A stretch of DNA of 64,000 bases. It comes from Macrostomum lignano. Lineage: Eukaryota. The translations under genes and the position numbers were made by a program. Location: NCBI GenBank assembly GCA_002269645.1, contig NIVC01001249.1, positions 162,654 to 226,653 of the forward strand. The letters are read 5' to 3'. A model generated the notes under the pieces. That model had not been told where the DNA came from. It saw only the letters and a program-made list of their open reading frames with translations, and did not search any database. Of this stretch, positions 1 through 64,000 are shown piece after piece (the stretch's first letter is position 1; each line of letters begins with the position of its first letter).

Positions 1-225
1 ACTAGCAGCCAGCCAATCAGCAGCCACCCAACCAGCAGCCAGCCAACCAGCAGTCAGCCAACCAGCAGCCACCCAACCAGCAGCCACCCAACCAGCAGCC
101 AGCCAATCAGCAGCCACCCAACCAGCAGCCGCCCAACCAACAGTCAGCCAACCAGCAGCCAGCCAACCAGCAGCCCGCCAATCAGCAGCCAGCCAACCAG
201 CAGCCAGCCAATCAGCAGCCAGCCA

Positions 226-2458
226 ATGGGCGGAGGTCGTCGAGCTCCAGACGCGGTGTCGGCCTACGCCGGCTTCCTCAGTGGCGCTACGGTTCGCGCG
301 CTGCTGCAGCCGCTGGACGTGATCAAGATCAGGTGGCAACTGCAGCTGGAGTCCATCAGCAGACGGGGTGACGGCGGCACCTACCAGAGCCTGCCGCAGA
401 CTGTGGGCCGAATCCTACGGGAGGAAGGCGCTCGAGCACTGTGGAAGGGTCACGTGCCCTGCCAGGTGGTGTCGGTGCTGTTCAACTCGGTGCAGTTTTA
501 CACCTTCGAGCGCAGCGGGCCGCCAGTTCGGGAGCTTCTTGGAGGCGGCAGCGACTTTGGTGCAGACTTTGTGTGCGGCGGCATCTCTGGGGTAGCGGCG
601 GCGCTGAGCTGCCACCCGTTCGACACCTTGCGGACACGGCTGATTGGGCAGAGCGAGAAGAACCGCGTGTACTCTGGTCTGGTGCACGCTGTGACCCACA
701 TGTGGCGGTCGGAGGGTCCGCGTGTGTTCTTCCAGGTGAGTCACTGATTAGTGTGTTTTTCCAGGTGGGTCACTGACTGGTGTGTGTTCTTCCAGGTGGG
801 CCACTGACTGGTGTGTGTGTTCTTCCAGGTGGGTCACTGATTGGCGTGTGTGTTCTTCCAGGTGGGTCACTGATTGGCGTGTGTGTTCTTCCAGGTGGGC
901 CACTGACTGGTGTGTGTGTTCTTCCAGGTGGGTCACTGATTGGCGTGTGTGTTCTTCCAGGTGGGTCACTGACTGGTGTGTGTGTTTTTCCAGGTGGGTC
1001 ACTGATTGCTGTGTTCGGTCACTGAGTCAAAATTTTGTTACATAACTTCAGGGTACAATTGCATTTTCAAATCACAAATGCCAGTCAGTTTGCCTCATCA
1101 ATTTCCCCGCTCCATCTGCAGGGCCTGAATTCGAATCTGTGCATGACGATGCCGCAGGCGGCTAGCCGGTTCGCCTTCTACAAGCTGCTGTTCGGCCCCC
1201 TGGCCGACCGTTCTTCGGCGTCAGCCGCGGCCGCCGGCTCCGGCTTTCTGTCCGGCGTGCTGTCCAAGGCCCTCGTCTACCCCTTCGACGTCATGAAGAA
1301 GCGCCAGCAGGTGCGCGGCTTCGAGGCCGCCCGACGCGCGTTTGGCCGCGTGCAGGTGAACATGCTGACACCCTTTAGGACTGTCTGACACCCTTTAGGA
1401 CTGTCTGACACCCTTTAGGACTGTCTGACACTCTTTAGGACTGTCTGACACCCTTTGGGACTGTCTGACACCCTTTGGGACTGTCTGACACCCTTTAGGA
1501 CTGTCTGACACCCTTTAGGACTGTCTGACACCCTTTAGGACTGTCTGACACCCTTTGGGACTGTCTGACACCCTTTAGGACTGTCTGACACCCTTTGGGA
1601 CTGTCTGACACCCTTTAGGACTGTCTGACACCCTTTAGGACTGTCTGACACCCTTTGGGACTGTCTGAAACCCTATAAAACTTTCTGACACCCTAGTTAG
1701 GACTCTCTGACACCATTTGAACCTGTCTGACACCCCTGGCACTGTCTGAAACCTCCCTTTTAATGTCAAATGTTTCGTAATAATTTCTGACACTTTTAAC
1801 ACATTAATAATGTCTGACACCTCTAGGACACGTCAACTACCCAGACTGTCGCCTGACACTCCTAACAGGTACTCCATGACACTTCAGGGCTGTAGCCTAG
1901 TGTTTAGAGCGTCGGGCTCACGACTTGAAGGTCGGGGGTTCGATTCCCGATCGCACTGGAACAGTTTGCGTCTTTGAGCAAGACACTTAACTCTGCATTG
2001 CTTCAGTTCACCCAGCTGTAAAATGGGTGCCAGCATAATTGAGGGTGTGTGGCGACCCCCCAGTCCTTGGACTGAACAGCCGTACGCAGCCTTCAGATGC
2101 GCCGCGCAAATAGCTGCGGCTGAGCTGTCGGTTGCACATCTACCCAATTAGGGCAGTTGTAATCAACTATTGTATATTATTATATGACGCTTCAGCATAT
2201 CGTCTCGCATATCTGTTTCCCTCGGACTACCTCCGCCACCAATGCCCTCTCACGCACCCTACACAGCCCCGCTCCCCGCAGGACTCGGGCAGCAGCCGGA
2301 CCATCGCAGCCTGCGCCTCCTTCATCTGGCGCAACGAAGGCCTTCGCGGGTTCTACAAAGGCCTGGGCCCGTCAATGCTGAAGGCTGGCCTGTTCACGTC
2401 CACCACTTTCTACTTCTTTGAACTTTACCGCTCGCTAATTCTGTCCGCTTTGTACTAA
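226..2458 (+). CDS. SLC25A19: Mitochondrial thiamine pyrophosphate carrier-like (SLC25 family), copy 1, type-A 3' half; exons 226-735, 1122-1355, 2282-2458; 306 aa
   Basis: Three PxDxx[KR]xRxQ carrier signatures ([32 protein letters not shown]). The segments [18 protein letters not shown] and [12 protein letters not shown] resemble SLC25A19/Tpc1. Both introns are phase 0 with CAG|GTGAG and CAG|GTGAA donors and YCAG acceptors; the frame runs through to TAA. Confidence 0.88.
736..1010. repeat. 31-33-bp intron-1 minisatellite GTGGGTCACTGAYTGGYGTGTGTGTTCTTCCAG (also 4989-5131, 9110-9252, 13231-13725)
   Basis: The unit re-uses the last bases of exon 1 plus the donor; unit number varies between gene copies. 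Confidence 0.95.
1367..1670. repeat. 20-bp intron-2 minisatellite GACACCCTTT(A/G)GGACTGTCT (also 5488-5791, 9609-9912)
   Basis: About 15 units starting 11 nt after the donor. Confidence 0.95.
1887..2184 (+). mobile_element. tRNA-derived SINE with CORE-like central domain in carrier intron 2 (3' end approximate)
   Basis: A-box-like TGTAGCCTAGTG, B box GGTTCGATTCCC, then TTGAGCAAGACACTTAACTC...CTTCAGTTCACCCAGCTGTAAAATGGG, which resembles the MIR/CORE consensus as I recall it; AT-rich tail. Confidence 0.65.
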
Positions 2459-2902
2459 ACGCTAAAAATGCTCATATTGCTACTTCTATTGGCCAGGCTT
2501 TCAGTAGTACACGCGCGCATTTTTTGCTATTCTAACAACTGTACGAAATGTACTTAAGAATCGCATCAATTCAAAATTTGTGTGCAATTCAATTGTATTC
2601 GGATCGTCAACTACAGTATTGATCCTGTTTTGCTTACATATGAATGTTTTTGCTCTTATTTTCCATTATGTTCTGGATTAATGTTCCGTTTACTCAAGCT
2701 TGCTGCAATAAAAGTAGAAATATGTCTGCTTAATGCAGTCTTGGTGCTTTTGTGTGCCTTGTTTAATTATTATTTTCATTCTTCCTTTCTTTTTGTCTTT
2801 ACACTTTGAGTTTTTTTCGCTGGCTGCACACGTCTAAAAGCCGTTTAACTGTGCACACTTGATTGTGTTATCAAGCCAATATGGTGTGAATGTACTTGTA
2901 GG

Positions 2903-3500
2903 GTAAGAGATTTGCTTTTCTAACCCTGAATGTACATACATACATTATTGTTTGCAAGCCGTAGAGTAAGAACGTACATTCTGACAATGTACATTGCGGG
3001 GTAAGAGATTTGCTTTTCTAACCCTGAATGTACATTCATACTTTATTGTTTGCAAGCCATAGAGTAAGAACGTACATTCTGACAGTGTACATTGTGGGGT
3101 AAGAGATTTAATTTTCTAATCCCGAACGTACATTCTGTCTGTGTCATTCATGGGGCAAGAGATTTGCTCCTGTAACCCTGAATGTACATACTTTATTGTT
3201 AGCAAGTCATAGAGTAAGAACGTACATTCTGACAATGTACATTGCGGGGTAAGAGATTTGCTTTTCTAACCCTGAATGTACATTCATACTTTATTGTTTG
3301 CAAGCCATAAAATAAGAACGTACATTCTGACAGTGTACATTGTGGGGTAAGAGATTTAATTTTCTAATCCCGAACGTACATTCTGTCTGTGTCATTCATG
3401 GGGCAAGAGATTTGCTCCTGTAACCCTGAATGTACATACTTTATTGTTAGCAAGTCATAGAGTAAGAACGTACATTCTGTCAGTGGTAAGAGATTTTCTC
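2903..3500. repeat. Complex repeat with ~98-bp subunits and a 248-bp higher-order duplication, downstream of the type-A stop (also 7024-7621, 11145-11742)
   Basis: GTAAGAGATTTGCTTTTCTAACCCTGAATGTACAT recurs; block 3001-3248 is repeated at 3249-3496. Confidence 0.85.
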
Positions 3501-4112
3501 CTCTGCCCCTGAGCGTACATTGATTTTTTGTTAGCAAGTCACTTGCGTAAATGTACATTCTGTCAGAGTAACATTAGAAAATTCGTATTGTTCCTTTTAA
3601 TGGTTAAAAAATCTTTAATTAATTTTTATTCATTTGTTCTGCTGCTTTTAACATTAATTTTCTAAATAACAAAATCTACTGCAAGAAATCTTACCATGCC
3701 CTGTCGCGTGTACTTTTGCAACAATTATATCACCAACCAGCGGTAACGACCGTCGACCAACCATCCTTTGCCCCACTACGAGTAATGCATTTTTGATACT
3801 ATTGATAAATATAAAGTCCTGTGGTAATCTTTATTGATTAATTTTGTCGAAATTAATATCATTGAGGGGATGTTTAAAGATGTCAAAAAACGCTTTTAAT
3901 AAATTACTCTGCCACTACGGTCTGACTCATTCAGAGCTGTTTAAAAATTGGCTGAATTTACCTTGCTGCTCGAAGAACCAGTTGCCAACAATAAAAAGCT
4001 CCAGCAGCCAACCGGCAGTGGCGGTGAAAACCGTCTGAAACTGCCCACTCATAGTGGCGTGGCGGAGACATCGCAGTCAAAATTGTTTGAGGCAGAGAAG
4101 TCAGAGCAGGGC

Positions 4113-4478
4113 CAGCCAACCAGCAACGTTCAAACCAGCAACGTTCAAACCAGCAGCCAGCCAATCAGCAGCCAGCCAATCAGCAACCAGCCAACCAGCA
4201 GCCAGCCAACCAGCAGCCAGCCAACCAGCAGCCAGCCAACCAGCAACCAGCCAATCAGCAGCCAGCCAATCAGCAGCCACCCAATCAGTGGCCAGCCAAC
4301 CAGCAGCCAGCCAACCAGCAGCCACCCAACCAGCAGCCACCCAACCAGCAGCCAGCCAATCAGCAGCCACCCAACCAGCAGCCGCCCAACCAACAGTCAG
4401 CCAACCAGCAGCCAGCCAACCAGCAGCCCGCCAATCAGCAGCCAGCCAACCAGCAGCCAGCCAACCAGCAGCCAGCCA
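4113..4478. repeat. 15-bp minisatellite CAGCCAACCAGCAGC abutting the carrier ATG (also 1-225, 8234-8599, 12355-12720)
   Basis: Directly visible tandem units ending ...CAGCCAGCCA|ATG. Confidence 0.95.
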
Positions 4479-6579
4479 ATGGGCGGAGGTCGTCGAGCTC
4501 CAGACGCGGTGTCGGCCTACGCCGGCTTCCTCAGTGGCGCCACGGTTCGCGCGCTGCTGCAGCCGCTGGACGTGATCAAGATCAGGTGGCAACTGCAGCT
4601 GGAGTCCATCAGCAGACGGGGTGACGGCGGCACCTACCAGAGCCTGCCGCAGACTGTGGGCCGAATCCTACGGGAGGAAGGCGCTCGAGCACTGTGGAAG
4701 GGTCACGTGCCCTGCCAGGTGGTGTCGGTGCTGTTCAACTCGGTGCAGTTTTACACCTTCGAGCGCAGCGGGCCGCCAGTTCGGGAGCTGCTCGGAGGCG
4801 GCAGCGACTTTGGTGCAGACTTTGTGTGCGGCGGCATCTCTGGGGTAGCGGCGGCGCTGAGCTGCCACCCGTTCGACACCTTGCGGACACGGCTGATTGG
4901 GCAGAGCGAGAAGAACCGCGTGTACTCTGGTCTGGTGCACGCTGTGACCCACATGTGGCGGTCGGAGGGTCCGCGTGTGTTCTTCCAGGTGAGTCACTGA
5001 TTAGTGTGTTTTTCCAGGTGGGTCACTGACTGGTGTGTGTTCTTCCAGGTGGGCCACTGACTGGTGTGTGTGTTCTTCCAGGTGGGTCACTGACTGGTGT
5101 GTGTGTTTTTCCAGGTGGGTCACTGATTGCTGTGTTCGGTCACTGAGTCAAAATTTTGTTACATAACTTCAGGGTACAATTGCATTTTCAAATCACAAAT
5201 GCCAGTCAGTTTGCCTCATCAATTTCCCCGCTCCATCTGCAGGGCCTGAATTCGAATCTGTGCATGACGATGCCGCAGGCGGCTAGCCGGTTCGCCTTCT
5301 ACAAGCTGCTGTTCGGCCCCCTGGCCGACCGTTCTTCGGCGTCAGCCGCGGCCGCCGGCTCCGGCTTTCTGTCCGGCGTGCTGTCCAAGGCCCTCGTCTA
5401 CCCCTTCGACGTCATGAAGAAGCGCCAGCAGGTGCGCGGCTTCGAGGCCGCCCGACGCGCGTTTGGCCGCGTGCAGGTGAACATGCTGACACCCTTTAGG
5501 ACTGTCTGACACCCTTTAGGACTGTCTGACACCCTTTAGGACTGTCTGACACTCTTTAGGACTGTCTGACACCCTTTGGGACTGTCTGACACCCTTTGGG
5601 ACTGTCTGACACCCTTTAGGACTGTCTGACACCCTTTAGGACTGTCTGACACCCTTTAGGACTGTCTGACACCCTTTGGGACTGTCTGACACCCTTTAGG
5701 ACTGTCTGACACCCTTTGGGACTGTCTGACACCCTTTAGGACTGTCTGACACCCTTTAGGACTGTCTGACACCCTTTGGGACTGTCTGAAACCCTATAAA
5801 ACTTTCTGACACCCTAGTTAGGACTCTCTGACACCATTTGAACCTGTCTGACACCCCTGGCACTGTCTGAAACCTCCCTTTTAATGTCAAATGTTTCGTA
5901 ATAATTTCTGACACTTTTAACACATTAATAATGTCTGACACCTCTAGGACACGTCAACTACCCAGACTGTCGCCTGACACTCCTAACAGGTACTCCATGA
6001 CACTTCAGGGCTGTAGCCTAGTGTTTAGAGCGTCGGGCTCACGACTTGAAGGTCGGGGGTTCGATTCCCGATCGCACTGGAACAGTTTGCGTCTTTGAGC
6101 AAGACACTTAACTCTGCATTGCTTCAGTTCACCCAGCTGTAAAATGGGTGCCAGCATAATTGAGGGTGTGTGGCGACCCCCCAGTCCTTGGACTGAACAG
6201 CCGTACGCAGCCTTCAGATGCGCCGCGCAAATAGCTGCGGCTGAGCTGTCGGTTGCACATCTACCCAATTAGGGCAGTTGTAATCAACTATTGTATATTA
6301 TTATATGACGCTTCAGCATATCGTCTCGCATATCTGTTTCCCTCGGACTACCTCCGCCACCAATGCCCTCTCACGCACCCTACACAGCCCCGCTCCCCGC
6401 AGGACTCGGGCAGCAGCCGGACCATCGCAGCCTGCGCCTCCTTCATCTGGCGCAACGAAGGCCTTCGCGGGTTCTACAAAGGCCTGGGCCCGTCAATGCT
6501 GAAGGCTGGCCTGTTCACGTCCACCACTTTCTACTTCTTTGAACTTTACCGCTCGCTAATTCTGTCCGCTTTGTACTAA
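4479..6579 (+). CDS. SLC25A19: SLC25A19-like carrier, copy 2, type A; exons 4479-4988, 5243-5476, 6403-6579
   Basis: Same protein and splice sites as copy 1; exons 2-3 offset by exactly 4121 bp. Confidence 0.88.
6008..6305 (+). mobile_element. tRNA-derived SINE, copy in tandem unit 2
   Basis: Same as 1887-2184, +4121. Confidence 0.65.
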
Positions 6580-8599
6580 ACGCTAAAAATGCTCATATTG
6601 CTACTTCTATTGGCCAGGCTTTCAGTAGTACACGCGCGCATTTTTTGCTATTCTAACAACTGTACGAAATGTACTTAAGAATCGCATCAATTCAAAATTT
6701 GTGTGCAATTCAATTGTATTCGGATCGTCAACTACAGTATTGATCCTGTTTTGCTTACATATGAATGTTTTTGCTCTTATTTTCCATTATGTTCTGGATT
6801 AATGTTCCGTTTACTCAAGCTTGCTGCAATAAAAGTAGAAATATGTCTGCTTAATGCAGTCTTGGTGCTTTTGTGTGCCTTGTTTAATTATTATTTTCAT
6901 TCTTCCTTTCTTTTTGTCTTTACACTTTGAGTTTTTTTCGCTGGCTGCACACGTCTAAAAGCCGTTTAACTGTGCACACTTGATTGTGTTATCAAGCCAA
7001 TATGGTGTGAATGTACTTGTAGGGTAAGAGATTTGCTTTTCTAACCCTGAATGTACATACATACATTATTGTTTGCAAGCCGTAGAGTAAGAACGTACAT
7101 TCTGACAATGTACATTGCGGGGTAAGAGATTTGCTTTTCTAACCCTGAATGTACATTCATACTTTATTGTTTGCAAGCCATAGAGTAAGAACGTACATTC
7201 TGACAGTGTACATTGTGGGGTAAGAGATTTAATTTTCTAATCCCGAACGTACATTCTGTCTGTGTCATTCATGGGGCAAGAGATTTGCTCCTGTAACCCT
7301 GAATGTACATACTTTATTGTTAGCAAGTCATAGAGTAAGAACGTACATTCTGACAATGTACATTGCGGGGTAAGAGATTTGCTTTTCTAACCCTGAATGT
7401 ACATTCATACTTTATTGTTTGCAAGCCATAAAATAAGAACGTACATTCTGACAGTGTACATTGTGGGGTAAGAGATTTAATTTTCTAATCCCGAACGTAC
7501 ATTCTGTCTGTGTCATTCATGGGGCAAGAGATTTGCTCCTGTAACCCTGAATGTACATACTTTATTGTTAGCAAGTCATAGAGTAAGAACGTACATTCTG
7601 TCAGTGGTAAGAGATTTTCTCCTCTGCCCCTGAGCGTACATTGATTTTTTGTTAGCAAGTCACTTGCGTAAATGTACATTCTGTCAGAGTAACATTAGAA
7701 AATTCGTATTGTTCCTTTTAATGGTTAAAAAATCTTTAATTAATTTTTATTCATTTGTTCTGCTGCTTTTAACATTAATTTTCTAAATAACAAAATCTAC
7801 TGCAAGAAATCTTACCATGCCCTGTCGCGTGTACTTTTGCAACAATTATATCACCAACCAGCGGTAACGACCGTCGACCAACCATCCTTTGCCCCACTAC
7901 GAGTAATGCATTTTTGATACTATTGATAAATATAAAGTCCTGTGGTAATCTTTATTGATTAATTTTGTCGAAATTAATATCATTGAGGGGATGTTTAAAG
8001 ATGTCAAAAAACGCTTTTAATAAATTACTCTGCCACTACGGTCTGACTCATTCAGAGCTGTTTAAAAATTGGCTGAATTTACCTTGCTGCTCGAAGAACC
8101 AGTTGCCAACAATAAAAAGCTCCAGCAGCCAACCGGCAGTGGCGGTGAAAACCGTCTGAAACTGCCCACTCATAGTGGCGTGGCGGAGACATCGCAGTCA
8201 AAATTGTTTGAGGCAGAGAAGTCAGAGCAGGGCCAGCCAACCAGCAACGTTCAAACCAGCAACGTTCAAACCAGCAGCCAGCCAATCAGCAGCCAGCCAA
8301 TCAGCAACCAGCCAACCAGCAGCCAGCCAACCAGCAGCCAGCCAACCAGCAGCCAGCCAACCAGCAACCAGCCAATCAGCAGCCAGCCAATCAGCAGCCA
8401 CCCAATCAGTGGCCAGCCAACCAGCAGCCAGCCAACCAGCAGCCACCCAACCAGCAGCCACCCAACCAGCAGCCAGCCAATCAGCAGCCACCCAACCAGC
8501 AGCCGCCCAACCAACAGTCAGCCAACCAGCAGCCAGCCAACCAGCAGCCCGCCAATCAGCAGCCAGCCAACCAGCAGCCAGCCAACCAGCAGCCAGCCA

Positions 8600-10700
8600 A
8601 TGGGCGGAGGTCGTCGAGCTCCAGACGCGGTGTCGGCCTACGCCGGCTTCCTCAGTGGCGCCACGGTTCGCGCGCTGCTGCAGCCGCTGGACGTGATCAA
8701 GATCAGGTGGCAACTGCAGCTGGAGTCCATCAGCAGACGGGGTGACGGCGGCACCTACCAGAGCCTGCCGCAGACTGTGGGCCGAATCCTACGGGAGGAA
8801 GGCGCTCGAGCACTGTGGAAGGGTCACGTGCCCTGCCAGGTGGTGTCGGTGCTGTTCAACTCGGTGCAGTTTTACACCTTCGAGCGCAGCGGGCCGCCAG
8901 TTCGGGAGCTGCTCGGAGGCGGCAGCGACTTTGGTGCAGACTTTGTGTGCGGCGGCATCTCTGGGGTAGCGGCGGCGCTGAGCTGCCACCCGTTCGACAC
9001 CTTGCGGACACGGCTGATTGGGCAGAGCGAGAAGAACCGCGTGTACTCTGGTCTGGTGCACGCTGTGACCCACATGTGGCGGTCGGAGGGTCCGCGTGTG
9101 TTCTTCCAGGTGAGTCACTGATTAGTGTGTTTTTCCAGGTGGGTCACTGACTGGTGTGTGTTCTTCCAGGTGGGCCACTGACTGGTGTGTGTGTTCTTCC
9201 AGGTGGGTCACTGACTGGTGTGTGTGTTTTTCCAGGTGGGTCACTGATTGCTGTGTTCGGTCACTGAGTCAAAATTTTGTTACATAACTTCAGGGTACAA
9301 TTGCATTTTCAAATCACAAATGCCAGTCAGTTTGCCTCATCAATTTCCCCGCTCCATCTGCAGGGCCTGAATTCGAATCTGTGCATGACGATGCCGCAGG
9401 CGGCTAGCCGGTTCGCCTTCTACAAGCTGCTGTTCGGCCCCCTGGCCGACCGTTCTTCGGCGTCAGCCGCGGCCGCCGGCTCCGGCTTTCTGTCCGGCGT
9501 GCTGTCCAAGGCCCTCGTCTACCCCTTCGACGTCATGAAGAAGCGCCAGCAGGTGCGCGGCTTCGAGGCCGCCCGACGCGCGTTTGGCCGCGTGCAGGTG
9601 AACATGCTGACACCCTTTAGGACTGTCTGACACCCTTTAGGACTGTCTGACACCCTTTAGGACTGTCTGACACTCTTTAGGACTGTCTGACACCCTTTGG
9701 GACTGTCTGACACCCTTTGGGACTGTCTGACACCCTTTAGGACTGTCTGACACCCTTTAGGACTGTCTGACACCCTTTAGGACTGTCTGACACCCTTTGG
9801 GACTGTCTGACACCCTTTAGGACTGTCTGACACCCTTTGGGACTGTCTGACACCCTTTAGGACTGTCTGACACCCTTTAGGACTGTCTGACACCCTTTGG
9901 GACTGTCTGAAACCCTATAAAACTTTCTGACACCCTAGTTAGGACTCTCTGACACCATTTGAACCTGTCTGACACCCCTGGCACTGTCTGAAACCTCCCT
10001 TTTAATGTCAAATGTTTCGTAATAATTTCTGACACTTTTAACACATTAATAATGTCTGACACCTCTAGGACACGTCAACTACCCAGACTGTCGCCTGACA
10101 CTCCTAACAGGTACTCCATGACACTTCAGGGCTGTAGCCTAGTGTTTAGAGCGTCGGGCTCACGACTTGAAGGTCGGGGGTTCGATTCCCGATCGCACTG
10201 GAACAGTTTGCGTCTTTGAGCAAGACACTTAACTCTGCATTGCTTCAGTTCACCCAGCTGTAAAATGGGTGCCAGCATAATTGAGGGTGTGTGGCGACCC
10301 CCCAGTCCTTGGACTGAACAGCCGTACGCAGCCTTCAGATGCGCCGCGCAAATAGCTGCGGCTGAGCTGTCGGTTGCACATCTACCCAATTAGGGCAGTT
10401 GTAATCAACTATTGTATATTATTATATGACGCTTCAGCATATCGTCTCGCATATCTGTTTCCCTCGGACTACCTCCGCCACCAATGCCCTCTCACGCACC
10501 CTACACAGCCCCGCTCCCCGCAGGACTCGGGCAGCAGCCGGACCATCGCAGCCTGCGCCTCCTTCATCTGGCGCAACGAAGGCCTTCGCGGGTTCTACAA
10601 AGGCCTGGGCCCGTCAATGCTGAAGGCTGGCCTGTTCACGTCCACCACTTTCTACTTCTTTGAACTTTACCGCTCGCTAATTCTGTCCGCTTTGTACTAA
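8600..10700 (+). CDS. SLC25A19: SLC25A19-like carrier, copy 3, type A; exons 8600-9109, 9364-9597, 10524-10700
   Basis: Same as copy 2 at every position compared and in all ORF-track translations; +4121 bp. Confidence 0.85.
10129..10426 (+). mobile_element. tRNA-derived SINE, copy in tandem unit 3
   Basis: Same as 1887-2184, +8242. Confidence 0.65.
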
Positions 10701-12720
10701 ACGCTAAAAATGCTCATATTGCTACTTCTATTGGCCAGGCTTTCAGTAGTACACGCGCGCATTTTTTGCTATTCTAACAACTGTACGAAATGTACTTAAG
10801 AATCGCATCAATTCAAAATTTGTGTGCAATTCAATTGTATTCGGATCGTCAACTACAGTATTGATCCTGTTTTGCTTACATATGAATGTTTTTGCTCTTA
10901 TTTTCCATTATGTTCTGGATTAATGTTCCGTTTACTCAAGCTTGCTGCAATAAAAGTAGAAATATGTCTGCTTAATGCAGTCTTGGTGCTTTTGTGTGCC
11001 TTGTTTAATTATTATTTTCATTCTTCCTTTCTTTTTGTCTTTACACTTTGAGTTTTTTTCGCTGGCTGCACACGTCTAAAAGCCGTTTAACTGTGCACAC
11101 TTGATTGTGTTATCAAGCCAATATGGTGTGAATGTACTTGTAGGGTAAGAGATTTGCTTTTCTAACCCTGAATGTACATACATACATTATTGTTTGCAAG
11201 CCGTAGAGTAAGAACGTACATTCTGACAATGTACATTGCGGGGTAAGAGATTTGCTTTTCTAACCCTGAATGTACATTCATACTTTATTGTTTGCAAGCC
11301 ATAGAGTAAGAACGTACATTCTGACAGTGTACATTGTGGGGTAAGAGATTTAATTTTCTAATCCCGAACGTACATTCTGTCTGTGTCATTCATGGGGCAA
11401 GAGATTTGCTCCTGTAACCCTGAATGTACATACTTTATTGTTAGCAAGTCATAGAGTAAGAACGTACATTCTGACAATGTACATTGCGGGGTAAGAGATT
11501 TGCTTTTCTAACCCTGAATGTACATTCATACTTTATTGTTTGCAAGCCATAAAATAAGAACGTACATTCTGACAGTGTACATTGTGGGGTAAGAGATTTA
11601 ATTTTCTAATCCCGAACGTACATTCTGTCTGTGTCATTCATGGGGCAAGAGATTTGCTCCTGTAACCCTGAATGTACATACTTTATTGTTAGCAAGTCAT
11701 AGAGTAAGAACGTACATTCTGTCAGTGGTAAGAGATTTTCTCCTCTGCCCCTGAGCGTACATTGATTTTTTGTTAGCAAGTCACTTGCGTAAATGTACAT
11801 TCTGTCAGAGTAACATTAGAAAATTCGTATTGTTCCTTTTAATGGTTAAAAAATCTTTAATTAATTTTTATTCATTTGTTCTGCTGCTTTTAACATTAAT
11901 TTTCTAAATAACAAAATCTACTGCAAGAAATCTTACCATGCCCTGTCGCGTGTACTTTTGCAACAATTATATCACCAACCAGCGGTAACGACCGTCGACC
12001 AACCATCCTTTGCCCCACTACGAGTAATGCATTTTTGATACTATTGATAAATATAAAGTCCTGTGGTAATCTTTATTGATTAATTTTGTCGAAATTAATA
12101 TCATTGAGGGGATGTTTAAAGATGTCAAAAAACGCTTTTAATAAATTACTCTGCCACTACGGTCTGACTCATTCAGAGCTGTTTAAAAATTGGCTGAATT
12201 TACCTTGCTGCTCGAAGAACCAGTTGCCAACAATAAAAAGCTCCAGCAGCCAACCGGCAGTGGCGGTGAAAACCGTCTGAAACTGCCCACTCATAGTGGC
12301 GTGGCGGAGACATCGCAGTCAAAATTGTTTGAGGCAGAGAAGTCAGAGCAGGGCCAGCCAACCAGCAACGTTCAAACCAGCAACGTTCAAACCAGCAGCC
12401 AGCCAATCAGCAGCCAGCCAATCAGCAACCAGCCAACCAGCAGCCAGCCAACCAGCAGCCAGCCAACCAGCAGCCAGCCAACCAGCAACCAGCCAATCAG
12501 CAGCCAGCCAATCAGCAGCCACCCAATCAGTGGCCAGCCAACCAGCAGCCAGCCAACCAGCAGCCACCCAACCAGCAGCCACCCAACCAGCAGCCAGCCA
12601 ATCAGCAGCCACCCAACCAGCAGCCGCCCAACCAACAGTCAGCCAACCAGCAGCCAGCCAACCAGCAGCCCGCCAATCAGCAGCCAGCCAACCAGCAGCC
12701 AGCCAACCAGCAGCCAGCCA

Positions 12721-15700
12721 ATGGGCGGAGGTCGTCGAGCTCCAGACGCGGTGTCGGCCTACGCCGGCTTCCTCAGTGGCGCCACGGTTCGCGCGCTGCT
12801 GCAGCCGCTGGACGTGATCAAGATCAGGTGGCAACTGCAGCTGGAGTCCATCAGCAGACGGGGTGACGGCGGCACCTACCAGAGCCTGCCGCAGACTGTG
12901 GGCCGAATCCTACGGGAGGAAGGCGCTCGAGCACTGTGGAAGGGTCACGTGCCCTGCCAGGTGGTGTCGGTGCTGTTCAACTCGGTGCAGTTTTACACCT
13001 TCGAGCGCAGCGGGCCGCCAGTTCGGGAGCTGCTCGGAGGCGGCAGCGACTTTGGTGCAGACTTTGTGTGCGGCGGCATCTCTGGGGTAGCGGCGGCGCT
13101 GAGCTGCCACCCGTTCGACACCTTGCGGACACGGCTGATTGGGCAGAGCGAGAAGAACCGCGTGTACTCTGGTCTGGTGCACGCTGTGACCCACATGTGG
13201 CGGTCGGAGGGTCCGCGTGTGTTCTTCCAGGTGGGTCACTGATTGGCGTGTGTGTTCTTCCAGGTGGGTCACTGATTGGCGTGTGTGTTCTTCCAGGTGG
13301 GTCACTGATTGGCGTGTGTGTTCTTCCAGGTGGGTCACTGATTGGCGTGTGTTCTTCCAGGTGGGTCACTGATTGGCGTGTGTTCTTCCAGGTGGGTTAC
13401 TGATTAGTGTGATCTTCCAGATGGGTCACTGATTAGTGTGTTCTTCCAGGTGGGTCCCTGATTAGTGTGTTCTTCCAGGTGGGTCACTGATTGGTGTGTT
13501 TTCTTCCAGGTGGGTCACTGATTGGTGTGTGTTCTTCCAGGTGGGACACTGATTGCTGTGTTTTCTTCCAGGTGGGTCACTGATTGGCGTGTGTTCTTCC
13601 AGGTGGGTCACTGATTAGTGTGTTCTTCCAGCTGGGTCACTGACTGGTGTGTGTTCTTCCAGGTGGGTCACTGATTGGTGTGTTTTCTTCCAGGTGGGTC
13701 ACTGATTGCTGTGTGTTCTTCCAGGTGTGACACGGATCGGTGTGTACTATGTTTCATTGGCTTTCCACGTTACATACTGGCCCTGTGGGTCAGAGTGGCC
13801 CTGTGCCGTAGCAAATCTGCAGTCTAATATCTTGCTCCATCACTTTGCCGCAGGGCCTGGGCCCCAACCTAGCCATGATGGCCGGTCAGTCCAGTGTGCA
13901 CTTTGCCGTCTACCACGGCCTGCGCCGCCTCCTGAACGACGTCGACGGCAGTGTCGGCAGCAGCGGGGGCGACGCCCTGACGGCAGGTTTCGCGGCCGGC
14001 GTGGCAGCCAAGTCGGTAGTTTATCCGCTGGACGTGCTGAAGAAGCGCCAGCAGGTCCGCGGCTTCGAGGCTGCCCGACTCTGCTTTGGCCGGGTGCAGG
14101 TGAGGCTGGAGCTGGTATGGTAGTCATATCCCAGTCACATCCCAGTCACATGCCAGTCACATTCCAGTCGCATGACAGTCACTTCAATCACAGGTATGCC
14201 ACATCCCAGTCACAGATAAGCCACATCCCAGTCACAGGAAAGCCACATCCCAGTCACAGGTAAGCCACCTCCGAGTCACAGATAAGTGACATCCCAGTCA
14301 CAGCTCAGTCACATCGCAGTCTCAGATAAGCCACATCCAAGTCACAGATAAGCCACATCCAAGTCACAGATAAGCCACATCCAAGTCACAGGTAAGCCAC
14401 CTCCGAGTCACAGATAAGTGACATCCCAGTCACAGCTCAGTCACATCGCAGTCTCAGATAAGCCACATCCAAGTCACAGATAAGCCACATCCCAGTCACA
14501 GGAAAGCCACATCCCAGTCACAGGTAAGCCACCTCCGAGTCACAGATAAGTGACATCCCAGTCACAGCTCAGTCACATCGCAGTCTCAGATAAGCCACAT
14601 CCAAGTCACAGATAAGCCACATCCAAGTCACAGATAAGCCACATCCAAGTCACAGGTAAGCCACCTCCGAGTCACAGATAAGTGACATCCCAGTCACAGC
14701 TCAGTCACATCGCAGTCTCAGATAAGCCACATCCAAGTCACAGATAAGCCACATCCCAGTCACAGGAAAGCCACATCCCAGTCACAGGTAAGTCACATCC
14801 AAGTCACAGATAAGCCACATCCCAGTCACAGATAAGTGACATCCCAGTCACAGATAAGTGACATCCCAGTCACAGGTAAGCCACATCCAAGTCACAGGTA
14901 AGCCACATCCCAGTCACAGGTAAGTCACATCCCAGTCACAGGTAAGCCACATCCCAGTCACAGATAAGTCACATCCCAGTCACAGATAAGTCACATCCCA
15001 GTCACAGATAAGTCACATCCCAGTCACAGGAAAGCCACATCCCAGTCACAGGTAAGCCACATCCCAGTCACAGGTAAGCCACATCCCAGTCACAGGAAAG
15101 CCACATCCCAGTCACAGGTAAACCACATCCAAGTCACAGGTAAGCCACATCCCAGTCACAGGTAAGCCACATCCCAGTCACAAATAAGCCACATCCCAGT
15201 CACAGATAAGTCACATCCCAGTCACAGATAAGTCACATCCCAGTCACAGGAAAGCCACATCCCAGTCACAGGTAAGCCACATCCCAGTCACAGATAAGTC
15301 ACATCCCAGTCACAGGAAAGCCACATCCCAGTCACAGGTAAGCCACATCCCAGTCACAGGTTAGTCACATCCCAGTCACAGGTAAGCCACATCCCAGTCA
15401 CAGGTAAGCCACATCCCAGTCACAGGTAAGCCACATCCCAGTCACAGGTAAGCCACATCTTAGTCACAGGTAAGCCACATCCCAGTCACAGGTAAGCCAC
15501 ATCTTAGTCACAGGTAAGCCACATCCCAGTTACACCTGAGCCTGCCACAGCTCATCCAGTGCCCCCAATTCGCTGCTCAAACCGCAGACTCCGGCCAGTC
15601 GCTGGGCCGCTGCCTACGCAGCCGACATGATTCGCCGAGAAGGCCCCACCGCGCTGTTCAAAGGCTTCGTTCCCGCTGCCATGAAGTCTGGTCTGGTTAC

Positions 15701-15758
15701 TGGGCTCACGTTTTACACCTATGAGGCCTATGTGGCCCTGCTGGTTGATAAACGCTAA
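12721..15758 (+). CDS. SLC25A19: SLC25A19-like carrier, copy 4, type-B 3' half; exons 12721-13230, 13854-14099, 15588-15758; 308 aa
   Basis: Exon 1 matches copies 2-3. Exon 2 reads GLGPNLAMMAGQS...[26 protein letters not shown]. Exon 3 (hand-translated, absent from the ORF track) reads TPASRWAAAYAADMIRREGPTALFKGFVPAAMKSGLVTGLTFYTYEAYVALLVDKR*. Phase-0 GT/AG introns at the same positions as type A. Confidence 0.82.
14122..15530. repeat. 22-bp minisatellite (G/A)TAAGCCACATCCCAGTCACAG with 132-bp higher-order repeat, type-B intron 2
   Basis: Variant CCTCCGAG recurs at 14268, 14400, 14532, 14664 (period 132 = 6x22). Confidence 0.95.
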
Positions 15759-16004
15759 ACAGGCACATGGTGGGGCGAATCCCGTCCTGATTTTAGTTTG
15801 TTGCAAATTTCACTACTAATACTACTTTATAGTAATATTTCAAAAACCCTTGCCTTTAGAAGCTTTTTTCCAGCTGTTTCTTTTGTCTTTCGTTTAGAAG
15901 TTGGCGCCTAAATTCCTATGATAAAAATGAAAGTTTAAATAGTCACTCGTGTACTTCTGTTTCGGTTTTTGTCCAGGATTTCTTTGACGGAATTGTGCAC
16001 GTTC

Positions 16005-16290
16005 AGGAGCGGATTGGGGGCGGATGTTCAGGAGCGGATTGGGGGCGGATGTTATTGAGCGGATTGGGGGCGGATGTTATTGAGCGGATTGGGGGCGGAT
16101 GTTATTGAGCGGATTGGGGGCGGATGTTATTGAGCGGATTGGGGGCGGATGTTCAGGAGCGGAATGGGCGGATATTCAGGAGCAGATTGGGGGCGGATGT
16201 TCAGGAGCGGATTGGGGGCGGATGTTCAGGAGCGGATTGGGGGCGGATATTCAGGAGCGGATTAGGGGCGGATGTTCAGGAGCGGATTTG
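16005..16290. repeat. 25-bp minisatellite GGAGCGGATTGGGGGCGGATGTTCA
   Basis: Period 25 (16021, 16046, 16071...). Confidence 0.9.
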
Positions 16291-17004
16291 GATTCTCACT
16301 GTAGACTGTAAGGTGTAGATTTGCAAAGTCTACAAAGTCTATTTCTTGCGTCTTTGCAATGATCTTTCTTGGCTGAAATTTCATGAAACTTTGCTGTGGT
16401 TTTTTTTGTAAATTCATTAGTTATTTCGAATGCTTCAAATATATATTGTATTGCTAGATTCTTTTTTTAAATAAAAAACATACAGTTAACACAATTTTTT
16501 TCTGATTTTTGTAAAGCAAAAAAAAACAGTTTGCGCATTTATTTGTCCCAGCTACTAGCAGTAGTATGCTTGGTTAAAGTTTAGTTAAAGCGTAAAAGTT
16601 GTTGATGTTTGATGTTAGCTTAAGAGTGCATAAAAGCAATTGAAAAAACGCATTGCAGACACTTTTGTTCCAATCGCATTGGAAAAATTATGATGACTTT
16701 TGACAAGCGAAGGTGTAAAGCTGATTAAAGATTCAAAATATGTACACAACAGTTCTTAAAAAAGTATTAGTAGTGCTAATATATAAGCTGCTATGTCAGT
16801 CGCGCTTATCAGAACCCGGAGCAAATTATCACGCTTCTCTCATGGACTTTCAATTCAACCTTCACGGTCTCCGGAATCTGTGGGCGGATTTTATAATGGT
16901 TGGTGAGCGTTTGAAATATTACTGGCGAATGATGGAGTCTAATGGGATGAGCGCGTATGGGGGGATTACAGGATCTGTTGAATTATGAAAACTAGAAAAT
17001 TATG

Positions 17005-17455
17005 CAATTCGGGGGATTTAGGAAACCAGGGGAATTATTAAATCTAAGGAATTATAAAAATCTAGGGGAATTATGAAATCCGGGGGATTTTAGCATCCGG
17101 GGATTTAGGAAACCAGGGGAACTATTAAATCTAAAAAATTATAAAAATCTAGGGGAATTATGAAATCCGGGGGAATTATAAAAATCTGGGGGAATTATGA
17201 AATCCGGGGGAATTATAAAAATCTGGGGGAATTATGAAATCCGGAGGAAATTATGAAATCCTGAGTATTGTGAAATTATTGCAATTATGAAATCAGAGGG
17301 AATTATGAAATCCGGGGGAATTATGAAATCCGGGGGAATTATGAAATCCGGGGAATTATGAAATCCGGGGGAATTATGAAATCCAGGGGAACTATGAAAT
17401 CCAGGGGAATTATGAAATCCAGGGTATTTATAAAATCTAGGGGAATTATGAACCC
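17005..17455. repeat. Degenerate ~20-bp minisatellite GGGGAATTATGAAATCCG
   Basis: Visible tandem units just 3' of the CELF stop. Confidence 0.85.
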
Positions 17456-17521
17456 CTTAGTAATAAAAGGGAGTAATGCAACCTCACTAATGAATGGTTT
17501 GAGAAGCTGCTCACGTCTCAG

Positions 17522-20500
17522 TCAGTATGACCTGGCCTCAGCCTTCGGCCGCTTCAGCTGCACCTTGAGCCGCTTGCAGCCCACCTGGAAGCCGTTCATG
17601 GCCTGGATGGCCAAGGCGGCAGAGGTGGCATTGTCGAAGCTGACAAAGCCGAAGCACTTGCTCTGGCTGGTGGCCCGGTCAATGTACACCTTGGCGGAGA
17701 TCACCGTGCCGAATGGGGCGAACATCTGGGCGAGTTCGCAGTCGCCAAACTCGGCGGGCAGATGATAGATGAACAGGTTGGCAGCGTCTGGCCCGGTGAG
17801 AATGAAGTCGCTGGAGCCGTCCTTGTGCTGCACCGGCATTGTGATGGCGCGCTGGGCGATGGCCGCGGCCGAGATGGCCGGGTAGGCCGATGGGTACGCG
17901 GCTGCTGGTGGGTGGCAGGTGCGGGATGGGGTGAGAAAATTTCCTATCGTTCGTTTCGAGTGGCAACATCCGGTGGACATTAAAGTACACAGGTGGACAT
18001 TATGGCACACAGGTGGACATTATGGCACACAGGTGGACATTATGGCACACAGGTGGAAATTATGACACACAGGCGGACATTATGACACACAGGTGTACAT
18101 TCAAGCACACAGGCGGACATTATGGCACACAGGTGGACATTATGGCACACAGGTGGACATTATGACACACAGGTGGACATTATGGCACACAGGTGGACAT
18201 TATGGCACACAGGTGGACATTATGGTACACAGGTGGACATTATGGCACACAGGTGGACATTATGGCACACAGGTGGACATTATGGTACACAGATGGACAT
18301 TCAAGCACACAGGTGGACATTATGGTACACAGATGGACATTCAGGCACACAGGTGGACATTATGGCACACAGGTGGACATTCAGGCACACAGGTGGACAT
18401 TCAAGCACACAGGTGAACATTCAGGCACACAGGTGGATATTCAGGCACGCAGGTGGACATTGTGGCACACAGGTGGACATTCAGGCACACAGGTGGACAT
18501 TATGGCACGTAGGTGGACATTGTGATACACAGGTGGACATTCAAGCACACAGGTGAACATTCAGGCACACAGGTGGACATTCAGGCACACAGGTGGATAT
18601 TCAGGCACACAGGTGGACATTCAGGCACACAGGTGGATATTCAAGCACACAAACATGAACATATACTAGTACATATCCTTAAGATAGCAAACGCATTATA
18701 CAACGCAGGCAATCAAGCATCTCTCACCCATAGATGCAAACGGATGCATAGTGGCCGAGTACATGGCGTGCATTGGCTCAGAACCTACAATTGGAAAGTT
18801 TAGGAAACGGATCTTATGTACGTGCATTGGTAATTGGGATTATCTAGAAATGGGAGAATTGGGATTGATTATCTGGGGAATTGGGATTGATTATCGACGG
18901 AATCGGGATTGATTATCTGGGAAATTGGCATTGATTATCTGGGGAATTGGGATTGATTATCTGGGGAATTGGGATTTATTATCTGGGGAATTGAGATTGA
19001 TTATCTGGGGAATTGAGATTGATTATCTGGGGAATTGAGATTGATTAACTGGGGAATTGAGATTGATTATCTGGGGAATTGGCATTGATTTTTTGGGGAA
19101 TTGGGATTGATTATCGGCGGAATCGGGATTGATTATCTGGGGAATCGGGATTGATTATCGGCGGAATCGGGATTGATTATCTGGGGAATCGGATTGATTA
19201 TCGGCGGAATCGGGATTGATTATCTGGGGAATCGGGATTGATTATCGGCGGAATCGGGATTGATTATCTGGGGAATCGGGATTGATTATCTGGGGAATCG
19301 GGATTGATTATCGGCGGAATCGGGATTGATTATCTGGGGAATCGGGATTGATTATCGGCGGAATTGGGATTGATTATCTGGGGAATTGGGATTGATTATC
19401 TGGGGAATTGGGATTGATTATCTGGGGAATTGGGATTGATTATCTGGGGAATTGGGATTGATTATCTGGGGAATTGGGATTGATTATCTGGGGAATTGGG
19501 ATTGATTATCTGGGGAATTGAGATTGATTATCTGGGGAATTGAGATTGATTATCTGGGGAATTGGGATTGATTATCTGGGGAATTGGGATTGATTATCTG
19601 GGGAATTGGGATTGATTATCTGGGGAATTGGGATTGATTATCTGGGGAATTGGGAGTTATTAACTTGGTGGCTAGTATTCCCCCGTCAGAGGATTGGGGA
19701 TTTACAGTGGGCTTCAGTATCAAATATCTCAGCCGATATGTATCGAAAATGCATTTCACTCACTATTAAAAAATGCATTCGAAGCGCCACCGTTGGAGGT
19801 GAAAATCTGCGACTGGTCAGGCGGGCTGCCCGGGTTCCCGGCGGCAACAAGAGCGGTCGGCAGCTGCAGATGGTGCGGCGGTGGCGGAGGCGGCGGGACG
19901 GACATCGGCGCCTGAAGCTGCGGTGGTGCGCCAAGGCCGGCCAAAGCTGATTGAGGACTCTGCAGGCCTGGCAGTGCCTGATGGTGTTGCTGCTGCTGCT
20001 GCTGCTGCTGAGCAGCCTGAAGCTGCACAGCGAGTGCCGCCATGGGGTTCACGTAGCCGGAGCTCTGCTGCAGCTGGTTCTGCTGCACCAGTGATGGGAT
20101 TAATTTGGGATCATGTATGGGATTCCAATCCCATATATTGGGATTCCTATGTTGATAGGACCAACATGGGATCACAGATAGGGTCACAGATGGATTAATT
20201 AGGGCTCGTAGGTTGAATCAATTTAGGATTGTAGATGGGATCAATTTGGGATCATAGTTGGGATCAATTTTGGATCATAGATGGGATCAATTTGGGATCA
20301 TAGATAGGATCAATTCGGGATCATAGATGGGATCAATTTGGGATCATAGATGGGATCAATTTTGGATCATAGATGGGATCAATTTTGAATCATAGATAGG
20401 ATCAATTCGGGATCATAGATGGGATCAATTAGGGATCATAAATGGGATCAACTAGATCGTAGATGGGACCAATTTGGAATCCTAGATTTGATCAATTGAG

Positions 20501-23500
20501 GATCATAGATTAGATGCGTTGAGGATTGTAGACAGGGATTAGTATCAATTTTGATGGGGTGGGATCACAAATATTGGATCAATATGGAATTTCAGATGGG
20601 ATCAATTTGATAACGGCATAAAAACGGCATCAATGTGGGATCAGGGAAGATGGGATCAAGCTAGGACCCAGCACATCCCGAATCTCATATCCTGTCTCCC
20701 TACTCACCTGCAACAGGTGCGACTGTCCTCCAGCGGCCGCCATGTGCTGCCCGATCCCGAAGCCGGGGCTGTAGGCGCTTAGCGGCCCCACAGTCTGCTG
20801 CAGCTTGCGGATCTGCCGCTCCCGCTCGTTGTCGGCGAATTTCACCACAATGGAGCTGGTGGCCCCCTGCGGTGCAGTAATGTGAGATAGAAGTTCAATA
20901 CTTGTCATACGTACTACTGTCACTTGGAATTGTTCAGTAGTATGACGGGACTGTGGTTGAACGGTTGATTGAATGCTTTAGGGAGGCATCTATAGGGAAT
21001 GATTCAGGGAAGCAGTGAACAATGATTCAGGGAAGCAGTGAACAATGATTCAGGGAAGCAGTGAACAATGATTCAGGGAAGCAGTGAACAATGATTCAGG
21101 GAAGCAGTGAAGAATGATTCAGGGAACTAGTGAAGAATGATTCAGGGAAGCAGTGAAGAATAATTCAGGGAACTAGTGAAGAATGATTCAGGGAAGCAGT
21201 GAAGAATAATTCAGGGAACTAGTGAAGAATGATTCAGGGAACTGGTGAAGAATAATTCAGGGAACTGGTGAAGAATAATTCAGGGAACTGGTGAAGAATA
21301 ATTCAGGGAACTAGTGAAGAATGATTCAGGGAAGCAGTGAAGAATGATTCAGGGAAGCAGTGAAGAATGATTCAGGGAAGCAGTGAACAATGATTCAGGG
21401 AAGCAGTGAAGAATGATTCAGGGAAGTAGTGAAGAATGATTCAGGGAAGCAGTAAAGAATGATTCAGGGAAGCAGTAAATAATGATTCAGGGAAGTAGTG
21501 AAGAATGATTCAGGGAAGCAGTGAAGAATAATTCAGGGAACTAGTGAAGAATGATTCAGGGAACTGGTGAAGAATAATTCAGGGAACTGGTGAAGAATAA
21601 TTCAGGGAACTGGTGAAGAATAATTCAGGGAACTAGTGAAGAATGATTCAGGGAAGCAGTGAAGAATGATTCAGGGAAGCAGTGAAGAATGATTCAGGGA
21701 AGCAGTGAAGAATGATTCAGGGAAGTAGTGAAGAATGATTCAGGGAAGCAGTAAAGAATGATTCAGGGAAGCAGTAAATAATGATTCAGGGAAGTAGTGA
21801 AGAATGATTCAGGGAAGCAGTAAAGAATGATTCAGGGAACTAGTGATCGTAGCATCTCACCGGCATAGTCTGACTGCCGTGCAGAGTGTTGATAGCATTC
21901 TGAGCCTGAATATGGGCGGAGAACTTGATGAAGGCGCAGCCTTTGCTGTTGCCATGCTGGTCGCGCAGCACGGTGATTTCCTCAATGCAGCCGAACGGTT
22001 CGAACAGCTTTCGAACATCGGATTCGGACTGCTGTTTGGACAGCATCCCGACAAACAGCTTGCAGTCGTCTGCGAGCGGTGAAAATAAACATTTTCATTA
22101 TTTTATATTGCGTTCTTTCTACTTACAGTAAAGCAACAAGAAAAAGTACTACTATTTTTGTTCTGGAAATAAAGAATAATGAATAATGTTAACAATTTCA
22201 TGGCTGACTATTTAAACTCTGGATACTATTTAAAATCTAGTCTAAATCCGGGATATTGGAATGGGATTTGAGAATTTACTTTACTACGAGACTTACCCTC
22301 GTGCCCGGGCACTGTGGCGAGCTGGTGCTGAATGAGCCGAATTTTACTACTATTATTATTGTTATTATGCATACTACTAATATTATAACTATTCGTAGCG
22401 CAGGATTTGTAGTTGTTGCTAAGCGGCTTGGCTCCGAAGCCTGCATCAGCCAGGCCCAGCTTACTGGCATAATAAGGGAACTCGGGTTCCATGCACCCTG
22501 TCGGTTTGCCCGCGGCCTGGCAAGTCAACGACGTCGAAGGCGACGGCAATGGCATCTGGTGGTTGTGCTGCAGATAATATGGATGCTGATACTGCTGCTG
22601 GCTGATGGTCTCCGCTATCATGGTGGCTTAAGCTTTCAACTTCGCTTTCAATCGCTTTCAAAAGAGATTCTGTCTGAAGCTCCTGATCCAGCAGGCCCTC
22701 CTCGAGATTTTATAAGGTGGGGGAGAAGGCAGGAGAGAATAGAGAGACAAGGGACTCCGGCGGGGAGGGTGGGGTGGGTGAGTGGCGGGATAGGCCGGAA
22801 AACGATAAACAACCCCCTCCCCCCCATTCAGCAGCCCCCTCTGCCCCTATTCCGGGTGGATTGGCGGGAAATGAAAAGCGCCGTCCCGCCACCCCCCACC
22901 AGCCAGACCCTCAACCCCCCCCCATGTGCCGACCTCACTCGCGCGGGCCCTCAGACCCCCTCAGTCAGAAAGGAAGGAAGACGTCAGTGAAGTGCGTGCG
23001 TGTCAGCTTATTTTGCCTTTAATTATTTTCTCTTTTACTCATTTAGCTAGGGGGAGAATGTTAATCTCAACAACGTCTGTCACTCGTTAGTTTTAGTTAG
23101 AGTTCGTAAACTACTGCACAACTGTCAACTATATGTATTTTACATCGAGTTTTCAGACTCGATTTCTCATTAATTTTTAGGACCTGACAGTTTCCCTGAC
23201 ACGTGAACTCCCAAGTCCTCTCTCAAGATGAGAAAAGATTGAACAAAATACATATTAGTTAATTAGGAACTAATGTCATGAAAGAGAAAACTCGGATTTC
23301 CATTTACTGACTGCATTAAACTAAATGCGGAATCTCCGGTTCAATCAACTATTCCAAATTTAACTGCTTTACTAATTAACCGATTCACCGATTCATTCAC
23401 TCGCCATTCACAGATTCCTTCACTGATCCCGATTGATCTATTCACTCACTGAATCACCGATTAACTCACTAAATCACCAATTCACTCACTAAATCACCGA

Positions 23501-26500
23501 TTCACTCACTAAACACCGATTCACTCCAATTAAATCACCGATTCACTCACTAAATCACCGATTCTCTCACTGAATCACCAATTCACTCCAATTCAATCAC
23601 CAATTCACCAACAGAATCACCAATTTACTCACTGAAATCACCGATTCACTCACAAAATCACCGATTCACTCACTGAATCACCGATTCTCTCACTAAATCA
23701 CCTTTTTTACTCACTAAATCACCTTTTCACTCACTAAATCACCAACTGACTCCAATTCAATCACCGATTCACTCACCAATTCAACGATTCACTCACTGAA
23801 TCAACACTTCACTCACTAAATCACCGATTCACTCACTGAATTAACACTTCACTCACTAAATCACCGATTCACTCACTAAATCACTGATTCACTCAATAAA
23901 TCGCCGATTGACTCACCAAATTACCGATTCACTCACCAATTCACCGATTCACACACTGAATCACCGATTTGCTCAATAAATCACCGGTTCTCTTATCTAT
24001 TCACCGATTTATCAATTCACATATTCATTCACTTACTTAAAAATCGACTGACTCTTTGATTCACAAATCTCTTGAAACGTCAATTCACGGATTCACTAAT
24101 TAGACTATCCCCCTGATTCACCAATGCCAGGTTCACCAGTTCACCAATATGACGGCCGGTTTCATTGCGCTACAGGCTACCGGGACCCACAGGAACAGCT
24201 CAGGTCAGAACACACAGGAAAGTGAGATGTGGTACATAATTCGATCGCAGATCTGGCTGTGAACAATACCCCAGCTAATGCCTCCGACTCCCAAGTGAAT
24301 ATTTCCTGACCTGACAAATTTCGCTAATACGATCGCTATATGAAAGCCACCTGGGCTCCGGTACCCCCGGGACCCGACTCGCCGAGCTCGTAGTGTGGCG
24401 ACAATTCGCACATTTCAATATTGCGTCATCTGCACTCTCGCCTAATCTCTAGTCTAGAGCCTAAAATTGGAATCCCATACACCAATTTCGCACGTTTTGG
24501 CGCAAAGTCTGCGTGCAGATTACGCAATCAATCCAAAGGGGTGGTTGGTGTTTTGTTTTGTTCGATAAATGAATTCGCAATGGCTATTATGCGGCATACT
24601 ATGCAAATATGGGTCTAATTCGGTCACAATGAATTTTTTAGTCAGCTGATGACTCATCAGGTCAGCTGATGACCTTACTTGTCCTCCGACCAGCGCTATT
24701 TTGTACACTCATTTTTCAATTCTCAATCTATGGCTGAGACGGTTGCACCCAGTGAGACGATCTCTTCCTTGATCTGCTGCTCCGCCTTCTTCAGGCCCTT
24801 TCTGCTTTTACCCTTGTCTTCCCTGGTCTTCCACTCTCCTCCATTTTGTTGTTTCGCTCTTTAACCATCACCCTATCCTTTCCTCTTTTGCCTGCCTCAC
24901 AATCTGCCTCACCCTCTGCCCCACCCTCTGCATCACCCCCTGCATCACTCTCTGCATCACTCTCTGCATCACTCTCTGCATCACCCTCTGCATCACTCTC
25001 TGCATCACTCTCTGCATCACTCTCTGCATCACTCTCTGCATCACTCTCTGCATCACCCTCTGCATCACTCTCTGCATCACCCTCTGCATCACCCTCTGCA
25101 TCACTCTCTGCATCACTCTCTGCATCACCCTCTGCATCACTCTCTGCATCACTCTCTGCATCACTCTCTGCATCACTCTCTGCATCACCCTCTGCATCAC
25201 TCTCTGCATCACTCTCTGCATCACTCTCTGCATCACTCTCTGCATCACTCTCTGCATCACCTCTGCATCACTCTCTGCATCACTCTCTGCATCACTCTCT
25301 GCATCACTCTCTGCATCACTCTCTGCATCACCCTCTGCATCACCCTCTGCATCACTCTCTGCATCACCCTCTGCATCACTCTCTGCATCACCCTCTGCAT
25401 CACTCTCTGCATCACTCTCTGCATCACTCTCTGCATCACTCTATGCATCACTCTCTGCATCACCCTCTGCATCACTCTCTGCATCACTCTCTGCATCACC
25501 CTCTGCATCACCCTCTGCATCACCCTCTGCATCACTCTCTGCATCACTCTCTGCATCACTCTCTGCATCACTCTCTGCATCACTCTCTGCATCACTCTCT
25601 GCATCACCCTCTGCATCACTCTCTGCATCACTCTCTGCATCACCCTCTGCATCACTCTCTGCATCACTCTCTGCATCACCCTCTGCATCACTCTCTGCAT
25701 CACTCTCTGCATCACTCTCTGCATCACTCTCTGCATCACTCTCTGCATCACCCTCTGCATCACCCTCTGCATCACTCTCTGCATCACCATCTGTCTTCCT
25801 TTTCCTCACCTTCTGCCTCACCCTCTGCCTCCCCTTTGCCTCACCCTTTGGTTCCAAGACCCAAAATATAATACAACATGCTTCCCGAAAAATTTACCCC
25901 CATTTAAACCAGAGGGCAGCTGACCCCCCCCCCCTGCTTCTCTTTTATCTCTCTCCCCTCTCTCTCTCCTTCATCATCCTACCCCTCAGCTATTCCCTCA
26001 GCTATTCTCTATGCCTCAGCTTCCTCCATTCAGATAATTTTTAAAGAAGATAATTTCAGCTTTTCAAACTAAAATTAAAGTCATTTCACTACTAGCCATA
26101 GCTACTACTGAAAGTAAGAAAATCGAACTATGCAGTTTTTCTCGACAAAGACTGTCAGAAAGAATATTAGTACAAAAACGAACTCTAATAATAGATGAGA
26201 AAAACAAGAATCAAGCGACCGGGGCTTCTTGCACGTGACGAATGAAGTTTGTATTAAATAACGACGCAGAAGAGCAAAATATTCATTGGGCTTCCTATAA
26301 AATAGTCATGAATGTTCGGATTGCAAAAAGCTCTGCCTTTTCTCCTCCCATATTACCCTCTCGTTCCCCTCTCGTTCCCTCTCGTTCCCTCTTGTTCCCC
26401 TCTCGTTCCCCTCTCGTTCCCCTCTCGTTCCCCTCTCGCTCCCCTCTCGTTCCCCTCCCGTTCCTTTCTCATTCCCCTCTCGTTCCCCTCGCTCCCCTCT

Positions 26501-29500
26501 CGTTCCCCTCTCGTCCCCCTCTCGTTCCCCTCGCTCCCTCTCGTCCCTCTCGTTCCCCTCTCGCTCCTCTCTTGCTTCCCTCTCGCTCCCCTCTCGTTCC
26601 CCTCCCGTTCCTTTCTCATTCCCCTCTCGTTCCCCTCGCTCCCCTCTCGTTCCCCTCTCGTCCCCCTCTCGTTCCCCTCGCTCCCCTCTCGTCCCCTCTC
26701 GCTCCCCTCTCGCTCCTCTCTTGCTTCCCTCTCGCTCCCCTCTCGCTCCCCTCTCGCTCCTCTCTCGCTTCCCTCTCGCTCCCCTCTCGCTCCTCTCTCG
26801 CTTCCCTCTCGCTCCCCTCTCGCTCCACTCTCATCCCCCTTCTTGATTCCCTCTCGTTCCCTCTCGTTCCCCTCTCGTCCCCCTCTCGTTCCCCTCGCTC
26901 CCTCTCGCTCCCCTCTCGTTCCTCTCTCGTCCTCCTCTCGTTCCCCTCTCGCTCCTCTTTCGCTTCCCTCTCGCTCCCCTCTCGCTCCCCTCTCATTCCC
27001 TTCTAGTTCCCCTCCCGTTCCCCTCTCATTCCCCTCCCGTTCCCCTCTCATTCCCCTCTCGTTCCCCTCTCATTCCCCTCCCGTTCCCCTCTCGCTCCCC
27101 TCTCGTCCCCCTCTCATTCCCTTCCTGTTCTCCCGTTCCCCCAGCCTGCCTCTCTTTCTCTCCCAGCGGTAAGCCGCAGTTGTCTCACCAGTTTTGGGCT
27201 CCAAATCGGCTGGTTTCACCTGCATCGGGCGAGTCATCTGCGGGCGGAGCAAAGTGGGGATGGTTAATAGGGGGATAAACTGGGAATAAAATTGAGGGGT
27301 GATAATTTTGGAATTTCAAAGGCAAATTATGCTAGCGCAAGCTGGTGCCCGACTGAAGTCGGTCCTGCAGTAATCAGTGAACACGTTGCAGCTTGTCGCA
27401 CCTGATAAGCATACAGTCCCCCAAGGCGGGGCACTTCGCATAATGAGAGCTCAAAGGGAATTTTATCCCATCTGTTTTTGGGATTAGCTTTTATTCGAAA
27501 TTAAGATAAAAAACAGCCAGCTGCGAAGATGATCGACTTGAAATTCGCGTCAAAGGAGACGGGCGAAAGAGGCGGCTGGTCGGCTTTAATTATTTTATGC
27601 CCCCCGTGTCTTCAGGGCTGTCGTAGGGGGCAAAAGATGAGATGGTTTTTTAATTATCCGTTATCGATTTCACTCGGAAATTAGATTTCAGTGTGCGACA
27701 GCGATAAAAAAAATTTGATAGAGATTGATGCAAATTGATTAAGATTGGTTGAGACTGATAGAAATTGATTGAGATTGATAGAGATTGATAGAGATTGATG
27801 GAGATTGATGCAAATTGATTAAGATTGGTTGAGACTGATAGAAATTGATTGAGATTGATAGAGATTGATAGAGATTGATGGAGATTGATGCAAATTGATT
27901 AAGATTGGTTGAGACTGATAGAAATTGATTGAGATTGATAGAGATTGATAGAGATTGATGGAGATTGATGCAAATTGATTAAGATTGGTTGAGACTGATA
28001 GAAATTGATTGAGATTGATAGAGATTGATAAACATTGATAGACATTGATAGAAACTGACATTGATATATTGACATTGACATTGATAGAAATTGATACACA
28101 TTGATTAAAATTGATAGAGATTCATAGAAATTGGTTGAGGTTGATAGAGATTGATAGAAATTGGTAGAGATTGATAGAGATTGATAGAGATTGGTAGAGA
28201 TTGATAGAGATTGATAGAGATTGATAGAGATTGATGGAGATTGATAGTCATTGGTAGAGATTGATAGAGATTGATAGAAATTGGTAGAGATTGATAGAGA
28301 TTGATAGAGATTGATAGAGATTGATGGAGATTGATAGTCATTGATAGATATGATAGACATTGATAGAAATTGGTAGAGATTGATAGAGATTGATAGAGAT
28401 TGGTAGTGATTGGTAGAGATTGATAGAGATTGATAGAGATTGATAGAGATCGATAGAGATTGATAGTCATTGGTGGAGATTGATAGAGATTGATAGTCAT
28501 TGGTAGAGATTGATAGAGATTGATAGAGATTGATAGAGATTGATGGAGATTGATAGAGATTGACAAGAGAAAGATGGGCAGCTGCAGGTAGTCAACTCCA
28601 CTCACCCCCGGCAGGGTGCACTGGTCGTGCAGCACCGACTGACAGCGGATGGCGCTGTCCTTCTGGGCGAACGTCAGGAATGCGCAGCCTGCGGGCGGAT
28701 CGGAGCGGCATAAATTTCTTGCACACCCCTGCCTGCCCCTCTTGCACACCCCTGCCTGCCCCTCTTGCACACCCCTGCCTACCCTTTTGCACACCCCTGC
28801 CTGCCCCTCTTGCACACACCTGCCTGCCCTTTTGCACACCCCTGCCTACCCTTTTGCACACCCCTGCCTGTCCTCTTGCACACCACTGCCTGTCCTCTTG
28901 CACACACCTGCCTGCCCCTCTTGCACACACCTGCCTGCCCTTTTGCACACCCCTGCCTGCCCTCTTGCACACCCCTGCCTGTCCTCTTGCACACCCCTGC
29001 CTGTCCTCTTGCACACTCCTGCCTGCCCTTTTGCACACCCCTGCCTACCCTTTTGCACACCCCTGCCTGTCCTCTTGCACACACCTGCCTGCCCTTTTGC
29101 ACACCCCTGCCTGCCCTTTTGCACACCCCTGCCTGCCCTCTTGCACACCCCTGCCTGTCCTCTTGCACACCCCTGCCTGTCCTCTTGCACACTCCTGCCT
29201 GCCCTTTTACACACCCCTGCCTACCCTCTTGCACATCCCTGCCTGCCCTCTTGCACAACCCTGCCTGTCCTCTTGCACACTCCTGCCTGCCCTCTTGCAC
29301 ACCCCTGCCTGCCCTTTTGCACACCCCTGCCTGCCCTCTTGCACACCCCTGCCTGTCCTCTTGCAAACTCCTGCCTGCCCTCTTGCACACCCCTGCCTGC
29401 CCTTTTGCACACCCCTGCCTGCCCTCTTGCACACCCCTGCCTGTCCTCTTGCACACTCCTGCCTGCCCTCTTGCACACCCCTGCCTGCCCTTTTGCACAC

Positions 29501-32500
29501 CCCTGCCTACCCTCTTGCACATCCCTGCCTGCCCTCTTGCACACCCCTGCCTGCCCCTCTTGCACACCCCTGCCTGTCCTCTTGCACACCCCTGCCTGCC
29601 ATCTTGCACATCCCTGCCTGCCCCTCTTGCACACCCCTGCCTGTCCTCTTGCACACCCCTGCCTGCCATCTTGCACATCCCTGCCTGCCCCTCTTGCACA
29701 CCCCTGCCTGCCCCTCTTGCACACCCCTGCCTGTCCTCTTGCACACCCCTGCCTGCCATCTTGCACATCCCTGCCTGCCCCTCTTGCACACCCCTGCCTG
29801 TCCTCTTGCACACCCCTGCCTGCCATCTTGCACATCCCTGCCTGCCCCTCTTGCACACCCCTACCTACCCTTTTGCACACCTGTGGAGATCTACCTGGTT
29901 CCAGAATGTTTCGGAGCGAGTTAATAAAGCTCATGTTTTATTAAAAATTGATTATTATCGACTAACAATTGAATTATAGAGGTTTGCCATCCCGCAGCGG
30001 GATTAACGTAGGGAGCCTCCAGGAGCGGGGATCGAGTCCCACGCGCCGACTCTCCCACCTGAATAGCCTATGTGGGACAGCGGAAATGGCCTCTTAATTA
30101 AAATCCCGCCCCAACTCTGTCACCTCCGCGCAAAATTAATAAAGCAAGCTTGATGAGGCTCAGCGGAGGCTGGGGGCGGAAAAGGGAGTTGGAGCGCTTT
30201 TTTGACTGGAGCGGAGGGGCTGTTATTTCCCTTTAATTCCCTCCGGATTTGGCATTCAACACGTGCCTCACGGATGCTGCGCGAAATGAGTAGCCTAAAA
30301 TCCCCGCCCAATTCGAATCCCCCCAGGAAGATGTCTCGTGTTTCTCCCTTGCCTCTGCCAGCCCTCGAGCCCCCCTGCCCTCTGCCACCAGACGATTGCG
30401 CACCTGGGCCCCCGCTCCGTTCTCAGGAAAATTGGCCATTAAGTTTCTTTTGAAACTGTGTTGACGAAAGCAGATCATTTGCTGCTTCTGCCTTGCTGCT
30501 GCAGAAAAGCCGTCCTCCCATCACCCGCCCTCAGTTCCTCTCGTCACCCGCCCTCAGCTCCTCCCGTCACCCTCCCTCAGCTCCTTTCATCACCCGCCTC
30601 AGCTCCTCCCGTCACCCGCCCTCAGTTCCTCTCGTCACCCGCCCTCAGCTCCTCCCGTCACCCTCCCTCAGCTCCTTTCATCACCCGCCTCAGCTCCTCC
30701 CGTCACCCGCCCTCAGCTCCTCCCGTCACCCGCCCTCAGCTCCTCCCGTCACCCGCCCTCAGCTCCTCCCGTCACCCGCCCTCAGCTCCTCCCGTCACCC
30801 GCCCTCAGCTCCTCCCGTCATCCGCCCTCAGCTCCTCCCGTCATCCGCCCTCAGCTCCTCCCGTCACCCGCCCTCAGCTCCTCCCGTCACCCGCCCTCAG
30901 CTCCTCCCGTCACCCGCCTCAGCTCCTCCCGTCACCCGCCCTCAGCTCCTCCCGTCACCCGCCCTCAGCTCCTCCCGTCACCCGCCCTCAGCTCCTCCCG
31001 TCACCCGCCCTCAGCTCCTCCCGTCACCCGCCCTCAGCTCCTCCCGTCACCCGCCCTCAGCTCCTCCCGTCACCCGCCCTCAGCTCCTCCCGTCACCCGC
31101 CCTCAGCTCCACCCATCACCAGCCACCTGTCCTCTCCCCTCTCCCTCACCTGTCTCACACCTCTTTTCATGCCAAAATACCCTCCCACGACTCACCGCAG
31201 AAGCCCTGTATACCAAACACGCTTACTCTTCCTATATCATTCAAAGCTGATGCAGTGGAGAGACTGGGGAAGGAATGAAGATCCTAAGTGCCTCTGTAAT
31301 AACTAAAGGTTTCCTCACGGGACATGCGTGCGAGCAGAAGAGCAGAGGGTCCGGTCAGGAAGATTGGAGTAGAGATCCGATTCGGGGTCAAGGGCGAGAG
31401 CTGTGTAAAAAACTGCATGGAGCGTCTGAGCCCCAGAGATTATCCACTAAATTTATTGTATTAAAAGTCCTCGCAATCCCCTTTTAAAAACTCTTTTATA
31501 AATAGGCAGCCCCCACCCAGTCGTGCATTCAATTTCTCCCTTTGTATCTGCCCGAAACGTTTCTGGGAATTGGGAGCGAAACTGCATGCAAGACAATACA
31601 GCGGCTGAATCAGGACTTCAGTCTGCTGCAGTCACGGATGCGAGTTGCCGACCAAGCTGGGGACTCTGACTTTTCATCCTCAAATCCCAAGGCCGCGCTC
31701 CTAGCATGCTCGCCCAAAAACCCATCATTTACAGCTGCTGACTCAGTCCGCCTCTCATCACATCTCTCACCCTACCTCACCGAATCACGCTACCGCTCTC
31801 ACCCTACCTCACCGAATCACGCTACCGCTCTCACCCTACCTCACCGAATCACGCTACCGCTCTCACCCTACCTCACCGAATCACGCTACCGCTCTCACTC
31901 TACCTCACCGAATCACGCTAACGCTCTCACCCTACCTTACCGAATCACGCTACCGCTCTCACTCTACCTCACTGCGTCACTCTACCGCTCTCACCCTACC
32001 TCATCGAATCACGCTACCGCTCTCACCCTACCTCACTGCGTCACTCTACCGCTCTCGCCCTAACTCATCGAATCACGCTACCGCTCTCACCCTACCTCAT
32101 CGAATCACGCTACCACTCTCACCCTACCTCACCGAATCACGCTACCGCTCCCACTCTACCTCACCGCGTCACTCTACCACTCTCACTCTACCTCACTGAA
32201 TCACGCTACCGCTCTCACCCTACCTCATTGCGTCATTCTACAACTCTCACCCTACCTCACTGCGTCACTCTACCACTCTCACCCTACCTCACTGCGTCAC
32301 TCTACCACTCTCACCCTACCTCATTGCGTCATTCTACCACTCTCACCCTACCTCACTGCGTCACTCTACCACTCTCACCCTACCTCATTGCGTCATTCTA
32401 CCACTCTCACCCTACCTCATTGCGTCATTCTACCACTCTCACCCTACCTCATTGCGTCACTTTACCATTCTCACCCTACCTCACTGCGTCACTCTACCAT

Positions 32501-32814
32501 TCTCACCCTACCACTCAAACTATACGTTTGCTATTTCTTCACTCTACTCCTCATACTCTGCCTAGCTCCGAAATTTTATCCTTCTCATTCTACATCAATC
32601 TTCACACAGCATCCGACAGCATCGCCTCACCCTTGTGTACTCCAGTCAGGCGGTCTCTGAGCACTGTCAGGTCCAGAATCTGTCCAAACTTCTCAAACAT
32701 CGGGCGCAGCGACTCGGCGTCCATGCTGCGGGGTATCTGGCCAACGAAAAGCTTCATCAGCCTGGCCGGAGGCTGGGCCGGCACGAGCTCTTGGTTGTGA
32801 CAGCTTGACAGCAT
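17522..32814 (-). CDS. CELF: CELF3-6 / Bruno-like (unc-75/bru3-type) RNA-binding protein with 3 RRMs; exons 32814-32631, 28688-28606, 27237-27189, 22069-21861, 20866-20708, 20082-19764, 17904-17522; 461 aa
   Basis: RRM1 KLFVGQIP...[12 protein letters not shown]|CAFLTF; linker [11 protein letters not shown]; RRM2 KLFVGML...SKGCAFIKF; Q/P-rich divergent domain; RRM3 [13 protein letters not shown]...[11 protein letters not shown]...[19 protein letters not shown]. All six introns are GT-AG with matching phases (1,0,1,0,0,1); spliced length 1386 nt including stop. Confidence 0.92.
17972..18650. repeat. 20-bp minisatellite GTGGACATTATGGCACACAG (CELF intron 6)
   Basis: Directly visible. Confidence 0.95.
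18835..19655. repeat. 22-bp minisatellite GGGATTGATTATCTGGGGAATT (CELF intron 6)
   Basis: Directly visible. Confidence 0.95.
20165..20600. repeat. ~23-bp minisatellite GATGGGATCAATTTGGGATCATA (CELF intron 5)
   Basis: Directly visible, degenerating to the right. Confidence 0.85.
21001..21842. repeat. 23-bp minisatellite GATTCAGGGAAGCAGTGAAGAAT (CELF intron 4)
   Basis: Period 23. Confidence 0.95.
22297..22621 (-). CDS. CELF: Putative alternative first coding exon of the CELF gene (108 aa, Q/H/N-rich) joining exon 22069-21861
   Basis: GCCACCATG start at 22621 with an in-frame TAA 9 nt upstream; G|GTAAGT phase-1 donor at 22296 matches the phase-1 acceptor of the RRM2 exon. Confidence 0.65.
23390..23990. 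repeat. Degenerate ~20-bp minisatellite TCACTCACTAAATCACCGAT (CELF intron 3)
   Basis: Directly visible. Confidence 0.85.
24905..25790. repeat. 12-bp minisatellite CATCAC(T/C)CTCTG (CELF intron 3)
   Basis: Directly visible; source of the spurious VMQR/HHSL ORFs. Confidence 0.97.
26355..27130. repeat. Pyrimidine-rich ~11-bp repeat CCCTCTCG(T/C)TC (CELF intron 3)
   Basis: Directly visible. Confidence 0.9.
27715..28562. repeat. 10-bp repeat GATTGATAGA with an 80-bp higher-order block (CELF intron 2)
   Basis: CAAATTGATTAAGATTGG at 27731, 27811, 27891, 27971. Confidence 0.93.
28717..29880. repeat. 22-23-bp minisatellite CTTGCACACCCCTGCCTGCCCT (CELF intron 1)
   Basis: Directly visible. Confidence 0.95.
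30515..31110. repeat. 23-bp minisatellite GTCACCCGCCCTCAGCTCCTCCC (CELF intron 1)
   Basis: Period 23. Confidence 0.95.
31775..32510. repeat. 32-bp minisatellite ACCCTACCTCACCGAATCACGCTACCGCTCTC (CELF intron 1)
   Basis: Period 32, with a variant gradient along the array. Confidence 0.93.
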
Positions 32815-33104
32815 TGTGACTTGGGGAAAAAGACTCTACTGTCTGCCTCTGTCTCAGTCACTGAGGACTCATCAGAAAATTTGATACTCCAGTCTGAGAG
32901 GCAACATTTCTTGAGGAGAGCGGATGTTCCACAGCAGAGGAACTCGATTGGGCCACCGCCGCGATTGGCTCGCAGTTTCTGCTTCTAAAAGGCTCAAGCA
33001 AATCGTTGGCAGTTCATCTTTTTATATTGCAAAGGTGAAGCTATCTTTTCATTAGAGAAGTCAAATGGCAGCCTCTTGCTGCTGAAGAGCAGAGAAGAAA
33101 GGAG

Positions 33105-34330
33105 ACTTGAAGGGTGGGAGAAGAAGGGGTTTGAAGGGTAGAGAAAAAGGGAGAGTTGAAAGGTAGAGAAGAAGCGAAGCTTGAAGGGTAGAGAAGAAGG
33201 GAGGCTTGAAGGGTAGAGAAGAAGCGAAGCTTGAAGGGTAGAGAAGAAGGGAGGCTTGAAGGGTAGAGAAGAAGGGAGGCTTGAAGCGTGAAGAAGAAGG
33301 GAGGCTTGAAGGGTAGAGAAGAAGCGAAGCTTGAAGGGTAGAGAAGAAGGGAGGCTTGAAGGGTAGAGAAGAAGGGAGGCTTGAAGCGTGAAGAAGAAGG
33401 GAGGCTTGAAGGGTAGAGAAGAAGCGAAGCTTGAAGGGTAGAGAAGAAGGGAGGCTTGAAGGGTAGAGAAGAAGGGAGGCTTGAAGCGTGAAGAAGAAGG
33501 GAGGCTTGAAGGGTAGAGTAGAAGGGAGGCTTGAAGGGTAGAGAAGAAGGGAGGTTTGAAGGGTAGAGAAGAAGCGAGGCTTGAAGGGTAGAGAAGAAGC
33601 GAGGCTTGAAAGGTAGAGAAGAAGGGAGGCTTGAAGGGTAGAGAAGAAGCGAAGCTTGAAGGGTAGAGAAGAAGCGAGGCTTGAAAGGTAGAGAAGAAGG
33701 GAGGCTTGAAGGGTAGAGAAGAAGCGAAGCTTGAAGGGTAGAGAAGAAGCGAGGCTTGAAAGGTAGAGAAGAAGGGAGGCTTGAAGGGTAGAGAAGAAGC
33801 GAAGCTTGAAGGGTAGAGAAGAAGCGAGGCTTGAAAGGTAGAGAAGAAGGGAGGCTTGAAGGGTAGAGAAGAAGCGAAGCTTGAAGGGTAGAGAAAAAGG
33901 GAGAGTTGAAGGGTAGAGAAGAAGCGAAGCTTGAAGGGTAGAGAAGAAGCGAAGCTTGAAGGGTAGAGAAGAAGCGAAGCTTGAAGGGTAGAGAAGAAGC
34001 GAAGCTTGAAGGGTAGAGAAGAAGGGAGGCTTGAAGGGTAGAGAAGAAGCGAGGCTTGAAAGGTAGAGAAGAAGGGAGGCTTGAAGGGTAGAGAAGAAGG
34101 GAGGCTTGAAGGGTAGAGAAGAAGGGAGGCTTGAAGCGTGAAGAAGAAGGGAGGCTTGAAGTGTAGAGAAGAAGGGAGGCTTGAAGCGTGAAGAAGAAGG
34201 GAGGCTTGAATGGTAGAGAAGAAGGGAGGCTTGAAGGGTAGAGAAGAAGGGAGGCTTGAAGGGTAGAGAAGAAGGGAGGCTTGAAGCGTGGAGAAGAAGG
34301 GAGGGTTGAAGAGTAGAGAAGAAGGGAGGG
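33105..34330. repeat. 25-bp purine-rich minisatellite GAAGGGTAGAGAAGAAGGGAGGCTT
   Basis: Period 25. Confidence 0.95.
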
Positions 34331-34780
34331 TGGGCGGATAAATCCACAGGGTGCAAGGCGGAGTTCATATATTACAGAGAGGCATTACAATTCAAGATTC
34401 AAGTAATTAACGAGTCCCAAAACAGGTGAATTCGCGGCACAGCAGAGCAACCCGAGACGGAGAAGCCAACCTTCCGTTCTTCCGTGACAGAAATCCCGGC
34501 CTGCGAGGCTGAACTTCCTGCCGCTTCAAGCAGTCCCGTTTCCCTCTCACTCTCTCCCTCACTCACTCACTGCCGCTTACGGCGGCTCGTTGTGTCAAAG
34601 CGCGTTTTGATTTCAATGAGCTCAGAAACAAAGAGACAGGTTGTAGCGAGCTGCAGAATCAGAGCTGGCCCGTGCTGAGACTGCGGCTGTCTCCTGACCC
34701 CATCCTTCTCAGGGCGTTCCACTGCTTGCATTGCAAACAGCTTTTCCTGCTCAAGGCTGGGCGATTCGTTACTGCAGCTC

Positions 34781-35322
<542 letters not shown>

Positions 35323-36679
35323 TCCTCTGCAGCCCGAAAAACGGACAATGTGCCTCACCCGGAAACCATGCCGAAATCGCCGAAGCCCAGGAGAGGCTGC
35401 TGGCCCAGATGGGAGCTCATTTACCCCCCGCAGGCTTCAGGCCATCTCAGCCGCCTCTCCCAGGCAATTCGCGCCCACTTGAAGCCACGTGGCTGCAGCT
35501 GCAGCTGCCATGAGGAATCCAATCTCCACATGCCACAGGTGCAACTCGGGTCAGAATTAATTCCTAATAATTTCACAGCACAGCAGCGCCAGCAGCATTC
35601 TCGCCAAGGTCTGACATCCTCTGCCTCAACGTGGCGTTCACAGCCCCGCAGCGCCTTAGTTCTGCGGGTCTTTTGCACGTCTAACTCCCGCTTTCAATCT
35701 GCTAAACCCAATTACACCAATGCCCTTATTTACTCAATTCACACAGTTCAATCGATTCACGCAATTCACCCTATTAACTTTATTCACAACATTCACTTAC
35801 TCATCTATTTACCACATTCACCTCATTCACCTCATTCACCTATTAATCACATTCACATAAATCATTCATTCACCACATTCATTACATTTATCCCCATTCA
35901 CAGTATTCACTTGTTCATCCTTTCACCACATTCACCTCATTCACCTATTCATCACATTCACTTAAATAATCGATTCACAACATTCACTTACTCATCCATT
36001 CACCACATTCACTAATTTACCACATTCTCAAAATTTATCCCCATTAATCCATTCACCATGTGACGCCTCATGGTTGCGCCACTTTTGATGCGTTTCTACT
36101 GACAAGTTTTTTTAATGTACAAGTACAACTGTACTTACTGATCAAAGCGTGGAGCCCTGCCCGGCCGGCCAGCGTGAGCTGTTTTAGCTTATTGGACTTG
36201 AATGTGATCTTTTTTTGCACGGCACGTTGCCCGTCACTTGCGTGTCACAATATAAATATCATAGAAGAGGCTTGATGGTGTTAACAAGTCGTGAATCTCA
36301 GCCTAACAAAGTTGACTCTGAGTTTTTAATACGGAGCGATAAACGACATTCACCCCATTCACCCATTCACCAAATTTACCCCAATTCACCCCATTCATCT
36401 TATTCTCCGTTATTCACCCCATTCACCCACTCACCCCATTTATGCCATTCACCGCATTCACCGTTATTCACCATCATTCACCCCGTTGACCCCATTCACT
36501 ATCATTCACCCCATTCATCCCGTTCATCCCATTCAACCATCAACTACATTTACCCTCATTCACCATCATTCAACCCATTCATCCCATTCATCCCATTCAA
36601 CCATCAACAACATTCAGTGCTGTAACAATGAATTTAATGAACAGTGCCGTGACATTATTAAGGGGAGTAGCTTCCCTCT

Positions 36680-37000
36680 CTCCCCTCTGCCTCTCACTCT
36701 CCCTCTCACTCTCCCTCACTCCCCTCTGCCTCTCACTCTCCCTCACTCCCCTCTGCCTCTCACTCTCCCTCACTCCCCTCTGCCTCTCACTCTCGCTCTC
36801 TCCCCTCTGCCTCTCACTCTCCCTCTCTCCCCTCTGCCTCTCACTCTCCCTCTCTCCCCTCTGCCTCTCACTCTCCCTCTCTCCACTCTGCCTCTCACTC
36901 TCCCTCTCTCCCCTCTGCCTCTCACTCTCGCTCTCTCCACTCTGCCTCTCACTCTCGCTCTCTCCCCTCTGCCTCTCACTCTCCCTCTCTCCCTCTGCCT
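36680..37000. repeat. 27-bp CT-rich minisatellite CCCCTCTGCCTCTCACTCTCCCTC(A/T)CT
   Basis: Period 27. Confidence 0.92.
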
Positions 37001-37647
37001 CTCACTCTGCCTCTCTTATCTCCTCTCCCTCTCCCTCTCTTATCTCCTCTCCCTCTCCCTCGCTCTCTCTCACTCTTGCTCTCATTTTTACACTCCCTCT
37101 TCCTGGACTTTCTGCCATTTCTTCTTTTCTTCCTAATCCAAATTTTGCAAATTCTTTCCTTTAAAATTTTAATGGATTCCAACGCGGGCCAGAAGCAGAG
37201 CAGAAGTTGAGCTGAGCACAGCTGAGCAAATTCTGTTCCAAACAGTAAGTCGTCAACTACTTGACAACCCGCTGCCAGAATCCAGACAGCCTCATCCTCA
37301 AGTGCGTGACCCTCTGCTCATCGACTCCCATAACGAGTCCCAGATTCGAGCCTTGGCCACGCAAGTAACAGCGGCAGCGGCGGCAGCTACAGTCGAAGGG
37401 CGAGAGGGGTGTGTGGGTCGCCATCTCGTCGCACATTGCTGCTTTTGATACGTTTTGAGAGGATCAGCTTTCGGCACAAAAGACTACAGCGACGGCTGCT
37501 ACATATCTAAGGGAAAATTATTTTTTTAGTTAAACTGAATAGTTCAGTGACTGAGGTGCTGACTGTGCTACCTCAGTTGGATGACCAAACTTAGAAATTC
37601 TCAGCAGAGTGACTCAATCAGCGAGTACTTTCAGATATATATTCCCT

Positions 37648-38688
37648 CCTGACTCTTGTCACTCATGACTCTTGTCACTCATGACTCTTGTCTCTCCTGA
37701 CTCTTGTCATTCATGACTCTTGTCATTCCTGACTCTTGTCACTCTTGACTCTTGTCACTCATGACTCTCAAATCCTGACTCTTGTCACTCATGACTCTTG
37801 TCACTCCTGACTCTTGTCACTTCTGACTCTTTTCACTCCTGACTCTCGTCACTGCTGACTCTTGTCACTCCTGACTCTTTTCACTGCTGACTCTTTTCAC
37901 TTCTGACTCTTGTCACTCCTGACTCTTGTCACTCATGACTCTTCGCACTCCTGACTCTAGTCACCTCTGAATCTTGTCACTTCTGACTCTTTTCGCTCCT
38001 GACTCTTCTCACTTCTGACTCTTGTCACTCCTGACTCTTCGCACTCCTGACTCTCGTCACTGCTGAATCTTGTCACTTCTGACTCTTTTCGCTCCTGACT
38101 CTCGTCACTGCTGACTCTTGTCACTCCTGACTCTTTTCACTGCTGACTCTTTTCACTTCTGACTCTTGTCACTCCTGACTCTTGTCACTTCTGACTCTTG
38201 TCACTCCTGACTCTTGTCACTTCTGACTCTTGTCACTCCTGACTCTTCGCACTCCTGACTCTAGTCACTTCTGAATCTTGTCACTTCTGACTCTTTTCGC
38301 TCCTGACTCTCGTCACTGCTGACTCTTGTCACTTCTGACTCTTGTCACTCCTGACTCTTCGCACTCCTGACTCTAGTCACTTCTGAATCTTGTCACTTCT
38401 GACTCTTTTCGCTCCTGACTCTTCTCACTTCTGACTCTTGTCACTCCTGACTCTTCTCACTCCTGACTCTTCTGACTGTTCCTGCCTGTCTCAGTGTCTG
38501 CTTTATTCCTGTCTGTCTCAGTGTCTGCTTTGTTCCTGTCTGTCTCAGTGTCTGCTTTATTCCTGTCTGTCTCAGTGTCTGCTTTATTCCTGTCTGTCTC
38601 AGTGTCTGCTTTGTTCCTGTCTGTCTCAGTGTCTGCTTTGTTCCTGTCTGTCTCAGTGTCTGCTTTGTTCCTGTCTGTCTCAGTGTCT
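37648..38688. repeat. 16-bp minisatellite CTGACTCTTGTCACTC (to ~38470), then a 27-bp array CCTGTCTGTCTCAGTGTCTGCTTT(G/A)TT
   Basis: Directly visible. Confidence 0.93.
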
Positions 38689-39529
38689 TGGTGGGCCAGA
38701 GGCCGCCTACTCCGTGCTAAATAAAGGCACCTAAACCGGGGGTACGTTACCTAGGCACGGCCCACCACCCCCGCACCAACGCACAAGAGCCACGCCCCAC
38801 TGGATTAACACCCAACCACGCTACGCCCGGTCGGACAAGCAAATTCGCAAGCAAAGCACAATCGAACACCAAAAATACGAGCATTACGATGCAATAAATT
38901 GGTCTCAACAAAAATCTGACATCTACTTGAAGCACAAAACCAGTCACCAGCATAAACCGCCTCTCTGTCTTTGTATTTGAGTTATTGCACACCGCCCTAT
39001 AAATTTTCACTGAGCCTTGGAGAATACAAAGCCAAATATGCATACGCAAAATGAGGACAACTTTTCGTTATGAACTAGGGGAAACTCTTCAGCAATGTCG
39101 TTTAGGAAATTTGAAACTCAAGCAAGTTTGATGTTATCATTTTTAAACTAGACAAATCATCGCAAAAATTTCCAGGATTCTTTTTGAACATTTAGTACGT
39201 TAAACAGACAAAGAAACCAAAGCGTGAACTGAGACAAAATGCAAGTCTGGCAGAGCAAAAACTGAATTACAAACAGTTAACAACATAAATTATTAAAGCA
39301 ACACAATTTTTCCTGCTTCAGAATAAAATAAGGCGGCAGAGTATGAAATTTGAGGATACAGAGAATTTATGAGTAATAAAATACATCACTGCATAGATCA
39401 GCTGACTGCAGGCTTAAAATATATTTTTTAGGGCGTTGAACGAAAGAATCGAGTTCATATGTTGGTGACACGGGGTTGACACGACTCTCCGAGTCTCGAC
39501 GGATAGAGAGTTAACGGCCTGATAGGGAG

Positions 39530-39880
39530 CTGGAGTGTACATTGGGAGTAAGGAGGCTGACGGCTTAGGAAGGAGTGTGAATGTACATAGGGGGCAAGAG
39601 GATTGACGGCCCAGGAAGGACTGTGTGAATGTACATTGGGGGTAAGAGGGTTGACGGCCCAGGAAGGAGTGTGAATGTACATTGGGGGTAAGAGGGTTGA
39701 CGGCCCAGGAAGGAGTGTGAATGTACATTGGGGGTAAGAGGGTTGACGGCCCAGGAAGGAGTGTGTGAATGTACATTGGGGGTAAGAGGGTTGACGGCCC
39801 AGGAAGGAGTGTGAATGTACATTGGGGGTAAGAGAGTTTACGGCCCAGGAAGGAGTGTGATTGTTCATTGGGGGTAAGAG
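39530..39880. repeat. ~51-53-bp minisatellite GAATGTACATTGGGGGTAAGAGGGTTGACGGCCCAGGAAGGAGTGT
   Basis: About 6 units. Confidence 0.9.
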
Positions 39881-40097
39881 GATTGACCGTCAGGGCTGGG
39901 AAGATGGGTGAGCGCGAGCGTACATTGGGGCAAAGAGCATTTGCACTCTAAAAGGATAACAAATAATAAACGGTGCAAGGAACAACATGAAAAGATAGGC
40001 ACTACATGTATGAACTGGATAAAACAGAGACGAGTTGGAATTTAAAACTAGATTCTTTCGTTAAAAAACACGCGAATGAATGAATGAATGAATCTAT

Positions 40098-41202
40098 TTA
40101 GTTAATAATATTTCCGGCAATCTGTTGCGGCCCACCGCCGCTGCGTCCGTGCGCTTCAAAGCAACCCATCGGATAGGCGGCCACAGTGCTATTAACCAGA
40201 TTAACTAGCAGATCCAAGCAGCCTCTTAATCGAGTCTTGTGCTCGCTATGCAGCATTACAGTATAGCTAGTGTTGCGAAAGCTGGCGCACAATTCTAAGG
40301 CAGAACCGGCGCAGAGCACGGGCGGTCTGGCCGCCCCCAGTAGCTGTTCAACCACCACCGTACCGCTATTCGCTAGCACTATTCTAGTGCGCAATGATTT
40401 GCGATGAACCTCGTAACGAAAATCGATGCACACAGTCTGTTCGAGGCGGATTGGCCGGAGGGCCACGCGGGCGCAGCAATGGCACAGTTCGGAGATGCTG
40501 CCGCACCGACAGCTGCCAGCGTTCGCGTCAAAGTCGGGCTGGATTGACACCATATAGGCCTTGATAGGGTGGGTTGTCGGGTGGCGCATTGGTCACGAGT
40601 GAGGACCAGTTCTGAGGCAATTGTTGGGGAGCGGATTAGGGGCGATTCTTGGTGAGCGGAGTAGGGGCGATTCTTGGGGAGCGGAGTAGGGGCGATTCTT
40701 GTGGAGCTACTGACGGGCGATTATTGTGGAGCTACTTCAAGCCAGATTAGCATTCAATTTAACTGCTGTGTTAATTATTTACCAGCGTCTTGTGCGCAGT
40801 CTTCTGCAGTTCCATCATCTGCATTGTATCAGCCAGCAGTTCCGCTAGTCGGGCCTGAGACACATTGTAATTGAAAGCAAAATGTCTGGAAGCTGGTCCA
40901 ATTAAGACTTGACCAGCGCCAATCAATGATGAGGCATTGCCCTTTAAATTTCCCCGCAGTTTATTGTAGAAAGCTTTGGCATAGCCTAGACGAGAAGAAT
41001 CTGTATGACCATTACTATTGGCGGCGTCAAGATCAGAATTGATGCTGCTGCCATCACTGGCCCCAATCCATGCATAATGCAGCATTATTAATGCCATTGC
41101 GCAGAGCAGAATGCACAGCAGAAAGTTTTGCTTGCAACAGAAGAAATGCTTGCAGCAACGAAAGCTTAAGCGAGGCATTTCTTTGTTGTTTTGAAAGTTC
41201 AC
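40098..41202 (-). CDS. Probable DUF4773-like Cys-rich domain protein with N-terminal signal/anchor helix; tentative exons 41202-40783 and 40538-40098
   Basis: The downstream ORF has CRC...CHCC...C(IDFR)Y...RPPVLC...LELCASFRN...GCLDL...GCF, matching the DUF4773 Cys spacing as I recall it. The upstream ORF has hydrophobic NFLLCILLCAMALIMLHYAWIG and a phase-0 CTG|GTAAAT donor. The acceptor choice is uncertain. Confidence 0.55.
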
Positions 41203-43334
41203 TGATAATAGAATTTTTTGATATTTCAGCCAAAGAGAAAGTTCATCCAGCTGTAGATTGGGGTTGGAAAAAAATTAACAAAAAGTAGCATTTAACATAC
41301 AAAAATAAATCAATCAATATATTAAACCTCCCTTTTGCAACTTTTGCATGCTTTATTAGAGTAGAATAACACAGGCATAAAAATGGTAGTAAGAAGCTTA
41401 ATTAAAATATCAATTGGATATATATATTACAGTGTTTAGTCTAACTCATTACTCAAGGTTATATTAAGACATAAAATAAAGAGATTTCAATGTTAGTTTT
41501 ATACCTAAAACAAGACCTAATCTTTAGTATTAATTTTATAATATCTTATGTGACAAGATCTAGATTATTAAAAGTTATCAAAACTTGAACTGAATATCTA
41601 GAATTTTTTAACCTTTAAATACTTTATATGAGCAATAGCATATAATCTATATACTATACTAAAAATTGTTCGTCTGTCCATATGTGATTGATTGGTAATC
41701 AGCCTTAAGACTAGTGCTTACTTCCATGTTAATCATTTTAGTAATAAGTAAAAACATAGGAATAGTCTCAATTTGGGAGAATTAACCATCCTAGAATAAA
41801 AACATCTATATTTAGAATCTAAGAACTTGTCTTAAAGCAGAAACAGAATATCTACTAGAATATAAACTATGACCTTCTAATCCTAAAAATGCCTAGACTA
41901 AGAAAGAAACCCTCAATAGGAGCAAACATAAGAGATTGAACTTGAGAATACTTTTAGAAATAGAATAAGTATAGTGCCATAAGACTGCTTAGGCCAATAA
42001 TACAAAATATGCTACTGATACACTATTAGTATATAGTAATAGTATTAAAAGTACATTAGAATCTTTTATCAAGGATAAATAAAAAGAAAAAAGCAAACCC
42101 CTATGACAATTTTATGATAGCTATGAGATTATTTTTAGAAGCTAAAACTAATACCCCTACTAAAACTAGTCAATGGTCTTTTTGTCCTTAAACTGTTTTG
42201 GCCATGGACATTTAATCCCCCAGACCATTTTGCCTATAGCCCATTTTGACAACTATTAATAAGTGACAGAAATGGAATATTTAAAGACAATAAATAGCCT
42301 TATTATGTTATAATATATATATTTATCTATCTATTTACCAGTGTCAAGGCAATAATGTTTACAAGGCAAGAATGTTATTATAAATATACTTGATTCAACA
42401 ACCAAAAAAACATTTCAATTGTTAGTATTTACAACCTTGGCTTGGCTTGGCTTAGGTTTTTATATAATAGGGATAGTATATAATAATAGGCAGTGCTTAT
42501 TCCTATAGTTATTCCTATATGCTAATAATAATATATCTACATGGTGCCATGCCGATATGATTCTGAGCTACTTATTGGCATAATAGTTAAATTATAGGCA
42601 ATGGCTAGAGCTCTGGCACTGGATATTGTTTTCTAGTAGCTATGGATCTAGCAGTGCATTCTGCAAGTAGTTATCTACTAATGAAGTCTGAATATAAAAT
42701 TAGGCCTATCTTGTTTTGATTCTTATTATATTGTCTTGATCTCAATTTGAAGCAAATCTCAATATCTAGGCTGGGCTCACTATCCAATAAAAAGTATAAA
42801 TAGTATTATGCTTCTACTAGGCCTATAATATCCATAAATTATATAATTATAAGAATACTATTGTCAGATTCATATCCATTAGAAAATGGGTTCTAGGGGT
42901 TCTAGTGCTAGAGCTCTAGCCATTGCCTAAATTAGAATACCTATACTATAGTATATGAGCCTAATACTCTTAGCATATGTTATGCCTAACTATTTAAATG
43001 CAGAGTAGGTACAATCATCTCCCTATCCAAGACAAGGTCACATACTTTGACATGATTATAGATAGATATATAGTGTATACTTTTGTCAAGTTTTGCTTAA
43101 AGTCCATAAAATGGGTAGTCTGGTCTGTAAATTAGCAAATATCAAAATGGCATTAGTCTAGGTCCAAGTCTAAGTCCATAAATTAGTTATACTGGAGAAT
43201 TTGCCACAATGGCCTAACATTGTCACCAAAATGTTTTGTTGCCAAAGTGTCTACTATTGAAATGTCTTGTTGCTGAAATAATTGGTAGCCTATATATATT
43301 ATACTTAGTACAATATATATAATAGACTCCATAG

Positions 43335-43900
43335 CTATATATATATATATATATCATAACAGCTTATAACTTTTTACTTAAGATATCTCTACATAAAAAA
43401 ATCAAAACTCTGTGTATATGTGTGTGTGTATATGTCTATCTATCTATGGACGATTTTGTTCACTATGGACTCCCAAACTGCTCAACCAAATTATACTAAA
43501 TTTTGCAAGCACCCTAAACTCACTATGGAGAATATCTTAGGCTACCCTGCTCAAAATGTGTGATTTGTTTCACTAAATTCTCTATAGCACTGCTTCACTT
43601 TTACCAATCATCTTCAAATTTGACACAATCAATCTTCAACTATTTTGACATAATTATGTAAAATTTTGAGTCTTAAATTTAATTCTGAATGACAGTGTGC
43701 ACTTTTAAAGTTAGGCTGCTTTTTCAGCATGGCAGCCAACCCAACCTCTGCCCACCTGCCTCTCCTGATCTGGGCAAAGGGTGCAAATAGGTTTTAAAAT
43801 GACTAACTTTCAGCTGCCATAAGTTTGCTCCACATGAAGTGATTGACTTCAAATTTGACACAATTTTTTGTTGACCCATTCTCTGTCTAAATGTAAAGTC
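43335..43900. mobile_element. Decayed non-autonomous Helitron/Helentron (HINE-like) fragment
   Basis: (TA)n/(TG)n/TCTA microsatellite followed by CTATGGACTCCCAAACTGCTCAACCAAATTAT..AAATTTTGC..TTAGGCTA, resembling the AACCGATTTT..GAAATTTGG core of HINE/Lep1-type elements (from memory). A similar TCTATATACTATACTAAAA start lies at ~41647. Confidence 0.4.
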
Positions 43901-46359
43901 TCATCTCTGTATCTCAATCAGGACAGAAACTATAAGCATGTGAAGTTTGTCTGCTTTTTTGTTATTTTTGCCACTCACTTATTCATTCCCCCAGAGCCAG
44001 ACCAAGGGTTAGGCGATAGGGCTGAATGTACATGGCAATGTACAGTGTTTTGGAATAGCTTTGTTTATAGCCTTCTCTGCTGATCTGCACCCCTATCAAG
44101 AGGCTACATTTAGCCATTGCAGTAAATTAAATTGCACATTGCAGTAAAAAATTCAAACCCAAAACATAGTAGGCCTACAAAAGTGTGCTGGATTCAGGAA
44201 AATTTATAAACTTTTTTAGCAGAGTAAAGGCCAAAGTCGAAAGCTATGAATACAGCATACAATGCAAGTGTTCAAGTATGCAAGCATGATAAGAAGGAAT
44301 TAAATCAAAGGCTATGCTAGATTGATAATATTCTTTCAAGAGGCTCTTCATATTGCTTGTTCTGGTTCTAGAACCAGAACCAATTTGTAAAGTATAACTT
44401 TTTGTCTCCTTAACTAGAGGGATATACTTGCTATAACTATAAACTCTTAATTATTGAATGAAAATCGCCAAGAAGAAAATGAAAAATTATGCAAAGTGAG
44501 GCTGTTAAGGCAGTCGAATATTAACAGAGTTAAATAATTATACTGCTGTTTTTCTTGGAAGATCCGAAATGATTCTGGTTCTGGAATTGGTAATGTGAAA
44601 AGGCTGTGAAGAATGTAAAGACGCACTGCTCTATTAAGCCTCCAAAAAATCATTGAAATTCGAATTTCGAACAGATAACCACTTGTACACAAATTATGCA
44701 TTGAAAATATACAATTTAGGAAGACTAAACGTAATATTTAAAACTTTAAAGAGACATGGGAGGTCCAAAACACTATTATCGATTTCTTAAAGAAAGAAAA
44801 ATAATGCGCTGCATTGTTTTACTTATTATTTCATTTCACCCTAACTATTTAAATTTAAATTAGGATTGCGCTGTAGTTTTGAATAAAAAAAAATTTAGTG
44901 AATTCTCAGATTTTTTAATTTCTTAGAAGAGTACACTCAGTTTAGCAACATCTGTAAGTCGATGTAACATATTAGCGGAAGTCGAGGTCCCATCTATTGA
45001 GCAATCTCTTAGCACAAAATAGTATATTGCAATATTTGTTGTATAGGCCTATTTCATTTCTATTCTGAAAGCCAATTTTGGCCAATTTTGGCCATTAGGC
45101 CAGGGCAGACCTCTCACTTGAGGACTGCTTACTGTTACTTATACCATGACTACAGTAAGGACATTATTTTTGTAATAAAACCAGACAACAGATGACTTTA
45201 TACAAAAGCTCTTTATTCTAGGCCTACTAATATGGTATCCACGCTTTTCGGTGCCTGTGCAGCCTGTGCTTTTTGGTGCCCGGCATTTCGGTGCCCCAGC
45301 TTGCTTTTCGGTGCCCAAATTATACATTGAAATTGGACACAAGAATATAGAAATTGAGCCCTTATAATTTGGCAGTGAGTGCTTTGTCTTTGCAGTACTT
45401 ACTTACTTTAAAAAACAAGGTATTATTCATTTTGTTAAGCTGACCTGGTGTTTTAATTCAAAAAATGGTTTTTAAAATTACTCAATTCGATTTACTTCAT
45501 GTCGCTTGCGGCATCTCATCCACGTCAAAATCAAAATTTTAAACTAATGCCCCAAATGTGCTTATAATAAAATCTTATAGATTATGGTCCAATCATTTCA
45601 GCTCATCAAATAATACACACTTCATTTCCTAGGCAGTTTTATGAAACAAAATATGATCGTCGCATGTGATTCAAAAAATAATTAAATGTGTTAAACTTGA
45701 GGATTATCCAAATTTTAATGCATTGATAAAATGATTTACTTTTTCTATTCACTAAAAATGTTAAGTCTCTCGATCTATCTATATATATATATGCAATATA
45801 GCTTAACCAATTTTTCTGAGATTTGCACTGTTCAATTAGAAATTTTCCCGAGACTGTGCATGTGTCTTGGCCAAAAATTTGATCAATGCTAAAGGCATCA
45901 AATATTCAAAAAACATGCTTTTTTGCAAAGGACAAGTAAACTTTTTTACTTGAAATGCATTGTAAGAATGCTAGAAAAAAAACTCACTGGTTGAATTCTG
46001 ATTCTGAAATAGATTGCATCATAACTGAATCGTAACTCTGACTTGAATTGAAAATACAGTGTAGAAGTGTAGCACCAGACTTTATTTAGATTGTGTAAAC
46101 ATATTATTAATTGATACTGATTGAGAAATTTATAAGGCTTATATCATAATTGCTTTGTGTGATTTATTCTATGTTTGGAGTTTGAAGTATTGAATTATAT
46201 AAGTGCTAAATTTCATGCTATCAAAATGATGAGAGCTAGCCTAGAGGTGAATAGACTTGAACTGCTAAATGTAGCAACAATGGTTCCAATGTTCATAGAA
46301 TAGAATTTTTTAATTAAAACTTTTGAATATCAGGAAAACTAAAAGACTTTTTAAAAAAA

Positions 46360-46775
46360 AGCATCGTATAAAGAATCAAAAGCATCATATAAAAATCATA
46401 GAAGTTAAGTGTCATGTAAAAAATTATAAAAGCGTTATATACACAATCATAGAAGTATCATATAAACAATCATAGAAGCGTCATCTAAAAAATGATAAAA
46501 GCATCATGTAAAGAATCATAGAAGCATCATATAAAAAATCATAAAAGTCAAAAAGTGCCATGTAAAGAATCATAGAAGTGTCATGTAAAAAGTCATAGAA
46601 GTGTCATGTAAACAATCATAGAAGTATCAGGTACACAATCATAGAAGCTTCATATATAAACAATCATAGAAGCGTTATATAAAAAATCATAGAAGCATCA
46701 TGTAAAAAGTCATAGAAGTGTCATGTAAAAAATCATAGAAGCATCATGTAAAAAATCATAGAAATGTCATGTAAA
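46360..46775. repeat. Degenerate ~23-bp minisatellite AAAATCATAGAAG(CG/CA/TG/TA)TC(A/G)TGTAA
   Basis: Directly visible. Confidence 0.85.
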
Positions 46776-47849
46776 AAAGAGGGGAATAGCTGAGATGTCA
46801 AGACTTGCAAGGGGAATAGCTGAGATGTCAAGACTTGCAAGGGGAATAGTTGAGATGTCAAGACTCACAAGGGATTGCTGAGGTTATTGCAAAGAGAAAC
46901 TGTAGTTTAAACATGTAGTTTATTCAAAAGTAGAATAAAGCCTTGACAAAAGAAGTATCATGTCAGACATAAAAGAAGTGTCGTATAAAAAATGTCACAT
47001 GAAACTGTGTGCTATGACTCTTGGGTGGAATTACTATTGATGTCAAAGCTTATGGGGGAATAGCTGAGATGTCAAGGCTCATAGGGAAATAACTAAGATG
47101 TAAAGGCTAAAGTCAGAAGTGACATATAGTTTATTCAAAACTTTCTATTATATTATTTGTTGGCTCCTCATAGGGGTGTTGCTGATAGAAAAAGTGTCAT
47201 GTAAAAAATAAAAAAGAGTCATGTTGAAGTTAAGAGATTCATTTGGGAATCCCTACAATGTCAAGGCTTACAGGGAATTGCTATAATGCTGTAGTGCCGC
47301 ATACATGCGCAACTTCTGAAATTACGCTGGCCATGCAACTTAGTTTTCGATAAAAAATGCGACTTACCTATGAAAGAGCCAAGCAAAAACTTTAGGTAAA
47401 CGGCAGGAGTAACTATGACCATATTTTTAAAGCTAAATGCCTCGCCAGCTAATTAGTGCTGCGTGCGGATTCCGCGTTTTTATAACAGCTAATCAGTATG
47501 TCATCTAGTGGCGGCATGAAGCAATTAGTAAATTGTCAGTACAGTGTAGTGAGCATACTACAAGTCATGATTCATGAATGTCCAGAAGTAAGTGAAGTGA
47601 ATACAGTGTGACCTATAGCTCAAGAACGATTTGCTAGACGATTTGGCATGGAAGATGAGATACAAGCTGTGAAAACCCACAGATTTTTAAACCACTGAAT
47701 TCTAATTCCCGGAACTATTTTTGCATAGATTCTAAATTTGAAGTCATGCTCAAACAAAAACTTGTTAACAGTTAGGAAAAAGGCAAAGATGGGAGTAATG
47801 CATGTTAAACTAAGATTTGAGCCTTTGCAAATTCTCTCCATTCCTCAAT

Positions 47850-48480
47850 CTTCTCATCCTCTTTTTCTTTTCTCTCTCATCCCTTATCCCTTCTCTCTTT
47901 CCTCTCCTCTCCTATCTCTTCTGTCTCCTCTCTACATTCTTATCTCTCCTCTCGTCTCTCTCCATTCCACTCTACTCTCTCATCTTATCTTCCCTCTCGT
48001 CTCTCTCCACTCTACTCTTTCATCTTATCTCTCCTCTCTTTTCTACTCTCTCATCTCTCCTCTCTTCACTCTCCTCTCATCTCCTCTTTATCCTCTCTTC
48101 TCTCATCTACTCTCTCCTCTTTCCTCTTTCCTCTCTTCTGATCTCATCCATCATCTTTTCTTTCCTCTTTCCTCTAATCTCCTCTTCTCTCTCATCTCTT
48201 TTTCCTCCCTCAGCTTTTCTCTCCTCTTCTATCTTTTCTCCCATCGTATCGCTCGCCTCTCTGTTTGCTTATCTCTAATCTTCTATTCCCTCTACTTTGA
48301 AGTAAGAAAATATGCACATATTTTTGCTGAAGATAAGAGGAGAGAAGAGGGCATTGAGGAGAAAGGGTAGAGAGAAAGGGGAGAAGAGAGGAGAGTAAAA
48401 ATGAGAGGAGAGAGAAGAGGGAAAAGGGGGGAGAGAGAGAAGAGGGGAGGCAAGGTAGAGAAGAAGAGAGAGATGAGAGT
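47850..48480. repeat. Low-complexity CT-rich tract followed by a GA-rich tract
   Basis: Composition visible; no clean period. Confidence 0.75.
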
Positions 48481-48529
48481 TGAAGAGACACCAACCTTGC
48501 TAGTTAGGAAGTTTCAAAGAACCCGAGGG

Positions 48530-48578
48530 GCGAGGGCCAGATAGAGGGGCTTCGCGAGCCGGAGTTTGCCAACCCCTG
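48530..48578. mobile_element. Isolated hAT-type terminal inverted repeat (right end, ...GAGTTTGCCAACCCCTG)
   Basis: The reverse complement CAGGGGTTGGCAAAC resembles common hAT MITE termini; no partner end found. Confidence 0.3.
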
Positions 48579-48744
48579 CTCCAGAGTTTAAGAAATCAAT
48601 GGGAAACTGTTGACGCGGGCTTCTGATTTCAAAGATCTTGTCTGTGGTTGAAGGCTTCTATTCTGTTTTTGCTCTCCTGCCACACTTGCACCTACTACCC
48701 CTTGATTGCCTCTGATTGTGACTTACTTCCCTCTTATTGCGACT

Positions 48745-49200
48745 TAGTTGCTTCTTTTTGCGACTTACCTAATCCTTTTTGCGACTTACCTAATCCTTTT
48801 TGCAACTTACCTAATCCTTTTTGCGACTTACCTAATCCTTTTGCGACTTACCTAATCCTTTTTGCGACTTACTTAATCCTTTTTGCAACTTACTTAATCC
48901 TTTTGCGACTTAGCTGATCCTTTTGCAACTTACCTGATTCTTTTTGCGACTTACCTAATCCTTTTTGCAACTTACCTAATCCTTTTTGCGACTTACCTAA
49001 TCCTTTTGCGACTTAGCTGATCCTTTTGCAACTTACCTAATCCTTTTTGCGACTTACCTAACCCTTTTGCAACTTACCTGATTCCTGTTGCGACTTACCT
49101 GATCCTTTTTGCGACTTAGTTTGCTTCTTTTGCGACTTACCTGATCCTTTTTGTGACTTACCTGATTATTTTTACAACTTAGTTTGCTTCTTTTGCGAAT
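48745..49200. repeat. 22-23-bp minisatellite TTTTGCGACTTACCTAATCC(T)
   Basis: Directly visible. Confidence 0.9.
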
Positions 49201-49740
49201 TGTTTTTCTTTTGCTTCACCATTTTCCCTGAACTGCTCTTTCTTTTGCTTTCCTCTTGTCTTTCTTGGTTCTTGTGTTTTTCTGTTTTTGGTTGACTCAA
49301 TTTTGCGACTTACCCCTGGTCAGCCACGATTTACGGTGGCCGGATCGGCCAGGTCGGCCAGCAGTTGCGCATGTATGTGTAGTGGTATAATAATTCTTTG
49401 GAAGAATTACTGAACTGTCAATGCTTTAGGGTTAAGGTTAGGGTTAGGATTAGAAGGTTGATTGATAGATTTTTTAAGATTTCAAGGCTTATAGGGGGTA
49501 TCGCTAAGATGTCAAGAGGGGAACTTGATATGTTAAGGCTTGTGGGTAGTGGTGTGATTGAGGCGTGAAAAAGGCGCGAATACGCGATTTCTGAGGGCAG
49601 GCGCGAATTTTTGTCAAACAGAGGTGCGATTTTTCAATTTTTGGATTTTCATTTTTTACTGATCAACTAACTGGTCACGTTTAGTCTAACCACGCACGCT
49701 TTATTCAAATTTAAACTTTATGTTATGGTGTACAATACAT

Positions 49741-50000
49741 GCAAATCTGGATCTGGAGCAGCAGCTGAAAATGAAAGAAGACAAGATCCAGTCAAAATGG
49801 AAGCAGACTGAAGAGAGCTCCAACAACTGCTGCTGGAGCTGACTCGTAACAAGGAGAAGGATCAAGAGTTGGAATAGCTTCGACAGGAGAAATGCAAGCT
49901 CCAACAGAAGAAATTGAAGGAAGCTGAAAGAATTGCTGAGCAAGTGCTGAAATGGAAGGCTGTTGAGCAGGAAGTTAGGAATAGCCATTGCCTGCCCTAG
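49741..50000 (+). pseudogene. Degenerate coiled-coil coding remnant
   Basis: ANLDLEQQLKMKEDKIQSKWKQTE / -1 shift at ~49813 / ELQQLLLELTRNKEKDQELE*LRQEKCKLQQKKLKEAERIAEQVLKWKAVEQEVR; E/K/Q/L heptad-like composition inside AT-rich DNA. Confidence 0.45.
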
Positions 50001-51940
50001 AGTGTCCTTCAAAAAAGTTTAGAAATCAAATACCATGAAGTTTTGACACCCATTTTTGTCCAAGGACATTTGCTGCTCGCTTTTTAGTTGTGCAGGCCAA
50101 AATTTTATGAGTGGTAAAGTACTGCCACAGCAAGGATTGATCCTTAGTGCTGGAAAAAAGAAGCAAAAACCATAAAAATATGGGTTTTCTACATTTACAT
50201 ATATGTAGTTAGCATGTTATTTAAACTAGTAAACAATGGCACAAATTTTTTTGTGAGGCGCGAAAAAAATGGCCCTTTGCCAATCACACCACTGCTTGTG
50301 TTGGGGGGGGGGGGAATTGCTGACATGTCAAGGCTTACAAGGGACTGCTGAGGTATATTGCAAAGAGATGCTACATGTAGTTTTTTAAAAAAGCTACTGC
50401 ATTTTTTGGCTCTCCAATGGGGGGTGCTGATTGCTAGTAAACTTCCAATAGTTATTGTCATCAACTTTAGTCCTTAGTTAGCTTTATTTAATACAATGAA
50501 ATTTCCTCTAATGACTATAAAAAACCATTCTGCTTTTTAGATATATTTAACAAAAAAGGCACGTGACTATGACTTTGGTATTTTTATAGTTATATTTAGT
50601 TATAAAGATGTCAAATTTTTTTAAAGGTAAAAGGCAAGTACTATATACCATTGTCCATTGATGCCCCCCTCTCACTTTAAAAGAGTAGGGGAGGGCCATA
50701 GCCTATGGCCCCCTGCCCTTTTGTTCTAATGCCTATGATCATTACTCATTTGTTATAATCAATTAATTGCTAATCCAAAAGATCTTGGATCCTGGATTTG
50801 ACATAATATAGTCTCTTTAGTCTCTATTTTATATAAAATATAAAAGTAATAAATAGCTTATACTTAAATAGAAAAATTTAGCACTCTAGGCCTATTTAGA
50901 GAAAATATATTAAAAGTTACTAGAAAAAAGGTAAAGGATAGGCTAGGTACCATTGATGGCCTTTCCTTTTTTGAAAATCAAAGGGCCATAGCCAATGCCC
51001 CTACCCTTCTTGTTCCCCTTTTCTAGTACTTATGTATTATGTTAATTACTTAGGAATAGGACTAGCCTTGATATTACAAGCATATTTAGTGTTAACTATA
51101 ATAATAAGCCTAACCATGTCATTATTTTTATTGTAATTATAATTATAATTAGATTAATAATCTAAGAGCCTAATAAAAAGACAATTTATATAATTTTTTA
51201 TTCTTTGATTCATAAAACTAGCAATAGGCAAAGGTAGAAAAGACAAAGACTATATTTTATAGACTATATTTATAAAGATAAATAAGATAAATAAAAAGAA
51301 TCCAAACAATAAAAAATCAATATAGATTTAAATACTTTTTTATTGCAATGCATTTTGGTCTGCATTGACCATTTTCAAGCAGTTTATTGGCTAAAGCAAA
51401 ATTGAAAAAATGAAAAGGATGCAATAGTATATAATATTGAAAAATTGGGCAAGTAAAGCAGAAATTTAAATAGGGTTTTTTTTAAATGAGCTTAGTAAAG
51501 AAGATTTTTCTAGAGAATTGTCACAAATATAACAAATATATATATGTACAGATATGTATATTACAAATAAAAAAAGTTATATTTGTGGTTAAAAGGGCAT
51601 TGCAACATTTTTTGAGCAGAAAAGAAACATGTATATTCCTTAGCCACATTGCAGTCACATTAATTTGGGGCTAAATTGAAATTTTGGCTTGTCTCTGCTT
51701 GTGCAAGGCACAGTAAAGTTATAGTAAATGTGTGTTCGCCTGCTCACCGGTTGGTGGAATGGGCAGTTAAGCCTCTCGTCGGTTGTGACAATGTCGCTTA
51801 AAGTACACTATGGTGCACACAGCCTTCGTGACGGCTTCAATCATTAAATTTCTAATTTCTTCTTTCATGACAGCACAAGTCCAAGTGCTCGATTTGAGTT
51901 CGAGTCTTGATAAAAAGCAGAAAAAAGCCTTTGAAAATTC

Positions 51941-54900
51941 ATGTCTCTCGCTGTTTTATTGCTGCTTGTGCTTGGAACTCAGGCCTACCCAAGCCTAGCA
52001 TTCACCAGCTCTGAGCAGGGCGTCAAAGAGGCCGATTTGACTAGCCAGAATCAGTACATGACATTCGCCAAGAGTCTGTACAAGAATGCCGAAATTCTTG
52101 TGCACATTGTTTGTGAGGGCGATGCTCCTGCAGCTGTGCCAACTGGCGCCAATGCTACTCGCTTCCGGATTGGCTGGCGGCTCCGCCAATCGCCTTGCGC
52201 CGAGGAGTACACCGGCGTTGATAAAGATGCTAGGCGAGCGCCTTTGTACTATGAACAGCCGGAGCTGGTGCAGGTAGGGTCACCGGGATGTTGATCGCAA
52301 ATAGATCGCAAATGTGATACTGATCACAATCCATGTTATACTGATCCCAATCTGTGGATACTGATCCCAATCTATGGGATACAGATCCCAATCTATGGGA
52401 TACTGATCCCAATATTATGGGATACTGATCTCAATCCATGAGATACTGATCTCAATCTATAGGATACAGATCCCAATTTATAAGATAGTGATCCCAATCC
52501 ATGAGGTACTGATCCCAATCCATGAGGTACAGATTCCAATCTATGGGATACTGATCCCAATCCATGAGGTACAGATTCCAATCCATGAGATACTGATCCC
52601 AATCCATGAGGTACAGATTCCAATCTATGGGATACTGATCCCAATCCATGAGGTACAGATTCCAATCCATGAGGTACAGATTCCAATCTATGGGATACTG
52701 ATCCCAATCCATGAGGTACAGATTCCAATCCATGAGATACTGATCCCAATCTATGGATACTGATCCCAATCCATGAGGTACAGATTCCAATCCATGAGAT
52801 ACTGATCCCAATTTGTGGGATACTGATCTCATCTATGGGATACAGATCCCAATCTATAGGATACAGATCCCAATCCATGGGATACCGATCCCAATCTATG
52901 GGATACTAATCACAATCCATGTGATAATGATCCCAATCTATGGGATACTGATCCCAATCTATGGGATACTGATCCCAATCCATGAGATACTGATCCAAAT
53001 CCATGAGATACTGATCCAAATCCATGAGGTACAGATCCCATTCTATGAGATACAGATCCCAATCTAAGAGATACTGATCCCAAACTTATGGATATTAATC
53101 CTAATTCAGGAAAATGCATACTCAAATCCAAGTTATTATGATCCGAATTCTTAAATTCCAATTAATAAATTACTGCTACTTCTCCACCACCTTGAATCCA
53201 GGTAAAAGAGTTCAACTACAAGCAGGTGAAAACCAAGAAATTTCCGGACTGGAACCAGGGCGATGCGGACCAGTGCCTGGTGTGCCACCCGGGCCAGACC
53301 ACCACCCTGCTATTGAAAAATGTCGACCAACGTGGCCCATCCATAATTGCCACCAAGTTTAATCGGGACGGCTCTTCGCTAAGCAACTTTACCGACAATG
53401 TCTCCTCTGCTGCTTCTTCGCCTCACTCTTCTGCTTCTGCTGCTTCTGGAAGTTCCGCCAACAAAAAGCCGACAAGCAATGACAGGCGTAAACGCAAAGC
53501 TGCAGCCCCATCGGCTGGAAAAAAAGTTGCTTCAACGAAAGGTGAATGCGTAAATTTGATTTTGGATATCAACTTCTTTTCTCATCTCCATGGTCACTCG
53601 TGACTGTCATCTCCATGGTCACTCGTGACTCTCATCTCCATGGTCACTCGTGACTCTCATCTCCATGGTCACTCATGACTCTCATCTCCATGGTTACTCA
53701 TGACTATTTAATCTGTTATCAAAGATCCTAACTTTCTCATCAAAGATCCCAAATTTCTCATTAAAGATCCCAACTTTCTCATTAAAGATCCCAACTTTCT
53801 CATCAAAGATCCCAACTTTCTCATCGAACATCCCAACTTTCTCATCGAACATCCCAACTTTCTCATCGAACATCCCAACTTTCTCATCGAACATCCCAAC
53901 TTTATCATCAAAGATCCCAACTTTCTCATCGAACATCCCAACTTTCTCATCAAAGATCGCAACTTTCTCATCAAAAATCGCAACTTTCTCATTAAAGATC
54001 GCAACTTTCTCATCAAAGATCGCAACTTTCTCATCAAAAATCGCAACTTTCTCATTAAAGATCGCAACTTTCTCATCAAAGATCGCAACTTTCTCATCGA
54101 AGATCGCAACTTTCTCATCAAAGATCCTAACTTTCTCATCAAAGATCCCAACTTTCTCATCAAAGATCCTAACTTTCTCATCAAACTTGAAAGTTATAAG
54201 CTTAGAAATGCTCGCCAACCTTCCGCAGCCCCGGCCACCACGCCCGCCCCTCCAGCCGGCAAAGCGGGCCTAATAACTCGCACCTGGGAAGACGGCATCT
54301 ACCTATTAGTACTGCACGCCTACGAGTGCGACACCGCTAGTCTGCCAAACAATTTTCAAGTTCGAGCTCGCGTTGAAATTGTCAACAGGTTTGGCTATTT
54401 GTCCGCTATTGACTGGCCCCTGCTGCCGTTCTTCGGCTCAATGTGCCTGCTGTATCTGCTGTTCGGCCTGCTCTGGCTTGGCCTGTGCGCCAAGTATTGG
54501 CGAGAAATGCTGCGCATCCAGTTTTGTATATCCGGCGTTATCTTTCTGGGCATGCTGGAGAAGGCCCTGTTCTATGCCGAATATCAGAGTATTAATAGCA
54601 CTGGGGTGAGTTTAGTTTTGTATCAGTTCTCCTTACTCTGACCCGTAATTTATAATATCCATCGTTGGCACCACTCTGACCCATTGCTGACCAAAGCTGA
54701 CCCATCGTTAGCACCACTCTGACCCATTGCTGACCCAAGCTGACCCATCGTTGGCACCACTCTGACCCATTGCTGACCAAAGCTGACCCATCGTTGGCAC
54801 CACTCTGACCCATTGCTAACCAAAGCTGACCCATCATAAGCACCACTCTGACCCATTGCTGACCAAAGCTGACCCATCATAAGCACCACTCTAACCCATT

Positions 54901-57861
54901 GCTGACCCAAGCTGACCCATCATAAGCACCACTCTGACCCATTGCTGACCAAAGCTGACCCATCATAAGCACCACTCTGACCCATTGCTGACCCAAGCTG
55001 ACCCATCATAAGCACCACTCTGACCCATTGCTGACCAAAGCTGACCCATCGTTAGCACCACTCTGACCCATTGCTGACCAAAGCTGACCCATCATAAGCA
55101 CCACTCTGACCCATTGCTGACCCAAGCTGACCCATCATAAGCACCACTCTGACCCATTGCTGACCCAAGCTGACCCATCATAAGCACCACTCTGACCCAT
55201 TGCTGACCCAAGCTGACCCATCATAAGCACCACTCTGACCCATTGCTGACCAAAGCTGACCCATCGTTAGCACCACTCTGACCCATTGCTGACCCAAGCT
55301 GACCCATCATAAGCACCACTCTGACCCATTGCTGATCCAAACTGATCCATTATCGCCAACACTCTGACCCATCAGTGACCCAAGCTGATCCATTATCGCC
55401 AACACTCTGACCCATCAGTGGCCCAAGCTGATCCATTATCGCCAGCACTCTGACCCATCAGTGGCCCAAGCTGATCCATTATCGCCAACACTCTGACCCA
55501 TCAGTGACCCAAGCTGATCCATTGTCGCCAGCACTCTGACCCATCAGTGACCCAAGCTGATCCATTATCGCCAGCACTCTGACCCATCAGTGACCCAAGC
55601 TGATCCATTATCGCCAACACTCTGACCCATCAGTGGCCCAAGCTGATCCATTATCGCCAGCACTCTGACCCATCAGTGGCCCAAGCTGATCCATTATCGC
55701 CAACACTCTGACCCATCAGTGACCCAAGCTGATCCATTGTCGCCAACACTATGACCCATCAGTGACCCAAGCTGATCCATTATCGCCAGCACTCTGACCC
55801 ATTATTCATCATGGGTGACCTGTATGCGGCAGTCAATCACGCATAGATCAATCGCTCAAATCTCGCTCAGGTCAGCGTACGCGGAGCCGTCATGCTAGCT
55901 GAGCTGGTGTCCTGCGTGAAGCGTTCGGTCGCTCGCATGCTGGTCCTGATAGTCTGCCTGGGCTATGGCATTGTGAAACCCCGGCTAGGCCAGCTGCAGC
56001 ACAAGGTGATTGCAATCGGACTCGTTTACTTCATCTTCTCAGCCGTTGAGAGCTCCATCAGAGCCATGCGACCGCGGTTTGATCAGTCGCGTAACGCCTT
56101 CTACGCCACCATCCCCCTGGCCGTGACCGACGCCATCATCTGCTGGTGGATCTTCAGCTCGCTGGTGCAGACAATTCGCAACCTGCGAGTTCGGCGCAAC
56201 CTGGTGAAGTTGTCTCTGTACAGGCATTTCACCAATACCTTGGTGTTCTGCGTTGTCTGCTCCGTTGTGTTCATGACCTGGACTGTTAGCAGGCATAAAT
56301 TCGCGCTCTGCATTGCCGCCTGGCGAGAGCTTTGGATTGATGACGCATTCTGGCATCTGCTGTTCTCCGTCATACTGTTTGTTATTATCATTCTGTGGCG
56401 GCCTTCGCAGAATAACCAGCGATACGCGTTCACTCCGCTGCTGGATGCTGGAAATGATAGCGATGAGGATGAGGAGGTGAGGGCGCTGATGACGGATCTA
56501 AAATAACCACGTTATGAAATATCCCATCAATCTGTAGTTATGAAAAATCCCATAAATCTGTAGTTATGAAATATCCCATCAATCTGTAGTTATGAAATAT
56601 CCCATAAATCTGTAGTTATGAAATATCCCATCAATCTGTAGTTATGAAAAATCCCATCAATCTGTAGTTATGAAATATCCCATCAATCTGTAGTTATGAA
56701 ATATCCCATAAATCTGTAGTTATGAAATATCCCATCAATCTGTAGTTATGAAATATCCCATAAATCCGTAGTTATGAAATATCCCATCAATCTGTAGTTA
56801 TGAAACATCCCATAAAATCTGTAGTTATGAAAAATCCCATCAATCTGTAGTTATGAAATATCCCATAAATCTGTAGTTATGAAATATCCCATCAATCTGT
56901 AGTTATGAAAAATCCCATCAATCTGTAGTTATGAAATATCCCATCAATCTGTAGTTATGAAACATCCCATAAAATCTGTAGTTATGAAATATCCCATCAA
57001 TCTGTAGTTATGAAATATCCCATAAATCTGTAGTTATGAAATATCCCATCAATCTGTAGTTATGAAACATCCCATAAAATCTGTAGTTATGAAATATCCC
57101 ATCAATCTGTAGTTATGAAATATCCCATAAATCTGTAGTTATGAAAAATCCCATAAATCTGTAGTTATGAAATATCCCATTAATCTGTAGTTATGAAATA
57201 TCCCATCAATCTGTAGTTATGAAAAATCCCATCAATCTGTAGTTATGAAATATCCCATCAATCTGTAGTTATGAAATATCCCATCAATCTGTAGTTATGA
57301 AATATCCCATAAATCTGTAGTTATGAAATATCCCATCAATCTGTAGTTATGAAACATCCCATAAAATCTGTAGTTATGAAATATCCCATCAATCTGTAGT
57401 TATGAAATATCCCATAAATCTGTAGTTATGAAATATCCCATCAATCTGTAGTTATGAAATATCCCATTAATCTGTAGTTATGAAATATCCCATAAAATCT
57501 AGTTATGAAATATCCCATAAAATCTGTAGTTATGAAATATCCCATACATCAATAGTTATTAAATCTATTAAATTAGAAATTTCTATTTCTAAAACATCCC
57601 AGCAATCTAATTTCAACCTCCCAATACCAGGTGGTGATGGACAACCTGGCCGAAGGTGTCAAAGCTCGAGGCTCGGGCGCCTCTGCCCAGCAACAGCAGC
57701 AGCAGCAGCGATCTCGCCAGTCTAGCAAAGGCGAGGACAGCCTACGCTGGGTGGAAGAGAACATACCACAGTCTCTGGTTGAGAGCACTCTGCCCTCGCT
57801 GCTTCAAGACAGCGACGAGGAAGTACTGACTACTAAATACGAGATGTCGAAGCTGCTGTAA
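51941..57861 (+). CDS. TMEM87A: TMEM87A/B-like (lung seven-transmembrane receptor family) protein; exons 51941-52273, 53202-53541, 54229-54605, 55871-56476, 57631-57861; 628 aa
   Basis: Signal peptide MSLAVLLLLVLGTQAYP; GYLSAIDWPLLPFFG; LRIQFCI..GMLEKALFYAEY; SLGYGIVKPRLG-like CLGYGIVKPRLG; RRNLVKLSLYRHFTNTL; WIDDAFWHLLFS..LWRPSQNNQRYAFTPLLD; C-terminal LRWVEENIP..DSDEE. GT-AG introns with phases 0,1,0,0 are frame-consistent. Confidence 0.92.
52310..53095. repeat. ~21-bp minisatellite GATACTGATCCCAATC(T/C)ATG(G/A) (TMEM87 intron 1)
   Basis: Directly visible. Confidence 0.93.
53583..54182. repeat. 25-bp array CATCTCCATGGTCACTCGTGACTCT (to ~53705), then a 21-bp array AAAGATC(C/G)CAACTTTCTCATC (TMEM87 intron 2)
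   Basis: Directly visible. Confidence 0.93.
54660..55800. repeat. 43-bp minisatellite CACCACTCTGACCCATTGCTGACCAAAGCTGACCCATCATAAG, switching to a variant unit near 55330 (TMEM87 intron 3)
   Basis: Period 43. Confidence 0.95.
56510..57545. repeat. 26-bp minisatellite AATCTGTAGTTATGAAATATCCCAT(C/A) (TMEM87 intron 4)
   Basis: Period 26. Confidence 0.96.
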
Positions 57862-58009
57862 TTGAAATACTAATTGCGTAACTAGATGTGTGATTTTCTG
57901 GGTTTCTTGTGGTGTCACTTAGAAGTTGTTTTATTTATTTATAGAACCTGTCTGAAAATTTGAAGTTACGAGGCTATATACATTCTTACGAAATATCCAG
58001 ATCTGAGGT

Positions 58010-58535
58010 TAAAATCCAGGTGCCAGGTATAATATTCAGGTGCCCAGGTATAATATCAGGTGCCAGGTATAGTATTAAGGTGCCTGGTATAATATCCAGG
58101 TGCTCAGGTATAATATCCAGGTGCCAGGTATAATATCCAGGTGCCAGGTATAATATCCAGGTGCCCAGGTATAAAATCCAGGTGCCAGGTATAATATCCA
58201 GGTGCCCAGCTATAGAATCCTGGTGCCCAGGTATAAAATCCAGGTGCCCAGGTATAAACTCCAGGTGCCAGGTATAATATCCAGGTGCCCAGCTATAGAA
58301 TCCTGGTGCCCAGGTATAAAATCCAGGTGCCCAGGTATAAACTCCAGGTGCCAGGTATAATATCCAGGTGCCCAGGTATAAAATCCAGGTGCCAGGTATA
58401 ATATCCAGGTGCCCAGCTATAGAATCCTGGTGCCCAGGTATAAAATCCAGGTGCCCAGGTATAAACTCCAGGTGCCCAGGTATAAAATCCTGGTGCCCAG
58501 GTATAAAATCCAGGTGCCCAGGTATAAAATCCAAG
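58010..58535. repeat. 20-21-bp minisatellite GTGCCCAGGTATAAAATCCAG downstream of the TMEM87 stop
   Basis: Directly visible. Confidence 0.93.
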
Positions 58536-59223
58536 TGGCATTTAATTATTGCATCTGAGTATCGAACTAATGATCTATTTCTTGGCTGGAAAAGTTCGCG
58601 AGCAACAAGTATCTTAATAATATATTTATTAACAATTTTAATTTCACTTTGCTAAGCAACTGATATGGATAAAATGTCTATTCATAAGTTATTATTTACT
58701 CAGCCGAAAAAAACTTTTTTCTGCCCAAGTAGTTTCTTTTGTAGTACCTTTTCGTCTTCAATTTTTTGCACTATTAGTTATCCTGGAGGCTAGAATGTAT
58801 GCATGGTTTACTTTTCATTTTCATTTATTCACCTGTGTTAAATCAATTTTCTGATATAATAAGTGCTAATTTTTATCATTCAAAATACTTCTCGTACTAT
58901 ACCCAATCGATGCGACTACTATGAGTAGGAATAAGCGGACTTTTTAATGTTACACTCGTATTGTATTGAAAAAAAATATGTATACACATTTCAATGATGC
59001 CTTGGTGAGTAGTATATTTTGCGTTTTTTATATAAGTTTCATTCCATGACCAATGCGGTTTGATGTTGTTAATTTAAGTATGCTTTCTGTGTTATTCTTG
59101 TATATTAAATATAGTAACTAGTAACTTTCTGTCTGTCTACAGGCATCCTCAGGCAGTCGAATGTGAGTAATAATATGAACTATTTCTGCTGGAACAAACT
59201 GAGATATTATATTGTAGCATTGT

Positions 59224-59463
59224 GCCGTATGCAGAAGCTCTGCCTAGGGTAGTCCGGTCTTGAAAAGCTAGTCTGGACTTGGATTTGGTTGTTTAGTTCG
59301 GCGATGCAGTTTCAATTTCGGCCTGGTTTTCATTTTGTTATTTCTAAAAGATTGATTAAGAGTTATTTTTAGCTACAGAACTAGGGTAGCTAGACCATAG
59401 ACTATAGACTGAACTACCCAAGTCCGGACTAGCTAGTCTGGACTAGGCTTTCTGCATACGGCC
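59224..59463. mobile_element. ~240-bp MITE-like element
   Basis: Perfect 13-bp inverted termini GCCGTATGCAGAA (59224-36) / TTCTGCATACGGC (59450-62); CATTGT flanks both sides (59218-23, 59464-69); internal CTAGTCTGGACT sub-repeats. Confidence 0.6.
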
Positions 59464-61605
59464 CATTGTCCCAGCCAGTTGTTGGCCTGGCTAGGGGCAA
59501 GCAATTCAATCCTTTTCATTGTCTATGGCCCAACCTCTGAACTTGGCTGCTCCACAGACCTTTTCTTATGGCCATAAACAATTATCCCAAAGGCTTGGAA
59601 AACTCTGTAGTAATGATCCACACATTAATTTTGCCTATCTTACTACCTGCGTGTCAGCGGGTAAAATGATGATATTTAAGTGTTTTTTAAAACCCTGATA
59701 AGTTCCTCTTTTTAAGCTTGCCTAGTTCCGCGATGCAGTTTTAATTTCGGCCTGGTTTTCATTTTGTTATTTTTTAAAGAAACCTCTAACAGACCCATTG
59801 CAAACGGAGCAAATTTTTGTCATTGCAACTCTTAGCTACTAACTCAAGTAGTCTAGAAAGAGTTGTTATAAATGCGAAATGCGATTATAATTTATAAATT
59901 GACGCAGATGCGGTCTGGACAGAATTCAATTATTGCACGCATCAGATACGAATCTACGGCCCCTGAGTCGCAGACAATGAACCGCCTCAAATTGACTTTT
60001 TGGCGACTTCTACCACGACATCTCGTTTTTGAGTCGTCTAGATTCACTTCTTTCCTATTATTTTTACCTATGCTACCTACAGCGACTCTGTGGTTGACTC
60101 TGGGATGCTTCTTGGCCTCGGTACCGTTTTCATTGGGAGAAACGAGACTGTTGCATTCGATCCGCAGTCTATAGCCTTGCTTATTGAATTTTGAACTGTA
60201 TTTTTCCTTCTGTTTTTCTCGGTAATATACCAATATTTTTGCTTTTCTTTGTTGTCAGTTGTTGTTATTTTATTACTACTTGTTTGCTTCTCTGTCTGTA
60301 ACTAGCTTAAATGTACAAGACCCGGAGTTTTTTCTTTTTAGTAACTTGCTGGATTCATTTATTCGGGCTTTTTAAACTCGTGTTTAGTGAATATTTCTGT
60401 CTTGTTTCACTGTAGTTGTGCGGTTCGGTAAAAACACATTCTATTTATTTATGGACAAATATGTGTAGCTTGCTACTCAGCGTCTTAAACTTGACGATAT
60501 AATAAATATAACCGACTCACCGTATCTCAATAGAAAAAGGCAAACCTGTGACTCTCTTCAATACTGTCACTAAACAGAATTATTATTTATATGTTATTGT
60601 TTTGTAAAAAATATTATTATCTTTGTTATTAAAATGGGGCTATTTATGGGCTTAAGGCTCGTTCACACTGTCGTCAAATGAGCCACCAAATCGCAGTCCA
60701 ATGTACTAGTTGTAGGACCCGGAGGTGGGGCAGGCCTAAGGCGGATCCCGGTAGGCTGGAACATTTTGAGGTTTTTATAAGTGTCCATGACTCTGGGATG
60801 TGTCCACAGTTAAAGGGCTCGCGTGTGTGCGTGACACGCGATGTTGGATAGGGTTGGATCTAGTGTTTTGAGTGGTTAAGAAGACAGGATGAGTTTCTGG
60901 CGAACGGTCCGGTTTCCTTGCAATTTTCGAGTAGAGTAGACTAGAGCTTGAGAGTAGAAAATATTGTACATTTAAGCTTAAGTGAAAACCGGCTGGCGGA
61001 GAAAAGGAGGGAAGGAAAAGAGGGGACAGGGGGACGGCACCGGCCCGCTAGCCAATCACAAGCCGCCGCCGTGGGGAGGGCTATAAGGCAGAGAGAGAGC
61101 GTAGGCCAGGCCAGGGTTGAGGCGTGAACCCCAAACCCGGCCTGACCTAGCCGGGCCAATCAGAGCGCGGGATAGACTGCATATAGCACAAAAAAACCAA
61201 AGTAGATGTCAACTTAAGCCCGAAGTTTAGCTCCGGACAAAACCGACTTGCAAGTGAAAACTTTCCAAACTTCCGAGCCATGCAGCTGCGAGCCAGAAAC
61301 GCCAGTTGCAGCAAACGCAAATAGTGAGATGAAATTGGCTGTGACACTTTCGAAGCAACAGTTTTGTCCGGGCTTCACTCATTCCGGCTCTTAAGAGCGC
61401 CAGTTGACCTCCCTTTTTCGTCTGTTTGTTACATCAGGAAAGAAAACTCCTCCAGAGTCTGCATTGGAGTTTTTATCGCGTTATCGAAAAATAACAAATT
61501 TATTCTTTCTATGCAATTTAAAGTTAGTAAATTTTTGTCCTTGACTCCTTGGGTAGCGTTGTGATTTTTTATCATTTAATGTCAGAAACAAGTTCATCTG
61601 TCATC

Positions 61606-63301
61606 TCAGCGAACCAGCTGTGTTTCAATGCATCTGCTGTTGCTGCCTCCTGTGCCGCCGCCGCCGCCGCTTCTGCTGCTGCTACGGTTAGCTTTGGTCA
61701 AAGGAAAATGCCAGAACAGCAGCAGGCGAGCGAATAGTTCTAGAAATTCAAACGTACTAATGATTGATACTCCGAGCCAGAGGCCGAGAATGCCTCCAAT
61801 GTCCGACGCCAGATTTCGGTCCGGATAGGCCCAGCTCTCGCGCATCACACTGCCCATTGTAGAATGGGTATAGATTGTCAGTTTGGCGAACGACTCTCTA
61901 AAGGCTGGCTCTCGGTGCTCGTCGGACATTCGACGCTGAATCTCCACCAAGGTGGTCAAATCGTCGCCCTGTTCAGCGGCAAGTGCGATTGTCCGCTCGA
62001 CGGCTTCGGCCAGGGCCTGGCTGGTCTCGTTGCAGGCGCTCGGCCAACGGTTCTGCGTGAAGCGCATCTCGTAGCGCACGTTTTTGCAGCGCAGCGGGCA
62101 AACGTCCGGGGCTAGGCCAGACGTCTTCTTGTGAATCTCGCTGACTACGGAATCGTGACAGGCCCTCCGGTGCTCGGCGGCTTGGTTGCGCTCGATTGCC
62201 GCCTCGGCCTCGGTGGCCGCCTGCTGGTCGATGCTCTCCATGAGGCTCTCCCGGCTAATGCTGTGGCAGAACGGCACGCTCAGATTAGAATTCAGATTGG
62301 CTGGCAGCGGCAGAGCCTCCGAAACGCAGGAACAGTTAGTGCGCAAGTAGGTTTGGTAAGTGTTGACGAGGCAGTCCCTGATAGTGTACCTGTACTCAGT
62401 GATTCGGTTATACCTGTCGACAAACTTCACCGTTTGAAAGTTAGCATCAAGCGAGCAGTTTTTCAGCACGACCTCCTCCGTGTAGCCCAGCTGTACATAG
62501 GTGCTGGTGTCTCTCTGCACGTAGAAGCCTTCCAGTAGTTCGGGCCGAGTGCCCGGTTCGTGGATGACGCGCGGAATCCTTCGGAGTAGCTAAGTGACTC
62601 CTCACCTGTAATAAAATTCTTCACGTCGCCGACGTACATGATGACGTTTAGGCCGCCGTCTCGCTCGCCGCCGACAATGAGGTGCCGCTCGGTTGGCGCA
62701 AACGTGTAACAGCTGAAATAGTTCGGTCTACGTAGAGGCTGAAGTTTCTATACGAGCAGCTGTCTCCGGCAAAGTCGCAGTGCAGAATCATCTCCTGCCG
62801 TTGCTTAGTAATGTTCAACTCACGTAGGTAGGACTTTATCGAGTGCATCACGTCGGCGTTAATGCTGATATTTGTGTCGGCGTTCTCTCCCGGATCCCAG
62901 AAGGTGCGAATATGATGCAGCAGCTCGTGAGTGCTAATGTTCAAACTAGGAACCGGCGGATTCTGCTGATAGCGCAATCGGCTGAAGTGACTCGTAGCGC
63001 AGATTGTCACGTCGGGGAAGACAAATTTTGTACCGTAAACGCTGGTCTCCGTGTTGACTGGCCGCTCCAAGTAGCGACTGAACAAGGCGAACAAGTGAGC
63101 GGTGAAGCCGGCTCCGGCTGCTAGGATGATAAACAGCCAAGCCGCTCTGTGCAGCGCGCCTTCGCCGTTTTCCACAATCTTGTGAAAGCCGTGCGCTGAG
63201 GTGCTGTCGCAGAATTGTCTAATCAGCTTCCTTCTACCGCCGACAATGCTGTCGGGTGTGGTTCGGTTTTCTCGGCTTCGTCTGGCTTGGATTTCTGGCA
63301 T
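61606..63301 (-). CDS. DEG/ENaC (amiloride-sensitive Na+ channel) family subunit, apparently intronless, ~565 aa if two -1 frameshifts (~62725, ~62569) are corrected; sequencing error or pseudogene
   Basis: First ATG at 63301. N-terminal TSAHGF (HG motif), TM1, FPDVTIC, Cys-rich thumb, TM2 LASDIGGILGLWLGVSIISTFEFLE. Frame-shifted segments restore VD[P]NYFSCYTF and EGFR[A]VIHEPGT. Confidence 0.85.
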
Positions 63302-64000
63302 TGCTTCTGCACTCCTGTAGCTGACTGTCGGCAGGGAAGAAGTCGCCTTTCCAAAATCAAAACTCAAATCGAACCAATTTATTAAGCTCCAGTAGATTAA
63401 TGGCTAAATCTATATAGCTATTCGTCCATTGGCTCTGACTTTGAGCACCAATAGCTGCGATTAGCATTTTTGATCCTTCGTTTATTCACATAGATTCAGT
63501 TCAGAAATAGCTACTCACGATTTAAATAGGACACTGAGGTTTCTTTCCTCTTTCCTTCTCTGTTAAAGCCTGATAAAGAGATGCTATATCCGCATGCTCA
63601 GGGTGGGTGGCTTTACTGTGCCCAGATGTAGTCTATTGGATGCAATGGACTGTTATTACTCATAACTGGTCTTTAAACTCTTTGGCATGTTTTGGAAAGT
63701 AGATAAAACATACAAAAACATACAAAGTATAAAGAGTAACAAGACAATTGTTTAAAATGGTCTTGATAGCTATAGCTATAATGCACAGGCTATTTCTCAA
63801 AACATTAATCCTTCATTTCTTCCACATTTGTTAAAAAGTGTTTTGTGTTATCTTGTCAAGGAACTAAAGCGAAGCAACGTACTGGGGCCGTTTAATATTT
63901 TTACGGAGTATTTTAGTGTCAGTACCAGCGTGTGGATGCCTCAGCAGTATCCTGCAGCGCAGTGTCTGTCTGTCGGCAAAGTTAAGCAAATACAGCTCTT

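What the first reader, a model, noticed from the sequence alone, without database searches (positions are those of the whole stretch)
12721..15758. One constant N-half, two ancient C-halves: a modular half-swap in a mitochondrial carrier array
Seen: copy 4 shares exon 1 (helices 1-3, 170 aa) essentially base-for-base with the type-A copies. Its exons 2-3 (helices 4-6) are a distant paralogue ([20 protein letters not shown] vs GLGPNLAMMAGQSSVHFAVY; [13 protein letters not shown] vs LFKGFVPAAMKSG) with unrelated intron-2 and 3' sequences. The switch point lies inside the shared intron-1 minisatellite. Established: in SLC25 carriers substrate contact point 1 is on H2, contact points 2 and 3 on H4 and H6, and CP2 is the main substrate-class discriminator. 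Inference: either unequal crossover or gene conversion through the minisatellite created chimeric carriers, or the locus is a constant exon 1 with alternative 3' modules giving carriers with different specificity or kinetics.
Basis: partly seen in the sequence, partly recalled or inferred. Interest (0 to 1): 0.8.

Follow-up and report, generated by a model that had tools for sequence, protein, structure and literature searches.

The report
Chimeric tandem mitochondrial carrier genes in flatworm
In the flatworm Macrostomum lignano, neighbouring thiamine-pyrophosphate-carrier genes share an identical first exon but have two long-diverged back halves, which is best explained by ordinary recombination between neighbouring gene copies rather than by a new modular gene system.

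Summary
The window is the last 64 kb of a Macrostomum lignano contig. It carries four SLC25A19/TPC-like genes in tandem. Exon 1 (510 nt, helices 1-3) is 100% identical in copies 2-4 and differs at 3 synonymous sites in copy 1. Copies 1-3 continue with C-half A and copy 4 with C-half B. The two C-halves share 46% of amino acids, with dS about 1. No non-coding homology remains except a 33-nt intron-1 minisatellite built from the exon-1/donor junction.

Identity between copy 3 and copy 4 stops 3 nt past exon 1. Positions 945-13233 are perfectly periodic (4,121 bp), so the A unit was amplified very recently or the assembly homogenised it. A second annotation, from a different consensus sequence, shows the same A-to-B adjacency and the same exon 1 to 2B join.

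The best reading is ectopic recombination between old tandem paralogues at the exon 1/minisatellite boundary, of the Lepore or anti-Lepore kind or by conversion. Which copy is the chimera cannot be resolved here. The "one exon 1 with alternative 3' modules" reading is not supported, because every module has its own exon 1 and 5' flank. Both C-halves keep TPC-type conserved residues. This is a new member of a known kind, of moderate interest.

The parts
226..735 (+). Copy 1 exon 1 (170 aa, helices 1-3). It has 3 synonymous differences from copies 2-4.
736..1016 (+). Copy 1 intron-1 minisatellite, 9 units. It includes three 'b' units identical to the first three units of copy 4.
1122..1355 (+). 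Copy 1 exon 2A
2282..2458 (+). Copy 1 exon 3A with stop codon (copy 3 coordinates minus 8242)
945..13233 (+). Perfectly periodic stretch, 2.98 units of 4,121 bp with zero mismatches. Both ends lie in or at an intron-1 minisatellite.
4479..4988 (+). Copy 2 exon 1
5243..5476 (+). Copy 2 exon 2A
6403..6579 (+). Copy 2 exon 3A with stop codon. The annotated CDS ends here.
8600..9109 (+). Copy 3 exon 1
9110..9258 (+). Copy 3 intron-1 minisatellite, 5 A-type units. It is identical in copy 2 (4989-5137).
9364..9597 (+). Copy 3 exon 2A (helix 4 to helix 5)
10524..10700 (+). Copy 3 exon 3A (helix 6) with stop codon
12187..12720 (+). 5' region shared by copies 2-4. It is an open frame without an ATG and contains a 15-nt minisatellite (12353-12720) that abuts the ATG. 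The GenBank models annotate it as an SQPTSS-repeat N-terminal extension.
12721..13230 (+). Copy 4 exon 1, 100% identical to copies 2 and 3
13231..13745 (+). Copy 4 intron-1 minisatellite, about 17 units of 29-33 nt. Each unit repeats the last 12 nt of exon 1 plus the donor (TTCTTCCAG|GTGGGT).
13854..14099 (+). Exon 2B (helix 4 to helix 5). Only its last 108 nt align to exon 2A (79.6%).
14136..15534 (+). Intron-2B minisatellite, 22-nt unit x 64, unrelated to the 20-nt minisatellite of intron 2A
15588..15758 (+). Exon 3B (helix 6) with stop codon

Best explanation
These are ordinary, separately equipped mitochondrial carrier genes of the SLC25A19 (thiamine pyrophosphate carrier) type, arranged in a head-to-tail array in Macrostomum lignano. 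Two old paralogues, A and B, once had their own full coding sequences. Ectopic recombination between the neighbouring copies then broke at the exon 1/intron-1 boundary, where a 33-nt minisatellite made from the exon-1 end plus splice donor sits. This placed one and the same 5' module (5' flank, 5' minisatellite, exon 1 = helices 1-3) in front of both kinds of 3' module (exons 2-3 = helices 4-6). Two routes give this result. In a Lepore-type deletion, the exon 1 of the last A copy was fused to 2B-3B, so copy 4 is the chimera. In an anti-Lepore-type duplication, B's exon 1 was placed in front of 2A-3A, so the A copies are the chimeras. Unequal crossing-over then amplified the 4,121-bp A unit to three identical copies. 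Shown: the anatomy, the sharp switch, the age contrast and the exchange of minisatellite units. Inferred: the recombination route, its direction, and that both chimeric forms are expressed.
For: All four copies lie in tandem on one strand, with intron positions and phases conserved between A and B.

The age contrast is extreme. Exon 1 has 0-3 synonymous differences, while the C-halves have dS about 1.0 and 46% amino-acid identity.

The C-halves are each other's nearest neighbour, but only just ahead of other phyla. They form an exclusive NJ clade in 36 of 50 bootstraps. The split between them is therefore old.

Identity between copy 3 and copy 4 ends 3 nt past exon 1. Beyond that, only minisatellite units are shared.

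The exact 33-nt 'b' unit occurs three times in copy 1's A-type array and three times at the start of copy 4's array. It occurs nowhere else in the window, and 0 matches are expected by chance. This is direct evidence of exchange or common descent of the two arrays.

The perfectly periodic stretch 945-13233 begins and ends at intron-1 minisatellites.

Both C-halves retain conserved TPC residues (31/36 and 29/36) and both proteins have three Mito_carr repeats. Each C-half therefore belonged to a working gene until recently.

A second protein model, A0A1I8GR87, comes from a different consensus sequence: it has 2 small indels in the N-terminal extension. It shows gene A followed by exon 1 joined to 2B.

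The GenBank models derive from an RNA-seq-guided transcript assembly (PMC5730564).

The same process is documented for HBB/HBD chimeric fusion genes (PMC4041002).
Against: No diverged 'native' exon 1 is present in the window, so neither parental 5' half has been seen.

Homologous recombination between paralogues with dS about 1 needs some homology. That homology must have been the minisatellite, or the first event was illegitimate, or conversion has been continuous.

The 5' limit of the shared tract cannot be defined, because identity runs through the whole array unit and copy 1 is cut by the window edge.

Zero differences over 12.3 kb, including five internal minisatellites, could reflect consensus homogenisation or a miscount of copies in a PacBio/Canu assembly. 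This genome is known for redundancy: 180-312 Mb duplicated and 15% tandem repeats.

I saw no reads and no transcripts directly.
Confidence: 0.62

Rival explanations
1. Long-term concerted evolution. A and B are old full-length tandem paralogues whose 5' halves (flank plus exon 1) have been continuously homogenised by interparalogue gene conversion ever since duplication. The minisatellite blocks the conversion tracts, so only the 3' halves diverged.
For: The boundary is sharp at a repeat array. 'b' units are interspersed within copy 1's A-type array in the order a1 a2 a3 b b a3 b a4 a5, a patchy, conversion-like pattern. This route solves the homology problem, because the 5' halves never diverged. 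Two layers of 5' similarity exist: 98.5% for copy 1 against the others, and 100% among copies 2-4.
Against: It would have to be sustained over a period long enough for dS to saturate in the 3' halves. GC3 of exon 1 (0.79) is not raised relative to the C-halves (0.84 and 0.75), so there is no sign of biased conversion. The identical tract among copies 2-4 is a whole array unit, which looks like crossing-over or duplication rather than a short tract.
Confidence: 0.17
2. Assembly artefact. The join of exon 1 to one of the 3' halves, or the number or identity of the 4,121-bp units, was produced by the assembler or polisher in a repeat-rich, partly polyploid genome.
For: The 2.98 units are 100% identical, including the fast-mutating minisatellites. 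The assembly is Canu on older PacBio reads, with substantial redundancy. M. lignano is a hidden polyploid that is difficult to assemble (abstract of PMC10468722).
Against: The minisatellite at the join is only about 515 bp, far shorter than the reads. Copy 1 was kept distinct, with 3 synonymous differences and a different unit count. A model from a different consensus shows the same A-to-B order and the same exon 1-2B splice, although both assemblies used the same PacBio reads. The RNA-guided annotation calls both forms. An artefact is more likely for the copy number than for the existence of both gene types.
Confidence: 0.1
3. A true modular system: one constant N-half is combined by splicing with alternative 3' modules, giving carriers with different specificity or kinetics. 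The repeated exon 1 copies would be a recent overlay.
For: Both modules are phase-0 compatible and intact. The residues at contact point II appear to differ, Met-Thr in A and Met-Met in B (my alignment by eye to the ADP/ATP carrier; inference). All five gene names share one transcript-cluster prefix, Mlig025088, which might mean run-through transcription.
Against: Each 3' module has its own exon 1 and identical 5' flank, so no alternative choice is needed. Reaching the present layout from one exon 1 with two modules needs at least two extra rearrangements with precise breakpoints (my reasoning). Both C-halves remain TPC-like and equally distant from orthologues.
Confidence: 0.06

Closest known systems
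Lepore / anti-Lepore chimeric fusion genes of the beta-globin cluster (HBD/HBB, HBB/HBD) (Gaudry et al. 2014, PMC4041002)
   Same: Tandem paralogues lie in one orientation. Unequal crossing-over or interparalogue conversion gives genes with the 5' part (promoter and first exon) of one paralogue and the 3' part of the other. The parental copies are often lost afterwards.
   Different: Here the parental 3' halves are far more diverged (46% amino-acid identity, dS saturated). The break is at an intronic minisatellite derived from the exon-intron junction. The array was further amplified to identical 4.1-kb units. Neither parental 5' half has been seen. The family is SLC25, not globin.
Human G-gamma/A-gamma globin gene conversion bounded by a simple-sequence (TG)n stretch in intron 2 (Slightom, Blechl and Smithies 1980; from my own knowledge, not checked here)
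   Same: The 5' portion of two tandem duplicates is almost identical and the 3' portion is diverged, with the switch at a simple repeat inside an intron.
   Different: The gamma genes are young duplicates that differ by a few percent in the 3' part. Here the 3' halves are old paralogues, and the repeat is a 33-nt minisatellite containing the splice donor.
Mutually exclusive exons 3A/3B of the mitochondrial phosphate carrier SLC25A3 (from my own knowledge, not checked here)
   Same: An SLC25 carrier in which a constant part is combined with one of two alternative, duplicated coding modules, giving isoforms with different kinetics.
   Different: SLC25A3 has one promoter and one copy of the constant exons, and the choice is made by splicing. 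Here every module has its own exon 1 and 5' flank, so the genes are separate.
SLC25A19 / Tpc1 thiamine pyrophosphate carriers
   Same: All best hits outside M. lignano are annotated TPCs at 41-45% identity. The proteins have three Mito_carr repeats. The PxDxx[KR]x[KR] motif is present on helices 1, 3 and 5 ([32 protein letters not shown]).
   Different: Transport was not tested. There are two C-half versions. The annotated 5' extension of SQPTSS repeats has no counterpart in the orthologues.

Membership tests
SLC25 mitochondrial carrier (TPC/SLC25A19-like) | Three tandem Mito_carr repeats of about 100 aa | tested here: met
   Pfam PF00153 matches three stretches in both A (E=4e-56) and B (E=8.5e-56).
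SLC25 mitochondrial carrier (TPC/SLC25A19-like) | Signature PX[DE]XX[KR]X[KR] on helices 1, 3 and 5 | tested here: met
   Read directly from the translations: [16 protein letters not shown], and PFDVMKKR (A) or PLDVLKKR (B). The helix-5 columns P, D, K and R are conserved.
SLC25 mitochondrial carrier (TPC/SLC25A19-like) | Closest relatives are TPC orthologues | tested here: met
   every named top hit is a 'mitochondrial thiamine pyrophosphate carrier', at 41-45% identity.
SLC25 mitochondrial carrier (TPC/SLC25A19-like) | Transports ThPP or deoxynucleotides | not testable with these tools
   Needs a liposome assay or tpc1 complementation.
Chimeric fusion gene by unequal crossing-over (Lepore / anti-Lepore type) | Tandem paralogues in the same orientation | tested here: met
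Chimeric fusion gene by unequal crossing-over (Lepore / anti-Lepore type) | Abrupt switch in divergence between the 5' and 3' segments of one gene | tested here: met
   Identity is 100% up to 13233. After that nothing aligns except minisatellite units and 108 nt of exon 2. dS is 0-0.02 in exon 1 against about 1.0 in the C-halves.
Chimeric fusion gene by unequal crossing-over (Lepore / anti-Lepore type) | Both parental genes, or orthologues of each, are identifiable, so that each segment can be assigned to a parent | tested here: not met
   There is no second, diverged exon 1 in the window. No other Macrostomum TPC is in the protein collection. The contig upstream of the window could not be read.
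Interparalogue gene conversion tract | A tract of near-identity bounded on both sides by diverged sequence | tested here: inconclusive
   The 3' boundary is sharp. The 5' boundary cannot be seen, because identity continues through the whole array unit and copy 1 is cut by the window start.
Single gene with alternative 3' modules (mutually exclusive exon sets) | One shared first exon or promoter upstream of several alternative modules | tested here: not met
   There are four copies of exon 1, each with the same 5' flank and each directly upstream of one module. They are annotated as four separate genes.
Single gene with alternative 3' modules (mutually exclusive exon sets) | Transcripts join one exon 1 to either module | not testable with these tools
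   No read-level or cDNA data are available here.

The most novel reading that the evidence does not exclude
The locus could be a long-lived two-module carrier family. One N-terminal half (helices 1-3, contact point I) would be kept identical in all copies by concerted evolution that is stopped by a minisatellite born from the exon-1 splice junction. Two old C-terminal halves (helices 4-6, contact points II and III) would be maintained by selection as functionally distinct partners. That would be a natural combinatorial 'half-carrier' design giving two TPC-like transporters with different properties.
Probability: 0.1. Interest if true: 0.65.

Novelty: new member of a known kind. Interest (0 to 1): 0.36.

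Why it matters
If both forms are expressed and active, this is a natural half-swap experiment in an SLC25 carrier. The same helices 1-3 would work with two versions of helices 4-6 that share only 46% of their residues. That would bear on how modular the three-repeat carrier fold is, and on how far contact points II and III alone set transport properties. It is also a clean textbook-style case of a splice-junction-derived minisatellite marking the boundary of recombination between paralogues. Finally, it shows how gene arrays expand in the repeat-rich M. lignano genome. If it is only a very recent Lepore-type accident, the chimera may be non-functional and the locus is of local interest only.

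Tried and rejected
- **Spliced-protein look-up.** The look-up worked with P0001, but the 10-kb flank did not reach beyond the window start. The contig upstream of record position 162,654 therefore stayed unread.
- **Homologue searches.** Two searches, with B and with A, found no further Macrostomum TPC. The next-best hits are 41-45% identical and from other phyla. The collection lacks even the annotated 476-aa and 513-aa A proteins, so this absence is not informative.
- **Literature search for Mlig025088.** No hits.
- **Assigning exon 1 to A or B.** Three approaches failed. GC3 is 0.79 for exon 1 against 0.84 and 0.75 for the C-halves. Mean similarity to 118 orthologues is 76.2 bits for CA and 75.0 bits for CB. 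In a relative-rate comparison of N-half against C-half identity, A gives -0.055 and B -0.072, against an orthologue mean of -0.035 with sd 0.025.
- **Minisatellite ends.** The way each minisatellite ends gives no clear breakpoint, because both arrays end in degenerate partial units.
- **Second carrier exon 1.** A search of the remaining 48 kb found none.
- **tRNA and Rfam scans.** Both were negative.
- **First NJ bootstrap script.** It timed out and was redone.
Full report
**Source and setting**

Searching with the spliced copy-4 protein returned a 100% identical, full-coverage match. The match is GenBank PAA70323.1, 'hypothetical protein BOX15_Mlig025088g5, partial [Macrostomum lignano]'. Its gene lies on contig NIVC01001249.1 (226,653 bp) of assembly GCA_002269645.1. 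From the coordinates, the window is the last 64 kb of that contig (record 162,654-226,653).

This assembly (Mlig_3_7) is a Canu re-assembly of published PacBio reads plus Illumina and 454 data. It has 15% simple and tandem repeats and 180-312 Mb of duplicated sequence. Its gene models come from an RNA-seq-guided transcript assembly. Transcripts that cluster at 95% share a name prefix (PMC5730564). The window is packed with minisatellites, so an intronic minisatellite is not unusual here.

**The observation**

- **Exon 1 copies.** Exon 1 (510 nt, 170 aa) occurs at 226-735, 4479-4988, 8600-9109 and 12721-13230. The last three are identical. Copy 1 differs at three third-codon positions, all synonymous.
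- **Gene models.** With canonical GT-AG, phase-0 introns, copies 1-3 continue with exons 2A and 3A (306 aa). Copy 4 continues with exons 2B and 3B (308 aa).
- **Protein family.** Both proteins have three Mito_carr repeats. All their named relatives are thiamine pyrophosphate carriers at 41-45% identity.
- **Swap point.** It lies between residues 170 and 171, inside the second repeat, between the matrix helix after H3 and H4. 'Helices 1-3 versus 4-6' is therefore correct.
- **Divergence of the C-halves.** They share 45-46% of residues, with dS about 1.0 (saturated) and dN about 0.55.
- **Remaining nucleotide homology.** Downstream of exon 1, only the minisatellite units and the last 108 nt of exon 2 (79.6%) align. 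That exon-2 stretch encodes the conserved [19 protein letters not shown] motif.

**Finer anatomy**

- **Perfect periodicity.** The sequence satisfies w[i]=w[i+4121] for every i from 945 to 9112. Positions 945-13233 are therefore 2.98 perfectly identical units.
- **Limits of that stretch.** The left limit lies in copy 1's intron-1 minisatellite. The right limit lies 3 nt after exon 1 of copy 4 (GTGA versus GTGG).
- **What is shared.** Copy 4 shares with the A copies not just exon 1 but everything upstream of it. Copy 1's 5' region (4-884) is 98.5% identical to the others.
- **The minisatellite unit.** It is 29-33 nt long and repeats the last 12 nt of exon 1 plus the donor (GTGTTCTTCCAG|GTGGGTCACTGA...). 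It arose from the exon 1/intron 1 junction and travels with exon 1.
- **Unit counts.** Copies 2 and 3 have five units (a1-a5). Copy 1 has nine, in the order a1 a2 a3 b b a3 b a4 a5. Copy 4 has about 17, starting b b b.
- **The 'b' unit.** The exact 33-nt 'b' unit occurs six times in the window: three in copy 1 and three in copy 4. The A-type and B-type arrays have therefore exchanged units or share recent ancestry.

**Is the join real?**

UniProt A0A1I8GR87 (757 aa) is a run-on model from a different consensus sequence. It has two one-residue deletions in the repeat extension relative to the window. It contains the A protein (303 of 306 residues), then the 5' extension, then exon 1 joined to exon 2B. 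A second model, A0A1I8JBK1, is A-type.

The two assemblies share PacBio reads, so this is independent assembly but not independent data. The minisatellite at the join is only about 515 bp. The GenBank models for both forms derive from RNA-seq-based transcripts.

I rate an artefactual join as unlikely (about 10%). The number of identical 4.1-kb units is less secure.

**What it most likely is**

Both C-halves keep the residues conserved across 117 TPC orthologues. A keeps 31 of 36 conserved columns and B keeps 29, including the helix-6 lysine. Both are about equally distant from the orthologues. Each therefore belonged to a working gene for most of its history.

They are each other's nearest neighbour, but barely: 46% against 43-44% to other phyla, with an exclusive clade in 36 of 50 bootstraps. 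The A/B split is old, yet exon 1 shows 0-3 silent differences.

The simplest account is ectopic recombination between tandem paralogues, with the break at the exon 1/minisatellite boundary. Unequal crossing-over then amplified the 4,121-bp unit.

Two directions fit the window equally well.
- **Lepore-type deletion.** Exon 1 of the last A copy was fused to 2B-3B. Copy 4 is then the chimera, and B's native exon 1 is lost.
- **Anti-Lepore-type duplication.** The duplicated segment ran from intron 1 of A to intron 1 of B. The A copies in the window are then the chimeras, and A's native exon 1 lies further upstream.

The name g5 for copy 4 implies at least one more related gene that I could not see.

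Paralogues this diverged offer no homology for recombination except the minisatellite. The founding event was therefore minisatellite-mediated or illegitimate. Otherwise the 5' halves were never allowed to diverge (the concerted-evolution rival, about 17%).

The event is so recent that an intact reading frame says nothing about whether the chimeric protein works.

**The modular reading**

A single constant exon 1 with alternative 3' modules is not what the DNA shows. Each module has its own exon 1, 5' minisatellite and flank. The locus is annotated as four genes. Deriving the present layout from one exon 1 with two modules needs extra, precisely placed rearrangements.

By my own alignment to the ADP/ATP carrier, contact point II would be Met-Thr in A and Met-Met in B, compared with Ala-Ile in human SLC25A19. 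Contact point III would be Lys in all three. This is an inference, not a test, and it does not indicate a change of substrate class.

**Comparison with known cases**

The closest documented analogue is the repeated origin of HBB/HBD chimeric fusion genes, by unequal crossing-over or conversion in the beta-globin cluster (PMC4041002). From memory, the G-gamma/A-gamma conversion tract that ends at an intronic simple repeat is an even closer structural parallel. The SLC25A3 exon 3A/3B pair is the known SLC25 example of real alternative modules.

Compared with these cases, the present locus differs in four ways:
- the 3' halves are far more diverged;
- the boundary repeat is derived from the splice junction;
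- the unit was later amplified;
- the gene family is SLC25, not globin.

It is a new member of a known kind.

**Verdict**

The alternative-module half is not supported. Interest is moderate (0.36).

Noticed in passing
window 12187-12720 (also 3945-4478 and 8066-8599; partial copy at 1-225): The frame of exon 1 stays open for 178 codons upstream of the first ATG, with no in-frame ATG. Most of this stretch is a 15-nt minisatellite (about 25 units) that encodes SQPTSS-like repeats and abuts the ATG. The GenBank models include it as a 159-207-aa N-terminal extension (5'-partial CDS). The M. lignano spliced leader ends in ATG (PMC8629364), so translation of the extension from a trans-spliced mRNA cannot be excluded. 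A 5'-UTR repeat is the simpler reading.
   Followed up: partly
window 13231-13745 (also 736-1016, 4989-5137, 9110-9258): Each unit of the intron-1 minisatellite ends in TTCTTCCAG|GTGGGT, an acceptor-like tract directly followed by a copy of the exon-1 donor. This resembles a recursive-splice-site motif, repeated 5-17 times. Read-through past the first donor hits a TGA after three codons, so only the first donor gives the carrier.
   Followed up: partly
window 14136-15534: Intron 2B is almost entirely a 22-nt minisatellite (about 64 units, CACATCCCAGTCACAGGTAAGC). Each unit carries a consensus-like 5' splice site, CAG|GTAAGC. Intron 2A instead has an unrelated 20-nt minisatellite (9607-9995).
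   Followed up: no
window about 10125-10200 (periodic copies about 1883 and about 6004): Intron 2A contains a tRNA-like segment (GGCTGTAGCCTAGTG...GGTTCGATTCCCGATCGCACTGG) with a box-B-like motif. It is probably a tRNA-derived SINE fragment. ARAGORN and Rfam report nothing there.
   Followed up: partly
window 16000-39900: This stretch is a nearly continuous series of different minisatellites (periods 4-46 nt) with strong, alternating strand skews. Exons of an RRM-domain gene (CELF/Bruno-like by eye) lie on the minus strand, for example 17522-18010 (RRM_1, E=3e-16).
   Followed up: partly
window 40098-40589 (-), 55892-56506 (+), 61606-63367 (-): Other gene fragments are present: a DUF4773 domain ORF, a GOST seven-transmembrane (GPR107/108-like) exon, and two exons of an amiloride-sensitive sodium channel (ASC/ENaC/degenerin family).
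   Followed up: partly
window 11131-11808 (also 2889-3566 and 7010-7687) and 39536-39887: The intergenic part of the A unit carries nested 98/150/248-nt tandem repeats with a 'GTACATT...GGGGTAAGAG' core. A similar core recurs in a 46-nt array at 39.5 kb, which suggests a dispersed repeat family.
   Followed up: no
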